Assembly: GCA_964461035.1 (NCBI GenBank)
Contig: CAYWRI010000003.1
Coordinates: forward strand, 3,213-67,212
From: an uncultured Methanosarcinales archaeon
GTDB taxonomy: Archaea; Nanobdellota; Nanobdellia; Woesearchaeales; CAYZNE01
Reading direction: 5' to 3'
Length of the DNA: 64,000 nt
The notes under the pieces: generated by a model
What the model saw: the letters and a program-made list of their open reading frames with translations, nothing else
Databases searched by the model: none
Told to the model about the DNA's origin: nothing
Part shown: positions 1-64,000 of the stretch, in pieces
Layout: each line of letters opens with the position of its first letter
How positions within the stretch are numbered: position 1 is the first letter of the stretch
Made by a program: the position numbers and the translations under genes

Positions 1-70
1 TCAGAATTGATATGTATACTTTGTTTGGAATATCATCTTCATTATCAGGATTTAATTTAAGCACAAATAA

Positions 71-571
71 TTGGATGCCCGTTTGCAGTGTGTGTCCATG
101 ATAATTAAAATGGGAAAAATAACAAAAGATACAGCTTTATTTGAGTTAACACTAAGAAAATATGAAAAACCTCAAAGTCTTGAAGATCGAGAACTAGTTA
201 GAAAACTCTGTTTATCATTAGGTGTTTTACAACCAGGTGATTCAAGAGATGTTATAGTGGACATACTCTGGGTTTTTCTTAAGAATAAATCTAAACTAAT
301 GTCAAGTAGAGAAATCGAAGAAAAGACTATTGAACTTAGAACAAAACTAAATCAACCATTAAAAGGTATAGCTCCAAGTAATATACGACGACAAATACTA
401 AGATTAAGAGACATATTTCTTATTGAAAAAATTAATACAGAATATAAAATAAGAGAAAACAATACTTTTTCAGAAATATTCTCTGAAAACATAGAAAGAT
501 ACTATCTAAAATCAATACTTGATAGAGTTAAAGAATATCTTAAAGAAACTGATAAACGATTTGAGTTGTAG
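71..571 (+). CDS. Hypothetical protein, possibly winged-helix-like. The TTG at 71 may be replaced by an ATG at 98 as the real start.
   Basis: ORF with no recognisable catalytic motif; charged, helical composition. The frame is closed by TAA at 68-70, so the start lies inside the window. Confidence 0.3.
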   Translation: MDARLQCVSMIIKMGKITKDTALFELTLRKYEKPQSLEDRELVRKLCLSLGVLQPGDSRDVIVDILWVFLKNKSKLMSSREIEEKTIELRTKLNQPLKGIAPSNIRRQILRLRDIFLIEKINTEYKIRENNTFSEIFSENIERYYLKSILDRVKEYLKETDKRFEL

Positions 572-572
572 T

Positions 573-1145
573 ATGAATAAAATAATTAGTCTAATTGGGC
601 CTAGAACTGTTGGCAAAACAACAATTGGGAAAGAATTAAGTTTAATTTCTGGTTATAAATTAATTGATATTGATCAGATAATGTTAAAAGTTCTAAAAAA
701 TAAAGGAAAAATATTTGGTTATGCAAACAAATATGGTTGGAATAAATATTTTGAAAAAGTTAATAAAAAATTAAATAAAATAATAAAAGATAACAAAAAC
801 AAAAACATGATATTAGATTTAGGTGGAGGGACAATTGCAGCAAATTATCCTTCATGTAATCTGAATGCAAAATTCATTAAAAAAAATTCAACAACCTTCT
901 TAATTTTGCCAACTGTTAACAATGAAGAAAATATAAAAATCCTTTTCAAAAGAGAAAAAAATAGAAATAAATCTGATAGTAATATTTGGGTCACAGGTTG
1001 GTCAGAAGAAAAACTTAATAAAAAGGTCAAAAATGATTATGTTACAAGAATATCAACTTTTAAGAAGTATGCAAATTTCAGTGTTTATACAAAATATAAA
1101 TCTCCTAAACAAGTTGCTAAAAATATATTGAAGGAGTTTAATTAA
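573..1145 (+). CDS. P-loop nucleoside/shikimate-kinase-like kinase. Start re-set to the internal ATG at 573 to avoid overlap with the upstream ORF.
   Basis: Walker A 'LIGPRTVGKTTIGKEL', followed by 'LIDID' and 'LDLGGGTI'. This resembles the AroK/gluconokinase-type layout (GxxGxGKST ... DxD ... GGG). Confidence 0.45.
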   Translation: MNKIISLIGPRTVGKTTIGKELSLISGYKLIDIDQIMLKVLKNKGKIFGYANKYGWNKYFEKVNKKLNKIIKDNKNKNMILDLGGGTIAANYPSCNLNAKFIKKNSTTFLILPTVNNEENIKILFKREKNRNKSDSNIWVTGWSEEKLNKKVKNDYVTRISTFKKYANFSVYTKYKSPKQVAKNILKEFN

Positions 1146-1146
1146 A

Positions 1147-2400
1147 ATGGTCTATATGTCTGAAGATGATTCAGATTTGTTATTGGAAATTGTAAAAAGA
1201 GAATTATTTGATTTAAATTACAACCCTTTTTTCTTAGATATGGGCACAGGTTCAGGAATAATAAGTTTAAATATTTTTAATAAAGTGAAAGAAGTTTATG
1301 CTGTTGATATTGACCAAAAATCAATTAACTACATTCATAATAAAATAAATTCTCTAAACAATTCAATAATAATTAAAGACCAACGTAAAAATAATAAACA
1401 AATAAAGACTTCAAACAATAATTCGGTAGTAGACTTAAAAAAATCAGAACAACAATCCAAAATAAAAAACATTCATCTTGTAAGATCTGATTTATATTCA
1501 AATCTTAATTTTCTCAAAGCGAAATTTGATATTATCTCATTTAATCCACCATACTTACCTGATGAAAAGAATAAAAAAGACAATGATATTGCATTAAATG
1601 GTGGAAAACAAGGTTATGAAACAATAATAAAATTTCTTGAAAATTCAAAGGATTACTTAAAAAAAGATGGTTTTATTCTGCTTTTATTCTCTTCAAAAAG
1701 CAAAAAAAACATTATTTTTCAAAAAGCTAAAGCTCTTAACTATTCATGTTCACTATTAGCAAAAAAAGGTCTTTTCTTTGAAAAATTATATGTTTACAAA
1801 ATAAAACCCTCTGAGTATTTTCTTGCTCAAGGAAAAAGAGGAAAAATATATTTCTTTGAAAAAAATAATGAAAAATTCATAAGAAAAATGGCATTGAAAG
1901 AAAGCAAAGCCATGGGAAACATAGAAAATGAAGCAAGATTTAATCAATTATTGAACAAACACGATATTGGTCCAAAATTTATAAGTTATAATAAAGAAAA
2001 CAATTCTTTAATACGAGAATTTATTGAAGGTGAATTCTTAGGAGATTATTTAATTTCCCATTTAGAAAAAGAAATAATATCTGTTCTAAAAAAAATACTT
2101 TTGTTAATGTTAGAACTTGACTCACTAAAAATTAATAAACAAGAAATGACAAATCCTTACAAAAATATAATTGTAACAAACAATGGAGTTCCAGAACTAA
2201 TCGATTTTGAGAGGTGTAGATTTTCTCAAACTCCTAAGAATACAACTCAATTCCTACAATATTTATCTTCAAATCCTTTAAAATTAATACTTAAAAAAAA
2301 GAAAATAAACTTTAATAGACAAGAAACAATGCGTATTTCTAAGAAATACAAAGAAACCTATAATAAAAATTTAATTCTGGAATTTATTAAGAAATTATAA
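1147..2400 (+). CDS. HemK/Mtq2-like (N5-glutamine) methyltransferase fused to a C-terminal Bud32/RIO-like atypical kinase-fold domain
   Basis: The N-terminal half has SAM-binding 'LDMGTGSGII' and catalytic 'FNPPYLPD' (NPPY) motifs. The C-terminal half has 'LAQGKRGKIY' (Gly-loop-like), 'REFIEGEFL' and 'LIDFE' (DFG-like), arranged as in Bud32/RIO kinases. No canonical HxD catalytic loop is seen. Confidence 0.55.
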   Translation: MVYMSEDDSDLLLEIVKRELFDLNYNPFFLDMGTGSGIISLNIFNKVKEVYAVDIDQKSINYIHNKINSLNNSIIIKDQRKNNKQIKTSNNNSVVDLKKSEQQSKIKNIHLVRSDLYSNLNFLKAKFDIISFNPPYLPDEKNKKDNDIALNGGKQGYETIIKFLENSKDYLKKDGFILLLFSSKSKKNIIFQKAKALNYSCSLLAKKGLFFEKLYVYKIKPSEYFLAQGKRGKIYFFEKNNEKFIRKMALKESKAMGNIENEARFNQLLNKHDIGPKFISYNKENNSLIREFIEGEFLGDYLISHLEKEIISVLKKILLLMLELDSLKINKQEMTNPYKNIIVTNNGVPELIDFERCRFSQTPKNTTQFLQYLSSNPLKLILKKKKINFNRQETMRISKKYKETYNKNLILEFIKKL

Positions 2401-2540
2401 TTAAATTGAATATTAATCCGGTTATTTCTTAATAAAAGAAGAAGCAACCATCAATATTCTGCAATCTGTAAAAGGAAGTTATTCTAATCCCTTCAGAGAA
2501 TTAACAAATTTTATAAACACATAATTTTATATTACTGGAT

Positions 2541-3089
2541 ATGCAGCACCATAGAAAATTAGTTAATGCAATGCACAAAAATGCATGGTCTAAAGAAGAA
2601 ATAGCTGAAAGTGTGGAAAAATTGCATAAATTTAGAACTCAAGAATCTAAATCTTTAATGATTAGTAAATACTGGATTAACATAGTTTTAATTTTTCTTT
2701 CAGTTGTCTTTAGCATTTCAATTTTGGTTCCAATAATTTTTGTAACAGATAAACTTACAGCTTTAACTATAACTATATTTTTTGGATTAATAATGGGCCT
2801 TACTCTAACAAATTCAATTTTGAGTTTAGAAGATTTTAATAATAAACATAAATTAATGTCGGATGTAATATTGTTTATTGTAATTTTAATACTTTCTTTT
2901 ATTACACTTAAATTAATTTTTAATTACATAAACTTTAATAAAACGCCAATTTATTATTGTGTAAGTTTTGCAATTAGTTTTGCTATTCCTACCTTAATTT
3001 CAAAATTACATTACATTCATGAAACTAAGAAATTGCAAAAAAACAAAAATAAAAAAACAAAACTTAAATATTATAAGAATATAAAATGA
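2541..3089 (+). CDS. Hypothetical integral membrane protein
   Basis: Several long hydrophobic segments (for example 'WINIVLIFLSVVFSISILVPIIFV'). Overlaps the next ORF by 4 nt. Confidence 0.4.
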   Translation: MQHHRKLVNAMHKNAWSKEEIAESVEKLHKFRTQESKSLMISKYWINIVLIFLSVVFSISILVPIIFVTDKLTALTITIFFGLIMGLTLTNSILSLEDFNNKHKLMSDVILFIVILILSFITLKLIFNYINFNKTPIYYCVSFAISFAIPTLISKLHYIHETKKLQKNKNKKTKLKYYKNIK

Positions 3090-3493
3090 AAAAGATGAAT
3101 ATTAAAGAATGGACAGAAGTTTATTTCAGGCATAAAGATTTGTTTGAAAAATCACTTGATAATATAAAAGAAGAAGAAAATCATTTAATACTTGAATATA
3201 AAAATAGAAAAGATGTAGCAATACTAAGACCTGTTTTTGATGATTCAATCTTTGAAGAATTACATACTTTAGAAAATAAATATGATAAAAAATTCATTGT
3301 ATGTTCAAAAGCAAGTACAAATGTAGAATTCTTGATTAAAAATTGGAAAAGATTTTTAATAAAAAAATTAGTTATCATATTTGTAGACATAATTACAAAC
3401 AATAAGATTCTCATAAACACTTATTTACATAACATGGTTTCTGATACGGATAAACTAGACATTTCTGTTAAAACACTTTTTGCTAATCAATAA
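3086..3493 (+). CDS. Hypothetical protein
   Basis: ORF translationally coupled to the upstream membrane protein; no motif recognised. Confidence 0.35.
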   Translation: MKKMNIKEWTEVYFRHKDLFEKSLDNIKEEENHLILEYKNRKDVAILRPVFDDSIFEELHTLENKYDKKFIVCSKASTNVEFLIKNWKRFLIKKLVIIFVDIITNNKILINTYLHNMVSDTDKLDISVKTLFANQ

Positions 3494-3496
3494 TAT

Positions 3497-3820
3497 TTAT
3501 TTCTTAGAACTTTTTTTAACAGTTTTCTTTTTAGTGGCTTTTCTCTTAGTTTTCTTCTTTTTAACAGGTTTTTTTTGAGTTGGTTTAGCAACAACTTTAT
3601 CTGCTTCTTTAAGAAATTCTTTAACATGTTTTTCAACAAGGTCTTTTATTTTTTTATTTGACTCCACAGAATGTTTAATTATATCTTTTGCAAGTTTTTT
3701 AGATTGAACAGCATCAAGATTGTATTTATCTTTAAGTTCTTTCATAAGAACATCTAAATGCTCTTTACCTATGTAAGCAAGACCAAAACCAAATTGTAAA
3801 GTTTTTTTTAATATATCCAT
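3497..3820 (-). CDS. Hypothetical small protein with a Lys-rich C-terminal tail
   Basis: 107-aa ORF ending 'KKPVKKKKTKRKATKKKTVKKSSKK'; helical N-terminal part. Confidence 0.4.
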   Translation of the reverse strand: MDILKKTLQFGFGLAYIGKEHLDVLMKELKDKYNLDAVQSKKLAKDIIKHSVESNKKIKDLVEKHVKEFLKEADKVVAKPTQKKPVKKKKTKRKATKKKTVKKSSKK

Positions 3821-3863
3821 TTTATTACCTCCCGTAAATATAACATTTATTTATTTTTATTAT

Positions 3864-5525
3864 TTAATAATTTTCTTGTTTATTAGTATTCGTATTCATC
3901 ATTCTTATTAAACGTATTAATAAAATTAAAGCAAGTAAAAATGTTATATATCCTAGATTAATTCCGAGTATTGTTGTTGCTTTACCAGCATAAAAAAATA
4001 TTGGTGTGGCAATAAATAATGCTGCAATTATATATGATATTGATTTTTTATTACTGGAAGAATCCATATGTTTTTCTATATCTTTAATTTCTTGATCTTC
4101 AACATGAAATTCAAAGTTACCTGATTCAATTTTTTTAAGAAATTCTATCAAATGTTCAGGAAGCTCGGTATATAAATCCCTATTTGAAATCATTTTTTTA
4201 ATTGTTTTCTTTGCAATATTTATAGGATTATACTTTTCCGCAACAATCTTTTCAATATTTGGACGCATCATTTCCTCAATATTTGTTTTAGGATAAATTT
4301 CTAAGCCAATACCTTCAAGATCCACAAGTGATTTTACTAAAAGCATTACACTTGATGGAAAAACCAAACCATGATTTACACCTGAATTTATTCCTTTATA
4401 CGCAGTCAAAATAAAACTACACTTACCAATTGATTTTCCATACCAATTCTTTATTATTTCTTTAGCGTCTTTTTTAAATGATTCAAGTTGTGCATTCTCA
4501 GTTTTTTCAGATAAATTAATAAGTCCTTGAATACATTGATTTATATCTTCATTAATTAAAGCTACAAAAACTTCACTTATTTTTGTTCTTATTTCTTTAC
4601 TTATATAACCAACCATTCCAAAATCAAGAAGTAAAGGAGTGTTATTTTTTGCAATAAAAATGTTTCCCGGATGTGGATCTGCATGAAAAAATCCGTCAAC
4701 AAAAATCATTTTGGAAAAAGAATTTATCAATTTTTGACAAAATTCTTTTCTATCATCTTCATTTTTAAATTTATGATAATATATATTTTCAGCTTTTTCA
4801 AATTCTAAAACCAGAATCTTATCTGTTGTAAATTCTTCAAAAGTTTTTGGAATTATAACGTTTTGTTCTTTTAAATTTTCACGAATAATATTTATGTTTT
4901 CTACTTCTTTTCTAAAGTTAAGTTCATTCAGTGTCCATTCTGCATACTCTTTTATTATTTCAACAAGATTATAATTTCTTAGCTTAGGAAAATGCTTATC
5001 TAATAAATGTGCTAGGAAAAAAAGAATATCAAGATCTCTTAGAATAATCTTTTTTGCATCAGGTTTCTGAACTTTTACAACTACTTCTTCCCCTGTCTTT
5101 AATTTTGCTCTATGAACCTGTGCTAAAGATGCAGTTGCAAGAGGGCTTTTATTAAAACTAGCAAATAATTTATTTAATTTTTTACCTGTTTCTAATTCAA
5201 TAGTTTTTTTAACCACAAAATATGAAATTGGTTTTGAATGCTCTTGCAATTTTCTTAACTCTTTACAATATTCATCAGGAACCATATCAGGTCTTACACT
5301 TAGTATTTGTCCTAATTTAATAAATGCGGGACCCAATCTTTCAAAAGCTCTTCTTAATCTTACTGGGTGTGAATCAATAATATTTTTATTTTTCTTAGAA
5401 CTTTTTTTAACAAAATGATGCAAATTTATTTTACTAATAGCAAAATCAAATCCTTCTTCAAAAAACACACTAAGAATCTTACTAAATCTACTTATATCTT
5501 TTATGTTTTCAGACAATTTACTCAT
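3864..5525 (-). CDS. ABC1/UbiB (AarF)-family atypical kinase with a C-terminal membrane anchor
   Basis: 'FERLGPAFIKLGQILSVRPDMVPDEY' and 'ASLAQVHRAKLKTGEEVVVKVQKPD' are hallmark ABC1/UbiB motifs. 'HADPHPGNIF' and 'DFG' are also present. Two C-terminal TM helices. Confidence 0.8.
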   Translation of the reverse strand: MSKLSENIKDISRFSKILSVFFEEGFDFAISKINLHHFVKKSSKKNKNIIDSHPVRLRRAFERLGPAFIKLGQILSVRPDMVPDEYCKELRKLQEHSKPISYFVVKKTIELETGKKLNKLFASFNKSPLATASLAQVHRAKLKTGEEVVVKVQKPDAKKIILRDLDILFFLAHLLDKHFPKLRNYNLVEIIKEYAEWTLNELNFRKEVENINIIRENLKEQNVIIPKTFEEFTTDKILVLEFEKAENIYYHKFKNEDDRKEFCQKLINSFSKMIFVDGFFHADPHPGNIFIAKNNTPLLLDFGMVGYISKEIRTKISEVFVALINEDINQCIQGLINLSEKTENAQLESFKKDAKEIIKNWYGKSIGKCSFILTAYKGINSGVNHGLVFPSSVMLLVKSLVDLEGIGLEIYPKTNIEEMMRPNIEKIVAEKYNPINIAKKTIKKMISNRDLYTELPEHLIEFLKKIESGNFEFHVEDQEIKDIEKHMDSSSNKKSISYIIAALFIATPIFFYAGKATTILGINLGYITFLLALILLIRLIRMMNTNTNKQENY

Positions 5526-5690
5526 ATTCTTATCTTAACATCGAGTTTTTAAAAATCTTTTCAAATTTTAGTTGTAAACAGATAAAACTTTTATCATAAT
5601 TTATCGAGATATTGTTTCTGCTTCTTTGTTGTCCTTTTTTTTATAGAAAAAATGGCAGAAGCTAAGAAATAGTGTGGTATGGACGCTGAC

Positions 5691-5993
5691 TTACTCCACA
5701 TTGTCAAGAATAATCTTATTCTTAAAACCGCCTCTTTCATTCATTTTTTTAGAACGAATTTTCTCGATTTCTTCTTTTGAAAAACCTTTGAAATCATAAA
5801 TAGCATAAAGAACTTCTTGAATATCAGCTAATTCTTCAGAATTATTATCTTCTAAAAACTCATTAACTTCTTCTAAAAGCTTACTTTTCAATTCATTCCA
5901 ATATTCTTCATCATTAGCGATATGTGTTTTTGATATTTTATTAGACTTTTTTATGATTTCAGGTATTTTATCTCTAACTAATTTTGGTTTCAT
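5691..5993 (-). CDS. MazG/HisE-like all-alpha NTP pyrophosphohydrolase
   Basis: 'LVRDKIPEII ... EELADIQEVLYAI ... ERGGF' matches the small MazG-like NTP-PPase family pattern. Confidence 0.5.
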   Translation of the reverse strand: MKPKLVRDKIPEIIKKSNKISKTHIANDEEYWNELKSKLLEEVNEFLEDNNSEELADIQEVLYAIYDFKGFSKEEIEKIRSKKMNERGGFKNKIILDNVE

Positions 5994-6163
5994 ATTATAA
6001 AAAAAAGCGGTTTTATTTATTAATTTATTGTAAGTAGCTTTGAAAAAATCATAAATAACATATTATTCTACTTCTATTACTAACTCTTTAGAATAAATAT
6101 AAGGTTTTCACAAAACTTTTAAAAGAATCTTATTTCATAAAATGAATTGAGTGGGGTGTAACA

Positions 6164-6925
6164 ATGGGTTTAATTGATCCTTTATTAGATTGGATTTTGT
6201 ATTTTAGTCCCTTTATGGGAATAGTCATAATTTCATTAATTATGTCTTTATTAACTACAATCATATACAAATTTGCTTCTGACCAGAAAAAGATAAAGAC
6301 GATAAAAGAAAGAATGAAAGAACTTCAAAAAAAAATGAAGATCATTCCTAAAGATCAGCCAGAAAAAATGATGGCAATAAATTCCGAGATGATGAAACTA
6401 AATGGTCCTATGATGAAAGAATCATTTAAATCAACATTTTATACAATAATTCCTTCCTTACTAATACTTGCCTGGATGAGTGCAAATCTTGCTTTTTATC
6501 CATTATATACAGAACAACCTTTTACTGTAACAGCAGAATTTAATGAAGGTGTTACGGGAAGTGTTTCAATGAGTGAACTACCTCAGGGATTTAATTATTT
6601 AAATAGTGCTGAACAAAACATTACTGATTCTCAAGCTATTTGGAGACTTCAAGCAGATTCTCCTGGAACTTATACTGCAATAATAGAATTTCAGAATAAA
6701 GACTTTAATCAAGATATACTTATTGTTGAAACACCTGATAGAAAATATTCTAATCCTGAACAAATAGTTAAATCAGGTGGTTTAAATAAAATAACTGTAA
6801 GCAATAACAAAGTAAAACCTTTTGAAGGAGCACCAATAGTGGGTGGATTAAATTGGTTATGGGCTTATATTTTAATAACGGTCATTATGAGTTCTGTTTT
6901 AAGAAAAGTCTTTAAGATATATTAA
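6164..6925 (+). CDS. DUF106/Oxa1-superfamily (YidC/EMC3-like) membrane insertase homologue with a C-terminal extension
   Basis: TM1, then a basic coiled-coil 'KERMKELQKKMK', then TM2/TM3 ('FYTIIPSLLILAWMSANLAFYP'), typical of archaeal DUF106. About 120 aa of extra soluble region and a final TM follow. Confidence 0.5.
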   Translation: MGLIDPLLDWILYFSPFMGIVIISLIMSLLTTIIYKFASDQKKIKTIKERMKELQKKMKIIPKDQPEKMMAINSEMMKLNGPMMKESFKSTFYTIIPSLLILAWMSANLAFYPLYTEQPFTVTAEFNEGVTGSVSMSELPQGFNYLNSAEQNITDSQAIWRLQADSPGTYTAIIEFQNKDFNQDILIVETPDRKYSNPEQIVKSGGLNKITVSNNKVKPFEGAPIVGGLNWLWAYILITVIMSSVLRKVFKIY

Positions 6926-7088
6926 ATATTGCTTTTTTTCTTTTTTATGTATTCTTTTAATTATAAATATCATTTTTAACAAACACCTATTTAATTCTAA
7001 TTAGAATAATATTTTATGAAATTTATAACTTTAAATTACATATAATTTAGAAAAATTATAAAAAAAATTAAAATAAATAAAAAAATAA

Positions 7089-7709
7089 CTACTTGATATT
7101 TTTATTATCTTTTTTCCTATACTTAGGAGGATCATGTCTGTGCTTTTTTCTATAAACTGCAGCAGTACTAGGTCTGTGTTTTTCAGTTCCATGTCCCTTT
7201 GCATCAAGATGTCTTGATTTTCTTCCAGCACTGGTAAGTCCCCTGAAAACTCTTCCTCTTTTCTTAGCAAGATCGCTAAGACCTTTATTTGCAAGTATTT
7301 GAGGATGTTCTCTATCTATTAGAATAACTTCATACCATATGTATAATCCATCTTTAGTAATATAATAGCTATTCAAAACTTCACAATTAGTGTATTTTTT
7401 ATTAGCTCTTTCTTCACAGACTTGTTGATAAGATTTATTCAAGACTAAACTTCTACGATTGTGTTTAGGTCGTCTTCCTCTTTGATCATGAGGTCTTTCA
7501 TGTCCTCCTCTTGCAACTCTCTGTCTTACAATTAAATATCCTTGCTTTGCTTTATAACCAAGTTCTCTTGCTCTATCAATTCTAGTTGGTTTAGCAACTC
7601 TTATGGTTGCAAGTTCTTTTCTGTATCCTAATAATCTTTCTCTTGATAATTTTTTAGCTTCTATTGTGGGATTTTTCCACGCTTCTTTCATATATTTTTG
7701 ATAACCCAT
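7089..7709 (-). CDS. rpl15e: Ribosomal protein eL15 (L15e)
   Basis: 'MGYQKYMKEAW ... RARELGYKAKQGYLIVRQRVARGG ... VLNSYYI ... YEVILID' closely follows the eL15 consensus. Confidence 0.9.
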   Translation of the reverse strand: MGYQKYMKEAWKNPTIEAKKLSRERLLGYRKELATIRVAKPTRIDRARELGYKAKQGYLIVRQRVARGGHERPHDQRGRRPKHNRRSLVLNKSYQQVCEERANKKYTNCEVLNSYYITKDGLYIWYEVILIDREHPQILANKGLSDLAKKRGRVFRGLTSAGRKSRHLDAKGHGTEKHRPSTAAVYRKKHRHDPPKYRKKDNKNIK

Positions 7710-7765
7710 TTTTTTTCACCTTAAGGATTCAAAGTAGCTAATACTTCACATCTCCATCATAATAA

Positions 7766-8191
7766 TTATTTTTTCTCCTCTTCTTTTTTCTTTTCAACTT
7801 CTTTAGTTTCAGAAGTTTCAGCAGGTTTTTCCATTGGTTCAGGTCCATATTTAACTGTTTTCATATTTATTTGAACTGTGTTTTCATTAATAACACTGCC
7901 TGCAACGGTTTTTCTAAGTCTAATTCCTTTTCTTTTTCTTTTCTTTATGCCTACTCCTGAAGCAATAAGAATTTTTTTCCTTTGAGAACCATTAACATCT
8001 TTTCTCATAGGAAAACCACAATAATCAGAACCACCAGTTATTTGAAATTCATAACCTTTGAATCCGACAGCTTCACCTTTTATGATGTCACCAATTTTCT
8101 TTTCAATTAGAACTCTACAATCGTCGTCTTTAAGTTCTTTTTTATAACATTTTTTGGCTTTTGGACAGCCAATATTAAGTTTAAATTCCAT
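7766..8191 (-). CDS. rps6e: Ribosomal protein eS6 (S6e)
   Basis: 'FKLNIGCPKAKKCYKKELKDDD ... GYEFQITGGSDYCGFPMRKDV ... KKILIASGVGIKKRKRKGIRLRKTV' matches eS6. Confidence 0.9.
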   Translation of the reverse strand: MEFKLNIGCPKAKKCYKKELKDDDCRVLIEKKIGDIIKGEAVGFKGYEFQITGGSDYCGFPMRKDVNGSQRKKILIASGVGIKKRKRKGIRLRKTVAGSVINENTVQINMKTVKYGPEPMEKPAETSETKEVEKKKEEEKK

Positions 8192-8194
8192 TAT

Positions 8195-8247
8195 TGTCTC
8201 CTCCGAGCGCCCTTAACTTTGCAAGGACTCAGTCGATATAAATATAT
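8195..8247 (-). promoter_or_regulatory. Putative promoter and RBS of rps6e. On the minus strand a TATA-like 'TTTATAT' lies about 45-55 nt upstream and a 'GGAGGAG' Shine-Dalgarno 4-5 nt before the ATG.
   Basis: Read directly from the sequence: the plus strand carries 'ctcctcc' at 8195-8201 and 'atataaatatat' at 8236-8247. Confidence 0.4.
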
Positions 8248-8694
8248 GCGAACCTCATTTCATTTAAAAATCTTTTTGAATCTTTCTATCTTTTTTTAGA
8301 TTTAATTTAATGTTAAATAAAATAGAATTTTCACTTTTTAATAGAAGTAATCAGAGCTAAAAAATAGAGTGGGATTTTATTTATACTTTTTTTGAATTTC
8401 ATTTTTTCTTAAAAAAGTTGTAAAAATATAAATGTAAAATAGAAATAAAGATTTTTCAGACATCAGTTCTAATTTTGATAACCTTGGTTGTCTTTCTTGT
8501 ATTGTGTAGTTTGATATTTACTTAATCATGAAGTATCGCTAAAGCTTTTCGGATTGAACGCTGCAGACTCTAGATGCATTAATATTTATTTTGATTAACT
8601 CAATTAACTTAAGTAAGAAATATAATTTTGAACAATATAATCTACAATAAAAAATCAGTGAAATTTTTAAATGAATTTATATTCCTAATGAACT

Positions 8695-8874
8695 ATGGAA
8701 AATTCAACTAATGACGCTTTAGGCTTTTTCTTTTGTTATGATGAGGTATATAATCAAGCATCAACTTGGTTTAAAAAAAATGAAATTACAACACCTCTTT
8801 CATCTAGTGAACGGCAGGATCAACTAAGAGCATACACATCTGAAGCAAATGGACTTTATAATTCAAAAAGGTAA
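8695..8874 (+). CDS. Small hypothetical ORF (59 aa) below the ORF-track cutoff
   Basis: ATG...TAA ORF (MENSTNDALGFFFCYDEVYNQASTWFKK...) in the AT-rich islet upstream of the 8931 ORF. No homology recognised. Confidence 0.2.
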   Translation: MENSTNDALGFFFCYDEVYNQASTWFKKNEITTPLSSSERQDQLRAYTSEANGLYNSKR

Positions 8875-8930
8875 CTTCTTATATTTATTTAACAGTAAAG
8901 TTTAATAATGCCTATTGATTTGCATCATTA

Positions 8931-9461
8931 ATGGAAGATATACTGGTTCCAAATATTATTTTAACAAAACTTTATACTTTGCAAAAGGTAAGTGACTCTA
9001 AAATTGTGAGTTCAGGAAATTTATTATCTGATATTGCAATCGCACTTTATTTTGATTATTCTGGAAATTATTCTTCTGAAGGTTACATGTTTAAAATAAA
9101 TTCTTGTTCAGAGCGTCTTTGTGATATTTATCGTTTTAGAGCTAAAACAAAAAGGATTTTGGATGAAATAACTGAACATGTTGAGAGCAAAAATGTATCA
9201 AACGTTAAAGGCTGTGTTTTCGGTCAGTCTACTTATGTATTGGAAAAACAATATTTATCTAAAAGATTTTATTTTCATGGAACTTTATCTACTTTACTTA
9301 AACAGTATTTTTCTGAGCAAAATATTGATATGGATTGGCAATTAAAACCTGCAATGTTAGAATTATTTTTAGATTCTCAAACTGGTAGATTCTCAAAAAA
9401 TATTGTTCTTTACAAAAATTTATTAAAACACACAGAACCTACGAGCGTTCTTTTAATGTAG
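8931..9461 (+). CDS. Hypothetical protein
   Basis: 176-aa ORF; no recognisable motif. Confidence 0.4.
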   Translation: MEDILVPNIILTKLYTLQKVSDSKIVSSGNLLSDIAIALYFDYSGNYSSEGYMFKINSCSERLCDIYRFRAKTKRILDEITEHVESKNVSNVKGCVFGQSTYVLEKQYLSKRFYFHGTLSTLLKQYFSEQNIDMDWQLKPAMLELFLDSQTGRFSKNIVLYKNLLKHTEPTSVLLM

Positions 9462-9672
9462 GCTGTTTAAAAATATAAAAAATTAAATTGTTTTGCAATA
9501 TCATAAACTATCGGTTAATATGAAAACTTCTTTATTCTGAATTGTGTAACTTGTTACATGTGCCAACAATTTTTGGTTTAGCATAGAACTCAAAAATACA
9601 AAAAAGATAAAAGGTTTCACAATAGCCAATCATCTAGAAAGATTTAAATATCAATCTAAATTCTCAAGAAAT

Positions 9673-10551
9673 ATGGTTGATAATAAAAAAGATTCAAAAT
9701 TTGATTATGATTTAGTATTTAGACAGTTTCAATCACAACTATTAACACCTTTTTGTAAGGATGGTTCAGGAAATCGTTTAGTTATTGGAGGACTTTTAGG
9801 TGTTGTTCAAGATAAAACTCTTTTATCAATTATGGAAGAGATGTTACGGGATAAAATTACTCAAAAAGGTAATCCTAAAGAACTTCCTGGAAATATATTT
9901 GAATTAGGATATAGTCAATTCAGTGTTGTATTATCTGGCTATGCAGGACATATAACCTATTCTCCAATAACAGAATGGATATTGGGTGGTGAAATTGCAG
10001 AAAAATGCAAGACTTTAGAATTAGATAAGACTGAAACATATTTAAACTATCAAAGAAAATATAATAATTTCAATCCTGAATTTTTATTTTCATTTCTGTT
10101 AGATTTTAGTGTTGCAGGTAAAGATCCAAATAAACAGTTTATCTTCTACTTAAAAGAAGAAATTCTCAGCACTGAAGATAGAAAAGTAATTACAAATAGA
10201 TTAGATTATCTTTTGAATATTCTTGAAGTATCTGAAACTTATTATGATAGAGCAAAAGAATTTAATCCTTGGGATTTATTAATTGGTCTTACTAGAGAAA
10301 TGTATGCTAAATTAAATCCTGATTCTAATAAAGATTTTATTAAAAGAGGAATAATACAATATCAAGAGGGATGTTCGAGTTACATACCTGAAGGATTAAT
10401 ATTGGAATCGCCTGAAGAGAACCTATTTCTAAGAAATTGTGATAAACAAGACAAGACTTCGTATGTTGATAAAAAAGCAATTGCGGTATATACAAAAACA
10501 GATATAGAAATAGGCACTCGTTTTGGTAGATTAGCAAAAATAATTAATTAA
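9673..10551 (+). CDS. Hypothetical protein
   Basis: 292-aa ORF; no recognisable motif. Confidence 0.45.
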   Translation: MVDNKKDSKFDYDLVFRQFQSQLLTPFCKDGSGNRLVIGGLLGVVQDKTLLSIMEEMLRDKITQKGNPKELPGNIFELGYSQFSVVLSGYAGHITYSPITEWILGGEIAEKCKTLELDKTETYLNYQRKYNNFNPEFLFSFLLDFSVAGKDPNKQFIFYLKEEILSTEDRKVITNRLDYLLNILEVSETYYDRAKEFNPWDLLIGLTREMYAKLNPDSNKDFIKRGIIQYQEGCSSYIPEGLILESPEENLFLRNCDKQDKTSYVDKKAIAVYTKTDIEIGTRFGRLAKIIN

Positions 10552-10618
10552 AAAATAATTTCATTTAATTCTAATAGTTTTACAATAACCTAAACAACCG
10601 ATAAATTTATATATATGT

Positions 10619-10638
10619 AGTATACATTAGTGTATACT
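10619..10638. promoter_or_regulatory. Perfect 8-bp inverted repeat AGTATACA-ttag-TGTATACT, about 40 nt upstream of the PRC-barrel gene
   Basis: Seen in sequence next to a 'tttatatatat' TATA-like stretch; a 'aaagggtgg' RBS precedes the ATG at 10677. Confidence 0.35.
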
Positions 10639-10676
10639 GCAATAATCAATTAAAGAATTTAAAGGGTGGTATTAAT

Positions 10677-10943
10677 ATGTTAAAAGTAAAAAGAATATCT
10701 GAAACCTATGATATGAGAGTTTTCACAGACTTGGGCGACTATTTCGGTGATATAGAGGAAGTAATTCTTGCTCACACAAAAATTGCCGGTTGGAGAGTCA
10801 GAGCAACTAAAAATTCGTTTTTGAGTAAAGTACTAGGAAATGCTAAAGGAGTTATTGTTCCACATCAACTTGTAAAAAGTATCGGAGACATAATGATTAT
10901 AAATAAAACAGCAGTTCCTGCATACTCTGGAGACGAAGAGTAA
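10677..10943 (+). CDS. PRC-barrel domain protein
   Basis: 88 aa. 'MRVFTDLGDYFGDIEEVIL ... GWRVRA ... GVIVPHQLVKSIGDIMIIN' is the typical small archaeal PRC-barrel pattern. Confidence 0.55.
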   Translation: MLKVKRISETYDMRVFTDLGDYFGDIEEVILAHTKIAGWRVRATKNSFLSKVLGNAKGVIVPHQLVKSIGDIMIINKTAVPAYSGDEE

Positions 10944-11014
10944 ATCTTTTTTATTTTATTATTTTTTAAAAAAATTATTTCTTATTGACAATTTAGAAAT
11001 ATTTTAAAATATGT

Positions 11015-12019
11015 TTAGTCATTAATATGTCTTTTAATTTGAGTAATCTGTTTTATTAATTCTTCACCATTTTCACACATTTGATATTTATATTTTTTTT
11101 GAAAGTCTTTAATAAAATCTGCTACTTGCTTTTTATCTAGAATATCTTTTTTACTTAAATAAATAATAATCGGCTTTTCTAATTCTATAATTCTATCTAA
11201 TAAGTTAAATTGATCTTTAATAGGATATTGCTCTGTTAAATCAAAAACATAAATTGTCATATTTGCAGCATATTTCATTGCAATATCTGCTTGTTTTTCA
11301 ATATCATTCATCTTATTAAACCGAGCTAAAGTTCCAGGTGTATCAATCAATTGTATTTTTTCAGCATGATGTTTAAAGTAACCTGTATTTAATTTTCTTG
11401 TAGTAAATGGATAATCATTTATTTCAGGTTCAGAATTAGTTACCTGAGATAATAAAGTACTTTTTCCAACATTAGGAAAACCAGCTATCGCAACAGTGAA
11501 TAATGTTGTTTTTATAGCAGGATAGTTTTTCATAATCTTTCTATTTTTTTCTATTATTTTTAGAAATTTATCAACTTGTTTTAAAATACTTGATACTCGA
11601 CCAATACAACCACCACTTAATTTATTCAAAAAACCTATATCTCTTTCTTCATTGAAAACTTTTAATTTTCTCATAGCTTCACAACATATTTTATTTATAT
11701 TATATTCTGCCCATGAAATACTTGCTAACGCTTTTTTTAAATTATCGACATCAAGAGTTAATTCAATCAACTGCCTATAAAATTCAGGAAGTGAATCAAT
11801 ACTTGGAAAATTAGAATGAATATCATGTAATCTTGAACAAAGTTCATCTCTTAATATTTTTATTTTATCTATTTCGATTCTCTTAGATTTAATTAGTTTA
11901 CTAACACTCCTAAGTCTAATAGTGCTACGTAAAGCTTTACTCTTAATTTCTCCTTTTCTTAGAGCCACATCAAGATAAACTTGATAGTCCTCTATACTTT
12001 TCATATTCTGAAAATTCAT
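11015..12019 (-). CDS. Nog1-family GTP-binding protein (NOG1 N-terminal domain plus GTPase)
   Basis: G1 'IAGFPNVGKSTLL', G2 'YPFTT', G3 'IDTPG' and 'SKKD'. The N-terminal roughly 170 aa match the Nog1 N-domain layout. Confidence 0.75.
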   Translation of the reverse strand: MNFQNMKSIEDYQVYLDVALRKGEIKSKALRSTIRLRSVSKLIKSKRIEIDKIKILRDELCSRLHDIHSNFPSIDSLPEFYRQLIELTLDVDNLKKALASISWAEYNINKICCEAMRKLKVFNEERDIGFLNKLSGGCIGRVSSILKQVDKFLKIIEKNRKIMKNYPAIKTTLFTVAIAGFPNVGKSTLLSQVTNSEPEINDYPFTTRKLNTGYFKHHAEKIQLIDTPGTLARFNKMNDIEKQADIAMKYAANMTIYVFDLTEQYPIKDQFNLLDRIIELEKPIIIYLSKKDILDKKQVADFIKDFQKKYKYQMCENGEELIKQITQIKRHIND

Positions 12020-12050
12020 AGAATTATAGAATCACACACTCTTTATAAAT

Positions 12051-13004
12051 TTAGTCAGATGTTTGGTATTGCTTTATCTGAATTGGTTCTGCTCTTGAAA
12101 CATTATTTTTTATTTTTTCAGCAAGATAGTTAAGTCCTTTTTTAATAAAGAATATATCTCCTAAAAACATAAGGGTTTTACATAACATATTATAATTTTT
12201 CCTTTGATTAGAATTTTGAATTAAAAACTTAGAATCTCTAAATAAAGAAACAGTTTTCTTTCTGTGATTATATAAATTTAACGTATTCTCAGACAAACTA
12301 ATATTTTTATCCAAAATATAACTTTCATTTCCATCTTCAATTATATCTACAAAATCATCATATAGTGTACTTATAGCGCAAAAGTTTTGAATAACTTTTT
12401 CTTCGTTAGAAGCTAATTTTTTCTTTGAATATAAATTAATAAACGCAGATTGAATTTTACCATAAATCATTCCAATGTTTAATCTTTCAAGTTTTTTTTC
12501 TTCAGAAGATTGTGTATCAAAATAATTAATTATTGAAGAAGCATATTCTGTTAAAAGATCATGCAAAATAAATTTAAATGAGTTATCTTTAGATAAAACG
12601 GATTGATTTAAATAATCAACTAGGGGCTGAGCTTTTAATAAAAATTCATTTTTTGTATTTCTAGTTTCTAAAAATTTAATTCCTTCTGAAATCAATTCAA
12701 AAATATTTAAATTCGAATTTTTTTGGGAACTGAAAATTTCGGAATGTGTTCCATCAATACAACAATCTAGATAAGACGAGTAAAGATTAAATGCTGCTGT
12801 AACTTTAATAGATTCATAATCTATATCTAAATTAAAAAGTTTACCAAAAACTAAAGAACCTAAACCGGATATGGCCACACCTTTTTTAGCTTTATTTAGT
12901 TTGATAACATCATTTTCTAAATCATTATCAAACATTTTCTCTAAATTTTGTTGCCAAGACTTTAATTCTCTAAAAGATGTTCTAACAATCGAAATCAAAT
13001 TCAT
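12051..13004 (-). CDS. Hypothetical protein, possibly an isoprenoid-synthase-like fold
   Basis: The only suggestive motifs are 'LYDDFVDIIEDG' (DDxxD-like) and an upstream 'YLDCCIDG' about 130 aa earlier. This is weak. Confidence 0.35.
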   Translation of the reverse strand: MNLISIVRTSFRELKSWQQNLEKMFDNDLENDVIKLNKAKKGVAISGLGSLVFGKLFNLDIDYESIKVTAAFNLYSSYLDCCIDGTHSEIFSSQKNSNLNIFELISEGIKFLETRNTKNEFLLKAQPLVDYLNQSVLSKDNSFKFILHDLLTEYASSIINYFDTQSSEEKKLERLNIGMIYGKIQSAFINLYSKKKLASNEEKVIQNFCAISTLYDDFVDIIEDGNESYILDKNISLSENTLNLYNHRKKTVSLFRDSKFLIQNSNQRKNYNMLCKTLMFLGDIFFIKKGLNYLAEKIKNNVSRAEPIQIKQYQTSD

Positions 13005-13050
13005 AAAATTTAGGAATAATTTAACTTATATAAATCTTAAGGTATTTTGG

Positions 13051-13752
13051 CTATCTAATAAGAACATCGGATATGGGTATGTTTACTTCAGCAGGTTTAA
13101 TTAGAGTTCCATTTTGATTGAATTTTAGAATAGTTACTTCTGTATTATCTTGAAGATAAAACTTTTTATCATTATCATAAAAATTATAACCACAAGTTCC
13201 GTGAAGTGCGTATTCAACAAGATATGCATTAATAGCTCCATGTGCTACACTCATAATAATGCCTGATTTTTGTTTAATATTTTCAATAACATTATTTACT
13301 CGAGTCTCAATATCATTAATTGATTCTGCGTTAAATTCATTTACAAAAGGGGCTCTAGAATCTACTTGCATATATCTTAAATCATCATAAGTTAAATTAT
13401 TAAATTGCGTTAATCCTTTTTGAGTTAGTAAAGCTTGAATGTCATTTTGAGTTTTGTTTTGTAAGCTACCAAAATATATTTCTCTTAAGTTTTTGTCATA
13501 AATTATTTCTTTTTTATATTTTGCAAATTCGGATGCTAAATGCGCAGTGGATTTCGCTCTTTCCAAATCACTGCTATAAATTATAGAAGGATTAATTAAT
13601 TTAATTAATTGAGCTAATAGAGTTTGAGCAAAATCTTCACCTTCTTTGTCTAATTTTCCATCTAATTGACTCGTCCAGATTTCCTGAATATTATCTGTAG
13701 TTTTCCCATGTCTACAAATGTACCATATTAGGTAAGGTTCAATATCATTCAT
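13051..13752 (-). CDS. Histidine phosphatase superfamily protein (phosphoglycerate-mutase-like)
   Basis: 'ICRHGKTTDN' (RHG catalytic motif), 'SDLERAKSTA', and 'MSVAHGAINAYL' (second His). Confidence 0.7.
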   Translation of the reverse strand: MNDIEPYLIWYICRHGKTTDNIQEIWTSQLDGKLDKEGEDFAQTLLAQLIKLINPSIIYSSDLERAKSTAHLASEFAKYKKEIIYDKNLREIYFGSLQNKTQNDIQALLTQKGLTQFNNLTYDDLRYMQVDSRAPFVNEFNAESINDIETRVNNVIENIKQKSGIIMSVAHGAINAYLVEYALHGTCGYNFYDNDKKFYLQDNTEVTILKFNQNGTLIKPAEVNIPISDVLIR

Positions 13753-13959
13753 AATGACTACTAATCAGTAAATATTTATAAATTTATTTGAGTTTTAATT
13801 GTGAACATAAGTTTTTAATAAAATTATGTGCTTTCGCTGAATTGCTTCTTTTTTCGAAAGTGCGGTCTACCTACAGGGTGTGACCCCTGACAACGCACTT
13901 GATTATATATTTTAATCAGCTCACCCTAAGTGCATAATATCCCTTATTTATGTCTACAA

Positions 13960-15369
13960 TTATTTTTGGTTAAGAATTGTAATAATTCCTTTTTCAGCAT
14001 CTAATTCAATTAACTCATTATTCTTTAATAGTTTTGTAGCATTTTTAACTTGAATGATGCAGGGTTTGTTTAATTCTCTTGCAATAACTGCAGCATGACT
14101 TGTAATTCCACCATATTCAGATATTATTCCTGCAGCTCTTTCCATTGCTGAGATATACTCAACAGATGTTCCTGAAACAATCATAATATTTTCTTTCTTA
14201 ATTTTATCTAAATCTTCCAATTTATGAATTACAAAAACTTTACCTTTTGCTGTTCCTATTGAACCAATAATGCCTCTTAGCGTATTTTGAGCTTTAATCT
14301 TTTTCACATCCGTTTTAACATTCTCAATAATTTTAGATTTTATTTCATTAACTTTTAATTGAGCTTGTTTACTAGTGTAAATAAAATAATTACCATTTTT
14401 AAAAATTGCAAAACAATATTTTTGTCTTTCAATAATAATATTTTTTATATTTGAATTGAGTTTTTGTAAATTCTCTATAATTTCGGTGTCAGTTAAAAAT
14501 TTTAAATCATTCAAAGAAATATTTAACTTAGTACAAATCATCTTTCGAATGCTTAAACCTTGATAATTATGATAACTAATTTGTATTTCTCCTTCTTGAC
14601 GAAGATGTGCAAACTCTGAAATTATATTTATCAGCTCAATTATTCTTTTTGGAGGATCTAATTCACTAATAATTTTATTTATTTCTTGTTTTCTTGTTTT
14701 AATCAAAGAAGAAAATTCGTTGATTTTATTTTCAACTTCATTTTTATAAAGTTCAGCTCGTCTTCTTAAATCTTTAATTGTCCATGGAGAATTATCAAAC
14801 CACATCGGAATAAATGCCCACTTTTTCAAATGAAATTCAAAATTCGGTTTTTTTTGTAAAAGAAGATTTAGAAATCCCGATTCTTCTTTTTGAGTTCTAG
14901 TTAGTTTAATTGGGGCTGTAATAATACTGAACACTCTATTATATTTACTTTTATTGTTTATTTTTTTCTTTAAAAAACTTGATAATTCAGAACATAAAAT
15001 ATCATCAAAATAAATATCAATTGCCATTCCAAAAACAACTTCTTCATATAAACTCCAATATCGCTTAAATGACTCAATAAGATTATCTTCAGATAATTTA
15101 TTATTAATTTTCTGAAGTTCTTCAGTATCTTTTTGTATTTGATTTTTTAAGTCATTGAGTTTGTTCTTTATAGTGCTTTGATTAAAGTTTTTACCAACAT
15201 TATCTTTAATTCTTTGAAGTTCTTCTGCTGTTTGATATGCAATAGACGTATTATTTTTGAATTCAAGATACATTGGATTACAATCTTTTCCTTTTCTATA
15301 CATTTTTGCAAAGATTGTCCAACTTAACAAACTTATTGTCCAAACTCCACAATGTTTCCAAGTCACCAT
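13960..15369 (-). CDS. Protein with a C-terminal PEP-utilising-enzyme mobile (phosphohistidine swivel) domain; the N-terminal roughly 350 aa are unassigned
   Basis: 'GGITSHAAVIARELNKPCI' is the canonical GG(x)TSHAAIxARE motif of PEP synthase / PPDK / rifampin-phosphotransferase swivel domains. Confidence 0.65.
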   Translation of the reverse strand: MVTWKHCGVWTISLLSWTIFAKMYRKGKDCNPMYLEFKNNTSIAYQTAEELQRIKDNVGKNFNQSTIKNKLNDLKNQIQKDTEELQKINNKLSEDNLIESFKRYWSLYEEVVFGMAIDIYFDDILCSELSSFLKKKINNKSKYNRVFSIITAPIKLTRTQKEESGFLNLLLQKKPNFEFHLKKWAFIPMWFDNSPWTIKDLRRRAELYKNEVENKINEFSSLIKTRKQEINKIISELDPPKRIIELINIISEFAHLRQEGEIQISYHNYQGLSIRKMICTKLNISLNDLKFLTDTEIIENLQKLNSNIKNIIIERQKYCFAIFKNGNYFIYTSKQAQLKVNEIKSKIIENVKTDVKKIKAQNTLRGIIGSIGTAKGKVFVIHKLEDLDKIKKENIMIVSGTSVEYISAMERAAGIISEYGGITSHAAVIARELNKPCIIQVKNATKLLKNNELIELDAEKGIITILNQK

Positions 15370-15536
15370 AATATTGTTATTTCTAATATAAAACTATATA
15401 AATATTCTTATTAACTGGATAATATGATAGGTCTAGTATGATTAGAATTCATAAACAATTTTTATTTTATCCTTAACTCTGTTTTGTTATCACTAAATAA
15501 TAAAAACTTTATAAATTAATTATTACTTCTGAAAAT

Positions 15537-18500
15537 ATGACTGTTTTTAGTGAGTTAGATGAAATTGAGCCAGGTGAACGTAAGCTGGGTGAAAGTGTGC
15601 TGGCTGAAAATGAAATGGGTGATAGATTAGCTTTGTTTGAAAAAGGACTTCAGAAAGCAGGTGCTTATGGATTATATGCTAATCTATTTAGAAATAATTT
15701 ATTTGGTAGAATCGCACATTTATTTTTAGAACCTATTGACTCGGATTCGAACGAAACATTTCCTGAGCAAGTTCTTGAAGACAAAATTAACAAAATATTA
15801 ATTTATGAAAATTCTGATGCTGAATTAGATACAGAAGTGCTAATTAAAAATTATTTATTTGAAGATTTAAGTGAAACAGATATTAAAGTTATAGATCTTC
15901 TTTATAATCTTCAATACAATTTAACTAACTTTTTTTATATACAAAATAGTGAGAATTATGCAAATTTGATGGTGCGATTGGAGGATCGATTTCAACTTCT
16001 CGAATCTATATTAGTTCATATGCCTGATTATTATCAAAATTTGCCTTTAATAAAATTTGAATCAGAATGGAATCATTATTTAGATTTCAACAAGGAAATT
16101 ATTGGAAAAAGACTTCAATTTAAAGAAAAAAGTATTAAATTAATAAGTAAGTCTAGAGAAATTTTAGATCAAAATGATGAAATGCAAAAGTATTTTCAGA
16201 AATTTGACCCGAAAGGAATTGCAAAGACATTAATTGAAAATAATGAAATAAAACAATTAATTAAATGTGCATCTTCTAATTTTAATGAGCAGGATCATTA
16301 TTTTTGGATAAATATTCTTTTTAAAAATATAACTTTTCAAAAAATTATGGAAATCTTACCTTTTAAAGATTATGAAGATCAAATAACTCAACTAGCAAAG
16401 ATTTTAAATCATGGAAATTCAGATAAGATAGAACGAGAAATTCAAATTAAATATCTTTCTTTTTTAGGAAATAAAAATATTGCTGGAAGACATTTATTTC
16501 AGTTGCAAAAAAATATTAGTTCAGATGAACAATTTGGTGTTAATGATAGATTAAGTTCCAATCTTGATACAATTGCAAGTTTTTTTTACAATAATGATAA
16601 CTATTCAAATTTTACTTCAGATTTATCAAATCCTGCTAATTTTTTATTGGTAAATAAACTAAAAGAAGTTTCTTCAGGTCATATTAATGCAATATTGTAT
16701 TATGCAAAACCTGAGAACATATCGCAATTAACTGAACTTTTTATAAATTTAAATGAAGGCATAGCAAATAATTTAAATGAAGTTTATGAAAATTTTAAAG
16801 ACTTATTTCCTCACATATTTGAGCCCTTGAAAGGTTTAGATACAAATCGTAAAGACCACAAGATTATTAATTTGAATTATGGTGAGGAAGGTTTGCAAAA
16901 TCACTTTTTACGAGATAATGATGAACAAGGATATTTTCAATTATTAACCCCTTTGAATTATCCTTTAAGTATAATGAGTTCTAGTAAACATGAACTGATT
17001 CTAGAACAGTTTAAAGTTTCTAATGCTGCAGAATATGTAACAACATTTTCTCAATATTCAAAAGAGATTACAATTATTACCAAAACACCGTTTCTTTTTA
17101 ATTATTTTACTCAAATAAATGAGTCTGAAACAAGCGAACAAATATTAAATTTATTTCCTAAAAAACAGAATAAAGTAGATGTAGATAATTTAACAGAAAT
17201 AATTCAAAGCATAACAACTTATTCAGATCAACAAAATATTCATGAACTTTGTAAATATTTACAAATTAGTTCATACAGGGAACTTGCATCAAAACCTAAA
17301 CAATCAATAATCAATTTTATTGAATTATTTCAAAAATTGGATGATGTTAAATTTAATAATTTGACAATAAATCTAAATCAGGATGAAATATTGAATTTAT
17401 TTGATGTAATGAAAAATCAATTAGATCAAGAAGGAAGATTTATTTCGCACGAATTATCGTATAAATCAATTATAAAAAATCTTGTTGACTCACTTGATTT
17501 AGATTCATATCAAAGAAACCCTGATTTATCACCAATTTTGTTAAAATGTATCACAAGTGAAAACTATAATAAGCTCAATTTAATTGAATTGACTAAATTA
17601 ATTAATTCACAAGAAGATACTTTAGAACTTAATTTGGTTTCAGAATTATTAAATATAACTAAGGGGGTTTTAAGTAATAATTTATATGAGCGACTAAAAA
17701 AATCTAATGATTTTTCTAAAACAAAATTCGAATGGAATAAAATAAGAAATGAATTTCGACAAGGACATTTTAATATTAATGATCCTTTACATGTAGATTT
17801 AGAATATATAACTTTTTGCGATATTGTAACAGCAGATACAAAAACTGAAACAATCTCAAATAATATTCTTTATCAAAGTGTAATTAAATCCGAATCGTTA
17901 GATGGTTTCTTAATAGAAGATGAACTAGAATTAAGAGCACTTGTATATGAGGGAAGCTTATTAAGAAAGTATATTGAACAAGTTCAAATAAGTTCGAAAG
18001 AACAAAATAGAGAATTATGGATTGTTCCTAATCTAAGCTATGGATTAATGCCTGTTCTTGCGATAAGTAATTTTTTAGATGAAAATAATATACCTCTAAT
18101 GAAAGATGTTAAAGTAGGTTCAACCCAATGTCATGATAATCCTTATTATGTTAAAGAAAATTTATTCGGTCACTATACTTCAACAATTATTAACAATCAA
18201 CCAAATATTTTAATAGTTGATGGAACAAACCATTTAGTATCAAGAGAAGAAAAAAATCCTAGATATCCTGATGCACATCAAGGGTATTTGAATTATATGA
18301 TGTTGTTAAATATTTTAATTAATCCTAGTCTTAGACTTGATTGTGAATTTGCAAATGAATATAATTACCTTTTTAATCATCCTGAATTAAAAAATTGCGA
18401 AAAACATCTTCAAATTAAACAAGCTAATTTTATGGAACAGAAATCAAACTACACATTTCATTTTTGGAATACTGCTAATATGAACTTAAGTTTAAGACGA

Positions 18501-18770
18501 GAAAGACAGGAAATTGAAGTAATAGAACCTTATGATGTTTTTCAAGAAAATTCACCTAAATTTATTTTTTGTTGTGTTGGAGTTTTGCATGATCAGCTAG
18601 AAGAAAAATTGAAAGAAGAGTTTGAAAAAAATAATTTAACTCATCAGCCTGCATTTTTTGATGATGATTCTAGAATCACGAGCATGATTCTTGGTTTTAA
18701 TAATTTTGGACTTACGAAAAAGCAAAGATTCGAATCCATACTTCAAAAATTTCAAAATGAATATGAATAA
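15537..18770 (+). CDS. Large hypothetical protein (1077 aa), cytoplasmic, no recognisable domain
   Basis: Long uninterrupted ORF. No signal peptide or TM, and no nucleotide-binding or catalytic motif recognised by eye. Confidence 0.6.
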   Translation: MTVFSELDEIEPGERKLGESVLAENEMGDRLALFEKGLQKAGAYGLYANLFRNNLFGRIAHLFLEPIDSDSNETFPEQVLEDKINKILIYENSDAELDTEVLIKNYLFEDLSETDIKVIDLLYNLQYNLTNFFYIQNSENYANLMVRLEDRFQLLESILVHMPDYYQNLPLIKFESEWNHYLDFNKEIIGKRLQFKEKSIKLISKSREILDQNDEMQKYFQKFDPKGIAKTLIENNEIKQLIKCASSNFNEQDHYFWINILFKNITFQKIMEILPFKDYEDQITQLAKILNHGNSDKIEREIQIKYLSFLGNKNIAGRHLFQLQKNISSDEQFGVNDRLSSNLDTIASFFYNNDNYSNFTSDLSNPANFLLVNKLKEVSSGHINAILYYAKPENISQLTELFINLNEGIANNLNEVYENFKDLFPHIFEPLKGLDTNRKDHKIINLNYGEEGLQNHFLRDNDEQGYFQLLTPLNYPLSIMSSSKHELILEQFKVSNAAEYVTTFSQYSKEITIITKTPFLFNYFTQINESETSEQILNLFPKKQNKVDVDNLTEIIQSITTYSDQQNIHELCKYLQISSYRELASKPKQSIINFIELFQKLDDVKFNNLTINLNQDEILNLFDVMKNQLDQEGRFISHELSYKSIIKNLVDSLDLDSYQRNPDLSPILLKCITSENYNKLNLIELTKLINSQEDTLELNLVSELLNITKGVLSNNLYERLKKSNDFSKTKFEWNKIRNEFRQGHFNINDPLHVDLEYITFCDIVTADTKTETISNNILYQSVIKSESLDGFLIEDELELRALVYEGSLLRKYIEQVQISSKEQNRELWIVPNLSYGLMPVLAISNFLDENNIPLMKDVKVGSTQCHDNPYYVKENLFGHYTSTIINNQPNILIVDGTNHLVSREEKNPRYPDAHQGYLNYMMLLNILINPSLRLDCEFANEYNYLFNHPELKNCEKHLQIKQANFMEQKSNYTFHFWNTANMNLSLRRERQEIEVIEPYDVFQENSPKFIFCCVGVLHDQLEEKLKEEFEKNNLTHQPAFFDDDSRITSMILGFNNFGLTKKQRFESILQKFQNEYE

Positions 18771-19066
18771 AGTCTTCTTAATTAAATTTTTAACAAAACA
18801 GAACCTTTTTAAATACCCTGATATTCGCTATTTCATCGAACATTAATATTTTAGTGATGTTAGAATTATTAATTGGTCATCTTAACGATGTCAATTATGT
18901 AAACAGTACCTGAGAAGAATGCTTTTGTTGTATACATACCATTTATGCTGTATGCAAAATTCTAAAAAAGTGTTTGACTAAAAGGTATATTTCAATATTC
19001 ATCAACATGGATTAATATCAACCAATTATTTATTGGTGTATTTATTAAAATGTGTGTGTATAAAAA

Positions 19067-20041
19067 ATGAAGAAAGTAAATCCGAGACATGGAAGTATGC
19101 AGGTTTGGCCAAGGAAAAGAGCCAAAAGAGAACAACCTAGAATTAGATCTAGACCTGTTGTTAAAGAAGCTGTTCCTATTGGGTTTGCAGGATATAAAGT
19201 CGGCATGACTCATGTTCAAGCAATTGATGCATACAAAAATTCTATTACAAAAGGTCAAGAGATTAGTGTTCCTGTAACAATTATTGAATGTCCTCCTTTA
19301 AGAATACATTCTTTAAGATGTTATGTTTCAAAAGGTTACGGGTTTGAAATTGCCAATGAAATCTTTTTCAAAGGCACCAAATATACCTCAAGACGCGTTA
19401 CCTTCAAAGTATCTTCTCCTGATAAACTTGATAATCTAAATCTTTCTGATTATCATCATTTTTCAATAACTCTTTCTACTCAACCTAATTTAACTGGTTT
19501 AAAAAAAACTCCTGAAATATTTGAGTTACCAGTTGGTGGAAGTAATGAGGATGTAATTAACTTTGTTAAGGAAAATAAAGAGAAAGACATTAAAGTTTCT
19601 GAAATATTAAAAGAAGGAGACATTGTTGATTTTCATGCTATCACTAAAGGAAAAGGTTATCAGGGTTCAGTAAAAAGATTTGGTATTGGATTAAAAAGTC
19701 ATAAATCAGAAAAAGGACAAAGAGCTCCAGGTTCAATTTCTGGAGGATGGGTTGCACAAGGTCATATGATGTGGAGAGTTGCTTTTCCCGGTCAAATGGG
19801 GTATCATCAAAGAACTCAATATAATTCACAAGTATTCAAAATGTCAGATAAACCTGAAGAGATTAATCCTTCAGGAGATTTTGTTAGATATGGAAAAGTA
19901 AAATCAGATTATATTTTAGTTGCTGGTTCTGTTCCAGGACCTAAAAAAAGATTTGTTGTATTTACAAAAGCAATTAGGCCAACAAAAATCATAAGACCTG
20001 TTCCAACAATTTCAGAAATAAGTTTAGCTTCACAACAATAA
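19067..20041 (+). CDS. rpl3: Ribosomal protein uL3
   Basis: 'PRHGSMQVWPRKRA', 'GYKVGMTHV', 'TKGKGYQG' are uL3 signatures. First gene of the archaeal L3 operon. Confidence 0.92.
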   Translation: MKKVNPRHGSMQVWPRKRAKREQPRIRSRPVVKEAVPIGFAGYKVGMTHVQAIDAYKNSITKGQEISVPVTIIECPPLRIHSLRCYVSKGYGFEIANEIFFKGTKYTSRRVTFKVSSPDKLDNLNLSDYHHFSITLSTQPNLTGLKKTPEIFELPVGGSNEDVINFVKENKEKDIKVSEILKEGDIVDFHAITKGKGYQGSVKRFGIGLKSHKSEKGQRAPGSISGGWVAQGHMMWRVAFPGQMGYHQRTQYNSQVFKMSDKPEEINPSGDFVRYGKVKSDYILVAGSVPGPKKRFVVFTKAIRPTKIIRPVPTISEISLASQQ

Positions 20042-20091
20042 ACCATAATTACACTAATTGATAATAAACTAACTATATAATAAAAGAAAAA

Positions 20092-21228
20092 ATGAAATTA
20101 AAAATATTTGATGCAAAAGGAAATGAAAAAGGGGATGTGGTAATTCCTGCTCAGTTTTCAGAATTATACCGACCTGATTTAATTAAGAAAGCAGTATTGG
20201 TTATTCAAAATAATAGGAGACAACCTTATGGTGCAGATCAAAGAGCCGGTAAAAAACATAGTGCTTTTGTTTCAAAAAGAAGACATGCTTATAGAGGAAC
20301 TTATGGTATAGGACAATCAAGAACTCCTCGAAAAGTTTTAAGTTCAAGAGGAACCAGATTTAATTGGGTTGGAGCTTTTGCACCGCAAACAGTTGGTGGA
20401 AGAAAAGCTCATTCTCCTAAAGCAGATAAGATTTGGACTCAAAATATTAATAAAAAAGAAAATATGAAAGCTATTCGTTCTGCACTTTCAATGGTTTTCA
20501 ATCTTGAATTAGTTAAACAGAGAAATACTAATGTTCCTAAAAATTATCCTTTTATTATTGCAGATGATTTTAATGCAATTGCAAAAACATCTGATCTTAA
20601 AGAATCTCTTAACCAAGTAGGATTTAAAGAAGAATTAATGAGAATTGCTATTCGTAAAATTCGTTCAGGGATTGGTAAATTAAGAGGAAGAAAATATCAA
20701 TCAAAAAGTTCAATATTGTTTGTTGTTGCAGATGATTGTAAATTGTTAAATGCTGTATCAAACTTAAATGGTGTTGATATTGTTAATGTTCATAATTTAA
20801 ATGCAGAGCTTTTAGCTCCTGGAACTCATGCGGGAAGAATTGCATTATTCACAGAATCTGCAATTAAATTAATTGATAAGAAAAAACTTTACACTTTAGA
20901 ATCACTTCCTAAAATTGATTCAGATAATGAACAAGGTAAAGAAGATAAAAAAGTTAAGAAGAAGAAACCCGAAGTTGATAAAAGAAAATTGAGAAGAGAA
21001 AAAAGGAAAGAAAAACTTGCTAAAAATAAAGACAAACCAAAACTTTCAAAATCTAAAAAAACAAAAGTTAAAGAACCAAAAAAAGTTAAGATTAAACCTA
21101 CCAATAATAAAACTAATTCAAAAGAATCTACTGACTCTGTTAAACCTTCAAAAACAGAAAAAGAATCAATAAATAAAATTCAAAAAGGCAAAGGTAAAAA
21201 TGATAATAAAACACCCGATATCAACTGA
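20092..21228 (+). CDS. rpl4: Ribosomal protein uL4 with a roughly 130-aa Lys-rich C-terminal extension
   Basis: 'RPDLIKKAVLV ... RQPYGADQRAGKKHSA ... RRHAYRGTYGIGQSRTPR' matches uL4. The tail is KEK-rich ('KKVKKKKPEVDKRKLRREKRKEK ...'). Confidence 0.9.
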   Translation: MKLKIFDAKGNEKGDVVIPAQFSELYRPDLIKKAVLVIQNNRRQPYGADQRAGKKHSAFVSKRRHAYRGTYGIGQSRTPRKVLSSRGTRFNWVGAFAPQTVGGRKAHSPKADKIWTQNINKKENMKAIRSALSMVFNLELVKQRNTNVPKNYPFIIADDFNAIAKTSDLKESLNQVGFKEELMRIAIRKIRSGIGKLRGRKYQSKSSILFVVADDCKLLNAVSNLNGVDIVNVHNLNAELLAPGTHAGRIALFTESAIKLIDKKKLYTLESLPKIDSDNEQGKEDKKVKKKKPEVDKRKLRREKRKEKLAKNKDKPKLSKSKKTKVKEPKKVKIKPTNNKTNSKESTDSVKPSKTEKESINKIQKGKGKNDNKTPDIN

Positions 21229-21448
21229 AAAAGCGATAAGATTGTTAAATGAAGAGAATAAATTAATCTTTATAGTGGATCGGAAATCAAAGAAAAATGA
21301 AATTGCTATTGAGCTAGAGAAAATGTTTGATGCAAAAGTTGAACAAATAAGAACTCTTATCGATAGAAAAGGAAATAAAAAAGCATATGTTCGTTTTACA
21401 GCAGAAACTCCTGCTTTAGACATAGCTACAAAATTAGGATTATTATAA
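21200..21448 (+). CDS. rpl23: Ribosomal protein uL23
   Basis: 'IIKHPISTEKAIRLL ... IFIVDRKSKKNEI' matches uL23. Overlaps the rpl4 3' end by 29 nt. Confidence 0.88.
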   Translation: MIIKHPISTEKAIRLLNEENKLIFIVDRKSKKNEIAIELEKMFDAKVEQIRTLIDRKGNKKAYVRFTAETPALDIATKLGLL

Positions 21449-21457
21449 GGTGTTAAA

Positions 21458-22165
21458 TTGGGTAAAAGAATAATTCAACAAGCAAGAGGAAAAGGAGGTC
21501 CAAGATATGTTGCACACTCCTTTAGACATAAAGGTCCTGCTAAAGTGTTGAATAAAGAAACTGAAGGAATAGTTGTTGACATAATTAGTTGTCCAGGTCA
21601 TTCAGCTCCACTTGCAGTATTAAAATATCCTGAATTAAATTCATATGGTTTGATAATTGCTCCGGAAGGATTGCAAGTTAATCAAATAATAAAAATAAGT
21701 AAAACTGCTGAAGTAAGTATTGGTAATACATTACCCTTGAACTTGATTCCTGAAGGCGTAGTTATTTATAATATTGAAGGTGTTCCTGGTGATGGCGGTC
21801 GTTTTGTTAGAGCTTCGGGTGTTGGTGCAAGAATAATCACAAAAACTCCAACAAAAATTGTTATTGAATTACCTTCAAAAAAGAAAAAAGAATTTCATCC
21901 TAATTGCAGAGCTACAATTGGTAATGTTGCGGGTTCAGGAAGAGTTGAAAAACCTTTTTTCAAAGCAGGAAGAAAGTTTTATGCTATGCGTGCTAAAAAT
22001 AAGCTTTGGCCTATAGTTTCAGGTGGAGCAATGAATGCAGTTGATCACCCATTTGGTAATAAAAGGTCTAGTAGAAAAGCAAAAGCAAAACCTGTACCTA
22101 AAAATGCACCGCCTGGAAGAAAAGTTGGTATGTTAAGACCAAAACATACTGGAAGAAATAAGTAG
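21458..22165 (+). CDS. rpl2: Ribosomal protein uL2 (TTG start preceded by an AGGTG SD)
   Basis: 'GKRIIQQARGKGG', 'GGRFVRASG', 'HPFGNK', 'RSSRKAK' match uL2. 'taaggtg' lies 6 nt upstream of the TTG at 21458. Confidence 0.92.
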   Translation: MGKRIIQQARGKGGPRYVAHSFRHKGPAKVLNKETEGIVVDIISCPGHSAPLAVLKYPELNSYGLIIAPEGLQVNQIIKISKTAEVSIGNTLPLNLIPEGVVIYNIEGVPGDGGRFVRASGVGARIITKTPTKIVIELPSKKKKEFHPNCRATIGNVAGSGRVEKPFFKAGRKFYAMRAKNKLWPIVSGGAMNAVDHPFGNKRSSRKAKAKPVPKNAPPGRKVGMLRPKHTGRNK

Positions 22166-22188
22166 TTCAATAATAAAGGTTGTAAAAG

Positions 22189-22560
22189 ATGACTAAAAAA
22201 ATATTCAATTATCGTGGAAAAACAATGGAAGAACTTAAAGAGATGTCTTTAAATCAGCTTGCAGAAGTTTTTACTTCCAGAGTTAGGAGAAAAATAAAAA
22301 GAGGTTTTTCAGAACCCAAAAAAATATTCCTAAAAAAAGTAGACTCAAAAAATGTTATTAAAACTCATCATAGAACTGTTCCAATTCTTCCCAAAATGAT
22401 TGGAAAAACAATTAAAGTTTATAATGGTAAATCATTTATAGAAATTATTATAATTCCTGAGATGGTTGGTCATGTACTTGGCGAATTCGCATTTTCAAGA
22501 AGACAGGCAGGACATTCCAAAGCAGGAGTCGGCGATAAAAAAACAAAAAATAAAAGATAA
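22189..22560 (+). CDS. rps19: Ribosomal protein uS19
   Basis: 'RGKTMEELKEMSLNQLAEVFTSRVRRKIKRG ... HHRTVPILPKMIGKTIKVYNGKSF' matches uS19. Confidence 0.92.
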   Translation: MTKKIFNYRGKTMEELKEMSLNQLAEVFTSRVRRKIKRGFSEPKKIFLKKVDSKNVIKTHHRTVPILPKMIGKTIKVYNGKSFIEIIIIPEMVGHVLGEFAFSRRQAGHSKAGVGDKKTKNKR

Positions 22561-22571
22561 TTAACGATACT

Positions 22572-23306
22572 ATGGCAGCATACAATTATTCAATAAAAGA
22601 ACTGAAAGAGAACATGGCAAGAGCTGTTGCTAGAGACGCAGGTGTTTCTACAAAGTATGCTATTGAAACTGTTCATTTTTTAAAAAATAGAACAACTGCT
22701 CAAGCAAAAGCATATTTAGACAAAGTTATTGCTAAAAAAGCAGCAATTCCTTTCAGAAGATTTACTAATGGTGTAGGACATAGAAAAGGACCTAATATGG
22801 CTGCAGGAAGATATCCTAGAAAATTATCTTTAGAACTTATAAGACTAATAAAAAACGTAGAAGCTAATGCTTCAATGAAAGGTCTTGGTGATAACTTAAA
22901 AATCATATATTTTATTGCAAACAAAGCAGCAGTTCCTATGAGATATGGTCGACATCCTAGACGAGAAACAAAGAGAACTCACATTGAAATAATTGTTGAA
23001 GAAGTTGAAGAGAAAAGAGTTAAATCTTCCAAAAAGGCAGATTCTAAATCTAAAAAACCAACTTCGGCAGTTGAGCAAGATAAAAAAAATGTTAAAAAAA
23101 TAACTCCTAATAAATCTGATAAAGTTATAGAAACATCAGAAAAGAATATTAATGTTGATACAATTACTAAAGATAGTAAATCAAATAATTCAAAAGAAGT
23201 TGAAAATAAATTAAAATCAGAAGAAACAAAACCTTTAGAAGAACCTGAAGATTCTGATAATGCAAAAATGAAATCAACTCCTAAAGAGGAATCAAAAAAT
23301 GATTGA
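22572..23306 (+). CDS. rpl22: Ribosomal protein uL22 with a Lys/Glu-rich C-terminal extension
   Basis: 'ARAVARDAGVSTKYAIETVHFLKNRTTAQAKAYLDKVIAKKAAIPF' matches archaeal uL22. The last roughly 100 aa are K/E/S-rich. Confidence 0.88.
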   Translation: MAAYNYSIKELKENMARAVARDAGVSTKYAIETVHFLKNRTTAQAKAYLDKVIAKKAAIPFRRFTNGVGHRKGPNMAAGRYPRKLSLELIRLIKNVEANASMKGLGDNLKIIYFIANKAAVPMRYGRHPRRETKRTHIEIIVEEVEEKRVKSSKKADSKSKKPTSAVEQDKKNVKKITPNKSDKVIETSEKNINVDTITKDSKSNNSKEVENKLKSEETKPLEEPEDSDNAKMKSTPKEESKND

Positions 23307-24249
23307 GAGAAAATTTATTGCTCAAAACCTGAAAGAGTATGCAATAAAACAATTCATTGCAACCAAATTAAGTAGAGTTGGATTGAGTGATATAAAACTT
23401 AAAAGAACCCCCTTAGGAGATAAAATAGTAATAAGTACACTTAGACCGGGATTAGTTGTCGGTAGAGCAGGCTCAACCATAAATATGCTTACAGAAAAAT
23501 TAAAAGAAGAATTCAAACTTAATAATCCTCAAATAGAACTTGAAGAAGTTAAAGATCCTTATAAAGATGCAGATATTGTTGTAGAAACAATAGTAAATTC
23601 ACTAGAAAGATTTGGCTCTAAAAGATTTAAAGGTGTAGGTCACAAAGTAATTAGTGCTGTAATTAAATCAGGAGCATTAGGTGTTGAAATTTTAATAAGT
23701 GGTAAAGTTCCTAGTTCAAGAGCAAAAACTTGGAGATTTTATCAAGGTTATTTAAAAAAATGTGGTGACATATCCGTTAGTGGTGTAAATAAGGCACAGG
23801 GATTTGCTCGATTAAAGTCAGGTGTTGTAGGAGTTCAAGTAAGTATATTACCTGCAGATGTTGTTTTGCCTGATTCCATAAAAATTAAAGATGCTATTAC
23901 TGAAGTTGTTGAAGAAGTAGCTGAAACTAAATTAAGTGATGCTCAAAAAGCAATACTTACTAAATTAGAATCAGAGAATAAGATTGTGGATAAAAAAGAT
24001 AAATCATCTTCAAAATCAAAATCAAAATCTAAACCTAAGAAAAAAAAGACTCAAGATATTTCAGAAAAAAAATCTAAACCTAAGAAAAAATCTACAGACT
24101 CTAAAAACTCAATCGAAGAAAATTCAAATAAAAATAAAAAGGTTAATACAGATAAAGAAGTCAAAGAAGATAATACTCCAAAAAATGATACAAAAGAGAT
24201 TGAAGAAAAAAATAAAATTAAAACTGAAGATGTTGACAAAAAGGAGTAA
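23299..24249 (+). CDS. rps3: Ribosomal protein uS3 (KH domain) with a Lys-rich C-terminal extension
   Basis: 'LGDKIVISTLRPGLVVGRAGSTINMLTEKLKEEF' is the KH/uS3 core. The tail is 'KKDKSSSKSKSKSKPKKKK ...'. Confidence 0.9.
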   Translation: MIERKFIAQNLKEYAIKQFIATKLSRVGLSDIKLKRTPLGDKIVISTLRPGLVVGRAGSTINMLTEKLKEEFKLNNPQIELEEVKDPYKDADIVVETIVNSLERFGSKRFKGVGHKVISAVIKSGALGVEILISGKVPSSRAKTWRFYQGYLKKCGDISVSGVNKAQGFARLKSGVVGVQVSILPADVVLPDSIKIKDAITEVVEEVAETKLSDAQKAILTKLESENKIVDKKDKSSSKSKSKSKPKKKKTQDISEKKSKPKKKSTDSKNSIEENSNKNKKVNTDKEVKEDNTPKNDTKEIEEKNKIKTEDVDKKE

Positions 24250-24252
24250 TAA

Positions 24253-24471
24253 TTGATTAAAATGAAATATGATAAAATAAAAGCGATGTCAGAAGAAGAA
24301 AAAAATAATCTTATGACAGAACTAAAAATGAAACTACTAAAGCTTAATTTACAAGTGTCAACAGGAACAACTTTAAAGAAACCTAAAGAAATAAGAGAGA
24401 TAAAGAAAGATATTGCGCGTATATTAACAACCTTCAATGAACAAAAAGGAGGCTTGAATACAAAAACTTAA
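24253..24471 (+). CDS. rpl29: Ribosomal protein uL29
   Basis: 72 aa. 'KIKAMSEEEKNNLMTELKMKLLKLNLQ' is the uL29 coiled-coil pattern, at the conserved position after rps3. Confidence 0.85.
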   Translation: MIKMKYDKIKAMSEEEKNNLMTELKMKLLKLNLQVSTGTTLKKPKEIREIKKDIARILTTFNEQKGGLNTKT

Positions 24472-24478
24472 AAACAAA

Positions 24479-24793
24479 ATGGCGGAAATATGCCCAACCT
24501 GTGGCTTACCTAAAGAATTATGTGTTTGCGAAGCTATCGCAAAAGAGAGTCAATCCATAGTTGTGAGTGTTGTCAAAAAGAAGTTTGGTAAAAAACACAC
24601 TCTTGTTGAAGGATTAAGTGTTGCGGATTTAAATCTTAAGGATTTAACCAAAGACCTAAAAGGAAAATTTGCTTGTGGAGGCACAGTGAAAAAAGGAGTT
24701 ATTGACCTTCAGGGAAATCATTCCAAGCAAATAAAAGTTGTCCTTATCGAAATGGGGTTTAACGCAGACTCCATAAACATAATAAGAAAGTAA
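24479..24793 (+). CDS. sui1: Translation initiation factor SUI1 (aSUI1/eIF1 homologue)
   Basis: 'MAEICPTCGLPKELCVCEAIAKE ... KFGKKHTLVEGL ... ACGGTVKKGVIDLQGNH' matches archaeal aSUI1. Conserved position between rpl29 and the RNase P protein. Confidence 0.88.
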   Translation: MAEICPTCGLPKELCVCEAIAKESQSIVVSVVKKKFGKKHTLVEGLSVADLNLKDLTKDLKGKFACGGTVKKGVIDLQGNHSKQIKVVLIEMGFNADSINIIRK

Positions 24794-24806
24794 GTAAACA
24801 CTCAAA

Positions 24807-25049
24807 ATGTATAACGAGTTCATCGGTTTTACCCTTGAAGTTGCTGATTCAAAAAACAGTTCACTCATAGGGAAAAAAGGTAAAATAATAGATGAGACCA
24901 AGTACCTCATAATAATTGAGCAAGCTAATGACAATATTGTTAAGATTTTGAAATCAGGAACAACATTTATTATAAATGAAAAAAAAGTTAATGGTGACAA
25001 AATAATTAAGCGACCTGAAGATCGCATCAAACTTATTAAAAAATATTAG
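24807..25049 (+). CDS. rnp1: RNase P protein component 1 (Rpp29/Pop4 homologue)
   Basis: 'SLIGKKGKIIDETKYLIIIEQANDNIVKILKSGTTFII' fits the Rpp29 Sm-like core. Conserved location upstream of rps17. Confidence 0.7.
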   Translation: MYNEFIGFTLEVADSKNSSLIGKKGKIIDETKYLIIIEQANDNIVKILKSGTTFIINEKKVNGDKIIKRPEDRIKLIKKY

Positions 25050-25059
25050 GGTAAATAAT

Positions 25060-25407
25060 ATGAAAAATTCAATTGGAATTCAAGTGAAAAATAAACCAAA
25101 AACAAAATGTGATGATGTTAATTGTCCATTTCATGGAACTGTAAGTTTACATGGTAGAATATTCACTGGAAAAGTTACAAGTGATAAAATGCATAAAACT
25201 GTTACTGTTTTTTGGGAAAGAAGAGTGTTTGTTCCAAAATATGAAAGATATGACCGAAAATTTTCAAAAATAAAAGCACATAATCCTGAATGTATTAATG
25301 CTAAAACAGGAGATATAGTTAGAATTGCTGAAACAAAACCTTTGTCTAAAACAAAGAATTTTGTTGTAATAGAAATTTTAAATAGTAATGAGGCGACAAA
25401 ACAATGA
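25060..25407 (+). CDS. rps17: Ribosomal protein uS17
   Basis: 'CPFHGTVSLHGRIFTGKVTSDKMHKTVTV ... YERYDRK' matches uS17. Confidence 0.9.
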   Translation: MKNSIGIQVKNKPKTKCDDVNCPFHGTVSLHGRIFTGKVTSDKMHKTVTVFWERRVFVPKYERYDRKFSKIKAHNPECINAKTGDIVRIAETKPLSKTKNFVVIEILNSNEATKQ

Positions 25408-25805
25408 AAGCTGTAGCTGCACATATAACCCGTGCATTGAATGTTGGTTCACAATTACAAACTTGTGATAATTCAGGTGCTAAATCACTTAAAATAACAG
25501 GTGTAAAAAGATCCAAAACTGTTAAAGGAAGACTTCCTGCAGCAGGAGTTGGAATGATGGTAACTGCAGCTGTTAAAAAAGGTAAACCTGATATGAGAAA
25601 AAAAGTTGTCTTTGCAGTTATTGTAAGACAAAGACGAGAATATAGACGACCTAATGGTCTTAGAGTTAAATTTGAAAATAATGCGGCAGTAGTATGTAAA
25701 GATGAAAAAGGCAATCCTAAAGGAACAATATTCAAAGGACCAATTGCTAAAGAAGCTTGTACTAAATGGCCAGGAATAGCAAAAGTAGCAAGCATTATTG
25801 TTTAA
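25404..25805 (+). CDS. rpl14: Ribosomal protein uL14
   Basis: 'LQTCDNSGAKSLKITGV' matches uL14. 4-nt overlap with rps17. Confidence 0.92.
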   Translation: MKAVAAHITRALNVGSQLQTCDNSGAKSLKITGVKRSKTVKGRLPAAGVGMMVTAAVKKGKPDMRKKVVFAVIVRQRREYRRPNGLRVKFENNAAVVCKDEKGNPKGTIFKGPIAKEACTKWPGIAKVASIIV

Positions 25806-25820
25806 AATATAGGTGTTCAA

Positions 25821-26285
25821 ATGAAAACAAAATTTTCAACTTCATGGAATTCAAGCAAGCAACCTCGAAAGCAGAGAAAGTATAGATATAATGCTCCGCT
25901 TCATATTAGAGGGAAGTTTCTTGCAGCACATTTATCTCCCGAGTTAAGAAAAAAATATGCTCTTAGATCATTGAGAGTTAGAAAAGGAGATAAAGTTAAA
26001 GTGATGAGAGGCGCTTACAAGGGAAGAGAAGAAAAAGTTGAAATAGTTAATGTTAAACGTGAAAAAGTTTATTTGGAAAAGTTAACTTTGGTTCGTGTTG
26101 ATGGTAATACTGCAAAAATTCCTTTAAATGCATCAAATTTAATGATCATAGAACTTGAGCTTTCAGATAAGTTAAGAAAAAAGAAATTAGAATCATCTAA
26201 TTCAACAACTCCTAAATTAAAATTGGAAAAATCAAAAGAGATAAAAAAAGAATCAATTAAAAAGAAACAAAATGAGGAATTATAA
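25821..26285 (+). CDS. rpl24: Ribosomal protein uL24 (KOW) with a C-terminal Lys-rich extension
   Basis: 'SKQPRKQRKYRYNAPLHIR ... RKGDKVKVMRGAYKGREEKVEIVN' matches archaeal uL24. Confidence 0.88.
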   Translation: MKTKFSTSWNSSKQPRKQRKYRYNAPLHIRGKFLAAHLSPELRKKYALRSLRVRKGDKVKVMRGAYKGREEKVEIVNVKREKVYLEKLTLVRVDGNTAKIPLNASNLMIIELELSDKLRKKKLESSNSTTPKLKLEKSKEIKKESIKKKQNEEL

Positions 26286-26983
26286 TGACTAAATCACACC
26301 TTAAAAGATTATTTGCACCAAAAACTTGGAAGTTGAATAGAAAAACGATTACATTTATTCTTCGACCTAATCCGGGCGCTCATAAGATGCAACTTGCAGA
26401 AACTTTAAACATGTTTATTATTGAATCTGGAAAAGCTTCAAATAAAAAAGAAGTAAATTATATTTTGAATAATCATCAGGTTATTGTCGATGGAAAACAA
26501 AGAAAAGATAGAGCATTCAGTGTTGGTCTTTTTGATTTAATTTCCTATCCAGAACTTAATGAAACTTATACTTTAGTAATGAATAAATTAGGTAAACTTC
26601 AAATTGTAAAAGTTGATTCTGCTTTGAATTCAAGAATAGTATCAATTAAATCAAAGAAAAAAATTCGTGGTAATAAACTTCAAGTTTTTACGAAATGTGG
26701 AAGAACTTTACTTACTGAAGATAAATTTGATAAAGATTATTCGGTTGGTGATAGCTTAAGAATAGAACTTCCAACTCAAAAAGTATTAGCTCATGTTAAA
26801 TTTGAAAAAGGTGCTGAAGTTTTTACTTTTGCAGGTTCACATAAAGGAATAAGTGCAGTTATTCAAAAAATAGAAAACACTAGAATATTTTGTAAATTCA
26901 AAGAAATTGAATTTGAAACAAATAATTATAGCATTATAGTTATAGATGACAAAATGAAAAAATTATTACAAACAATTGATTAA
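26285..26983 (+). CDS. rps4e: Ribosomal protein eS4 (S4e)
   Basis: 'MTKSHLKRLFAPKTWKLNRKT' matches eS4. Stop and start share 1 nt (TAATG). Confidence 0.9.
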   Translation: MTKSHLKRLFAPKTWKLNRKTITFILRPNPGAHKMQLAETLNMFIIESGKASNKKEVNYILNNHQVIVDGKQRKDRAFSVGLFDLISYPELNETYTLVMNKLGKLQIVKVDSALNSRIVSIKSKKKIRGNKLQVFTKCGRTLLTEDKFDKDYSVGDSLRIELPTQKVLAHVKFEKGAEVFTFAGSHKGISAVIQKIENTRIFCKFKEIEFETNNYSIIVIDDKMKKLLQTID

Positions 26984-26985
26984 AA

Positions 26986-27525
26986 ATGGTTCATAATATG
27001 AAAACAATAACTGTGGGAAAATTAACTTTGAACATAGGTGCAGGTAAAGAACAGAAAAATCTTGATAAAGCAATCAAAGTAATTCAAGATATAACTAAAA
27101 TGACTCCTGTTAAAACAACATCCACTAAAAGAATTGCGGGATGGGGTATAAGACTTGGTCTTCCTATTGGTTGTAAATTAACTTTAAGAAAAACTCAAAT
27201 TCCAGAATTACTTAAGAGATTACTTGTCTCAAAAGATAATGTACTTTCAGCTAAATGCTTTGATAACAATGGAAATATTTCATTTGGAATTCCCGAATAT
27301 ATTGATATTCCTGGAACAAATTATGATCCTAAAATTGGAATAATGGGTTTACAAGCAAGTATCACGCTTGTAAGACCTGGGTTTAGAATAAAATTAAGAA
27401 AACTCAATAAAACAAAAATTGGGAAAACTCACAGAATTAGTAAAAAAGATGCTATTGACTTCATGAAACTTAATTATAATGTTAAGATAAAAGAAGAAGT
27501 AGAAGCTGAAGAGGATGATGATTAA
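26986..27525 (+). CDS. rpl5: Ribosomal protein uL5
   Basis: 'KLTLNIGAGKEQKNLDKAIKVIQDITKMTPVKTTSTKRIAGWGIR' matches uL5. Confidence 0.9.
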   Translation: MVHNMKTITVGKLTLNIGAGKEQKNLDKAIKVIQDITKMTPVKTTSTKRIAGWGIRLGLPIGCKLTLRKTQIPELLKRLLVSKDNVLSAKCFDNNGNISFGIPEYIDIPGTNYDPKIGIMGLQASITLVRPGFRIKLRKLNKTKIGKTHRISKKDAIDFMKLNYNVKIKEEVEAEEDDD

Positions 27526-27527
27526 AA

Positions 27528-27758
27528 ATGACAACTTCAGATCCAAAAAAAATGCTTAAGCAACTTGAAGGAAAACCGGGTAAAAAAATAAAATACCTTA
27601 AGCATAATTTACCTAGAGAAAGAAAATTTGGAGAATCAGTTCATAAATGTAGTTTATGTGGAAGAACACATGCTCACATAAGTAAATATGGCTTGAATCT
27701 TTGTAGACAATGCTTTAGGCTTAAAGCAACAAAATTAGGTTTTAAAAAATATAGTTAA
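27528..27758 (+). CDS. rps14: Ribosomal protein uS14 (zinc-binding type)
   Basis: 'CSLCGRTHAHISKYGLNLCRQCFR' is the uS14 CxxC...CxxC motif. Confidence 0.9.
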   Translation: MTTSDPKKMLKQLEGKPGKKIKYLKHNLPRERKFGESVHKCSLCGRTHAHISKYGLNLCRQCFRLKATKLGFKKYS

Positions 27759-27779
27759 GTCATGATTAGGTGTTAAAAA

Positions 27780-28172
27780 ATGAGTTTGAATGATCCGTTG
27801 GCAAATGTGCTGTCACATATAAAAAACTATGAAAATATTGGAAAGACCGAACTAGCGACAGCTAATAATTCCAAAGTTATAAGAAATATATTAAAAATAC
27901 TTCAAACAGAAGGATATATTGGAGACTTTGAAGTTATTGATGATGGGCGAGGAGGAGTTATTAAATTAAATCTTCTTGGTCGTATTAACAAAATTGGTGT
28001 TGTAAAACCTCGGTTTGCTATTAAAAAAACAGACTTTGAAAAGTTTGAAAAAAGATTTTTACCCGCAAGAGGATTTGGTATAATTATAGTATCAACTTCA
28101 ATGGGTATAATGACAAATGTTGCTGCAAAAAAATTAGGTATAGGTGGCAAATTACTTTGTTACTGCTATTAA
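27780..28172 (+). CDS. rps8: Ribosomal protein uS8
   Basis: 'LNDPLANVLSHIKNYENIGK ... KILQTEGYIGDFEVIDDGRGG' matches uS8. Confidence 0.9.
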   Translation: MSLNDPLANVLSHIKNYENIGKTELATANNSKVIRNILKILQTEGYIGDFEVIDDGRGGVIKLNLLGRINKIGVVKPRFAIKKTDFEKFEKRFLPARGFGIIIVSTSMGIMTNVAAKKLGIGGKLLCYCY

Positions 28173-28179
28173 TGTATGA

Positions 28180-28731
28180 ATGAAAATGGTTATAAGATAT
28201 TTTGAAAGAAAAATAGAAATTCCTGAAGGATGTAGTGTTGTAATAGATAATGCACTTATAAAAATTACAAGCCCAAAAGGAAATGTACAGAAAGATATGA
28301 AAAATAAATTAGTAAAATCTGAAGTTACTAAAGATTCTGTTTTACTTTATGCTGAAAAAAATACAAAAACTTTCAAAAAATTAGTTTTCACTTTTTCATC
28401 ACACTTAAAGAATATGTTAACTGGTCTTGTTGAAGGTCATAAATATGTGTTAAAAATATGCTCAGGACATTTTCCAATGTCTGTCGCAGTAAAAGGAAAT
28501 AAGTTTGAAGTGAAGAATTTTATAGGGGAAAATAAACCTCGTATATTAAAACTTCATGAAGGTGTTAGTGTTAAAATGAATGGTACTGAAATTGTTGTTG
28601 AAAGTATAGATAAAGAATTGGCAGGTCAGACTGCTGCAAGTATCGAACAGTTAACCAGAAGACCTGGATTTGATCGTAGGATATTCCAAGATGGAATATA
28701 TATAACAGAAAAAGATGGTAAGAAAATTTAA
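28180..28731 (+). CDS. rpl6: Ribosomal protein uL6
   Basis: Two-domain L6 pattern ('IEIPEGCSVVIDNALIKITSPKGNVQ', 'KYVLKICSGHFPMSVAVKGNKFEVKNFIGE'), at the conserved position. Confidence 0.85.
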   Translation: MKMVIRYFERKIEIPEGCSVVIDNALIKITSPKGNVQKDMKNKLVKSEVTKDSVLLYAEKNTKTFKKLVFTFSSHLKNMLTGLVEGHKYVLKICSGHFPMSVAVKGNKFEVKNFIGENKPRILKLHEGVSVKMNGTEIVVESIDKELAGQTAASIEQLTRRPGFDRRIFQDGIYITEKDGKKI

Positions 28732-28742
28732 TTATAGTTAAA

Positions 28743-29384
28743 ATGGCAGACAAAAAAACATTACTGGATTTAAAGAAGAAAATGAAGGCTAAACGACCTA
28801 CATTTATTAGAAGCAGTGCTAAAATTAAAAAGCGTGTTTCTTGTTCTGGTTGGAGACGACCCAAAGGTCTGCAAAATAAAATGAGACTAAAGAAGAGAGG
28901 ATATCATAGATGTGTTGATACAGGGTATGGAACTCCTAATGAAATTCGTCATGTTGATTTGAAAACGGGTTTACTTTCAATAGTTGTTTCAAGTAAAAAG
29001 GATATTGAAAAAATAGATTCAAAAACTCATGCGGTTATTTTATCTTCCAAACTTGGAATAAAAAAGAAACAAGAATTAATAAAAATTGTTGAAGAGAAAA
29101 AACTTGTACTTGTTCAAGGTCTTGACAAAATTAAAAATTCGGTTGATAAAGCTTTGAAAACAAAGGAACAAAAAAAGAAAGAACAGTTGAATAGAAAAAA
29201 ATCAAAAGAAACTAAACAGAAAAAAGCTTCAGAAGAAAAAAAGAAAAAAGAAAAGAAAAAAGAAGAAGAATCTAAGAAAGGTTCTGAAGATTTAGATACT
29301 TTAGCTAATGATATAAAAGAAGAATCTGATGAGCAAAAAAGTGCTAAAAAAGTATTTACAAAAAAAGATGCTAATAATTTTTAA
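28743..29384 (+). CDS. rpl32e: Ribosomal protein eL32 (L32e) with a K/E-rich C-terminal extension
   Basis: 'KRPTFIRSSAKIKKRVSCSGWRRPKGLQNKMRLKKRGY' matches eL32. The tail is 'KEQKKKEQLNRKKSKETKQKKASEEKKKKEKKKEEE'. Confidence 0.85.
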   Translation: MADKKTLLDLKKKMKAKRPTFIRSSAKIKKRVSCSGWRRPKGLQNKMRLKKRGYHRCVDTGYGTPNEIRHVDLKTGLLSIVVSSKKDIEKIDSKTHAVILSSKLGIKKKQELIKIVEEKKLVLVQGLDKIKNSVDKALKTKEQKKKEQLNRKKSKETKQKKASEEKKKKEKKKEEESKKGSEDLDTLANDIKEESDEQKSAKKVFTKKDANNF

Positions 29385-29412
29385 AAAAATTTAATAATAA
29401 GTGATAATTAAA

Positions 29413-29871
29413 ATGAAACTCGATTTACAAAAAAGACTAGCGGCAAGGATTTTTAAGTCCTCGAAGAACAGAGTTAGATTTGAGACTGATGTTCTTGATG
29501 AAATTAAAGAAGGACTTACTAAATCAGATATGCGTGGAATGATTAATAGAGGTCTTGTATCTTTAAATCCAAAAAAAGGAATTAGTAGAGTAAGAGCTAG
29601 AAAAAGAGCTGAGCAAAAAGCAAAAGGGTTAAGAAAAGGTCCAGGAAAAAGAAAAGGTACAAAAAATGCTAGACAACCCGATAAAGAAACTTGGATGAAT
29701 AAAATAAGATTACAAAGACAATTCCTTAAAGAGTTATATGATAAAAAATATTTATCTACAGCTATTTATAGAAATCTTTACATGAAATCAAAAGGCGGAT
29801 TTTTTAGAAATAAAAGACATATTAAAGTTTATATAGATGATAATAATCTTTCATTGAAAAAAGCTAAATAA
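29413..29871 (+). CDS. rpl19e: Ribosomal protein eL19 (L19e). The start is taken at the internal ATG (MKLDLQKRLAA); the ORF track starts at 29401.
   Basis: 'LDLQKRLAARIFKSSKNRVRFE' is the canonical eL19 N-terminus. Confidence 0.85.
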   Translation: MKLDLQKRLAARIFKSSKNRVRFETDVLDEIKEGLTKSDMRGMINRGLVSLNPKKGISRVRARKRAEQKAKGLRKGPGKRKGTKNARQPDKETWMNKIRLQRQFLKELYDKKYLSTAIYRNLYMKSKGGFFRNKRHIKVYIDDNNLSLKKAK

Positions 29872-29884
29872 CTGGTGAATTATA

Positions 29885-30385
29885 ATGAGACGAAGTGTTC
29901 CAACAATACCCTTAAGACGGAAAAGAGAAAATAAAACAAACTATAGAAAAAGATTTGCTTATCTTAAATCTGGAAAAAATAGACTTGTTATTAGATTAAG
30001 TAATAAATATTTAACACTTCAAATTGTGAATTATACCCCTGCGGGTGACACAATTATAAAGTCTTGTGTATCAAAAGAATTACAAAAATTAGGTTGGACT
30101 AGTTCTTGTAATAATTTACCTGCAGCATATCTTACCGGTTTATTATTAGCGCATAAAATGAATTCAGAAGAAAACAAAGTATGTATTGTTGATTTAGGTC
30201 TGAGAAATCCTAAAAGTGGAAATAGCAAAATTTATGCCGCATTAAGAGGTGCTCTTGAAGGAGGATTAGATTTGCCTGTTGATACAAAAATTTTTCCAAG
30301 TGATGATTCAATAATTGGAAAGCACATAAGTGAAGACTTAGCAAAGTCTGTTGAAGATATAAAGAAAAAAATTCAAATAATTTAA
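29885..30385 (+). CDS. rpl18: Ribosomal protein uL18
   Basis: 'KTNYRKRFAYLKSGKNRLVIRLSNKYLTLQIVNY' matches uL18. Confidence 0.88.
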   Translation: MRRSVPTIPLRRKRENKTNYRKRFAYLKSGKNRLVIRLSNKYLTLQIVNYTPAGDTIIKSCVSKELQKLGWTSSCNNLPAAYLTGLLLAHKMNSEENKVCIVDLGLRNPKSGNSKIYAALRGALEGGLDLPVDTKIFPSDDSIIGKHISEDLAKSVEDIKKKIQII

Positions 30386-30403
30386 TGATTAAGGTAAAGC
30401 AAA

Positions 30404-31315
30404 ATGTCTCCTAAACAAAAAAAACCAAATTCAAAAACAAAATCGGATCTTAAACCTAGAAGAGATAATAATAGGAAAGATAAAAGATTTTCTAATAAAA
30501 GAAAAGATCTTAAACCTAAAGTGTCCAAAAAACAATTAATGGATGCGTGGATTCCTAAAACAGAAATTGGAAAAAAAGTAAAATCAAAAGATATCATAGA
30601 TATAGATACAATTCTTAATTCAGGAATTAATATACTTGAACCAGAAATCGTAGATTTTTTAATTGAGTTAGAAGATGAACTTCTTCTTGTTGGTCAATCC
30701 AAAGGTAAATTTGGTGGTGGTCAGAGAAGAGTTTTTAGACAAACTCAAAAGAAAACCAGAGAAGGTAATAAACCAAAATTTTCAACTGTTTGTGTAGTTG
30801 GAGATAAAGATGGTCATGTTGGTGTTGGGTTTGGTAAAGCAAAAGAAACTGTTCCTGCAAGAGAAAAAGCAAAAAGACAAGCAAAACTAAGCATATTCAA
30901 AATAAGAAGAGGATGCGGAAGTTGGGAGTGTAATTGTGGTGAACCTCACACAGTTCCTTTTGCAGTTGAAGGAAAATGTGGTTCAGTAATTGTTAGATTA
31001 ATGCCTGCACCAAAAGGTAAGGGTTTATGTGTTGAATCAGAAGTCGCAAAAATACTTGCATTTGCAGGTATAAAAGATGTTTGGTCAAAAACTTTTGGTC
31101 AAACAAAAAATCGTCTTAATTTATTCAAAGCAACCGTTGAAGCATTAAAAAAATTATCTTCAACAAAAGTTAGACCATTAGATATAGCTAATTGTTCTAT
31201 AATTGATTATTCTTTAATCAAAAAAGAAAGACAAGAAACAGGTATTGAAGAAAAAAAAGAAATTTTAGAAGAGCCAATACTTAATGTTGAAGAAATAGAA
31301 GATGTTGATAGATAG
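30404..31315 (+). CDS. rps5: Ribosomal protein uS5 with a Lys-rich N-terminal extension
   Basis: 'GGQRRVFRQTQKKTREG ... TVCVVGDKDGHVGVGFGKAKETVPA' matches the uS5 dsRBD and C-domain. The first roughly 50 aa are 'KKPNSKTKSDLKPRRDNNRKDKRF ...'. Confidence 0.9.
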   Translation: MSPKQKKPNSKTKSDLKPRRDNNRKDKRFSNKRKDLKPKVSKKQLMDAWIPKTEIGKKVKSKDIIDIDTILNSGINILEPEIVDFLIELEDELLLVGQSKGKFGGGQRRVFRQTQKKTREGNKPKFSTVCVVGDKDGHVGVGFGKAKETVPAREKAKRQAKLSIFKIRRGCGSWECNCGEPHTVPFAVEGKCGSVIVRLMPAPKGKGLCVESEVAKILAFAGIKDVWSKTFGQTKNRLNLFKATVEALKKLSSTKVRPLDIANCSIIDYSLIKKERQETGIEEKKEILEEPILNVEEIEDVDR

Positions 31316-31322
31316 GTGTAAA

Positions 31323-31727
31323 ATGTCAGAAGAAACTAATAATAAAAAATCTGTAAACGAGAAAATTGCAATTATACTTATTCGAGGAAGAATAGGTATG
31401 AGACATGATATGCGCATGACTGCAGATTTACTTAAATTAATAAAAAAGAATACTTGTGTAGTTCTTGAAAATACTCTTCCGAATAAGGGCATGGTTGAAA
31501 AAATTAAAGATTATGCAACTTATGGACTTTTAGATGATTCAACTCACAAATTACTTATCAGTAAAAGAGCACAGAAAGATAAAGAAGGTAAAGTTTTAAA
31601 CATTTTTAAACTTCATCCTCCTAGAGGCGGATTTGAAAGAAAAGGAACAAAACAGCCTTTTTCCAATGGTGGTGCTTTAGGTAATAGAAAAGATAAAATA
31701 AACTTACTTATACAAAGAATGATTTAG
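31323..31727 (+). CDS. rpl30: Ribosomal protein uL30. The start is taken at the ATG after a GGTG SD; the ORF track starts at 31302.
   Basis: 'IAIILIRGRIGMRHDMRMTADLLKL' matches uL30. Confidence 0.85.
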   Translation: MSEETNNKKSVNEKIAIILIRGRIGMRHDMRMTADLLKLIKKNTCVVLENTLPNKGMVEKIKDYATYGLLDDSTHKLLISKRAQKDKEGKVLNIFKLHPPRGGFERKGTKQPFSNGGALGNRKDKINLLIQRMI

Positions 31728-31728
31728 G

Positions 31729-32208
31729 TTGATTATTATGGTAAATTTTAAAAGAAAAAAGAATACACGGCAAAGAGGAACACACACTCATGGCTGCGGC
31801 TCTAAAAAGAAACGAAGAGGAGCGGGTAATCGTGGTGGACGAGGAGATGCAGGTTCAGGTAAAAGAGGAGATGCAAAAAAACCTAGTTACTGGGCCATAA
31901 AAAATAGATTTGGTAAAAACGGATTCACTTCAAAATCTAAACTAGTAATCAATCAAATAAATTTAGTTGAATTACAATCTGCAGTAGAAACTTATATTAA
32001 ACAAGGCAAAGCTGAACTAAAAGCAGATACTTATATTGTTAATCTTAAAGATATAAAAAGAAATAAATTACTCGGAACTGGAAAATTATACAAGAAATTT
32101 GAAATAACAACAGAATACGCATCAGAAACCGCAGTAAAAAAAGTGCAAGAAGCAGGTGGTAAAGTAATTTTACTTAAATCCTCAGTTGCAAATGAATTAG
32201 AGAAATAG
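31729..32208 (+). CDS. rpl15: Ribosomal protein uL15
   Basis: 'RQRGTHTHGCGSKKKRRGAGNRGGRG' matches uL15. Confidence 0.88.
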   Translation: MIIMVNFKRKKNTRQRGTHTHGCGSKKKRRGAGNRGGRGDAGSGKRGDAKKPSYWAIKNRFGKNGFTSKSKLVINQINLVELQSAVETYIKQGKAELKADTYIVNLKDIKRNKLLGTGKLYKKFEITTEYASETAVKKVQEAGGKVILLKSSVANELEK

Positions 32209-32329
32209 TTCAAAGTTATTTACTTTTATTGTTTTACTTTTATCATTTTTATTGATAGTTTAGTATTACATTATGTTATGTGACTATTTCTCAAAAAATA
32301 TTTAAATGTTTTTAATAATGTGATGTTTT

Positions 32330-33661
32330 ATGGTATCAACTCTAGATAAACTATTATTTAATCTGCCCGAAGTATCTCACCCGACAGAAAAGAAAGTATC
32401 TTTTAAGACTAAAATAAAGTGGACTCTAATTACTCTTGTTTTATTCTTTGTTTTGGGTGTTGTTCCTTTATATGGTGCAGATGCGAGTGTATTACAACAA
32501 TTTGAATATCTTTCTATATTGCTTGGTGCACAATTTGGTTCTTTAATCAGTTTAGGCATTGGTCCTATTGTAACTGCATCCATAGTTTTACAATTACTTA
32601 ATGGCTCAGGAATTGTGAAATTTGATCTTTCATCAGATAATGGTAAAAAAAGATTTCAAGGAGTTCAAAAATTACTTGCAATGTTTTTTATACTTTTTGA
32701 AGCATACATATATGTTGCGGTTGGCGGATTAAAAGCAATGCCTGGTGTTTCTCCTGTACTTATTATTGGTCAATTAATACTGGGTGGAATCTTAATTATG
32801 TTTATGGATGAAGTAATAACTAAATGGGGATTTGGTTCAGGAATAAGTTTGTTCATTGCTGCAAATGTTTCTCAGTCTTTATTCGTTAGAATCTTTAGTC
32901 CACAGCATCTTCAGGGAAGTAATTATTCTGTAGGTGCATTATTTGCATTAGTACAAGCATTTGCAGATAATAATCCTCAAACAGCAGGATTAATGCTTGC
33001 AGCACTTCTTGCAACCGCAGGTGTTTTCTTATTAGTAGTTTATGTTCAATCAATGAATATTGAAATTCCTTTATCATATGGTCGAGTTAGAGGTTTTGGT
33101 ATAAGATGGCCCTTAAAATTTTTATATACTAGTAATATTCCAGTTATATTAATTGCAGCTTTAATGGCAAACATACAATTATTTGCTCGATTATTTGGAA
33201 ATAATGGTTCTGGGGGAATAATTGCTTGGTTACAGGCACCTAAGCTGATTGAATTAATTATAAAAGGGAGTGTAGCTCCAATAAACTTTGCTCAAGCACT
33301 AGTTTATCTGTTGATTTTAGTTAGTGGAGCAGTATTATTTAGTATGTTTTGGGTTCAAACATCGGGTCTTGATGCTAGAAGTCAGGCTAAAAAAATAATG
33401 GAATCAGGCTTACAAATGCCTGGTTTTAGAAGAGATGCACGAGTTTTAGAAAAAGTGCTCAATAGATATATTACTCCTTTAACTGTTATGGGTGGAATAA
33501 CTGTGGGTCTTTTAGCAGGTCTTGCAGATATTGCAGGAGCGTTGGCTAATGGAACAGGTATTTTATTGGCTGTTATGATTATTTATCAATTGTATGAACA
33601 GATAGCTCAACAACATATGATGGATATGAATCCTATGATGCGAAAATTCATGGGTAAATAA
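32330..33661 (+). CDS. secY: Preprotein translocase subunit SecY
   Basis: Ten-TM protein at the conserved end of the r-protein cluster. 'KLLFNLPEV ... KIKWTLITLVLFFVLGVVPLYG' matches the SecY N-terminus; the plug/TM2 region is present. Confidence 0.9.
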   Translation: MVSTLDKLLFNLPEVSHPTEKKVSFKTKIKWTLITLVLFFVLGVVPLYGADASVLQQFEYLSILLGAQFGSLISLGIGPIVTASIVLQLLNGSGIVKFDLSSDNGKKRFQGVQKLLAMFFILFEAYIYVAVGGLKAMPGVSPVLIIGQLILGGILIMFMDEVITKWGFGSGISLFIAANVSQSLFVRIFSPQHLQGSNYSVGALFALVQAFADNNPQTAGLMLAALLATAGVFLLVVYVQSMNIEIPLSYGRVRGFGIRWPLKFLYTSNIPVILIAALMANIQLFARLFGNNGSGGIIAWLQAPKLIELIIKGSVAPINFAQALVYLLILVSGAVLFSMFWVQTSGLDARSQAKKIMESGLQMPGFRRDARVLEKVLNRYITPLTVMGGITVGLLAGLADIAGALANGTGILLAVMIIYQLYEQIAQQHMMDMNPMMRKFMGK

Positions 33662-33790
33662 TTTCTCTTTTTTTTAATCTGAGATAAACTTACAATACGC
33701 TGATTTTATGTTAATTTATGTAATTCAGCTCAAAATATTTCCGGAGGGATTAAAACGACTGAAAGTTATGGTGGACTTAAAAGTCCAAAA

Positions 33791-33985
33791 ATGCAGGTTA
33801 CAAAGGGTGTACAGAATATTTTTAAGGAGCCCTTAGACCTTTGTGATGACATTGCTTATTCAAATTTAGCAGCTCGAGAAAACTTGAGACTTCTTGGTGG
33901 AAGAGAGTTATATCGTACTTCTGAAGGAGAAAGAATAAGTGAGGGATTTAAACTTTTTAAAATGAATGAAACTGATAATTTTTAA
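33791..33985 (+). CDS. Small hypothetical ORF (64 aa) inside a GC-enriched noncoding-looking region; may instead be part of a structured RNA
   Basis: Contained in the ORF track only. No motif; the surrounding 33.66-34.12 kb lacks other genes. Confidence 0.15.
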   Translation: MQVTKGVQNIFKEPLDLCDDIAYSNLAARENLRLLGGRELYRTSEGERISEGFKLFKMNETDNF

Positions 33986-34119
33986 TTTAAATTTAGAACC
34001 ACAAATATTTAGTTGTCGGATTTATAGATATTAATGTTCTATTAGTTTTTTTAATATTGTAAAAGGATTTCTATATTTATGTTATATTTCCTTTCATCAG
34101 ATTTCCTTTATCATAATAT

Positions 34120-34707
34120 TTAGATTTTTGTTAATTCTGTTTTTATTTGTTCATTACTTAAGAATAAAATACAATTTATTCCTTGTTTTTTAGCAGGTTC
34201 AAAGTATTTTTCTTTATTATCTATAAAAACTAATTCATTCGTTTTAAATTCAATTTCAGGAAGAATTTTATCCCAAATCATATCTTGAGTTTTACTGATT
34301 TTTAGTTTATGTGATAAAAATACTTTATCAAAATATTTATTGAAATCAAGCTGTTTTTCATAATTAGGAAATACTTGTTCAAAATTATTTGATAACAGGA
34401 AAATAGCGTACTCTTTTTTTAATTCTAGAATATACTCAAGTAACTCAATATTTAGTTTAGGAATTGTTTCAAATAGATACATAAAATCTTCAGGATTTTT
34501 GTTTTTATTTAAAGAATAAATAAATTAATCTAAAAATTGTTTAGGAGATAATTTTGCTCTTGCAAATGGTTGAATTAGTGGTTTAAATTTTTCTTTAACA
34601 AATGATTCATCCAAATTTAACTTAGTGCTTAGTTCTCTTGCAAGAGTATCTGCCCAATTTTCTGTGGTGCAAACTCCAAACCAATCAAAAATAATTGCTT
34701 TAATCAT
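34120..34707 (-). pseudogene. HAD-superfamily hydrolase-like gene interrupted by a single in-frame TAA, with a degenerate motif I
   Basis: Two ORF-track pieces (34525..34707 and 34120..34482) are in the same frame. They are separated by a TAA at 34525-34527 plus 14 sense codons. The N-terminal piece has 'IIFDWFGV' (DxDx[TV] with the second Asp replaced by Phe). The C-terminal piece has 'VFIDNKEKYFEPAKKQGINCILF' (motif III/IV-like). Confidence 0.45.
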
Positions 34708-34910
34708 TTCATTTTTTTTTGGGACTTACTTTATTTAAATTTTTCGATTTTAAAACTTAAAAAATAAAAATGGTTGAATTCTCAACCACTATCAATTATG
34801 AAATTGGTTTCCATAAATGAAATAATAAATCAAAAATGAAAAGAGTTTTCTATAAATGATAAAGTTTATAAATAATTGGGTTTAAGCTAATATTAATAGG
34901 TGTTTGATAT

Positions 34911-35444
34911 ATGAACTACAAAGATTCAGTTTTAGGGTTAATAGATAAGAAAACTATTGCGGTTATAGTGTTTTTATTTCAAAATCCAACTAAAGAATTT
35001 TGTCTTAATGAGATTTCTGAAGGTAGTAAAGTGCCTGTAGCAACAGTTTATAGGATTCTTAGAAAGCTTACAAGATATGACCTTATCAAATTTAATAAAA
35101 TTAAATCGTTAAGGTTATATAAAATAAGTAATAATGATGCTATAGAGTTCTTGAGGCCCCTATTTGAAGATTCAGATGCTCATCTTGCAGAATTCATAGA
35201 TTTAGTGAGTCCTGATCCTAATATTTATAGTATCATACAATATGGTAAAGAATCAAAAGATAGAATCAATCTATTAGTAATAGGTGATAAAGTTGATTCA
35301 GAGCCGGTTAAAGGCGTTGTATATGCTATTAAAGAGAAATATGGTATAACTTTAAACACTTTAGTTCTAGAACCTGATCAATATGTTCAAATGTCTGATA
35401 TGGGGCTTTATTCTGGTAGAAAAAAAGAATTATTTTCTAGATAA
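34911..35444 (+). CDS. Winged-helix (TrmB/MarR-like) putative transcriptional regulator
   Basis: N-terminal 'FCLNEISEGSKVPVATVYRILRKLTRYDLIKF' is an HTH-recognition-helix pattern. The C-terminal domain is unassigned. Confidence 0.45.
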   Translation: MNYKDSVLGLIDKKTIAVIVFLFQNPTKEFCLNEISEGSKVPVATVYRILRKLTRYDLIKFNKIKSLRLYKISNNDAIEFLRPLFEDSDAHLAEFIDLVSPDPNIYSIIQYGKESKDRINLLVIGDKVDSEPVKGVVYAIKEKYGITLNTLVLEPDQYVQMSDMGLYSGRKKELFSR

Positions 35445-35721
35445 TTGGTTGAATTTGATTGATTTATATACTAAACTATAGAAAGGTTTAAATATAAGTT
35501 ATGACACAGTTATTATAAAAGATTCTAAAAAGCAAATCTGCCCCTTACTCTTCAGTATTGGCGAAATGGCTTTTTAGCAGTGTTTCAGCAAGATTAAACC
35601 CGAAGATGTTCAAAATCCTAAAACTTTGCTTTTAAACCTTTGGGTTTTTTAATATATATGTTTTAGGATATAAGTGCTGAGTTTTGGAATCTTAAAATAA
35701 AATGGTGTGTGGTGTATAAAA

Positions 35722-36798
35722 ATGGATTTTATTGTGGAAAATGCTTTAAAGCAACAAGAAAGTATGGCAACTCCAGATGATTTATCTGTGGGTCAAGCTA
35801 ATATTAAAGTGTTAGGAAGTGGTGGAGCTGGAAATAATATGGTTAACTGGCTTTACAAGAAAGGAGTTAGAGGAGCAGAAATAATCGCATGTAATACTGA
35901 TTTGCAACATTTAAATATGATAGAAGCAGATAAAAAATTCTTGATTGGAAAAGATGTTACAAGAGGTTTAGGTTGTGGTGGTTTCCCGGAAAAAGGGGCT
36001 GAGGCAGCAAGGGAATCAATGCAAGAACTTAAAGAAGCATTAAAAGGTGCAGATATGTGCTTTGTATGTGCTGGAATGGGTGGAGGAACTGGAACAGGTT
36101 CATCACCAATCGTAGCTCAAGTAGCTAAAGAAGCAGGTGCAATTGTTATAGGAACTGTAACAATGCCATTTAAAATAGAAAGAGCAAGAGTTGATAAAGC
36201 AGAATTTGGTTTACAAAAACTGAGACAAGTTGCAGATACAGTAATAGTAATAGATAACAACAGATTAGTTCAAATAGCTGGAAATCTACCTGTTCAACAA
36301 GCATTTGCAGTAGCAAACGAACTTATAGCTACAATGATTAAAGGAATTGTTGAAACAATCGCTGTACCTTCACTTGTTAACTTAGATTATGCAGATGTAA
36401 AAGCAATAATGACTGATGGTGGAGTTGCTGCAATCGGAGTAGGTGCTTCAGACACAAACAATAGGGTTGAAGAAGCAGTTAAAGGTGCTTTAAGTAATCC
36501 TTTATTAGACATATCTTACGAGGGTGCAACAGGAGCAATCTTACATATTTCAGGAGGTCCTGATATGACTCTTGATGACATAAACACTATTGGTGAATTA
36601 GTTACTGAATCAATGGATGCTGATGCAAATGTTATCTGGGGTGCAAGAGTTGATGATGATATGAAGGAAAAAATTACGGTTATGACTATTATAACTGGAG
36701 TTCAGAGTCCTTGGATTCTTGGAAAGCCTTCACAAAGAGAAGCTCAAGCAGCTAAAGTTCGATTATCAAATGAGCTTGGCATAGAAATTGTAAGATAA
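35722..36798 (+). CDS. ftsZ: Cell division GTPase FtsZ. The ORF track starts at a GTG at 35707; the ATG at 35722 is preferred.
   Basis: '[15 protein letters not shown]' and '[20 protein letters not shown]' (tubulin/FtsZ GGGTGTG signature); '[10 protein letters not shown]'. Confidence 0.92.
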
Positions 36799-36948
36799 TT
36801 TTTTTATTACTTTTATTTTTTTCATTACATTACAAATATAGTATTTCATGTAAACTAGAGCATATAGAATTCAAAATTATTGATTTTAAAAGAAGAATGC
36901 TCAAAACAACATGAATTTTTCTATTTTTTTTAAAATATTTAGAAATTA

Positions 36949-37107
36949 CTATCTGAATTCTTTTTTAGCTTGTCGTCTATAGCGTGCATATTTGTCAGAT
37001 AAAGAAAATTTAGGCGGTCTTTGTCGAATTGCTTTAGATGAGCAAGAAGGACAAATTTCTTCAAGAGTATACATATTACATTTTGAGCATTTATGAATAT
37101 GTTCCAT
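36949..37107 (-). CDS. nop10: H/ACA ribonucleoprotein subunit Nop10 (52 aa; not in the ORF track)
   Basis: Hand translation of the minus strand gives 'MEHIHKCSKCNMYTLEEICPSCSSKAIRQRPPKFSLSDKYARYRRQAKKEFR'. This has the CxxC...YTL...CPxC zinc ribbon and the 'PPKFSxxDKYxxYR' Nop10 signature. It starts 2 nt after the aIF2alpha stop, the conserved archaeal aIF2alpha-Nop10 linkage. Confidence 0.75.
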   Translation of the reverse strand: MEHIHKCSKCNMYTLEEICPSCSSKAIRQRPPKFSLSDKYARYRRQAKKEFR

Positions 37108-37108
37108 T

Positions 37109-37948
37109 TTATTTTTTATTTATTCTAGAAAAACTAAATTCGGCATCATTTTTTTGACAATAAGCTTCAGCTTCACTAATACCTTTTTTCAATAGCTTTT
37201 CACCTTCAAGATAATCGTGAGTAAGCATTCTTAATTTAAATTTACCTGATCCCAAATACTTCACTGAAATAGGTTCTTTTTTTGAACTTTGAAGTGCATG
37301 TAACGTATCTTCAGACACTTCTTTTTCAAGAGCTTCAAATATTTGTAATGCTTTTTTTACAATTTCAAGACCATTTTCAGCATAAGTTTTAACCATAATA
37401 TCTCCAACAATTTCAACTTGTTTTGGTTTTATTCTTTCTCTAATAACTTTGTCAAGCGCTTTAACTTCTTCGGGAGTTAAGTTTTGTTGTTCGCTAAAAT
37501 CATAATCTTCTTCTATAACTGCTTCAAAAAGAGGATATACTGAATCATATTCTGATATTGCAAATGCAGAAACTTTTTTATAAAACAATTTAACATCTTG
37601 CTTAAGCTCTTTTGCAACATCAATTATTATTTTTTCTGCTTTTTCTTCAAGTTTAATTTTATTTAGAGTTTTTCTTTTTTGATTTTCATTAACTCTTCTT
37701 AAAGAAAGATCAATATAACCTTTTTCTTGATTAATTTTAAGAACTTTACATACAACTTGTTTATCAACTTTAACATAATCATTTAAACTTCTTATTCTTC
37801 CAGGGCTGACTTCTGAAATATGAATCATACCCTGTTTTCCATACATTTCAATATTTACAAAAACTGAATTAAATGAAACTTTTGTAACTTTACATAGGAC
37901 CAAGTCCCCGTCCTCTGGAAATCCTTCTTTAATTAATAACATATTCAA
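37109..37948 (-). CDS. eif2a: Translation initiation factor 2 alpha subunit (aIF2alpha/eIF2alpha)
   Basis: N-terminal S1 domain 'FPEDGDLVLCKVTKVSFNSVFVNIEMYGKQGMIHISEVSPGRIRSLNDYVKVDKQVVCKVLKINQEKGYIDLSLRRV'. Confidence 0.9.
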   Translation of the reverse strand: MNMLLIKEGFPEDGDLVLCKVTKVSFNSVFVNIEMYGKQGMIHISEVSPGRIRSLNDYVKVDKQVVCKVLKINQEKGYIDLSLRRVNENQKRKTLNKIKLEEKAEKIIIDVAKELKQDVKLFYKKVSAFAISEYDSVYPLFEAVIEEDYDFSEQQNLTPEEVKALDKVIRERIKPKQVEIVGDIMVKTYAENGLEIVKKALQIFEALEKEVSEDTLHALQSSKKEPISVKYLGSGKFKLRMLTHDYLEGEKLLKKGISEAEAYCQKNDAEFSFSRINKK

Positions 37949-38233
37949 TGTAGAATAAGGAACGCTTTATTAAGTTTACTATTCAAAGGGTGTGTCCAGA
38001 ATGATAAAAAATACTGCCTTGGAGTAAATTAAGTGAAATACATTTTGTGTCTAAACACAAAATTATTGTATTTCAAGATTAGAATTTGGCCACGAGTGGT
38101 CAACAATTCTCAGCAGTATAGAAACATATTCCATTCTGAACATACTATTCAATATTCTTAAGTTGATGAACTCTTTCTATTAAATTATACTACTAATTTA
38201 AGAAAATATTAATCAACTAATTTTTTTATAATT

Positions 38234-41053
38234 TTAAAGAAAAGATAAATCCTTAGAAGAAAGATTAACATCAGGGTTAGCATTTTCAATGTTTAAAGAT
38301 TCTGGATGACAAATTTGATAAAATCTAAATGATTTTAGCTCGTTTTTCCAATAAAATAATAAATTTTCTTCAGATTTATTTAGATTTGATTTATTATTAC
38401 TTAAATTGTTATATTTTCCTTGTAATTCATTTATGGTATTGTTAAGACCTTTAGTGGTTTTTTCTAAGTTAATTTTAGCTTGATTTTCTTCAAAGTTTAC
38501 TTTTTCTAATTCAGATCCTTCTAAACCGTCTTTAATAGTTCCGTAAAATCTATAAGATTCATACTTTGCATCAACATATTCTTTAAATATCTCTGCGAAT
38601 TTAACAAACTTAGGTATTAACTCTGAATACTCGAAAAAAATAGGAACATAAGGTTCTGAGCTATTAAAGTTATTAATAAGCTCATAAATATTTCTTAGAT
38701 TTCCATCTTTAAATATGAATTTTTCTGGATGAACAGATAAATCATGCAAATCTTTTATATCTATATATTTATCTTCTATTTTTGTTCTTGAATCTGACTC
38801 GAGAAATCTTCCAGCTATATAATATTCTTCACAAAAATTACATTTTTGCAGTGAGTCATAAATATCATCAATGTAATATTTATCATTTTGAACTAAAAAA
38901 GACAATATTTTTGGAAGACCATCATCTTGTAAAGTTTCAACTATTCTCTCCAAGTTATCACTAAGAAATCTTCTGTCTGCAAGTTTTTGTTTTACTATTT
39001 CTCTTCCCTCTTCATCTAATGATACTTCTTCATAAAAAGATAACCCGACGCCACGAATATAATCAGATAAAGTTTTTACAATAGCTAAAACATTTGAATA
39101 AATTAATTCCTGTTCATCTTTAATTTGAAATCCGAAATGATTGTCAATTTCAAAGGGCTCCAAGATAATTTTATTTCTCAATCCAAGATGAGCTATCCAA
39201 TTAATTGCATCTGCCTTTCTAATTGTTTCAATTACTTTATTAAAACTATATAACGTTTGATTAGGCATATGTAATGCTGCATGAGCCATAAACTCTTCAA
39301 GATATTTTTTTTTAAATTCTTCAGGAGATATATTTGTAAGAAGGGTATATGAATTTATAGGCACAACATCTTTTTCTACATCATTGATTGCATCTCTTAT
39401 TTTCTTCTCTTGAGAATCTGGTGCTAATTCTATTACTTTAAATTCTCTTCCTAAAGTAGAAATAAGCGCTCCATCTTCTGGTTTAGATTCTTGAGGTAAC
39501 AAATTAAGCCTATAAACATGACTTATTTCAAAATTATTTTTAGAAGAGTAATCATTATCAGAAATAAAAATACAATTAATTCCCTTGAATAATGTCTTAG
39601 ATTCCGAAAGAATTAATTCTTTTCTTTGATCAGAGTTATCATTTGATGGAGTTGTAGGAAGATATATGATTTCATCGGGAGAAAAAGATTTCTCTAAATT
39701 ATTTAATGGTAACATGGTTTGAGGATTATTATTCATTTTTAAATAATCTGAATCTATTTTTATGTGTGAACCTCCATTCAGATTATTTACAATTTCATTA
39801 TAAGTCAAATATTTGTCTTTTAAAGGGGGTTGAATTTGTTCTTTTGCAATAAGCTTATTTTCTATCATTGCATTTAATATTTCTGGAAGTCTTGCAAAAT
39901 CTTTTTCTTCACTAAATCTATTGAAATACTTTCCTTCTTTTATTGACCAAAAAATTGACATAAATTTTTTATCAGCAACATTGGGTTCATAATAATCAAA
40001 CAATCGTTCATGATCCACAGCAGTCGCTTTCCATCTTTCCAATATTTTCTTTGTATACCAAGACATAAACTTTGAAACTTCATCCTCTTGTTTTATGTTA
40101 TCATAATGAAATTTCAAAGTATTGTAGACAACATCCGTTATTTCTTTAGGTATATCATGATAATAATTAAAAAAAGTTCTTCTTTTAATAAACCCTGCTT
40201 CTTTGATTATTTTAGGATAAAGTAATTCTAATGCGCTTGAAAAAGATAAAGATTCTTCTTTATATCTAATAAGAAAAGAAGAAAGATACTTTGCAGTGTG
40301 AGAATTAAGAACAATTCTTGAATTAATCCATTTCGAGCGAGTATTACCTATTTCACGATAATTCAAAAGACTATACTCTGCTAATTTTATTTCTTCTGGA
40401 ATAAGATCCATTCCTTCGCGAAAATCAGACATATCTAAATTTAAATTAATCAGAGAATTTGCACAACGCTTGGCTTGATTAACTAAAACATATTTTTCAA
40501 ATATTTTTTTAGATTCTTCAAAACCAGAATTAGGTTCAACTTCAGACATATTATCAAATTTGTTAATTATGGTCATGACTTCTTTTAAATTATCAATCAT
40601 ATTTTTTAATTTCCTTGTTTTATAATTAATAGCAAACATTATTGCTAAATCTTCTCGTTTGTTAAATTTTCTATGATATCTTTCTTCTAATGAATCTTTT
40701 GAATTAGACCACAACTTATTAATTTCATCAATATTATTAAATTCAAGTTCTAAAAGCTTTTCTTCTTCTTTCCACCTTTCACGAAATTTTGATTTAAACT
40801 GAGATTCTTTATAAGAACTATAAATTCCGCTTCCCCAAGGCCAATTACATCGGTATTTAGCAGTTAATTCAACTAAAGCTTTCTTCGGAACAATTTGAGA
40901 AGTAGAATCTATTACTTTATCAGATTCTTCAATAATAACAGTACATAATTTATTTATTTCATTTTCTTCAAATAATTGAGTTAAAGTTTCTTCAAGACTA
41001 GGTTTGGGCATTTTTTTTCGAAAATCAACAAAGTTTAAATAAATTTCTATCAA
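38234..41053 (-). CDS. Large hypothetical protein (939 aa), cytoplasmic, no recognisable domain
   Basis: Long ORF; no signal peptide or TM and no nucleotide-binding motif recognised. The ending is coiled-coil-like and Asn/Lys-rich. Confidence 0.55.
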   Translation of the reverse strand: MIEIYLNFVDFRKKMPKPSLEETLTQLFEENEINKLCTVIIEESDKVIDSTSQIVPKKALVELTAKYRCNWPWGSGIYSSYKESQFKSKFRERWKEEEKLLELEFNNIDEINKLWSNSKDSLEERYHRKFNKREDLAIMFAINYKTRKLKNMIDNLKEVMTIINKFDNMSEVEPNSGFEESKKIFEKYVLVNQAKRCANSLINLNLDMSDFREGMDLIPEEIKLAEYSLLNYREIGNTRSKWINSRIVLNSHTAKYLSSFLIRYKEESLSFSSALELLYPKIIKEAGFIKRRTFFNYYHDIPKEITDVVYNTLKFHYDNIKQEDEVSKFMSWYTKKILERWKATAVDHERLFDYYEPNVADKKFMSIFWSIKEGKYFNRFSEEKDFARLPEILNAMIENKLIAKEQIQPPLKDKYLTYNEIVNNLNGGSHIKIDSDYLKMNNNPQTMLPLNNLEKSFSPDEIIYLPTTPSNDNSDQRKELILSESKTLFKGINCIFISDNDYSSKNNFEISHVYRLNLLPQESKPEDGALISTLGREFKVIELAPDSQEKKIRDAINDVEKDVVPINSYTLLTNISPEEFKKKYLEEFMAHAALHMPNQTLYSFNKVIETIRKADAINWIAHLGLRNKIILEPFEIDNHFGFQIKDEQELIYSNVLAIVKTLSDYIRGVGLSFYEEVSLDEEGREIVKQKLADRRFLSDNLERIVETLQDDGLPKILSFLVQNDKYYIDDIYDSLQKCNFCEEYYIAGRFLESDSRTKIEDKYIDIKDLHDLSVHPEKFIFKDGNLRNIYELINNFNSSEPYVPIFFEYSELIPKFVKFAEIFKEYVDAKYESYRFYGTIKDGLEGSELEKVNFEENQAKINLEKTTKGLNNTINELQGKYNNLSNNKSNLNKSEENLLFYWKNELKSFRFYQICHPESLNIENANPDVNLSSKDLSFL

Positions 41054-41205
41054 AAGTGACTATTTCCTTAAATAACGTATCCTTATAGTGTATACTGCTT
41101 AGGACTATTAAGAATAATAGAAATGGTTGCAAAATAATTTTCAGATATCCTAGTAATAATTAAATCTCAAAAGGATTTATAAACTAGTAGATTTATTTTT
41201 ATTAT

Positions 41206-41868
41206 GTGATCATTAAATCAATTGTTAAAGCAGTTATTTTTGATATGGATGGTGTTCTAGTAGAAACCATGAAATATCACATGCTAAGTTGGGAAAAAGC
41301 ACTTCACACATTTAATATTTTCCCAACAGATGAAGAATTATATTTAATCGAAGGAATGTCATATAAAGAAACTATTGATGTTTTATCTAAAAAATATTCT
41401 GTTGAATTAACACAGCATGAAAAAGAGCAAATTTACTCGACAAAAAAGAAAACATTATTAGAAATTTGTAAGTTTATTATTTATCCTTATGTTATTGAAA
41501 TACTTCAATTTTTAAAGCAAAAAAATGTGAAAATGGCTTTAGTTTCAGGTTCAAACAAAGAATTCGTTTCAACAGTAATTGAAAAGAACTTTAATAATTT
41601 TTTCAATGTAATAATTACGGGCAGTGATGTAAAAAATGGCAAACCCTCTCCCGAGCCCTATTTAGTTTCATTAAAAAAATTGCAATTAAAACCTAATGAA
41701 GTTTTAGTAGTTGAAAATGCACCTTTAGGTATCGAAAGTGCAAAAACTGCACAACTTAAGACTTTTGCTTTAACAACAACCTTGGACAAGAAACATCTTT
41801 TGAAAGCAGATAAAATCTTCTCCAATCATCTTGAGTTGCTTAAATACATAAAAACCTTAGTGATTTAA
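41206..41868 (+). CDS. HAD-superfamily hydrolase (beta-phosphoglucomutase/phosphatase-like subfamily IA)
   Basis: Motif I 'VIFDMDGVLVET', motif II 'LVSGSN', motif III 'KNGKPSPEPY', motif IV 'VVENAPLGIESAKTA'. Confidence 0.8.
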   Translation: MIIKSIVKAVIFDMDGVLVETMKYHMLSWEKALHTFNIFPTDEELYLIEGMSYKETIDVLSKKYSVELTQHEKEQIYSTKKKTLLEICKFIIYPYVIEILQFLKQKNVKMALVSGSNKEFVSTVIEKNFNNFFNVIITGSDVKNGKPSPEPYLVSLKKLQLKPNEVLVVENAPLGIESAKTAQLKTFALTTTLDKKHLLKADKIFSNHLELLKYIKTLVI

Positions 41869-41955
41869 CGTAACAAAAATCTGCTGAAAGCAGTCTATCT
41901 TAGTCATAAATGACGAGGCTTTAACGACTGTTTTCTTAAAACACAGATTTTTGGA

Positions 41956-42020
41956 ACATACGAAAGCAAGAGCTATTCATCTTAACCCTAAAGAGTTAAG
42001 CTTTCTGGCGTTTCGTATGT
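41956..42020. other. Extended hairpin (10-bp perfect outer stem acatacgaaa/tttcgtatgt, with nested 6-bp cttaac/gttaag) in GC-enriched DNA immediately upstream of glyS. Candidate structured RNA or regulatory element.
   Basis: Inverted repeats read directly from the sequence. The local GC content is clearly above the AT-rich background. Confidence 0.3.
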
Positions 42021-42065
42021 AATCAAATTTTACTCTTCAAGACCAAAAAATATTAAAACTAAGTA

Positions 42066-43610
42066 ATGTCAACTCTGCAAATGGAAAGAAACATTAATCA
42101 GAAAGATAAAATTAAAGCATCAAAAGAAAAATTAAAAGAACTTATGAGCTTTCTTAGTAATAAAGGATTTATCTGGGGTCCATCACCTGAAATATATGGA
42201 GGGATGGCTGGCTTTTACACCTATGGTCCTCTGGGAAAATTACTAAAAAACAATATTGAATCAATAATTAAGAATAAATTCTCTCAGGAAAAATTTTGGG
42301 AAGTCGAAATTCCAATTATTCAACCCGAAGAAGTCTGGAAAGCATCAGGTCATCTAGAAAGTTTTACAGATCCTTTAATTAAATGTGAAAAATGTAAATC
42401 AATATTTAGAGCAGACAATCTCATAGAAGAACTCTATCCTGATCTTCCATTTAAAATTGATGAAATATTGAAAATAATAGAAGAAAAAAACATAAAATGT
42501 CCTAGTTGTAAATCTGATTTCATTAAAAAAATAGAAGCTCATAATTTAATGATGCAAACTAAAATAGGTCTTGATAAAATTGCATATAATAGACCAGAAA
42601 CCGCAACCACTACCTATCTTCCATTCAAAAGATATACTGATTTTTTTAGAACAAAACTTCCCTTTGGAGTATTTCAAATAGGTAAAGCATTTAGAAATGA
42701 AATCAGTCCAAGACAAATGATGATGCGTTTAAGAGAATTCACTCAAGCTGAAGCTCAATTATTCATATTTAAAGACGATAAAGATCAATTTGAAGAATAC
42801 GAAAGATACAAGGATCTTGAACTCAATGTTATAACTAAAGATTCTCAAGAAACAGCGTATAAAGTTCAAACTTTGACTATTGAAGAGCTTTACGAAAAGA
42901 AATATATAAAAAATAAAGCATATGCTTATGCTCTGGGTATGACCTCATCATTATTTTTAGAAATCGGATTTCCAAAAGATAAAATGCGTCTTAGACAACA
43001 CACAGATGATGAAAAAGCATTTTATGCAGATGATGCCTGGGATATAGAGTTTTTCTTGAACACGTTTGGTTGGTATGAGATTGTTGGTATTCATGATAGA
43101 ACAGATTATGATCTTAAACAACATTCAAAACATTCTGGAATAGAATTAACAGAACTAAATGAAAAAACAGGTAAAAGAGAAACTCCTCATGTTATAGAAA
43201 TTGCATTTGGTATTGATAGACCATTATTCGCATTACTTGATATGTTTTATGAAAAAAAAGAAATCTCTGAAGGTAAAAACATTTTTGCAATTCCTGCAAA
43301 ATTAGCACCAATAAAAGTAGCAGTTTTTCCTTTAATGAAAAAACCAGATCTTATAAAAAAAGCTGAAGAAATATATTCTACGCTTTCAAAAGATTTCATG
43401 GTTAGATATGATGCTTCAGGCAGTATTGGAAAAAGATATCTTAGAGAAAGCGAAAGTGGAACGCCTTTCTGTATAACTATTGATTATGACTCGCTTGAAG
43501 ACAATTCTGTTACAATAAGAGACAGAGACACAGAACACCAAAAAAGAGTTCAAATATCAGAACTAAAGACCACTCTCGCATCTCTCATAGATGGAACAAC
43601 TCAGATATAA
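42066..43610 (+). CDS. glyS: Glycyl-tRNA synthetase (archaeal/eukaryotic-type class II)
   Basis: 'EIYGGMAGFYTYGPLG' (GlyRS motif 1 region), 'FRNEISPRQMMMRLREFTQAE' (motif 2), 'EIAFGIDRP' (motif 3), and a C-terminal anticodon-binding domain. Confidence 0.88.
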   Translation: MSTLQMERNINQKDKIKASKEKLKELMSFLSNKGFIWGPSPEIYGGMAGFYTYGPLGKLLKNNIESIIKNKFSQEKFWEVEIPIIQPEEVWKASGHLESFTDPLIKCEKCKSIFRADNLIEELYPDLPFKIDEILKIIEEKNIKCPSCKSDFIKKIEAHNLMMQTKIGLDKIAYNRPETATTTYLPFKRYTDFFRTKLPFGVFQIGKAFRNEISPRQMMMRLREFTQAEAQLFIFKDDKDQFEEYERYKDLELNVITKDSQETAYKVQTLTIEELYEKKYIKNKAYAYALGMTSSLFLEIGFPKDKMRLRQHTDDEKAFYADDAWDIEFFLNTFGWYEIVGIHDRTDYDLKQHSKHSGIELTELNEKTGKRETPHVIEIAFGIDRPLFALLDMFYEKKEISEGKNIFAIPAKLAPIKVAVFPLMKKPDLIKKAEEIYSTLSKDFMVRYDASGSIGKRYLRESESGTPFCITIDYDSLEDNSVTIRDRDTEHQKRVQISELKTTLASLIDGTTQI

Positions 43611-43625
43611 TCTGTGTTGAATAGA

Positions 43626-44330
43626 CTATCCAACATAGCTTAGATCTTTTTTCTTTACAGATTCTATTGCTTCGTTGCTTCTTTCCACTATTTTTTGAAG
43701 TTTATCTTGGAATAATTCCGCTTGTTTCAAAAGTGGTTTGTAATCAACATTCAAGTTAAGATATTTATCTACAACTTCTATAATTTTAGCAGATGCTTTA
43801 CTATCCGGAAGCTTTGATTCTGTGCTAGCAAATATGCAAGAAACATTATTTACTCTTTGTAAAAGCCCTGCTACAACTCCTAGCAAAATGCTTTCTTTTA
43901 GATGTTCAACTCCGAACTCTGCAAATTTGTGATCTCCAACATAATATAATTTAATATTTCCTTTTTGTTCAGGACCGCCTGCAACACCTTCTAAATTAAG
44001 AATTCTTTTTGCATTAATCTCTTTAGCAAATTTAGCCATGCAATCTGCAATTTTCCATTCTACACCTTTAGTAGAAACCATTATATTTATTAAAACAATA
44101 TTGTGAGATTTATCATAATAAACTGCCATTGGTTTTACAATTTTACCTTGATGAATTGCAAGAGTTGGAGGAATTTCTTCATAATGAAACACTGCCACTT
44201 CAACAGCACCCAAATGATTAATAAGAAATTCAGTTGATATTGTTCCAATAAGTCCAAAACTTGGAAATCCACAAATTATGGTTGCATTAGGTTTGATTTT
44301 TCCAAAAACTTTAATGTGCATAAGATTCAC
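43626..44330 (-). CDS. PAC2-family protein (proteasome-assembly-chaperone-like; archaeal PbaA/B type)
   Basis: 'ATIICGFPSFGLIGTISTEFLINHLG' matches the GFPGxGLVG core of the PAC2/DUF75 family. Confidence 0.6.
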   Translation of the reverse strand: MNLMHIKVFGKIKPNATIICGFPSFGLIGTISTEFLINHLGAVEVAVFHYEEIPPTLAIHQGKIVKPMAVYYDKSHNIVLINIMVSTKGVEWKIADCMAKFAKEINAKRILNLEGVAGGPEQKGNIKLYYVGDHKFAEFGVEHLKESILLGVVAGLLQRVNNVSCIFASTESKLPDSKASAKIIEVVDKYLNLNVDYKPLLKQAELFQDKLQKIVERSNEAIESVKKKDLSYVG

Positions 44331-44422
44331 CTCAAGATTATAATAATATTTATCTATTTAATATAGTATTTTTAAAAAGGTTGTGATTTGACAAATTCCC
44401 CTAAGAATAAATATAGATCCAA

Positions 44423-45544
44423 TTAACTTATCAGTCTATTGAATTCTTCATAATATGCTGAAGAAATATCCTGATTGTGAATTATCAATAAGTTTTCAGA
44501 ATTCTTATTAAAACCATTATTTGAAAAATTAGGTGATCCTACTATTACAACTTCTTCGTCTATAACTATGAACTTGTGATGCATATTTCCTTTATTCGAG
44601 TCTTCATAAATTTCAACTCCTGATTCTTGAAGATAATTAAAAACTGAACCAAGACCATTTTTACTTTTTGATTCCATAACAATTCTAACATCAACTTGAT
44701 TATCTTGAGCAGAAATTAAAGCATCTGCAATATCTTTAGATGTAAAACTAAATATTGCAACAACAACAGAATATTTTGCTTGATGAATCAAGTCAACAAT
44801 TCTATTTATTGTAGAATCATGTGGTAAAAAATAATTCTCAATAATGTAATTATCATGGATAAAGTACTTTGTTATGTTTGGAGTTGTTCCATATTTTAAA
44901 TATTCAAATTCTGCTAAATAATTATTTTTTAGAATCTCGGATTTAATTACTATAAAATTATTATTATTTCTCCGTGTACCAAATTTGGTTGGATTCATGC
45001 TTCCTGTTAAAACAGTATTGTTATCTAAAATACAAAATTTATTGTGCATAACTCCTGAATTTCTCATAAACTTTTTGTTGGTAATATTTTCAAGTAAAAT
45101 ATCCTGTTCAAGTTGAATATCAAAAATCAAATCAGTATTTTTCTTTTCTAAAATAGAAACTAATGGTTTTAAATTAATATCATAAAATGCACAGGATATA
45201 TTTTCAGAAGAATTAATTGTTTTAATAAGACCAGCACTACAATTATTATAATTACAAAAATATAACTTTAATGGGCCATTATCAAACGCAAGACGATTAT
45301 AAATAGAGTTATTTGATGAATTATCTGTTGAATCAACAAAAGAATTATTCAATTCGTTAAATCTTGTTGAATTTGAATAAAAGCTCAAATTTAATAAATT
45401 CATACTGAATAAATTTATTGGTCGAGTTGAAAAAATGACTACCAAACTAATCAAAATAATAAAAAAAAATATTAAAATAAACATTAGTGATTTTGATATC
45501 TTTACTCTTTTTTTCTGGTTTTTCTTCATTTTATCTTTAATCAT
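44423..45544 (-). CDS. Phospholipase-D-superfamily protein with two HKD motifs and an N-terminal TM anchor
   Basis: HKD-1 'HNKFCILDNNTVLTGSMNPT', HKD-2 'HHKFIVIDEEVVIVGSPNFSNNG'. N-terminal 'LMFILIFFFIILISLVVIF'. Confidence 0.75.
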   Translation of the reverse strand: MIKDKMKKNQKKRVKISKSLMFILIFFFIILISLVVIFSTRPINLFSMNLLNLSFYSNSTRFNELNNSFVDSTDNSSNNSIYNRLAFDNGPLKLYFCNYNNCSAGLIKTINSSENISCAFYDINLKPLVSILEKKNTDLIFDIQLEQDILLENITNKKFMRNSGVMHNKFCILDNNTVLTGSMNPTKFGTRRNNNNFIVIKSEILKNNYLAEFEYLKYGTTPNITKYFIHDNYIIENYFLPHDSTINRIVDLIHQAKYSVVVAIFSFTSKDIADALISAQDNQVDVRIVMESKSKNGLGSVFNYLQESGVEIYEDSNKGNMHHKFIVIDEEVVIVGSPNFSNNGFNKNSENLLIIHNQDISSAYYEEFNRLIS

Positions 45545-45796
45545 ATTGTTAAATAATACAATGTGATAAGAATATCTCTGAATTTATATTTATCTGCTAA
45601 ACTTTTCTGAAATAATTTTGATATTATTCGAATATTTATTTTCAAAAAAGCCGACATCATAATTTATGTAAAAACTTGCTGTTAGTTATGCTGTTTCATA
45701 ATTCAAAGGCTTAAGTTAGGGTGCAAGTTGTTTCCATCATTAAGGGATAACAAAATAGAAAGTTTTATAAAATTAATTTAATTCTTTAGTGTTAAA

Positions 45797-46618
45797 ATGT
45801 TTCAATTACCTGTTTTAGAATTATATGCATCAGCAGAAGAAGATGATTCTGCACTTAAATTCACACAGGGTTTAGTAACTAAAGTTTTTGAATCTAAGGG
45901 TTTATTTCAAACAAATTCTACTCAAGAAAGATTAGAGTCTTTAGATATTACACATATTAATTCAGATACTGCTACTAAAATAGATAAAATAAATCCAAAT
46001 ATGAATAAGCTTCTTATAATTGCAGGTTCAAATATGCGTCATCAATCTACTTATCATTTTGTAAAATATTTTGCAGGACATTTAGATGATTTGGTTTATG
46101 TTCATTTTGATCTTCATCCTGATGCACATCCAAGCACTTTTCCTGCTGAATTAGCATTGGAATTAGATATTTCAAATTATTCAAGAAGAGATTTAGGGCT
46201 TGGAACTTTTGTTTATCCAATACTTGGTCTTCCTACAGTAAAAACGGCGGTAATGTTTGGATATAGAGATATTCCTGAAGAAAATAATTATAATCCTCAC
46301 AGGATATATTCTAAAGTTTTCGGTCCAGCTGAAATAGTTACAAAAGATGAACTTAACAAATATTTTAAAGGAAAAAACATTTATGTATCAATTGATGGTG
46401 ATGTATTGAAAGATTGGAAAGGATTTATGTGTGGAAATGGGAAAATGGAAACTGAAACTCTTATTGAAAATATAAATTTAATTGCAGAAGCTGGAAATCT
46501 TGTTGGTGTTGATTTAACAGGATTTGCCAGAACCCAATCTGAAACAATATCTATGCCTAAACAACTTATTTTACTGGGTGAATTAAGATTAGAATTATAT
46601 AAAATAATAAGTAAGTAA
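45797..46618 (+). CDS. Arginase/agmatinase/formiminoglutamase-fold (ureohydrolase) family protein, divergent
   Basis: 'HFDLHPDAH' (DxHxD metal-ligand motif) and 'VSIDGDVLKD' (SxDxD motif). The first GGDHS-type motif is divergent ('AGSNMRHQS'). Confidence 0.5.
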   Translation: MFQLPVLELYASAEEDDSALKFTQGLVTKVFESKGLFQTNSTQERLESLDITHINSDTATKIDKINPNMNKLLIIAGSNMRHQSTYHFVKYFAGHLDDLVYVHFDLHPDAHPSTFPAELALELDISNYSRRDLGLGTFVYPILGLPTVKTAVMFGYRDIPEENNYNPHRIYSKVFGPAEIVTKDELNKYFKGKNIYVSIDGDVLKDWKGFMCGNGKMETETLIENINLIAEAGNLVGVDLTGFARTQSETISMPKQLILLGELRLELYKIISK

Positions 46619-46761
46619 TTATTAGTCATATTCTTATTCATAATTTAAGTTAAGATATGTGTGTAATTGGAAACGTTTGTGATTAAATTTTCTTTAATTA
46701 TAATAAAATATTGATTTGAGTTCATAAAATATATAAAACAAATTTGAATTAGTTCTTAGTT

Positions 46762-48606
46762 ATGTGTGGAATATTCGGATATATTGGTTCTGAAGAAGCA
46801 GTTCCAATATTACTTAAAGGTCTTAAAAGATTAGAATACAGAGGTTATGATTCTGCAGGCATTGCATTAATAGATAAAAACTTAGTAATTACTAAAGTCA
46901 AAGGAAACCTAAATCTATTAGGTGAAAAACTTAAACTTGAAACTCATAAATCAAATATTGGAATTGCTCATACGAGATGGGCAACACATGGTGTTCCAAA
47001 TGAAATTAATGCACATCCTCATGTAAATGAATTAAAAACTATTTCAATAGTTCATAATGGAATAATTGAAAATTATAAAACCATAAAACAATATTTACAA
47101 AAAAAAGGTTATAACTTTTCAACAGATACAGATAGTGAAGTTTTGGTTCATTTAATAGATTATAATTATAAATTAAATTCAAACAATTTAGTTAATGCAG
47201 TGAAAAAATCCTTATTAATGATTGAAGGAACTTATGGTCTTGCGGTTTTATCAATTTATGAACCAGAAAAAATAATAGTTGCAAAAAAAGGAAGTCCTGT
47301 TATAATCGGGAAATCTGATAAAAATGAGTTCTTTATTGCAAGTGACGTGAGTGCAGTTATTGAATATACTAAAAACATAACTTTTCTTAAAGATGGAGAA
47401 ATTGCGGTTTTGGACAAAAAAGAAATAAAAATATTTAATCTTAATAATGAAGATTGTAAAGATCCAAAATATGAACAAGTAGAAATGGAACTTGAAGAAA
47501 TTGAAAAAAAAGGATTTGAGCATTTTATGTTAAAAGAAATTTATGAACAAGATAAAACTCTATTAAATTCACTTAGAGGAAGAATAAATACTGAAACAGG
47601 AAATGTTACATTAGGTGGATTAACTGATAAACTAGAAACACTAAAACATGCAAAAAGAATTATTCTTATTGCATGTGGAACATCATGGCATTCTGCTTTA
47701 ATTGGAGAATACTTATTAGAATCAATAGCGGGAATACCAACAGAAGTTGAATATGCAAGCGAATTCAGATATAGAAATCCGATAATTGAAGAAGGAACAG
47801 TTGTTTTTGTTATATCTCAATCTGGAGAAACTGCTGACACTTTAGCAGCATTACGTGAATCAAAAAATCAAAGTGCAACAGTCTTTGGGATTTGTAATGT
47901 TGTGGGTTCAAGCATAGCAAGACAAACTGATGCGGGAGTTTATATTCATGCAGGTCCTGAAATAGGTGTTGCATCCACAAAAGCATTTACATCACAAGTA
48001 ATTGTTCTTGTATTAATAGCAATTCTTCTTGGAAGACAAAGAAACTTATCTGAAGAAGAAGGGAAAAAATTAGTTAAAGAATTAAAAAATATTCCAAAAA
48101 AAATTGAAAGTGCTTTAAAATATTTAGATGAAAAATCAATTAAAAGAATTACTAAATTATTTGCAAATACAAATAATGCACTTTTTTTAGGACGAGGAAT
48201 TAATTATCCTGTTGCGTTAGAAGGTGCATTAAAAGTAAAAGAAATATCTTATATTCATGCTGAAGGTTATCCTGCTGCAGAAATGAAGCACGGTCCTATT
48301 GCACTAATAGCTGAAAACATGCCCTGTATTGTTATTGCAACAGAAGATTCAATGTATAATAAATTACTTTCAAATATTGAAGAAATAAAAGCAAGAAAAG
48401 GAAAAATTATTGTTATTGCAACAGAAGGTGATGAAAGAATAAAAGAACTTGCAACTGAAGTCATATATGTTCCTAAAACACTTTCTCTTTTATCACCTAT
48501 AATAAATGTTATTCCTTTGCAACTACTTGCATATTATCTTGCAAAAGAAAGAGGATGTAGTATTGACAAACCAAGAAATCTTGCAAAAAGTGTTACAGTA
48601 GAATAA
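46762..48606 (+). CDS. glmS: Glutamine--fructose-6-phosphate aminotransferase (isomerising), GlmS
   Basis: N-terminal nucleophile 'MCGIFGYIG', 'AHTRWATHG', two SIS domains, and a C-terminal '...KSVTVE' typical of GlmS. Confidence 0.92.
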   Translation: MCGIFGYIGSEEAVPILLKGLKRLEYRGYDSAGIALIDKNLVITKVKGNLNLLGEKLKLETHKSNIGIAHTRWATHGVPNEINAHPHVNELKTISIVHNGIIENYKTIKQYLQKKGYNFSTDTDSEVLVHLIDYNYKLNSNNLVNAVKKSLLMIEGTYGLAVLSIYEPEKIIVAKKGSPVIIGKSDKNEFFIASDVSAVIEYTKNITFLKDGEIAVLDKKEIKIFNLNNEDCKDPKYEQVEMELEEIEKKGFEHFMLKEIYEQDKTLLNSLRGRINTETGNVTLGGLTDKLETLKHAKRIILIACGTSWHSALIGEYLLESIAGIPTEVEYASEFRYRNPIIEEGTVVFVISQSGETADTLAALRESKNQSATVFGICNVVGSSIARQTDAGVYIHAGPEIGVASTKAFTSQVIVLVLIAILLGRQRNLSEEEGKKLVKELKNIPKKIESALKYLDEKSIKRITKLFANTNNALFLGRGINYPVALEGALKVKEISYIHAEGYPAAEMKHGPIALIAENMPCIVIATEDSMYNKLLSNIEEIKARKGKIIVIATEGDERIKELATEVIYVPKTLSLLSPIINVIPLQLLAYYLAKERGCSIDKPRNLAKSVTVE

Positions 48607-48612
48607 AAGAAA

Positions 48613-49053
48613 ATGGAATACAAAATAGTAGAACTAACAAAAGAAATTATGGCAAAAGATTTTCAAGGTTTTTGTGAAACACTTAATAATCTTAGATTGG
48701 TGGGAGAAATTACATTAGAAAAAGCAAAAACAACTCTTGACAAAATTAACTTACAAGACTCACACATTTTTGTTGCAATAGATGATAATTTTAAGATATT
48801 AGCAACAACAACAATCATGATAGAACAAAAATTTATTAGAAACAATGCATTAGCAGGTCATATTGAAGATGTTTCTACAAGAAAAGGTTTTGAAAAACAA
48901 GGACTTGCTACAATAGTTATAAATTCCGCAATAAATTATGCTAAATCTCGAGGTTGTTACAAAATAATTCTTGATTGCGAGAATGAATTAAAACTTTTTT
49001 ATTCTAAATTCGGTTTTAAAGAAGAAGGACTTTTTATGGCTCTAAGATTTTGA
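48613..49053 (+). CDS. GNAT acetyltransferase most similar to eukaryote-type glucosamine-6-phosphate N-acetyltransferase (GNA1)
   Basis: 'AGHIEDVSTRKGFEKQGLATIVINSAINYAKSRGCYKIILDCENELKLFYSKFGF' parallels GNA1 'GHIEDIAV ... GQGLG ... GCYKIILDC ... FYEKCGF'. It lies directly downstream of glmS. Confidence 0.6.
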   Translation: MEYKIVELTKEIMAKDFQGFCETLNNLRLVGEITLEKAKTTLDKINLQDSHIFVAIDDNFKILATTTIMIEQKFIRNNALAGHIEDVSTRKGFEKQGLATIVINSAINYAKSRGCYKIILDCENELKLFYSKFGFKEEGLFMALRF

Positions 49054-49113
49054 GTTTATTTTAGAAAAATAAGATGTAAAACCTTATAAACAATTAAATA
49101 TTTCACGAATAAC

Positions 49114-49728
49114 ATGAAAGCAATAACTTTATTTAGTCATGGAATAGATAGTCCTGTAGCTTCAAAAATATGTAATGATAAAGGGATAGATTTAATTGGT
49201 TTACATTTTTGTTCTAAAGCAATAAATAAAACTTACTTAGATAACCTAAAACAATTAGCTCAACTAAGTGGAATAAAAAAATTATATCTTGCAGATCAAT
49301 CACATTATCATAAAGAATATAAAAAAATATGCAATACGAGATTACAATGTGTTTTTTGCAAAAGAATGATGCTTAGAATTGCAGAAAAACTTGCAGAAAA
49401 AGAAAATTGTAAATTTATTGTTACGGGAGATAATTTAAGTCAAGTAGCAACTCAAACAATAGAGAATATGAGAGTTGTTAGTAGCGTAATTAAAAATAAA
49501 GACATAATTATTTTAAGACCAATTCTAACAAATGAAAAAAACGAAACAATAGATATTGCGAGAACAATAGGAACTTATGAATTTAATCTTAAATTTAAAG
49601 AAGGATGTATCTTCTTACCTAAATCTCCTGTTACAAGAACTAAAATATTGGTAATAGAAAAAGAAGAAAACAAACTCGATATAAATAATTTAGTCGAACA
49701 AACTATTAATGAACTTAAATTAATCTAA
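49114..49728 (+). CDS. ThiI-like PP-loop ATP pyrophosphatase domain protein (no THUMP domain)
   Basis: 'LFSHGIDSPVA' (PP-loop SGGxDSPVA with G replaced by H) and 'VTGDNLSQVATQTIENM' (ThiI 'TGESLGQVASQTLENL'). Confidence 0.55.
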   Translation: MKAITLFSHGIDSPVASKICNDKGIDLIGLHFCSKAINKTYLDNLKQLAQLSGIKKLYLADQSHYHKEYKKICNTRLQCVFCKRMMLRIAEKLAEKENCKFIVTGDNLSQVATQTIENMRVVSSVIKNKDIIILRPILTNEKNETIDIARTIGTYEFNLKFKEGCIFLPKSPVTRTKILVIEKEENKLDINNLVEQTINELKLI

Positions 49729-49740
49729 AAATTAAAAAAA

Positions 49741-50016
49741 TTATATTAACTCATCAATAGGAGGTTTTTTATTATTCTTATCTTCAGGAGCTTCTTGATT
49801 TTGTTTAGCATTAATTAAATTCTTTGCATCTGCTTCTAAATCAATACCTTCTTCTTTCAAAGCAGCAACATGCATTTTCATTATCTCTTCAACTATCTGT
49901 AAAATTCTTGATAGCTCTTGTCTTTCTTTAGCAAGAGTTGATAAAGATCCTTTGTGAAATCCTATTTTTTCATCTTTTGACATACTGTCAGTACCATTTG
50001 GGTTATTATCTACCAT
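49741..50016 (-). CDS. Small hypothetical acidic coiled-coil protein. The ATG at 50016 is preferred; the ORF track starts at a GTG at 50028.
   Basis: ORF immediately downstream of the wHTH gene. No motif. Confidence 0.3.
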   Translation of the reverse strand: MVDNNPNGTDSMSKDEKIGFHKGSLSTLAKERQELSRILQIVEEIMKMHVAALKEEGIDLEADAKNLINAKQNQEAPEDKNNKKPPIDELI

Positions 50017-50028
50017 TTTATTTATCAC

Positions 50029-50298
50029 CTATATAATTAATGAATCAATTCTGTGAATACTTTTTGCAATTTCTTCGCCTTTTTTTGTTAAAGTAATTAT
50101 TTTAAGTCTTCCTTTTTTATGAAAAGTAACAATTCCATTTGTTTCCATTGCCTGTAAAATTTTGACTATGTGGCTATAAGTGCAATCAATTTTTTTTGCA
50201 ATTGTAGAAGCATAAACTTCTTCAGGAGTGTTTATTAAAGCCAATAAAAGTTTTGCAGGCTTCTCCCGGAATATTAACGTAAACACTGATCTTTCCAT
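50029..50298 (-). CDS. Small winged-helix DNA-binding protein (ArsR/MarR-like)
   Basis: 89 aa. 'EVYASTIAKKIDCTYSHIVKILQAMETNGIV' is an HTH recognition helix, followed by a wing. Confidence 0.5.
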   Translation of the reverse strand: MERSVFTLIFREKPAKLLLALINTPEEVYASTIAKKIDCTYSHIVKILQAMETNGIVTFHKKGRLKIITLTKKGEEIAKSIHRIDSLII

Positions 50299-50473
50299 GT
50301 TTAGAATAGAAAAATAACTTATTTATAAAGCTTTTGATTGCAATTATGTTTGTCCTAACTTAATATTTTTTATTGTAAAAAACAATCATAACTTAATGAG
50401 TTTCTCACGTTTTAAAGACATTTCGTCACTTAAAAGTGAAAACTTTATAAATGCATTTTGATTCTTCTCTTTT

Positions 50474-50962
50474 ATGAATAAATGGGCTATTTACAATGTA
50501 ATATTAGTAATTGCGGTATTTATACTTGGAATTCTAATTAGTAATCTATTAAATGATAATCTATTATATTCTCCTTTTTCAAATCAAGAAGTTATAGAAC
50601 AAAATTCTCCTAATAATTGGATATCTGAAAATAAAATTCATGTATATGAAGATTATGTGATGCTTGATATAGGCGAATCAAATTTTATAGGATTTGAAGA
50701 TACTGGTTCAATGGACCCAACTTTTGATTCTGAGGCCAATGCATTAGAAATAATACCTAAAAGTGCATCAGATATAACAACAGGAGATATTATTTCATTT
50801 AAAGCAAAAGATGGTAAAACATATGTTCATCGAGTAATACAAACAGGAATTGATTCAGAAGGAAACTATTTTATTACCAAAGGAGATAACAATCCAAATC
50901 CAGATCCATACAAAATCTATTTTTCAGATGTTGTCGGGGTTGTCGTTGCAGTTTTCTATTAG
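50474..50962 (+). CDS. Type I signal peptidase (S26 family, archaeal Sec11-like)
   Basis: N-terminal TM anchor, 'TGSMDPTF' (GSMxP Ser nucleophile box), 'ITKGDNNPNPD' (GDNN box). Confidence 0.75.
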   Translation: MNKWAIYNVILVIAVFILGILISNLLNDNLLYSPFSNQEVIEQNSPNNWISENKIHVYEDYVMLDIGESNFIGFEDTGSMDPTFDSEANALEIIPKSASDITTGDIISFKAKDGKTYVHRVIQTGIDSEGNYFITKGDNNPNPDPYKIYFSDVVGVVVAVFY

Positions 50963-50990
50963 TTATTAGATTCTATTAATTTTTATAAGT

Positions 50991-53033
50991 TTAAACAGAA
51001 CTAATATTATTTTCTTTTTTTATTCGAATAACTGTATCTGCATAACTTTCAAGTTTTGGCTCGTGACTAACAATTATTATTTGAGACATATTTAATCTCT
51101 CTAAAACTTCTCTAACTCTATCCATTTGCTCAGATGAAAATCCATCAGTTGGCTCATCTAATATTAAAAAGTTTTTAGTATTAATTCCAGTCATAAAATT
51201 ATTTATTACTTTATTCAAAGATAATCTATATGCGAGAGCAACACTGGTTTTTTCTCCACCTGAAAGATTTTGTATATTTGCATCATAACCATTCTGTTCA
51301 ATCAGGGGTGTAAATGAATCATCCAAAATTACATTTAAATTATCATCTTCTATAAGAATATTAAACCACTCTTGAAAATATTCATTACATTCTTTTAAAA
51401 TATTAGCAATAGTATACTTTTCCATTGACTCCATTAATTGAATAAAAAAAGAATCAAGCCAATCTCTTAAAATAATTTTTTCTTTAATCCTATTTTGAAT
51501 CTTTATTTTTTCTTTAATCTTTTCTTCGACTTCTTTAAGTTTTTCAGATAAATTATCAATATCTTTTTTAATTTCTGCAAATTTAATTTCTAAACTTTTT
51601 AAAATATTATTTTCAGCTTTAAACTCATTATTCTTTTCTTCAAATATTTTTGAAATTTCCTTGTTTATTTTTTTAGACCAATTCAAAATATTATTATTTT
51701 CTGTTTCAATAAGTGTTAAATAATCTAAGGATTCTTTTTCATAATTTGTAAGTCTGAGCTTTTTTTCTTTAATAGAAGCTAACTTAAGCTTTTTTATTTC
51801 TGCATCACGAATAATCTTAAGATACTTTTCAATATCATTTTCTACTTTTTCAAGCTTTTCAGCAATTAAGGGAATATTAAGATTGATTTTTTCTTGTTTT
51901 TCTTTCCTTGCTTTTATTTTTTCAGATTCTTTAGCAAATATTTGTTGTTTATATTCATTACTCACAGTTTGACCGCATTTAGAACATATTTCTAAAGAAG
52001 TTATATTATCAATTATTTTTTGACTTTCATTGATTCTTGAATCTAAAATACCTTTTTTACTAATCATTTCATTATTTTTATTAATTATTTGAATTTTTGA
52101 TTCTTTTAAATTTTGAATTTGTGTCTTAAGCTCTTCAACATTAGGCAATTCTAAATTGGAAGTTTCACTTAATTCTTTTTTCAACAAACTTGTTATTTTA
52201 TTATTTGATTCAATTCTATTTTTCATAGATTCAAGTTTTGTTTTAGAAATTGCAATTTTTCTTTTTATATCGTTTTGTGTCTCTATATCTTGTTTAATTT
52301 CTAAAATTTCTTTATTTAGTTTTTCAATTATCTCTTTTCTTTCTATTATTTTACTTTCAGAATTATTATACAATTCTTTTAACTCTTCGATTTTAACTTT
52401 AAGTTCTTTTTGTTTCTCTTTTAGAATATTGATATCTTCAACATGTGATTGATCATTGCGAATTTTCGCATTAATTTCTTTTAGGTATAATGAGACATTA
52501 GATCTTATCAGTTTATATTTATCAAGATTGAAGATTTTTCTTATGATTTCAACTCTTGAATCAGGAGAATCAAATAAAATTTTTTTCATATCTTCCTGAG
52601 GAGTATAAACTGTATATCTGTAAATAAGTGCAGGACTTCTTGTTATAAATTCTTTAGGATAACCAAGTATTTCAAGTAATTTAGCTCGTAATTCTTGAGG
52701 TGTTAATTGAATTTCAAGATCATTCATTGTTAAACCGCATTCATCTTGATTAATCCCTCGAGAAGTTTTTTTAATATGTCTTTTTATTTTAATAATCTCA
52801 TTATTTACTTCAATTTCTAATTCAACAAAACCCTTAGTTGTTCCATATCTAAGAAGCGAACTTCCATCCACACTACCCTTTATAAAACCAAACAATGCAA
52901 ATTCTGTAGCGATAAGCAATGAAGTTTTTCCACTTCCAATGTCACCACTTAAAAGAATTATTTTACCATCTAGGTTTATCTCTTGAAATTTATATGTTCG
53001 TATGTTCTTTAGAACAATCCTCTTTATTTGCAT
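50991..53033 (-). CDS. Rad50/SbcC-family SMC-like ATPase with a CxxC zinc-hook (680 aa)
   Basis: Walker A 'LSGDIGSGKTSLLIATEFALFG'. Long heptad coiled coil with a central 'EICSKCGQTV' hook. Signature 'LSGGEKTSVALAYRL', Walker B 'LILDEPT', H-loop 'IVSHE'. Confidence 0.75.
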   Translation of the reverse strand: MQIKRIVLKNIRTYKFQEINLDGKIILLSGDIGSGKTSLLIATEFALFGFIKGSVDGSSLLRYGTTKGFVELEIEVNNEIIKIKRHIKKTSRGINQDECGLTMNDLEIQLTPQELRAKLLEILGYPKEFITRSPALIYRYTVYTPQEDMKKILFDSPDSRVEIIRKIFNLDKYKLIRSNVSLYLKEINAKIRNDQSHVEDINILKEKQKELKVKIEELKELYNNSESKIIERKEIIEKLNKEILEIKQDIETQNDIKRKIAISKTKLESMKNRIESNNKITSLLKKELSETSNLELPNVEELKTQIQNLKESKIQIINKNNEMISKKGILDSRINESQKIIDNITSLEICSKCGQTVSNEYKQQIFAKESEKIKARKEKQEKINLNIPLIAEKLEKVENDIEKYLKIIRDAEIKKLKLASIKEKKLRLTNYEKESLDYLTLIETENNNILNWSKKINKEISKIFEEKNNEFKAENNILKSLEIKFAEIKKDIDNLSEKLKEVEEKIKEKIKIQNRIKEKIILRDWLDSFFIQLMESMEKYTIANILKECNEYFQEWFNILIEDDNLNVILDDSFTPLIEQNGYDANIQNLSGGEKTSVALAYRLSLNKVINNFMTGINTKNFLILDEPTDGFSSEQMDRVREVLERLNMSQIIIVSHEPKLESYADTVIRIKKENNISSV

Positions 53034-53187
53034 TAATCCAAGAAAGACCTTTATTCTTATAAATTTTGCTTTTATGATATATTAATAATAAAACATATTT
53101 AATTTGAACTTTGAGACCTTAATTCAAATCTTTGCAGAGTTCTTTTCTTACCAAAAATTTAAATAGTTCAATAAATTTAAATATTAT

Positions 53188-53634
53188 ATGAAAAAAGTTT
53201 TATGGTATGATTATATGATGACTTATACTTATACTAAAGACTGTATAATTGTCAGAGAAATAAAAGAATTGTTAAATAAAGAATCTGATTTTGAAATAGA
53301 ACTATTTCATTATATTAATCCTTTTCAGGATGAAAAGTCTGAAAAATACATTTCTGATTCAACAACTGATAGAATATATTGTAGAGATACTCCTAAGTAT
53401 CTTAAACGAGCAATAGCAAGACATAATCCTGCAGTTCTCTTAATACATCCGGGTTGGATTTTTCAGAAGCATCTTGGTGAATTACATGAGAAATATCCTG
53501 AAATGCATATTGGTTTACTTGTTAAGGGTGGAGAGTGTCCTGATATGTCTATTTATAATGAACTAGAAGTTCTTCCTGCTGATAATGCTGAAAAACAATT
53601 AGAATATATTCTAAAAGTATTGAAAAATGAGTAA
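53188..53634 (+). CDS. Hypothetical protein
   Basis: 148-aa ORF; no motif recognised. Confidence 0.35.
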   Translation: MKKVLWYDYMMTYTYTKDCIIVREIKELLNKESDFEIELFHYINPFQDEKSEKYISDSTTDRIYCRDTPKYLKRAIARHNPAVLLIHPGWIFQKHLGELHEKYPEMHIGLLVKGGECPDMSIYNELEVLPADNAEKQLEYILKVLKNE

Positions 53635-53923
53635 TTTTGTGATTTAATTCTTTTTTGAATTATTAGAATAATTGAAAATAACTAAAACTTCCTAATTATA
53701 ACTGGTTTATTGGTATTTTTCAGCATTATTTATTATAAACCCTAAGAAGCCCACAACGAGTTGCGAGCTTCCCGGGAAAAAGAGGTGAGTAGAATTTATT
53801 CTATTTGATGGAAATCAGATTGCCTATATAAATCTTTTGTTTTGTTTTTATTTAAAAATAGTAACAGAATGAGATAAACCTGAAATAATCTATAAAAAAT
53901 GAAATTTAAAAAGAACAAAAAAC

Positions 53924-54331
53924 CTATTTTTTCTTTGATTTAGTTGCTTTTAGTTTTTTAGTGATGCCCATTTTGTGATTGCATTTTTCACAATTAAAAA
54001 TTACGGCCTTAGTTCCAAGAAACGATTTTCTCTTAAAGGGCGCTTGAGTTTTACCAGAAAACCCGCATTCAGGGCAAGTATATTCAATATTACATGTTAG
54101 TAAATCTTCATATTCTTCAATAGGTGCACTATAACCACATTCAGGACAAACATATTCTTTCGCTCTAGTTTTGAATCTTCCAGTTTTAGGATTGATTGGC
54201 TTTCCCATTAGTCCTTTTTTACATTTAGGACATAATTCTCTAAAAACCCAGGCTCTCACTTTAAATTTATCGTGTTCTCTAATTGTTATATATACTAATT
54301 CTTTCATTGATTCAGGTTCTTTTAATTCCAT
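53924..54331 (-). CDS. Zinc-ribbon protein (four CxxC pairs)
   Basis: 'CPKCKK', 'CPECGY', 'CPECGF', 'CEKCNH'; a Lys-rich C-terminus. Confidence 0.45.
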   Translation of the reverse strand: MELKEPESMKELVYITIREHDKFKVRAWVFRELCPKCKKGLMGKPINPKTGRFKTRAKEYVCPECGYSAPIEEYEDLLTCNIEYTCPECGFSGKTQAPFKRKSFLGTKAVIFNCEKCNHKMGITKKLKATKSKKK

Positions 54332-54625
54332 TCATAACACCTCAAAAAGTTTCTGCTTTAAGTACAGTTTTTTATTCAAACTCTTCTCTTTTATATAATT
54401 ATTGATTTCTGCATCGGTCAGATGTCCATAATTCTTAGGTATGATACTAAGTTCTGAAGCTAATCTTCGATTTAGCCAGATTTTTTGTGAATCCATTGTT
54501 TTTTTAGGTTTTTTAATACATTCAACTTCCATAAGAATACCTTTGAATCTATGACCTTCAAAAGGTGAATGTTCATGAACATCTGCAACTTCTGCACTTT
54601 TTATTTTACATACAATTGTAGTCAT
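54332..54625 (-). CDS. Hypothetical protein (97 aa)
   Basis: ORF abutting the zinc-ribbon gene (a TGA stop immediately followed by ATG in the same frame). Confidence 0.35.
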   Translation of the reverse strand: MTTIVCKIKSAEVADVHEHSPFEGHRFKGILMEVECIKKPKKTMDSQKIWLNRRLASELSIIPKNYGHLTDAEINNYIKEKSLNKKLYLKQKLFEVL

Positions 54626-54770
54626 GCCTTTCCATTAGCTAATTCCATTTAAATACTTTTTTCTATAATGATATTAATAATAGATCCATTGCCTTCATAA
54701 ATATTTTTTAATCTTTTTTAAACAATTTATTATCGCAGATTTTATAAATTATTAATAATCTCACTAACTT

Positions 54771-55898
54771 ATGAATCAAAAAGATGCTGATTATCAGTTG
54801 AGTATGAAAGAGAGAAGAAAGCTTAAAGAATTTGTTAAAGAGTTATCAAAATACAAAGGAAGACACACAGAGCTTGTTTCAGTTTATGTTCCCGTAGGTT
54901 ATGACCTTGTGAAAATAACTCAACATCTTGAGCAAGAGAAAGATACAGCGAGCAATATAAAAAGTGCTTCTAATAGAAAAAATGTTCAAGAGGCTCTTGA
55001 AAAAATGATTCAATATTTAAAAACAATTGTGGTAAAAACACCCAAACACGGTCTTGCAGTTTTTGCAGGAAATATTGCTGAAAGAGAAGGTCAGTATGAT
55101 TTTAAGGTTTGGGCAATAGAACCTCCTGCACCAATGAATCAAAGATTATATAGATGTGATAAAGAGTTTATTTTAGATCCTTTAGAAGAGCAAGTAGAAG
55201 ACAAAAATGAATATGGCCTTGTAGTTCTTGATAGCAGGGATGCAACTATTGCAATTCTTAGAGGAAAAACAATAATTCCTATAAAAACAACTCATTCAGA
55301 GGTTCCAGGAAAAATGAGAGCTGGAGGACAATCTGCTCCGAGATTTCAAAGATTAAGAGCTGGAGCCCAAAATGATCACTTTAAAAAAATAGCAGATTAT
55401 ATGAAAGATGAATTTCTTCCAAGACAATATCTTCAAGGAATCATAATTGGTGGTCCAGGTACTACTGTAAATACTTTTTTAAATAGACATCACATAACGG
55501 GAGATGTTGAAAAAAAAATAATAGGTGTCAAAGATTTATCTTATACTGGAGATTTTGGTTTAAGAGAATTAGTAGATAAAAGTGATGATATTCTTGCAAA
55601 AGAAGACATAGTGCGTGAAAGGACTCTAATGAAAAAGTTTTTTGTTATGCTTTCAATAGAAGAAGGTAAAACATCTTATGGTAAAGATAAAGTTATGGAA
55701 TTACTAAAACAAGGTGTTGTTGATACAGTAATAGTTTCTGAAGCTTTGGACGATAAATTTCTTGATGAATTTGAAAAAGAAGCAGTTAAAGTAGGTTCAA
55801 ATGTTGAAATAATATCAACAGAAACCGCAGAAGGCGTTCAACTTCGAGATATGGGAAAAGTTGTTGCCATTCTTAGATTTGATTTAAATCATTCTTAG
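54771..55898 (+). CDS. prf1: Peptide chain release factor aRF1 (eRF1 homologue)
   Basis: Stop-codon-recognition 'TASNIKS' motif and catalytic 'RAGGQSAPRFQR' (GGQ); three-domain length. Confidence 0.9.
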   Translation: MNQKDADYQLSMKERRKLKEFVKELSKYKGRHTELVSVYVPVGYDLVKITQHLEQEKDTASNIKSASNRKNVQEALEKMIQYLKTIVVKTPKHGLAVFAGNIAEREGQYDFKVWAIEPPAPMNQRLYRCDKEFILDPLEEQVEDKNEYGLVVLDSRDATIAILRGKTIIPIKTTHSEVPGKMRAGGQSAPRFQRLRAGAQNDHFKKIADYMKDEFLPRQYLQGIIIGGPGTTVNTFLNRHHITGDVEKKIIGVKDLSYTGDFGLRELVDKSDDILAKEDIVRERTLMKKFFVMLSIEEGKTSYGKDKVMELLKQGVVDTVIVSEALDDKFLDEFEKEAVKVGSNVEIISTETAEGVQLRDMGKVVAILRFDLNHS

Positions 55899-55922
55899 TT
55901 ATGTGTTATTTTCATAGAATAT

Positions 55923-56435
55923 CTAATTATGTTGTTGAGGTTTAGGTGTGCAAACACATACTTTCTCATAAGATATATCATTTTTATCTAAGAACCCTAT
56001 TGCAATTTGTTCTAATTGACTTTTATCTGTTTTATCCAGAACTAGAATCATGAGATTATTTTTATCGTTTCCATTAAATTCAGGAATACACACAAAATCA
56101 TCTAAGTTATTACCATAAAATTCTTCCTCAGTCACATTTCTGGCAAGGTGACCTCTATCTACTGCAATTTTATAACTTTCAGTTGTTTTAGAATATAAGT
56201 ATCTGCTAAGTGCATTTATTTTATTTTCAAGAAAGTAATTAATAACTTCTGTGTCGAACAGGGCATCATTATTTACTCCAACAACATGAATAGTTTCTCC
56301 TTTATGCAAGATTATTTTTTCCCTCCATTGTATTCTCTCTAAGTTTTTCACTTGTTTTAAACATAGGTAATCTGAGATTGGATTTATACAATAATTTGGA
56401 AATTTTTTAGTAAGATTAGATATTACATTTTTCAT
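55923..56435 (-). CDS. Small DNA/RNA non-specific endonuclease-like protein (EndoG/Serratia-nuclease His-Me finger 'DRGH' motif)
   Basis: 'KIAVDRGHLARNV ... YGNNLDD' matches the DRGH active-site box plus a downstream Asn of the NUC family. It is shorter than typical members and has no signal peptide. Confidence 0.45.
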   Translation of the reverse strand: MKNVISNLTKKFPNYCINPISDYLCLKQVKNLERIQWREKIILHKGETIHVVGVNNDALFDTEVINYFLENKINALSRYLYSKTTESYKIAVDRGHLARNVTEEEFYGNNLDDFVCIPEFNGNDKNNLMILVLDKTDKSQLEQIAIGFLDKNDISYEKVCVCTPKPQQHN

Positions 56436-56520
56436 TTTTTTTAATCTCTTTTAAAATAAATATTTTTAAATTTCATAAACTATATAAAGTTATCTTGTTT
56501 CATATTAGTTAGGTGATAAT

Positions 56521-57375
56521 ATGAAAATATTTCTTGACAGTGCAAATTTAGATGAAATTAAAGAAGCTTTTTCCTGGGGAATAATTGATGGTATAACAAC
56601 AAATCCTTCTTTAATGAAAAAAGCAATTAACAGCTTGAATTCAAAAGGTTCTAATGTTAATATGTTAAATTATATTGAAGATATTCTTAAAATTGCAGGC
56701 AGTAATCATTCTGTTAGCTTAGAAGTAATAAGTCTTACTGAAAAAGAAATGTATTCTGAAGCAAAAATATTATATGATCAATTTAATAAAATTGTAGACA
56801 ATGTTTCAATTAAAATTCCAATATGCACTGCTAAAGATGTAAGTTCAATTAATTTTGATGCATTGAAAGTTATAAAAAAATTAGCAGATGAAAACATTTC
56901 TGTAAATGCAACTTTGATTTTTAATCCAGAACAGGCTCTCTTAGCCGCAAAAGCAGGAGCAAAATTTGTAAGTCCTTTCTTAGGTAGAATCGATGATTTA
57001 TTACGAATTGAAAAACTAGATCTGAAAAAAGTATCAGCTCCTGTCACGGATAAAGAATTTGCAGGACAGGATTATTATCCTGCAGAAGGAGTATTTATAG
57101 AAAAAGGAATGGCTGAAGATAATGGAATCATAAGTGGTATTGATTTATTAAGTCAACTAATTACAATATTTGACAATTATGAATTTGATTGTCAGATAAT
57201 CGCTGCATCTGTTAGAAACTCAAGACAAGCAAGAGAATCAGCTCTTGAAGGTGCAGATATAGCAACACTTCCTTTTACTGTAATAAAAGACATGCTTTGG
57301 CATAAAAAATCTGCAGAAGGAATAATTGCTTTTGAAAACGATGTTGTTCCAGAATACAAAAAACTGTTTGACTAA
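56521..57375 (+). CDS. Transaldolase / fructose-6-phosphate-aldolase family protein with a roughly 40-aa insertion
   Basis: 'MKIFLDSANLDEIKEA ... GITTNPSL', Schiff-base Lys in 'VSIKIPIC', and 'FVSPFLGRIDD'. Confidence 0.75.
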   Translation: MKIFLDSANLDEIKEAFSWGIIDGITTNPSLMKKAINSLNSKGSNVNMLNYIEDILKIAGSNHSVSLEVISLTEKEMYSEAKILYDQFNKIVDNVSIKIPICTAKDVSSINFDALKVIKKLADENISVNATLIFNPEQALLAAKAGAKFVSPFLGRIDDLLRIEKLDLKKVSAPVTDKEFAGQDYYPAEGVFIEKGMAEDNGIISGIDLLSQLITIFDNYEFDCQIIAASVRNSRQARESALEGADIATLPFTVIKDMLWHKKSAEGIIAFENDVVPEYKKLFD

Positions 57376-57383
57376 TTTTATAT

Positions 57384-58013
57384 TTATTTTTCTATTAAAT
57401 TATTTTTAACAAGAAATATTTTAATCAATTCATACATTTTCTCATATCCTTTAGAGTTTATATGTAATCCATCATCTAATAATTCAGTATAATTTGATTT
57501 AGAAAACTCTTGAAATATGTCAAGAAAAGGTATATTATTTTTTTCACAAATTTCTTTAATTGTGTTATTAAACTCATTTATTCTATTATTTGAGAACACC
57601 GTTTCTTCGTAGTTTTTGCAGATTTCTTCATCAACAGGAGTTAATCCTATAAAAGTAACCTCCTCAGTAAACTTTTTTGCTTTTTTGCATAATTTTATTA
57701 TGTTCTTTCTGAATTGAGCAATTTTTGTATCGTACAATTTATTTGGAAAACTTAATCTAGAATCATTCAGCCCTATCGCAATTATAATTATGTTTCTATC
57801 CTCAGATCTAAGAAATTTAATTCTTGCTTTTGCTTCGCAATCAAATCTTTTTAATAAGGTCTTTGTTGTGTCTCCACAGATACTTAGATTCTGAAGGCAG
57901 TTATAATAATCTTTAACTTCAAAATATTTTCTTAATCTTCCGCACCAACCCCTATTAAGATTGTCTCCTCTTCCAAAACTTATACTATCTCCAAATACAC
58001 ATATTTGATACAT
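57384..58013 (-). CDS. SGNH/GDSL-family hydrolase
   Basis: Block I 'VFGDSISFG', block III 'IGLNDS', and a C-terminal 'DGLHIN' (DxxH). Confidence 0.7.
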   Translation of the reverse strand: MYQICVFGDSISFGRGDNLNRGWCGRLRKYFEVKDYYNCLQNLSICGDTTKTLLKRFDCEAKARIKFLRSEDRNIIIIAIGLNDSRLSFPNKLYDTKIAQFRKNIIKLCKKAKKFTEEVTFIGLTPVDEEICKNYEETVFSNNRINEFNNTIKEICEKNNIPFLDIFQEFSKSNYTELLDDGLHINSKGYEKMYELIKIFLVKNNLIEK

Positions 58014-58073
58014 AATCGTAATTTGTCTTTATTGTAATATAAATCTTTTGTATTATTTTAGATTTATTATCAA

Positions 58074-58787
58074 TTAAACAAGTTCTATATTCATATTAGA
58101 ATAATTTTCAAGAATAATTCGCTTCAGAGTTTCTAAGAACTGGTTTGATGGTGGTTCTATTTTCTTAAATAGTTCAGCATTGTCTTCAGGATTAAATTTT
58201 TCTAATTCCCAAACACATTTCAAATCTTTAATAATTTTTGCGAGTTCAAGAAAAACCTCTTTTCTGTAAACAGATCCTGGAACAATCAGTGTTCTAAAAA
58301 TTATATCTACTTCTTTATCATATTCTTTCAATAAATTAATACTTTCTATTATTTCAAAATATGTTTTTTCTGCAGATTCAAAAAAAGTTCCTGCTTTTGT
58401 TATTTTTTTAAAATTTTCTTGAGATGTTATTAAATCAAAAACAATAATATCAAAAAAACTCTTTTGTAAAAAATACTTTAATACATCCGATTTTGTTCCA
58501 TTTGTTTTTAGAGCTATTTTAATTTTCATTTTTTTACAAAAATCTATTAATTCAATCATTGCTTGTTTTTGAAGAAGTGGTTCTCCACCTGAGAATAGTA
58601 TTACTGTTGGTTTTAATTTAATAAGTTCCTCTTTAAATAATTTTAATTCTATGAGTGCTTCAGAACGGAATTCAAAATACTTTGAATTTTTGAAAACACA
58701 ATTAATTTTATTACCATAAAAGTTTATTTCATAAGCTCCTTCAATAATTTTACTGGGTAAAATCTGCTTATCAACATATGCTTGCAT
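58074..58787 (-). CDS. Radical-SAM-activase-like (QueE/NrdG/PflA-type) fold protein lacking the CxxxCxxC cluster motif
   Basis: 'VILFSGGEPLLQ' is the GGEP SAM-binding motif. There is only a single Cys in the N-terminal 60 aa and no CxxxCxxC anywhere. Confidence 0.4.
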   Translation of the reverse strand: MQAYVDKQILPSKIIEGAYEINFYGNKINCVFKNSKYFEFRSEALIELKLFKEELIKLKPTVILFSGGEPLLQKQAMIELIDFCKKMKIKIALKTNGTKSDVLKYFLQKSFFDIIVFDLITSQENFKKITKAGTFFESAEKTYFEIIESINLLKEYDKEVDIIFRTLIVPGSVYRKEVFLELAKIIKDLKCVWELEKFNPEDNAELFKKIEPPSNQFLETLKRIILENYSNMNIELV

Positions 58788-58915
58788 AATACTCTAGAAG
58801 TATTAACTATTATATAAATGCTTTCAGTTTTTTTTTTGAGACCAACTCTTCATTTCAAAAGATATTTAAATAAGTAATATTTAGTTTAGTTAAATCCAGT
58901 AATGGGGGTGCAAAT

Positions 58916-59464
58916 ATGACAAATTGGTTGTTGATAGGAATTATAGTTCTTGTAGTTTTAGTTATAATAGGAATTTACAATGTTCTAGTAAGATTAAATA
59001 ATAGAGTAAAAAACGCTTGGTCTCAAATAGATGTTCAACTAAAGAAAAGATATGATTTAGTACCCAATCTTGTTGAAACTGTAAAAGGATATGCTAAGCA
59101 TGAAAGTGAACTTTTCTTAAAAGTTACCACTGCGCGTTCAGAAGCATACAAATCTAGTAAGATTAGTGATAAAATAGGGAACAATAATAAATTTTCAGCT
59201 TTAGTAGGTCAAATGCTTGCAGTAGCAGAAAATTATCCTAACTTAAAAGCTGATCAGCATTTTTTAAAAATGCAAGAAGATTTAAATGGCATTGAATCAA
59301 AAATTGCTTATGCACGACAATTTTATAATGACGTGGTTGAGCAGTTTAATACAAAAACACAGCTTTTTCCTAATAATCTTTTTGTAAAATTATTTGGTTT
59401 TGAAAAATATGTGTTCTTTGAAGCAAAAAAAGAAGAAAGAGAAAATGTTAAAGTAAAGTTTTAA
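58916..59464 (+). CDS. LemA-family membrane protein
   Basis: N-terminal TM plus '[35 protein letters not shown]', the LemA signature region. Confidence 0.8.
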   Translation: [182 protein letters not shown]

Positions 59465-59506
59465 TTTTTTTCTATTTTTTTGATTATTTAACTTAAGTTA
59501 TATACT

Positions 59507-60430
59507 ATGAAATCAGACTTTTACAAAGAAATGAGTAAGAATAATTGGAAAACGGTTCTCCTATTTATTATGTTCTTTATACTTGTAACTTTATTTGGCA
59601 TTGCATTTGGTGCATATTTTGGAGATATTTATTTTGGTGTTGGTCTTGCAATAATTGTTGGAATAATTTATACTGTGATTGCATACAATTTCGGTGCATC
59701 GACTATTCTTGCAAGTTTAAATGCAAAACCAGTAACTTCTGAAAGTGATCCTTATTTATACGAGGTTGTTGATGGGTTAAGAATTGCTGCAGGTTTAAAG
59801 AATACGCCTAAAATATTTATGATTAAAGAAGATTCTATGAATGCTTTTGCAACTGGAGTTAATCCTGAAAAATCATATATTTGCGTAACTTCTGGTTTAA
59901 GAGAAAAAATGAACAGACAAGAACTAGAAGGTGTTATTGCTCATGAAATGAGTCATATAAGAAATAAAGATATAAAAGTTATGCTCTTAGCTGCAGTTCT
60001 TGTCGGTGTTGTTATTTTACTTTCTGATGTAATATTTAGAAGTTTTATTTGGAGGGGTGCAGGAAGAAGTAGGCGAAGCAATTCTGGAGGTCAAGCTCAA
60101 TGGATTTTGATAATAATTGCTTTAGTATTGGCAATTTTAGCACCATTAATAGCTCAGCTAATAAAACTTGCGATTAGTAGAAAAAGAGAGTATTTAGCTG
60201 ATGCTTCAGCAGTTCAACTTACCCGATATCCTGCAGGTTTAAAATCCGCTCTTGAAAAAATCAAAGGAGATACTGATGTTACTGTTGATACTGCTAATAA
60301 AGCAACCGCACACATGTTTATAGAAAATCCTCTTAGAAATAAAAAAAGAACTAGTTTTATTACACGAATGTTTAGTACACATCCACCCATAGAGGATAGA
60401 ATTAAAGCTCTTGAATCCATGAGTTATTAG
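59507..60430 (+). CDS. M48-family (HtpX-like) zinc metalloprotease, membrane-bound
   Basis: 'IAHEMSHI' (HExxH), four TM segments, and 'FSTHPP' near the C-terminus. Confidence 0.75.
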   Translation: MKSDFYKEMSKNNWKTVLLFIMFFILVTLFGIAFGAYFGDIYFGVGLAIIVGIIYTVIAYNFGASTILASLNAKPVTSESDPYLYEVVDGLRIAAGLKNTPKIFMIKEDSMNAFATGVNPEKSYICVTSGLREKMNRQELEGVIAHEMSHIRNKDIKVMLLAAVLVGVVILLSDVIFRSFIWRGAGRSRRSNSGGQAQWILIIIALVLAILAPLIAQLIKLAISRKREYLADASAVQLTRYPAGLKSALEKIKGDTDVTVDTANKATAHMFIENPLRNKKRTSFITRMFSTHPPIEDRIKALESMSY

Positions 60431-60435
60431 TTTTT

Positions 60436-60957
60436 TTAATATTTATGTTGTTCTTCAAGTTTTATTGTTTGTAAATATCTTTTAAGATAAGCATCATCTT
60501 TTTCTTTATCGGAATAGAATTTTGTTTCTAACCAACTTTCAATAATATTTATACATTCTTCTATTGTTATTAAATCTGCACTTAATCCAATTACATTAGA
60601 ATTATTATGTTTCCGACTTGAAATAGCATCTTCTGCTGTTAAACATCTTGAAGCAATAATTCTACCATACTTTGATGCAGGTATAATAATTCCTATTCCA
60701 GAACCACATATTCCTATTCCGACACTATTTAAATAATTATTAGAAACATTACGCCCAATTTTATCAGATATTTCAGGATAATCACATCTTTCTTCAGAAT
60801 CAGTTCCTACATCAATTATTCCATAATTTTTTTCTTTTAGAAATTTTATAAGTTCTTTTTTATGTGCATAACCTCTATGATCAGAACCAATCACAATTAT
60901 TTTACCTTTATGAGATTCAATAGGGATTTCATAATTTTCAATTATTATTGAGTTCAT
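60436..60957 (-). CDS. rpiB: Ribose-5-phosphate isomerase B (RpiB/LacAB family)
   Basis: 'KIIVIGSDHRGYAHKKELIKFLKEKNYGIIDVGT', 'GIGICGSGIGIIIPASKYGRIIASRC', 'SRKHNNSNVIGL'. Confidence 0.8.
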   Translation of the reverse strand: MNSIIIENYEIPIESHKGKIIVIGSDHRGYAHKKELIKFLKEKNYGIIDVGTDSEERCDYPEISDKIGRNVSNNYLNSVGIGICGSGIGIIIPASKYGRIIASRCLTAEDAISSRKHNNSNVIGLSADLITIEECINIIESWLETKFYSDKEKDDAYLKRYLQTIKLEEQHKY

Positions 60958-61049
60958 ATCATCTTTTTTAATTTTAAAATATTTAAATCTTTTTAAAATT
61001 TAATCAGTTTTTCATAGGGTATCAATCAAAAAAAATAAAAAATTTATTC

Positions 61050-61253
61050 TTAGTCAATGTTTCTTCGTCTAAATCCTCTTCCTAATCCTTGTCTTCTTCC
61101 TAAACCTTGTCCTCGTCCAGCATAGTTTCTTTGACCTATTCGAAGTCTATTATCTGTTGTGTAGATTAGTTTATCATTGTCTGTGCAATCTCCTAATCCT
61201 CTTCCAGTTTTAGGGCCTTTTCCTTCTGGACCTGTTTTATCTCCATTTGGCAT
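61050..61253 (-). CDS. DUF5320-family small Gly/Arg-rich protein
   Basis: 'MPNGDKTGPEGKGPKTGRGLGDC' matches the MP(R/N)GDGTGPxGxGPxTGRGxGxC family start. Confidence 0.6.
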   Translation of the reverse strand: MPNGDKTGPEGKGPKTGRGLGDCTDNDKLIYTTDNRLRIGQRNYAGRGQGLGRRQGLGRGFRRRNID

Positions 61254-61322
61254 TTTATATTTTCCTCCGTGTGTTTTTATGGCTTTTCCATTAAGTAACG
61301 AATTTGTTATTTTTTTCTCTTG

Positions 61323-61532
61323 TTAAATTTTTTGAAAAGTTAATTGATGTATTTCTATTTTTTCAGTAGATTCAACTAGAGACAATTCTTTTATGTCATT
61401 AAGTCTTAAACACTCAATTTTGTTGTATGTTGACTCGTTAATTTCAAGTTCGTTTAATTTTATTCCTTGTGGCTTGAAATATTTTACTTCTGGCATAAAT
61501 TCAATTCTTCTTATCCGTTTTGGCCTTACCAT
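61323..61532 (-). CDS. DUF134-family predicted DNA-binding protein; Cys-less variant, apparently C-terminally short
   Basis: 'MVRPKRIRRIEFMPEVKYFKPQGI ... ECLRLNDIKELSLVESTEKIEIHQLTFQKI' parallels DUF134 'MPRPKKCRR ... FKPxG ... EALRLxDxEGLxQEEAAExMGVSRxTFxRIL'. Confidence 0.55.
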   Translation of the reverse strand: MVRPKRIRRIEFMPEVKYFKPQGIKLNELEINESTYNKIECLRLNDIKELSLVESTEKIEIHQLTFQKI

Positions 61533-61533
61533 T

Positions 61534-61549
61534 ATGCATTATAATGCAT
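61534..61549. promoter_or_regulatory. Perfect 16-bp palindrome ATGCATTATAATGCAT, starting 2 nt upstream of the DUF134 start codon
   Basis: Seen in sequence: exact dyad symmetry with an embedded TATAAT-like core. Confidence 0.4.
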
Positions 61550-61644
61550 AACTTATATATAAACTTTTTGGTATTTTGGGTCTTTTTTGTTATAAATTAA
61601 ATGTATTCAAAACCTTAATAAATACTAGATTTTAATGTGAATAT

Positions 61645-62850
61645 GTGTTACACTTAAAATCTGATTTGAGAACTATGTATGTAAATTATTTAATTCATAA
61701 AGAAATAGATGATCTCTACGTTTCAGTTTTTATTAAATTATTAGCAGAATCATTTATCTCAGTATTTATTCCTGTTTTTCTTCTAAACTTAGGTTATGGA
61801 ATTTTTGAAATAATCTTGTTTTACTTAGTTAGATTTATTGCATTATCTTTATTCATGTATATTTTTTTCCATGTTTGTTCTTTTATTGGTGTAAAAAAGG
61901 TTTTGGCCATAGGAACAGTATTTCTTATTTTAACTTATTTTTCACTAAATTTTTTGGAAACTGGGTTAAACTTTTTTATTCCTGCAATAATGATTGGTTT
62001 GAGTACAGGATCATATTATGCCGCATATCATTTTGAACTTTCAAAATCAATACAGCCTAAAAAGGAAGCTAAGAACATATCTATTGTAAAGATAATTGCT
62101 ATTTTAACTGCAACTCTTGGTCCCCTAATTGGTGCATTTATTATTGATACCAGGTCTTTTTCATTAGTTTTTATTATTGCATCAATTCTTCTTTTAATAT
62201 CAATTATTCCTCTTTTTTTTACAGCAGATTTCAAAATAAAAAAAGAAAAAGTAAATCTTAAAAAAATATTTAAATGTGATACTCCTGAAAAAGCTTTATC
62301 TTATCAATTTGAAGGTTTTTTACATGTTTTTGATCTTTTATTTTGGCCAATATTTATTTATGCCATGATTGGAAGTATTTCTGATTTAGGAAAAATAGTT
62401 TCTTTTGCATCATTATTCATGATTTTATTTGTAAAATATATTGGAAAGTGGTCTGATAAAAATCCTCACAAAGTTTTAGAAACAGGAGCTTTAATATATA
62501 GTCCCTTATGGTTAGTAAAACTTCTTTTAATAACTCCCACAGGATTTTTTATATCTAATATTTTAAATCAATCTTCTAGATCAATGATTGAATTAGGATT
62601 TCATAAAATTGTTTATGCTGATGCTCATAAAAGAAAAGATCTTATAGCATATTTTACATTTCGTCAGATAAACTTACTTATAGGCAGGATTGTTATGTTC
62701 TTAATAGCTTTATTTTGTTATTTTGTTATATCTGAGAAAAGCATTTATGCTTTATGCCAAGTAATATTTATTATTGCAGCGTTTGTTACTGTTGTTTATG
62801 TTTTTCTTCTTAAAAAAATAATATCTAAAAATGCGTCTAAATCATATTAA
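61645..62850 (+). CDS. Polytopic membrane transporter (MFS-like, about 12 TM). The ORF track starts at a GTG; the ATG at 61675 is a possible alternative.
   Basis: Repeated hydrophobic helices throughout; no specific substrate motif. Confidence 0.5.
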   Translation: MLHLKSDLRTMYVNYLIHKEIDDLYVSVFIKLLAESFISVFIPVFLLNLGYGIFEIILFYLVRFIALSLFMYIFFHVCSFIGVKKVLAIGTVFLILTYFSLNFLETGLNFFIPAIMIGLSTGSYYAAYHFELSKSIQPKKEAKNISIVKIIAILTATLGPLIGAFIIDTRSFSLVFIIASILLLISIIPLFFTADFKIKKEKVNLKKIFKCDTPEKALSYQFEGFLHVFDLLFWPIFIYAMIGSISDLGKIVSFASLFMILFVKYIGKWSDKNPHKVLETGALIYSPLWLVKLLLITPTGFFISNILNQSSRSMIELGFHKIVYADAHKRKDLIAYFTFRQINLLIGRIVMFLIALFCYFVISEKSIYALCQVIFIIAAFVTVVYVFLLKKIISKNASKSY

Positions 62851-62892
62851 ATGGTTTATAAAATAAATTTTAATATTCAGTTTTTTATTTTT

Positions 62893-63357
62893 TTACATTG
62901 ATTCAATTATTAAATCAATTGAAACCTTTTTCTTTTTCCTTAAAAAATATTTTATACTATTACTCAGCTCATATAACTTTTGAAGTTTTTCTCGTTCTAT
63001 GTATTTAATATGATTCCTTCTGCATATTTGTCTCGCTTTTTCTGTTAGATACTGGTTTGTTATAATTGTGCCTCTGTAAGTTTTTATTCTATGTAATTTT
63101 AATTTTTCAGAAAAATATGCTGTAGATTTTGCAGAAACTTTTTTGCCTTTTGATTTATACTTACATTCTATATACTTTGTTATGGGCCATCCATATATAA
63201 CATCAAATTCGGATCTAATTATGTTTTTTCTTATTTTTCGTTTAAGTATAATATTTGTTCTAACATTATTATATCCTAAATTACTGTAAATCTCACTAAC
63301 TACCTTTTCAAGAGAATGTCCGACTCTATTATTATGTTCATGAATATTTTCAATCAT
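62893..63357 (-). CDS. PD-(D/E)xK restriction-endonuclease-like fold protein
   Basis: 'SEFDVIYGWPITKYIECKYKSKGKKV' matches D...(E)xK spacing. Confidence 0.4.
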   Translation of the reverse strand: MIENIHEHNNRVGHSLEKVVSEIYSNLGYNNVRTNIILKRKIRKNIIRSEFDVIYGWPITKYIECKYKSKGKKVSAKSTAYFSEKLKLHRIKTYRGTIITNQYLTEKARQICRRNHIKYIEREKLQKLYELSNSIKYFLRKKKKVSIDLIIESM

Positions 63358-63460
63358 AGAATATTATTTTTAATCTAGTTTAATATAGTTTAGTCTATTT
63401 AAATCGGATATTTTATGCTTTATTTCAGAATAAAATTAATAAAAAAGTAAAAATAAAAAA

Positions 63461-64000
63461 TTACCTTCGTCCTCTTCCTCTAGAATGAAATGAGTTTCTG
63501 TCAAAAGATCTTCCTGCAGGAGTTTTGAATTTTAATTCAACTTTTTTAACATCAGGAACTTTTTCTTGTTTTACTTTAATTCCCTGTTCTCTTTCAACTC
63601 TTTCAAAATTATCATAATCTCTTCTAGAAACTATGCTGATAGCAATTCCTTCTTTACCTGCTCTCGCAGTTCTTCCAATTCTATGAATATATTGTTTACT
63701 ATCATTAGGAATGTCATAATTATAAACGTGGGAAACTCCTTTAATATCAAGACCTCTTGAAGCAACATCTGTACATACAAGAACCTCCACTTTCTGTGAA
63801 TTAAACTTAGTCATTGTTCTTGTTCTTTTGTTCTGTGTTAATCCACCATGAATTGGGGTAGCATCAATTCCCATAGATTTAAGATTTTTTGCAACAAAAT
63901 CTACATTATTTCTCGTATTACAAAATATCATTACTAATCCTGAATTTTCTTCGTTAAGAAGATGAAATAATAAAGAAAATTTTAATCTATTATCAACATC
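63461..64000 (-). CDS. DEAD-box RNA helicase, C-terminal part only (continues past the window end)
   Basis: Motif V 'TDVASRGLDI', motif VI 'YIHRIGRTARAGKEG', and an RG-rich tail 'FHSRGRGRR'. The frame remains open to position 64000 ('...LVMIFCNTRNN'). Confidence 0.85.
   Translation of the reverse strand, partial: DVDNRLKFSLLFHLLNEENSGLVMIFCNTRNNVDFVAKNLKSMGIDATPIHGGLTQNKRTRTMTKFNSQKVEVLVCTDVASRGLDIKGVSHVYNYDIPNDSKQYIHRIGRTARAGKEGIAISIVSRRDYDNFERVEREQGIKVKQEKVPDVKKVELKFKTPAGRSFDRNSFHSRGRGRR

What the first reader, a model, noticed from the sequence alone, without database searches (positions are those of the whole stretch)
50991..53033. Orphan Rad50-like zinc-hook ATPase with no adjacent Mre11/HerA/NurA
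This protein has all Rad50 hallmarks: Walker A/B, Q-loop region, 'LSGGE' signature, H-loop, and a central CxxC hook within a coiled coil. At 680 aa it is short, and it is not next to an Mre11 phosphoesterase gene. The neighbours are a signal peptidase and a 148-aa hypothetical. Archaeal rad50 is almost always in a mre11-rad50(-herA-nurA) operon. A solitary short Rad50-like gene may work with a distant Mre11, or may belong to an SMC-like defence or maintenance system with a novel partner (possibly the neighbouring 148-aa ORF).
Basis: partly seen in the sequence, partly recalled or inferred. Interest (0 to 1): 0.5.

Follow-up and report, generated by a model that had tools for sequence, protein, structure and literature searches.

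The report
Ordinary DPANN Rad50, unlinked from mre11
This gene is a genuine, short and divergent Rad50 DNA-repair ATPase typical of Woesearchaeota-like archaea. In about a third of related genomes it sits directly behind mre11, so its isolation here is a common operon split, not a new system.

Summary
Positions 50991..53033 (-) encode a 680-aa protein with all the ABC-ATPase motifs and a central CxxC hook, and there is no Mre11, HerA or NurA in the 64-kb window.

The protein belongs to a large, length-conserved family of about 680-690 aa. At least 579 GTDB species genomes of Woese-, Pace-, Nano- and Aenigmatarchaeota carry a relative.

- Sequence profiles, a head-domain tree, a PDB profile search and an AlphaFold/Foldseek comparison all place it with Rad50.
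- It does not group with SMC or with ASRP/ClsN/Sph, and its match to a defence LmuB model is generic to the whole clade.
- It forms a distinct Rad50 subclade together with the "Rad50" of Nitrosopumilus maritimus and an Odinarchaeote.

Of the 80 related loci, 27 carry an Mre11 gene. In 22 of them it abuts the rad50 start on the same strand, often with ATGA overlaps. Linkage is specific to certain clades, and the window's clade and many others are unlinked.

Solitary Mre11 genes are equally common in Woesearchaeota. One contig carries both genes 5.7 kb apart.

The 148-aa neighbour is an orphan ORF and not a conserved partner.

Verdict: an ordinary, divergent Rad50 orthologue with a split operon. 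I could not verify Mre11 in this particular genome.

The parts
50991..53033 (-). rad50 gene: a 680-aa Rad50 ATPase of the DPANN 'GDIGSGK' subclade
   Evidence: ORF. Best NCBIfam hits are Rad50 models. PDB profile best hits are M. jannaschii and P. furiosus Rad50. Foldseek top hits are Rad50. Tree placement. Orthologues are fused into mre11-rad50 operons.
52524..53033 (-). N-terminal ATPase lobe (aa 1-170), including Walker A GDIGSGKT (52923..52946) and Q-loop TPQE (52593..52604)
   Evidence: Motifs, coordinates, AF2 secondary structure, invariant columns.
51999..52523 (-). Ascending coiled-coil arm (aa 171-345) with a break at aa 289-299. The conserved base (R160, F168, DKYK 171-174, N179) is the expected Mre11-binding region.
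   Evidence: AF2 model. The base residues are conserved alike in Mre11-linked and unlinked family members.
51960..51998 (-). Zinc-hook loop (aa 346-358), with CSKC at 51975..51986. The family consensus is CPxCxQxV..(E)HK.
   Evidence: CxxC in 85 of 85 members. This profile segment matches the P. furiosus Rad50 zinc-hook structures 1L8D and 6ZFF at E of about 1e-7.
51354..51959 (-). Descending coiled-coil arm (aa 359-560), with a matching break at aa 455-459
   Evidence: AF2 model.
50994..51353 (-). C-terminal ATPase lobe (aa 561-680): signature LSGGE (51252..51266), Walker B/D-loop FLILDEPTDGFS (51135..51170), H-loop VSHE (51060..51071)
53057..53063 (-). TTTATAA, 24-30 nt upstream of the ATG. 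Possible archaeal TATA box giving the gene its own promoter and a leaderless or short-leader mRNA. This is inference only.
   Evidence: Sequence read directly. No experimental or statistical support.
53188..53634 (+). Divergent 148-aa orphan ORF. It is a neighbour and not part of the system.
   Evidence: No Pfam, NCBIfam, PADLOC or PHROG hit. No homologue in 178 loci. One weak relative in 1.84 billion representatives.
50474..50962 (+). Convergent archaeal signal peptidase I. The neighbourhood is kept only in the closest relatives, and the gene is functionally unrelated.
   Evidence: TIGR02228 above its cut-off. 51-57% identical homologue in the same position in L005-L008.

Best explanation
The gene encodes the Rad50 orthologue of a low-GC (about 27%), Woesearchaeota-like DPANN archaeon.

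Inferred mechanism, from established Rad50 biology: two protomers engage their ATPase heads around ATP. Their roughly 170-residue antiparallel coiled coils are joined by a shared Zn2+ at the CxxC hooks. An Mre11 nuclease dimer docks on the base of the coiled coil. Together they sense, tether and process DNA double-strand ends.

Shown here: the protein belongs to a Rad50 subclade in which mre11-rad50 is a translationally coupled operon in some clades. In other clades, including the window's, the two genes have been separated. There rad50 sits alone among housekeeping genes, probably with its own promoter.

Inferred, not shown: Mre11 is encoded elsewhere in this genome.
For: 1. Identity as Rad50.
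- The best NCBIfam hits are five Rad50 equivalog models (up to 126 bits, E 1e-36). ASRP scores 84 bits, arcadin-4 55, SbcC 49 and SMC 19.
- A family profile searched against the PDB gives M. jannaschii Rad50 3AUX at 8e-35 and P. furiosus Rad50 3QKU at 3e-29. The hook segment hits the Pf zinc-hook structures 1L8D and 6ZFF.
- The AF2 model (pLDDT 85) gives Rad50 as the top Foldseek hits: 7ZR1 at 5e-22 and 3AV0 at 1e-17 with TMt 0.76.
- On the published 232-column SMC-superfamily alignment (PMC9389158 supplement), the head is 47-48% identical to the 'Rad50' of Odinarchaeota OLS18745.1 and N. maritimus WP_012215596.1. It is 22-32% identical to other archaeal Rad50 and 15-24% to ASRPs.
- NJ with 500 bootstraps: family plus Odin plus Nmar 100%; ASRP and SMC each 100% monophyletic and excluding it; all Rad50 plus the family 62%.

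2. Partnership with Mre11 at the family level.
- Of 80 GTDB species loci, 27 carry an Mre11 homologue (E 1e-18 to 1e-34 against PfMre11).
- In 22 loci it lies directly upstream on the same strand. For the 21 measured junctions, stop-to-start distances run from -20 to +43 nt and include ATGA overlaps.
- In 4 loci there is a 0.5-1 kb insert. In 1 locus (L041) both genes are on one contig 5.7 kb apart, with S15, a DHH/Cdc45-like protein and MetAP between them.

3. Linkage follows clades, and the window's cluster is unlinked.

4. Linked and unlinked members share 109 conserved positions, including the coiled-coil base, with only one fixed difference.

5. The reciprocal pattern holds.
- A solitary Woesearchaeota Mre11 clade has more than 3,600 proteins.
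- None of 85 such loci has a rad50 within 10 kb.
- One example is in the complete genome CP010425.1.

6. The context is housekeeping, and no viral-contig relatives were found.
Against: - No Mre11 could be shown for this genome, because only 64 kb is visible.
- I could not place a solitary Rad50 and a solitary Mre11 in the same assembly, except on the L041 contig.
- The protein scores far below the curated Rad50 equivalog cut-offs (126 against 700 bits).
- Its placement inside, rather than beside, the canonical Rad50 radiation has only 62% NJ support.
- The window protein deviates at 20 of 146 highly conserved family columns, the most in the sample. These include P351S and H361Y in the hook motif, although most changes are conservative.
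Confidence: 0.8

Rival explanations
1. A Rad50-derived protein that has lost its Mre11 partner in the unlinked clades. It would now act alone, or with another partner, for example as a zinc-hook chromosome organiser in the manner of ClsN/ASRP.
For: - 48 of 75 evaluable loci lack mre11 nearby.
- No Mre11 is present in the window.
- Co-occurrence in a single genome was shown only for L041.
- ASRPs show that solitary zinc-hook SMC-like proteins exist in archaea with no conserved neighbours (PMC9389158).
- The window protein is the most divergent of its family sample.
Against: - Unlinked and linked members are almost indistinguishable at conserved positions, including the coiled-coil base.
- Solitary Mre11 genes are abundant in organisms carrying the same Woesearchaeota labels.
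- L041, which sits in an otherwise unlinked cluster, keeps both genes.
- Woesearchaeota already have a canonical SMC.
Confidence: 0.08
2. An LmuB-type SMC-like ATPase of a Lamassu-like anti-phage defence system, or another defence ATPase, with an unrecognised effector nearby.
For: - PADLOC LmuB model PDLC03859 matches the full length (97.6 bits, E 2.6e-28), and mad3 matches at 82 bits.
- Foldseek finds Salmonella Lamassu LmuB 9HQU at 7e-14.
Against: - The same LmuB model scores higher (98-147 bits) on family members fused into mre11-rad50 operons, so the match is a generic resemblance of this Rad50 clade.
- None of the five neighbouring ORFs scanned has a PADLOC hit to a Lamassu or other effector component. 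The only matches are weak winged-helix-type hits on the 89-aa and 95-aa ORFs.
- The neighbours vary between lineages and are housekeeping genes.
- The gene is present in at least 579 species genomes.
- No viral-contig relatives were found.
- Rad50 structures score better than LmuB.
Confidence: 0.02
3. A member of the archaea-specific SMC-related protein family (ASRP: ClsN/coalescin, Sph1/2).
For: - NCBIfam ASRP model NF045487 aligns end to end (84 bits, E 7e-24).
- ASRPs also carry a zinc hook, are about 600-700 aa long and have no conserved neighbours.
Against: - The score is below the cut-off (84 against 300 bits).
- Head identity to ASRPs is 15-24%.
- ASRP is 100% monophyletic and excludes the family in the NJ tree.
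- The catalytic motifs are the intact Rad50 type (LSGGE, DEPT), unlike the degenerate ASRP signature (LSxSE) seen in the published alignment.
- Orthologues are operonic with mre11.
Confidence: 0.01

Closest known systems
Archaeal Rad50 of the Mre11-Rad50 complex (P. furiosus, M. jannaschii; PDB 3QKU, 3AV0, 1L8D)
   Same: - Bipartite ABC head with all motifs.
- Antiparallel coiled coil.
- CPxC-type zinc hook.
- Best sequence-profile and fold matches.
- mre11 directly upstream in many orthologues.
   Different: - About 200 aa shorter (680 against about 880 aa, the latter taken from the NCBIfam model lengths of 872-895). The coiled-coil arms are therefore shorter.
- Distinctive motif variants: GDIGSGK Walker A, YRYTVYTPQE Q-loop region, DEPTDGFS D-loop.
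- Only 22-32% head identity.
- Fails the curated equivalog cut-offs.
- In this genome it is not next to mre11, herA or nurA.
'Rad50' of Nitrosopumilus maritimus (WP_012215596.1) and Odinarchaeota (OLS18745.1), as used in Yoshinaga et al. 2022 (PMC9389158)
   Same: The same motif variants, 47-48% head identity, and a 100% bootstrap clade with the window family.
   Different: They come from other phyla. Their full lengths and gene neighbourhoods were not examined here.
ASRP family (ClsN/coalescin, Sph1/Sph2)
   Same: Solitary archaeal SMC-superfamily ATPases with a zinc hook and no hinge.
   Different: A separate, fully supported clade. They have degenerate signature and Walker motifs and no Mre11 linkage.
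Lamassu LmuB (PADLOC PDLC03859; PDB 9HQU)
   Same: A Rad50-like head plus coiled coil of similar length, with a full-length HMM match.
   Different: There is no LmuA or LmuC partner and the context is housekeeping. The resemblance is shared by mre11-linked orthologues.
Bacterial SbcC and phage SbcC-like proteins (TIGR00618; phrog_77)
   Same: The same superfamily and function class. phrog_77 matches at 136 bits and JGI names several relatives 'SbcC'.
   Different: The TIGR00618 match covers only the N-terminal 195 aa (49 against 478 bits). The organism and the partner Mre11 are archaeal.

Membership tests
Rad50 (Mre11-Rad50 complex ATPase) | Split ABC-ATPase head with Walker A, Q-loop, signature LSGG, Walker B, D-loop and H-loop | tested here: met
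   All motifs are present and invariant across the family. The head lobes fold as in Rad50.
Rad50 (Mre11-Rad50 complex ATPase) | Long antiparallel intramolecular coiled coil with a CxxC zinc hook at its apex and no hinge domain | tested here: met
   AF2 helices 171-345 and 359-560 with CSKC in the apical loop. CxxC is present in 85 of 85 members. The hook profile hits PDB 1L8D and 6ZFF. Zinc binding itself was not tested.
Rad50 (Mre11-Rad50 complex ATPase) | Closest to Rad50 among SMC-superfamily proteins by sequence, tree and fold | tested here: met
   Caveat: the NJ tree uses 232 columns, and the node joining the family with all Rad50 has 62% support.
Rad50 (Mre11-Rad50 complex ATPase) | Score above the curated NCBIfam Rad50 equivalog cut-offs | tested here: not met
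   The best score is 126.3 bits against a cut-off of 700 (NF003034). These models are built on about 880-aa euryarchaeal and crenarchaeal Rad50. This is a failure of the annotation rule and not a biological criterion.
Rad50 (Mre11-Rad50 complex ATPase) | Partnership with an Mre11 nuclease (operon or complex) | tested here: inconclusive
   Met for the family: 27 of 75 evaluable loci carry mre11, 22 abutting the rad50 start with translational coupling. Not met locally: there is no Mre11 in the 64-kb window. The rest of this genome is not available.
Rad50 (Mre11-Rad50 complex ATPase) | ATP-dependent DNA-end tethering and stimulation of Mre11 nuclease | not testable with these tools
   Requires biochemistry.
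ASRP (ClsN/Sph) | Membership of the ASRP clade, or NF045487 at 300 bits or more | tested here: not met
   84 bits. The ASRP clade excludes the family at 100% bootstrap, and head identity is 15-24%.
Lamassu LmuB | Encoded next to an LmuA effector and an LmuC | tested here: not met
   The neighbouring ORFs scanned give no PADLOC hit to a Lamassu component. Contexts across 91 loci are housekeeping or mre11. The model match is generic to the clade.
SMC (condensin-type) | Hinge dimerisation domain between the coiled-coil arms, and SMC_N or TIGR02168 above cut-off | tested here: not met
   There is no hinge, only a 13-residue hook loop. SMC_N scores 19 against 40 bits and TIGR02168 scores 19 against 567. 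The SMC clade excludes the family at 100% bootstrap.
Arcadin-4 | NF053563 above 860 bits | tested here: not met
   55 bits, covering the N-terminal 195 aa only. Arcadin-4 sequences were not included in my tree.

The most novel reading that the evidence does not exclude
In the window's own lineage, and perhaps in other unlinked Woesearchaeota clades, Mre11 has been lost. The conserved zinc-hook Rad50 then works without a nuclease partner, for example as a DNA tether or chromosome organiser, or with a non-homologous partner. That would be a natural Mre11-independent Rad50.
Probability: 0.07. Interest if true: 0.6.

Novelty: new member of a known kind. Interest (0 to 1): 0.15.

Why it matters
The main value is for annotation and comparative genomics.

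- **Missed by curated models.** This short Rad50 subclade is found in DPANN and shared with Nitrosopumilus and an Odinarchaeote. It scores far below the curated Rad50 model cut-offs and is deposited mostly as "AAA family ATPase" or "SMC family ATPase". Pathway surveys could therefore wrongly score these reduced genomes as lacking Rad50.
- **Operon context is unreliable here.** The mre11-rad50 operon, treated as near-universal in archaea, is split in most of the Woesearchaeota-like lineages sampled. Mre11 tends to stay near a HerA-like ATPase. Operon context cannot be used to confirm or exclude Rad50 in these organisms.
- **No new mechanism.** Nothing here suggests a new mechanism.

Tried and rejected
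- **Regex for the Mre11 motifs.** A pattern D.H...GD...GNH[DE] found no Mre11 in 91 loci. This was a false negative, because DPANN Mre11 has GSHD in motif III. phmmer with PfMre11 then found the genes.
- **Biopython NJ bootstrap.** It timed out and was replaced by a numpy NJ. An earlier MAFFT --auto run also timed out.
- **Placing Mre11 in the same assembly as a solitary Rad50.** I tried this in several ways.
  - An Mre11 profile search returned mostly Pacearchaeota operon-type proteins.
  - A search with the L041 Mre11 returned the solitary Woesearchaeota type, but no "longest contig" matched any Rad50 contig.
  - Five look-ups (P0313, P0284, P0246, P0266, P0282) all landed in assemblies not among my Rad50 loci.
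  - Metagenome Mre11 loci from the same JGI sample series as a close Rad50 relative (L163, L164, L171) could not be looked up.
- **The window's own contig.** The exact-protein look-up found only a 3.2-kb contig. The window's genome is not among the 80 best-matching species loci returned by the GTDB representative scan, whose closest hit is 47% identical.
- **Literature.** Searches for DPANN or Woesearchaeota with Rad50 or Mre11 found nothing specific. The hinge-less oceanic SMC clade of PMC12153180 lacks a CxxC and is a different family.
- **Promoter and terminator scan.** The bacterial-type scan is uninformative in this AT-rich archaeon.
- **Rejected family assignments.** ASRP, LmuB, SMC, SbcC and arcadin-4 memberships were considered and rejected (see the membership test).
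Full report
**Observation.** The window is AT-rich (GC about 0.25-0.31) and carries archaeal housekeeping genes. These include a ribosomal-protein cluster with SecY, FtsZ, eIF2-alpha, ProRS, GlmS, aRF1 and ribosomal protein L15e.

Positions 50991..53033 (-) hold an ATG-initiated 680-aa ORF. It has these motifs:
- Walker A GDIGSGKT at aa 30
- Q-loop TPQE at aa 144-147
- a single CxxC (CSKC) at aa 350-353
- LSGGE at aa 590
- FLILDEPTDGFS at aa 622-633
- VSHE at aa 655-658

The flanking genes are a convergent archaeal signal peptidase I and a divergent 148-aa ORF with no family hit. No Mre11 is detectable anywhere in the 64 kb. No HerA or NurA turned up among the 38 ORFs scanned.

**What the protein is.**
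- Only the generic AAA_23 model passes its threshold in Pfam.
- In NCBIfam the top five hits are Rad50 equivalog models (up to 126 bits, E 1e-36), all far below their cut-offs of 700-1087 bits. They are followed by ASRP (84), arcadin-4 (55) and SbcC (49).
- A search of 5.8 billion proteins found more than 1,000 relatives. The top 120 are almost all 680-690 aa long. They are labelled Woesearchaeota or Nanoarchaeia "AAA/SMC family ATPase", or "SbcC/Rad50" by JGI.
- Across 120 of them the hook reads CPxCxQxV..(E)HK. CxxC is present in all 85 members from species-level loci.
- A family profile against PDB sequences gives M. jannaschii Rad50 (8e-35) and P. furiosus Rad50 (3e-29) as the best hits. 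The central segment independently matches the Pf Rad50 zinc-hook crystal structures (1L8D and 6ZFF, about 1e-7).
- An AlphaFold2 model built on 46 sequences (mean pLDDT 85) shows two head lobes, an antiparallel coiled coil with matched breaks (aa 289-299 and 455-459) and a 13-residue hook loop.
- Foldseek ranks Rad50 first (7ZR1 at 5e-22; 3AV0 at 1e-17 with TMt 0.76). This is ahead of Smc5/6, MukB, cohesin and Lamassu LmuB.

**Discriminating Rad50 from ASRP.** Yoshinaga et al. 2022 (PMC9389158) describe ASRPs (ClsN, Sph) as archaeal zinc-hook SMC-like proteins with no conserved gene neighbourhood. That made them the main rival.

I took 32 sequences from their published 232-column SMC-superfamily alignment and added the heads of the window protein and eight relatives.
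- The window head is 47-48% identical to two sequences the authors class as Rad50: Odinarchaeota OLS18745.1 and Nitrosopumilus maritimus WP_012215596.1. Both share its unusual motif variants.
- It is 22-32% identical to other archaeal Rad50, 15-24% to ASRPs and about 18-25% to SMC.
- In an NJ tree with 500 bootstraps, the family plus these two sequences form a 100% clade. ASRP and SMC are each 100% monophyletic and exclude it. The clade sits among the Rad50 sequences, and the node uniting all Rad50 has 62% support.

The protein is therefore a member of a distinct Rad50 subclade and not an ASRP or an SMC.

**Is it really orphan?** In six lineages inspected through called-gene tables, the gene was always solitary among variable housekeeping genes. 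Only the signal peptidase is retained, and only in the closest relatives (47% identity).

A scan of one genome per GTDB species found at least 579 genomes with a relative, and 80 loci were returned. I verified my recalled P. furiosus Mre11 sequence against PDB 1II7. Searching all ORFs of the loci with it found an Mre11 homologue in 26 loci. A 27th, truncated copy appeared with an HMM.
- In 22 loci mre11 lies directly upstream of rad50 on the same strand. For the 21 measured junctions, stop-to-start distances run from -20 to +43 nt and include four ATGA overlaps. This is a classical translationally coupled mre11-rad50 operon.
- Four loci have a 0.5-1 kb insert between the genes.
- In L041 the two genes lie 5.7 kb apart on one contig, separated by S15, a DHH/Cdc45-like protein and methionine aminopeptidase.
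- Forty-eight loci have no mre11 within the available flank of 1.5-10 kb, and five are truncated.

Linkage follows the Rad50 clusters. Four clusters (Pacearchaeota-like, Aenigmatarchaeota-labelled and two others) are linked. The window's cluster and about ten others are not.

Linked and unlinked proteins share 109 conserved positions, including the coiled-coil base where Mre11 docks in solved complexes (established knowledge). They have a single fixed difference.

**Does Mre11 persist where the operon is split?**
- A search with the L041 Mre11 retrieved more than 3,600 proteins of about 400 aa, labelled Woesearchaeota or Nanoarchaeota SbcD/Mre11.
- A metagenome scan with their alignment gave 80 loci. 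None of 85 such Mre11 loci has a rad50-like gene within 10 kb.
- One of these loci lies in the complete 1.16-Mb genome CP010425.1.
- In five of the six contexts inspected, these solitary mre11 genes sit one or two genes from a DUF87 ATPase. The one copy scanned (L094) best matches HerA models. In three of those contexts the genes are followed by PRK-like, AlaX and GatB genes.

Solitary rad50 and solitary mre11 are thus reciprocal, abundant states in organisms with the same taxonomic labels. Presence of Mre11 in this genome is therefore an inference, with an estimated probability of about 0.8-0.9.

**Defence or novel-partner reading.**
- PADLOC gives a full-length match to one LmuB model (97.6 bits). 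The same model scores 98-147 bits on four family members that are fused into mre11-rad50 operons. The match reflects a general resemblance of that LmuB subtype to this Rad50 clade.
- The neighbouring ORFs scanned have no Lamassu or effector hit.
- There are no relatives in 2.9 million viral contigs.
- The 148-aa ORF has no homologue in 178 fetched loci. In 1.84 billion representatives it has only itself plus one weak relative (E 1.5e-7). It is a lineage-specific orphan and not a conserved partner.

**Mechanism.** The mechanism is inferred from Rad50 biology. ATP-driven head engagement and Zn-hook-mediated joining of the short coiled coils work together with an Mre11 dimer encoded elsewhere. 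The complex recognises, tethers and processes DNA ends. A TTTATAA element lies 24-30 nt upstream of the ATG. It is consistent with an independent promoter and a leaderless mRNA, but this is only a reading of the sequence.

**Verdict.** This is an ordinary, divergent Rad50 orthologue. Its shortness and its solitude are both typical of its lineage. Novelty is limited to membership of a poorly annotated Rad50 subclade and to the clade-specific decay of the operon.

Noticed in passing
L026, L048, L054, L081, L087 and others (alignments A2, A3); for example L081:8788-10017: DPANN Mre11 proteins have an invariant G-S-H-D in phosphoesterase motif III where canonical Mre11 has GNHD. A standard motif regex therefore misses them.
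   Followed up: partly
L094 (CP010425.1:272815-282029), L177, L179-L184: In five of six inspected contexts, solitary Woesearchaeota mre11 sits near a DUF87 ATPase. The L094 copy best matches HerA models (101 bits, below cut-off). In L094, L179 and L184 mre11 is followed by PRK-like, AlaX and GatB genes. Mre11 seems to stay with HerA while rad50 moved away.
   Followed up: partly
window 50991..53033 and L026, L059, L081, L087 rad50 genes: PADLOC LmuB model PDLC03859 aligns over the full length of this Rad50 clade (98-147 bits). This hints that one Lamassu LmuB subtype is derived from, or was modelled on, this kind of short Rad50.
   Followed up: partly
PMC9389158 supplementary alignment; compared with window 50991..53033: The 'Rad50' of Nitrosopumilus maritimus (WP_012215596.1) and of an Odinarchaeote (OLS18745.1) share the GDIGSGK, YTxQE and DEPTxGFS motif variants. 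They form a 100% bootstrap clade with the DPANN family, apart from other archaeal Rad50.
   Followed up: partly
L039, L040, L047, L057, L061, L070, L075, L077, L078, L082, L086: Eleven of 85 family members are 740-824 aa long. The extra length comes from balanced insertions in both coiled-coil arms on the hook side of the joint, so coiled-coil length varies within the family.
   Followed up: partly
window 51975..51986 and the surrounding hook motif: The window protein's hook is CSKC...EYK where the family has CPxC...EHK (P351S, H361Y). It has the most deviations in the sample (20 of 146) from columns conserved at 90% or more, mostly conservative changes.
   Followed up: partly
window 15537..18770 (+), 38234..41053 (-), 12051..13004 (-), 55923..56435 (-), 9673..10551 (+): ORFs of 1077, 939, 317 and 170 aa have no Pfam or NCBIfam hit. 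A 292-aa ORF also has no Pfam hit.
   Followed up: partly
window 53924..54331 (-) and 54332..54625 (-): A 135-aa protein with several CxxC zinc-ribbon motifs has a 50% identical homologue about 7 kb from rad50 in L002. The adjacent 97-aa ORF has no hits.
   Followed up: no
window 53188..53634 (+): The 148-aa ORF is essentially an orphan. In 1.84 billion representative proteins it has only an identical copy and one 139-aa relative (38% identity, E 1.5e-7).
   Followed up: yes
window 1..64000: ARAGORN finds no tRNA gene in the whole 64-kb window.
   Followed up: no
record titles (for example L018-L021, L024, L025): Many public MAGs that carry this DPANN-type Rad50 are titled 'uncultured Methanosarcinales archaeon'. 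Their closest relatives are Woesearchaeota or Nanoarchaeota, so these labels are probably wrong.
   Followed up: no

Follow-up and report, generated by a model that had tools for sequence, protein, structure and literature searches.

The window analysed here is a 64-kb stretch of DNA (27.5% GC) that is archaeal, because ribosomal proteins S4e, L32e and L19e are encoded next to SecY. Two short open reading frames (ORFs) on its minus strand, whose upstream neighbour is a divergent MFS transporter gene, are the subject of this report. The first encodes 69 amino acids (61323..61532, minus strand) and matches the DUF134 profile (PF02001) with 32.7 bits against a Pfam gathering cut-off of 27, covering only positions 5-69 of 98. 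It comprises a basic arm at the N terminus, helices 1-2 and, of the recognition helix, the first 7 residues, after which it is terminated by a TAA codon (61323-61325), an extent supported by the profile match, by alignments, by an AlphaFold (AF2) model of an intact relative (P0011) and by the presence of the same TAA in two other assemblies (L081 and L082). The second, Gly/Arg-rich ORF encodes 67 amino acids (61050..61253, minus strand) and matches DUF5320 (PF17253) with 48.5 bits (cut-off 27), an assignment that its conserved columns bear out. The N-terminal motif of the Pfam family, MPxGDxTGPxGxGPxTGRGxGxC, is shared by the ORF, where the conserved form is MPxGDxTGPEGKGPKTGRGLGxC; the ORF differs from the family in that only positions 1-53 of the 99 in the profile are covered and in its Gly/Arg-rich tail, which is predicted to be disordered in the modelled relative. 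Both domain assignments had been made in a preliminary description of this DNA and both are upheld, including that of the 69-residue ORF, the similarity of which to DUF134 had been left open to doubt.

The same description treated the two ORFs as separate genes forming a regulator/effector module, and this does not survive closer inspection. They occupy the same reading frame, and between them lie only the TAA and 23 sense codons (QEKKITNSLLNGKAIKTHGGKYK; 61254..61322, minus strand) which, judged by read-through profile score and by alignments, still encode the C-terminal end of DUF134. When the TAA is read through, the DUF134 match scores 51.2 bits and covers positions 5-97 of 98. As the DNA stands, the locus contains neither a complete, uninterrupted DUF134 domain in one polypeptide, the TAA falling at about profile position 69 of 98, nor a single ORF with both domains. 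Because of the shared frame, the continuity of DUF134 beyond the TAA and the fused state of close relatives, the two ORFs are one interrupted gene: the apparent pair is a single fused DUF134-DUF5320 reading frame cut by a stop codon.

Among 5.8 billion proteins searched, about 40 relatives were found to carry both domains in one protein of 130-184 amino acids. The best of these are 62-64% identical to the window copy, and those that are named belong to Woesearchaeota and other DPANN archaea; identity across the relatives compared was 56-64%, and the search found no intact DUF134 relative above 64%. Every one of the close relatives, which are from DPANN archaea, is a single intact fusion, with a length of 143-185 amino acids; 17/17 full-length metagenome examples are intact as well, and in this clade DUF5320 normally forms the C-terminal portion of a DUF134 protein and not a gene of its own. 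The fused DPANN proteins (P0008, P0011 and NCBI entries named 'DUF134 domain-containing protein [Candidatus Woesearchaeota archaeon]') resemble the window copy in architecture, promoter, operator and leaderless start. They differ from it in being intact and in heading operons with ArsP_1, Nitro_FeMo-Co, ParA/NUBPL and Zip members, whereas the window copy is broken and solitary.

Damage to the DUF134 half

Alignment of the DNA with six relatives places two deletions in the window copy, the first of 1 nt and the second of 5 nt, with 10 nt between them. The out-of-frame patch between them (TTAACAAGAG; 61317..61326, minus strand) is identical to the corresponding DNA of one relative, L086, but is frame-shifted, such that an ancestral T-TTA-ACA-AGA-G is now read as ..T-TAA-CAA-GAG. 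Compared with the two closest relatives, this two-indel model leaves 6 mismatches versus 11-13 for any single 6-nt gap. For a sequence this rich in A and relatives that are 56-64% identical, the alignment indicates that the TAA most likely arose from the 1-nt and 5-nt deletions inside the recognition helix, which is 2 amino acids shorter than that of the family. A simple TTA to TAA point mutation was also considered and set aside, as the DNA alignment favours the deletions. Both deletions lie within or beside A-runs. The two together restore the frame, which may reflect either luck (about 1 in 3) or selection.

The stop codon is real and is shared by three independent assemblies, since L081 and L082, two other metagenome assemblies, carry the identical TAA; the DUF5320 protein is also identical in both, with one synonymous SNP. 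The idea that sequencing or assembly error has interrupted a gene that is in fact intact draws on the error-prone nature of the A-runs at or beside both deletions, but the same sequence was recovered independently from other samples, with 1-2 SNPs located elsewhere, and we regard such an error as extremely improbable.

Decay of the reading frame is asymmetric. Among the 31 DUF134 columns that are conserved at 85% or more, the window copy is off consensus at 10 (8 substitutions and 2 gaps), compared with a mean of 1.8 in 40 relatives, and these departures lie on both sides of the stop. The losses include the invariant Arg68, which is replaced by Lys, as well as Q52L, M59I and E38K. The DUF5320 half, on the other hand, is changed at 0/13 conserved columns. 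The loss of these residues is not an effect of base composition, because relatives that are equally AT-rich (L086, 26.7% GC; L002, 26.1% GC) retain them, and AT bias was rejected as an explanation.

The consequences of the truncation can be gauged from the AF2 model of P0011, in which the DUF134 part has pLDDT values above 90 and the DUF5320 tail is modelled as disordered (pLDDT below 50). The modelled domain consists of a strand (residues 31-34), two helices (36-47 and 52-59), the recognition helix (63-83) and a final strand (86-89). By reference to this model, truncation removes 14 of the 21 recognition-helix residues together with strand 86-89, the partner of residues 31-34. The earlier remark that the DUF134 ORF stops inside its helix-turn-helix (HTH) is therefore accurate, the break falling 7 residues into the 21-residue recognition helix. 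A natural short form had been entertained as one explanation; given the two small deletions and the lost conserved residues seen on alignment with relatives, the short DUF134 looks instead like damage, and the 69-residue product is most likely non-functional.

It might be argued that the truncated protein works nonetheless, autoregulating through the palindrome that precedes it (see below) and acting with a separate DUF5320 effector as a natural two-gene module. Operator and promoter are perfectly kept, the stop is fixed in all three assemblies, the protein retains its basic N-terminal arm as well as helices 1-2 and the beginning of helix 3, and a natural split is known in one relative, L003. 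We nevertheless consider a functional module of this kind unlikely, since the truncation takes away 14/21 recognition-helix residues and the strand pairing with residues 31-34, in-frame codons beyond the stop still specify the remainder of the domain and 0 of about 50 relatives examined end at that position. The location of the stop in an out-of-frame patch between two deletions, with conserved residues lost on both sides, also speaks against it.

Alternatively, the TAA could be read through or recoded at some frequency, such that a 160-residue DUF134-DUF5320 regulator is still made. In keeping with this idea, the frame is maintained across the lesion, the codons after the stop are open and near the family consensus (LLNGKAIKTHGGKYKM), and the operator is intact. 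A second conserved gene in the window, which encodes a HAD hydrolase (34120-34707, minus strand), also has one in-frame TAA. This protein is 81% identical to intact 200-residue relatives, and its TAA stands where the two closest have Gln. The 120-residue C-terminal ORF of the hydrolase is called in the five places listed, from different samples, so that the stop is fixed in at least five assemblies, and the 60-residue ORF is also seen in the three contigs that reach far enough upstream. However, TAA is the ordinary stop of 39/55 long ORFs in the window, and 2 affected genes of about 60 would be a normal pseudogene load. The two TAA sites, moreover, are without common context (TAA-C versus TAA-T), and the read-through product would have a scrambled recognition helix, 2 amino acids shorter and without the invariant Arg68. 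We know of no UAA read-through mechanism in archaea, and we judge continued production of the regulator by this route to be improbable. Genome-wide reassignment of TAA was rejected outright, given that TAA ends 39 of the 55 long ORFs and that only two genes are interrupted.

Persistence of the DUF5320 half

An internal Shine-Dalgarno sequence, GGAGGA (61263..61268, minus strand), lies 9-10 nt before the ATG of DUF5320 and is formed by the two Gly codons of the DUF134 'GG'. These codons read GGAGG in 17/18 relatives with a following DUF5320 Met, versus 22/48 otherwise (Fisher p = 2e-4), and GGAGGT is found in 14/24 genes (23 relatives and the window copy), where Gly codon usage predicts about 10%. 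Standalone DUF5320 genes have GGAGG leaders. In L003 the natural split is made by a stop exactly at the domain junction, which indicates that split and fused forms interconvert. From these patterns we infer that GGAGGA acts as a ribosome-binding site and that DUF5320 is independently translatable. The DUF5320 half of the window gene is probably still expressed, and its independent translation would explain why it has been conserved after the DUF134 half broke.

A more elaborate scheme can be built on the same observations, in which each such ORF gives two products, the full regulator and DUF5320 made from the conserved internal GGAGGT(G)-ATG, and in which low-level, context-dependent UAA read-through operates in this organism. 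If true, low-level UAA suppression would explain the two fixed in-frame TAAs, the frame kept across the lesion and the perfect operator, but we view the scheme as very unlikely.

The palindrome and its conservation

A perfect 16-bp palindrome (ATGCATTATAATGCAT; 61534-61549) had been reported to abut the DUF134 start. The palindrome is indeed there, 1 nt from the ATG, and is in fact longer than reported, extending to a perfect 20-mer (TTATGCATTATAATGCATAA; 61532..61551) which, in view of its conservation in relatives, is a putative operator. Upstream of it, and likewise recognised from the sequence and from aligned sites of relatives, are an archaeal TATA box (TTTATATA; 61556..61563, minus strand), located at -31..-24 from the A of the ATG, and a purine-rich, BRE-like element (CCAAAAAG; 61564..61571, minus strand) directly 5' of the TATA box. 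The position of the TATA box implies that the DUF134 transcript is leaderless, while the purine-rich element may be a BRE by analogy with archaeal promoter architecture. The palindrome contains a TATAAT-like core.

Within the window itself, palindromes of this kind occur at chance frequency. Perfect 16-bp palindromes number 4, compared with 4.2 +/- 2.0 in dinucleotide shuffles, and there is one of 20 bp or more where 0.5 are expected, 40% of the shuffles having at least one. No second copy of the palindrome was found in the 64 kb. Matches to it with up to 3 mismatches (2 versus 1.2 expected) and to the half-site pattern TGMAT-N4-ATKCA (25 versus 24.3 expected) are at chance level, with no other promoter-located site in the window. 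The reservation voiced at the outset, that the palindrome might be common by chance in AT-rich DNA, is thus formally justified inside the window, and the proposal of an operator is rescued by comparative data. It is from conservation in other genomes, and from that only, that the palindrome derives its significance.

That conservation is extensive. Over 80 loci encoding DUF134 relatives (435 kb), the motif [AT]TG[AC]AT-N4-AT[GT]CA[TA] has 46 matches against 1.9 +/- 1.2 expected, a 24-fold enrichment, and 39/46 are followed within 120 nt by a DUF134 or DUF5320 start. In dozens of archaea, DUF134/DUF5320 operons with a leaderless start have the fuller motif TTATG[C/A]AT-N4-AT[G/T]CATAA between that start and the TATA box. 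Alignment of 54 sites reveals a stereotyped promoter made up of BRE-like ccgAAA (the position reads ccgAAA/caAAAA), TTTAWATA, a gap of 5-6 nt and TTATGmAT-N4-ATkCATAA, after which comes either a leaderless DUF134 ATG or a short leader with GGAGG before a standalone DUF5320 gene. The spacing of TTTAWATA, 5-6 nt 5' of the palindrome, is fixed in about 48/54 of these sites. The window has the same succession of BRE/TATA, 20-bp palindrome and leaderless ATG that is common to the 54 sites, and an identical or near-identical site is found at the equivalent position in L003, L005, L016, L026, L083 and L086, among others. L086 matches the window at all 39 nt that precede the ATG, a block that includes the BRE-like element, even though protein identity between the two is only 56% and four-fold sites agree at 27/43. 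When the motif was instead taken as the starting point, the exact 20-mer was found in 31 JGI metagenome loci, with a DUF134 start 0-2 nt after it in 19/31; of these 19 DUF134 ORFs, two are interrupted by the end of the contig and the other 17 are intact over their full length.

The view that the palindrome is a chance product of AT-rich sequence or a generic core-promoter element, and not a DUF134 site, can appeal to the chance frequency of 16-/20-bp palindromes in the window, to the single copy in 64 kb and to the TATAAT-like core. It is already largely refuted and has little probability left, as the 24-fold enriched motif lies almost exclusively upstream of DUF134/DUF5320 operons, the motif-first scan gives DUF134 in 19 of 31 cases and half-site variants track variants of the recognition helix, even in bacteria with quite different promoters. 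Conservation thus supports the palindrome as an operator of the DUF134 regulator family, to which DUF134 is predicted to bind. The suggestion that it is an autoregulatory operator gains support from its conserved promoter position in many archaea together with the covariation described below, and the proposed operator is new information.

Repression by DUF134 would follow from where the operator lies. Archaeal repressors such as MDR1, Phr and LrpA, which belong to protein families unrelated to DUF134, share this geometry: their operators, too, occupy the stretch from the TATA box to the start site. A palindrome that directly follows the TATA box and overlaps the start site fits blocked recruitment of RNA polymerase.

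Recognition helix, fold and candidate regulon

The two main forms of the operator are matched by two forms of the recognition helix. ATGCAT half-sites go with [IF]HQSTFQR in 14/14 cases, the HQLTFQK of the window being counted in, and ATGAAT half-sites go with [IV]SQPTFHR in 21/21. The window helix reads HQLTFQK and then stops; compared with HQSTFQR, the H-Q is kept, Ser is changed to Leu and Arg to Lys. In bacterial members of the family, the start codon is preceded at a distance of 30-42 nt by palindromes that differ from these but are related to them: ATGAGCATATGCTCAT accompanies ISRPTFQR in eight Dehalococcoidia-type loci, and TTATGGGCATATGCCCATAA accompanies SRSTFQR in two loci. Drawn from few independent clades, this covariation points to DUF134, and not another factor, as the binder, and it predicts a specificity code in which HQS reads ATGCAT, SQP reads ATGAAT and SRP reads ATGAGCAT.

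Grouping by operator type also clarifies the description of the window copy as a Cys-less DUF134. The usual N-terminal 'KCRR' is indeed replaced, the window reading RIRR (MVRPKRIRRIEF), but this is no peculiarity of the copy: Cys is present in only 2/13 relatives of the ATGCAT-operator clade and in 10/21 of the ATGAAT clade. Judged from these counts, the N-terminal Cys is not family-defining for DUF134 and its absence is a clade trait.

The DUF134 fold matches sigma-70 region 4 and the SorC/DeoR HTH. Foldseek superimposes SorC/DeoR and ECF-sigma region-4 HTHs with an rmsd of 0.5-1.0 A over 40-50 residues, the likeness being in the HTH only. The closest solved folds and sequences are those of Bacillus subtilis DeoR (7bhy/8r7y; E = 5e-4 in a profile search) and SigE region 4 (2h27); no solved DUF134 structure was found by sequence, the DeoR HTH being the nearest. 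DeoR also binds a palindromic operator. Unlike DeoR and SigE, DUF134 has its own N-terminal basic arm and C-terminal strand, and is without the SorC effector domain or other sigma regions. The Pfam family (UPF0251/COG1342, 'predicted DNA-binding protein') shares with the window sequence the M[VP]RPRK...YFKP arm, the sigma-70-region-4-like HTH and the NGKAIxIxGG end, whereas the window copy has a TAA at about position 69 of 98, a helix that is 2 amino acids shorter and several near-invariant residues lost. The literature searched yielded no functional, binding, transcription or protein data for DUF134/UPF0251/PF02001/COG1342/DUF5320.

Overall, we think it probable that a leaderless and autorepressed fusion gene for DUF134 and DUF5320, in a DPANN-type archaeon, is represented at this locus by a copy in decay that has retained the promoter-operator and DUF5320. 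In intact relatives the sigma-70-region-4-like HTH of DUF134, presumably as a dimer, would bind the 16-20-bp palindrome TTATGCAT-N4-ATGCATAA which, being situated between the TATA box and the transcription/translation start, would allow the bound protein to block recruitment of RNA polymerase. DUF134 would in this way repress its own gene and the operon behind it, which encodes ArsP-type permeases, ZIP transporters, NifX-like (Nitro_FeMo-Co) proteins and P-loop ATPases that are of Mrp/NUBPL type or fused to ferredoxin. In the window, promoter and operator are intact, and the 1-nt and 5-nt deletions would have created the out-of-frame patch with its TAA; the DUF134 product would be cut after 69 amino acids, the downstream operon is absent and the conserved DUF5320 half could be translated alone from the internal GGAGGA-N9-ATG.

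One tension within the decaying-gene reading is that a perfect operator and 23 recognisable post-stop codons are somewhat unexpected for an old pseudogene. By a rough estimate, 20 nt would remain unchanged over the same period under neutrality with a chance of about 10%. A fairly recent lesion, chance, a paralogous DUF134 that uses the site from elsewhere in the genome, beyond the 64 kb covered here, or low-level read-through are all possible causes of this persistence.

Members of DUF134/UPF0251 (COG1342) and DUF5320 occur widely among anaerobes, both archaeal and bacterial. For these families the comparison provides a testable model, consisting of a 16-20-bp operator, a specificity code, a repressor-type promoter geometry and a candidate regulon, such that the predicted DUF134 repressor-operator system is now well delineated at the level of sequence comparison. 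To our knowledge, DPANN archaea are not amenable to genetic manipulation. As a gene in decay the window copy is ordinary, yet it illustrates how the DUF5320 half and the DNA elements can outlast the DNA-binding half.

The content of the candidate regulon comes from operator-headed operons of relatives, the members of which include 12 Nitro_FeMo-Co NifX-like proteins, 8 ParA/NUBPL-type P-loop ATPases, 6 ArsP_1 permeases, 4 4Fe-4S ferredoxin domains and 2 ZIP transporters, as well as single cation-efflux and EncFtn-like proteins. This composition suggests a role for the DUF134 regulon in metal or Fe-S cofactor handling; in DPANN archaea, the presence of metal permeases, NifX-like proteins and Fe-S ATPases of Mrp/NUBPL type points to homeostasis of metals or of Fe-S cofactors. 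A tblastn search gave no match in the window to the operon genes of relatives, and tRNA and Rfam scans of the window found nothing. A split DEAD-box helicase (63461-63931) was looked at as a further interrupted gene and dismissed, since it is simply cut by the window edge. Downstream of the window copy, unlike in the DPANN fusion relatives, come a terminator-like T-tract and rpiB. The oligo-T tract (T6-A-T8 on the gene strand; 61028..61042, minus strand) lies just past the DUF5320 stop and is likely an archaeal terminator that separates the DUF134/DUF5320 unit from rpiB (60436-60957), whose ATG is preceded at about 25 nt by a separate TATA box (TTTAAATA).

Palindromes at DUF134 genes and their recognition helices

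The DUF134 genes of bacteria (Dehalococcoidia/Chloroflexota) carry perfect palindromes of their own, 30-42 nt upstream. Three versions were found among the loci compared: ATGAGCATATGCTCAT in eight (L022, L027, L029, L030, L052, L055, L057 and L070), TTATGGGCATATGCCCATAA in two (L033 and L039) and ATTATGAACCTATGTTCATAAT in one (L062). The outer TTATG...CATAA of the archaeal operator, the predicted DUF134 site at the start of the gene, recurs in all three, and the differences among the bacterial palindromes and the archaeal operator run in step with the recognition helix. A site of mixed composition lies upstream of DUF134 in another locus (L036:3102-3117), where the hybrid operator ATGAATTATAATGCAT combines one half-site of each type (ATGCAT and ATGAAT); the DUF134 protein encoded behind it has the atypical helix ISQSTLSR, and the operator at this locus's DUF5320 gene is purely of the ATGAAT type. 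One metagenome copy of the exact 20-mer of the window operator, on a contig of 40% GC (L091:1533-1552), is followed after 8 nt by a 122-aa ORF which looks like an ArsR-type HTH protein. This occurrence may be a coincidence or a shared operator.

Fused and split DUF134-DUF5320 genes

In a Nanoarchaeota single-cell genome (L003:2399-2845), a 93-aa DUF134 ORF stops exactly before the DUF5320 Met, with both parts in one frame. The gene is thus naturally divided where the two domains meet, and fused and split forms therefore interconvert. Within fused genes (L002-L086; window 61263-61268), the codons for the 'GG' that ends the DUF134 domain read GGAGG(T) much more frequently than expected from Gly codon usage, and mainly where a Met follows 4-5 codons downstream. 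Because of this excess and its association with the Met, the nucleotide sequences suggest that GGAGG(T) is a conserved internal Shine-Dalgarno site within the fused ORF, and that the C-terminal module is translated independently. Downstream of DUF5320 in the window, a T6-A-T8 tract lies in the spacer (60958-61049) before rpiB (60436-60957, minus strand), which carries a separate TTTAAATA some 25 nt upstream of its ATG and, as does the DUF134 gene, appears to be leaderless.

Another interrupted gene and a possible gene fragment in the window

A HAD-IA-like hydrolase gene (34120-34707, minus strand) is a second conserved gene of the window broken by an in-frame stop, besides DUF134-DUF5320. Its single TAA, at about 34525-34527, aligns with a Gln codon (CAA) of the two closest relatives with no indel at the site; apart from this stop, identity to intact relatives of 200 aa is 81%. 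An identical call of the 120-aa C-terminal ORF is made in at least five places among the matches listed, from different samples (ENA, JGI and Logan), and the 60-aa ORF of the gene is also seen in all three listed places whose contigs extend far enough upstream. Elsewhere on the minus strand (53924-54625), two abutting ORFs of 97 and 135 aa share a frame and are separated by a TGA. The second gives weak matches, under the Pfam cut-offs, to Zn-ribbon/Cas12f1-like TNB domains, and the pair may represent a fragment of a TnpB-like gene.
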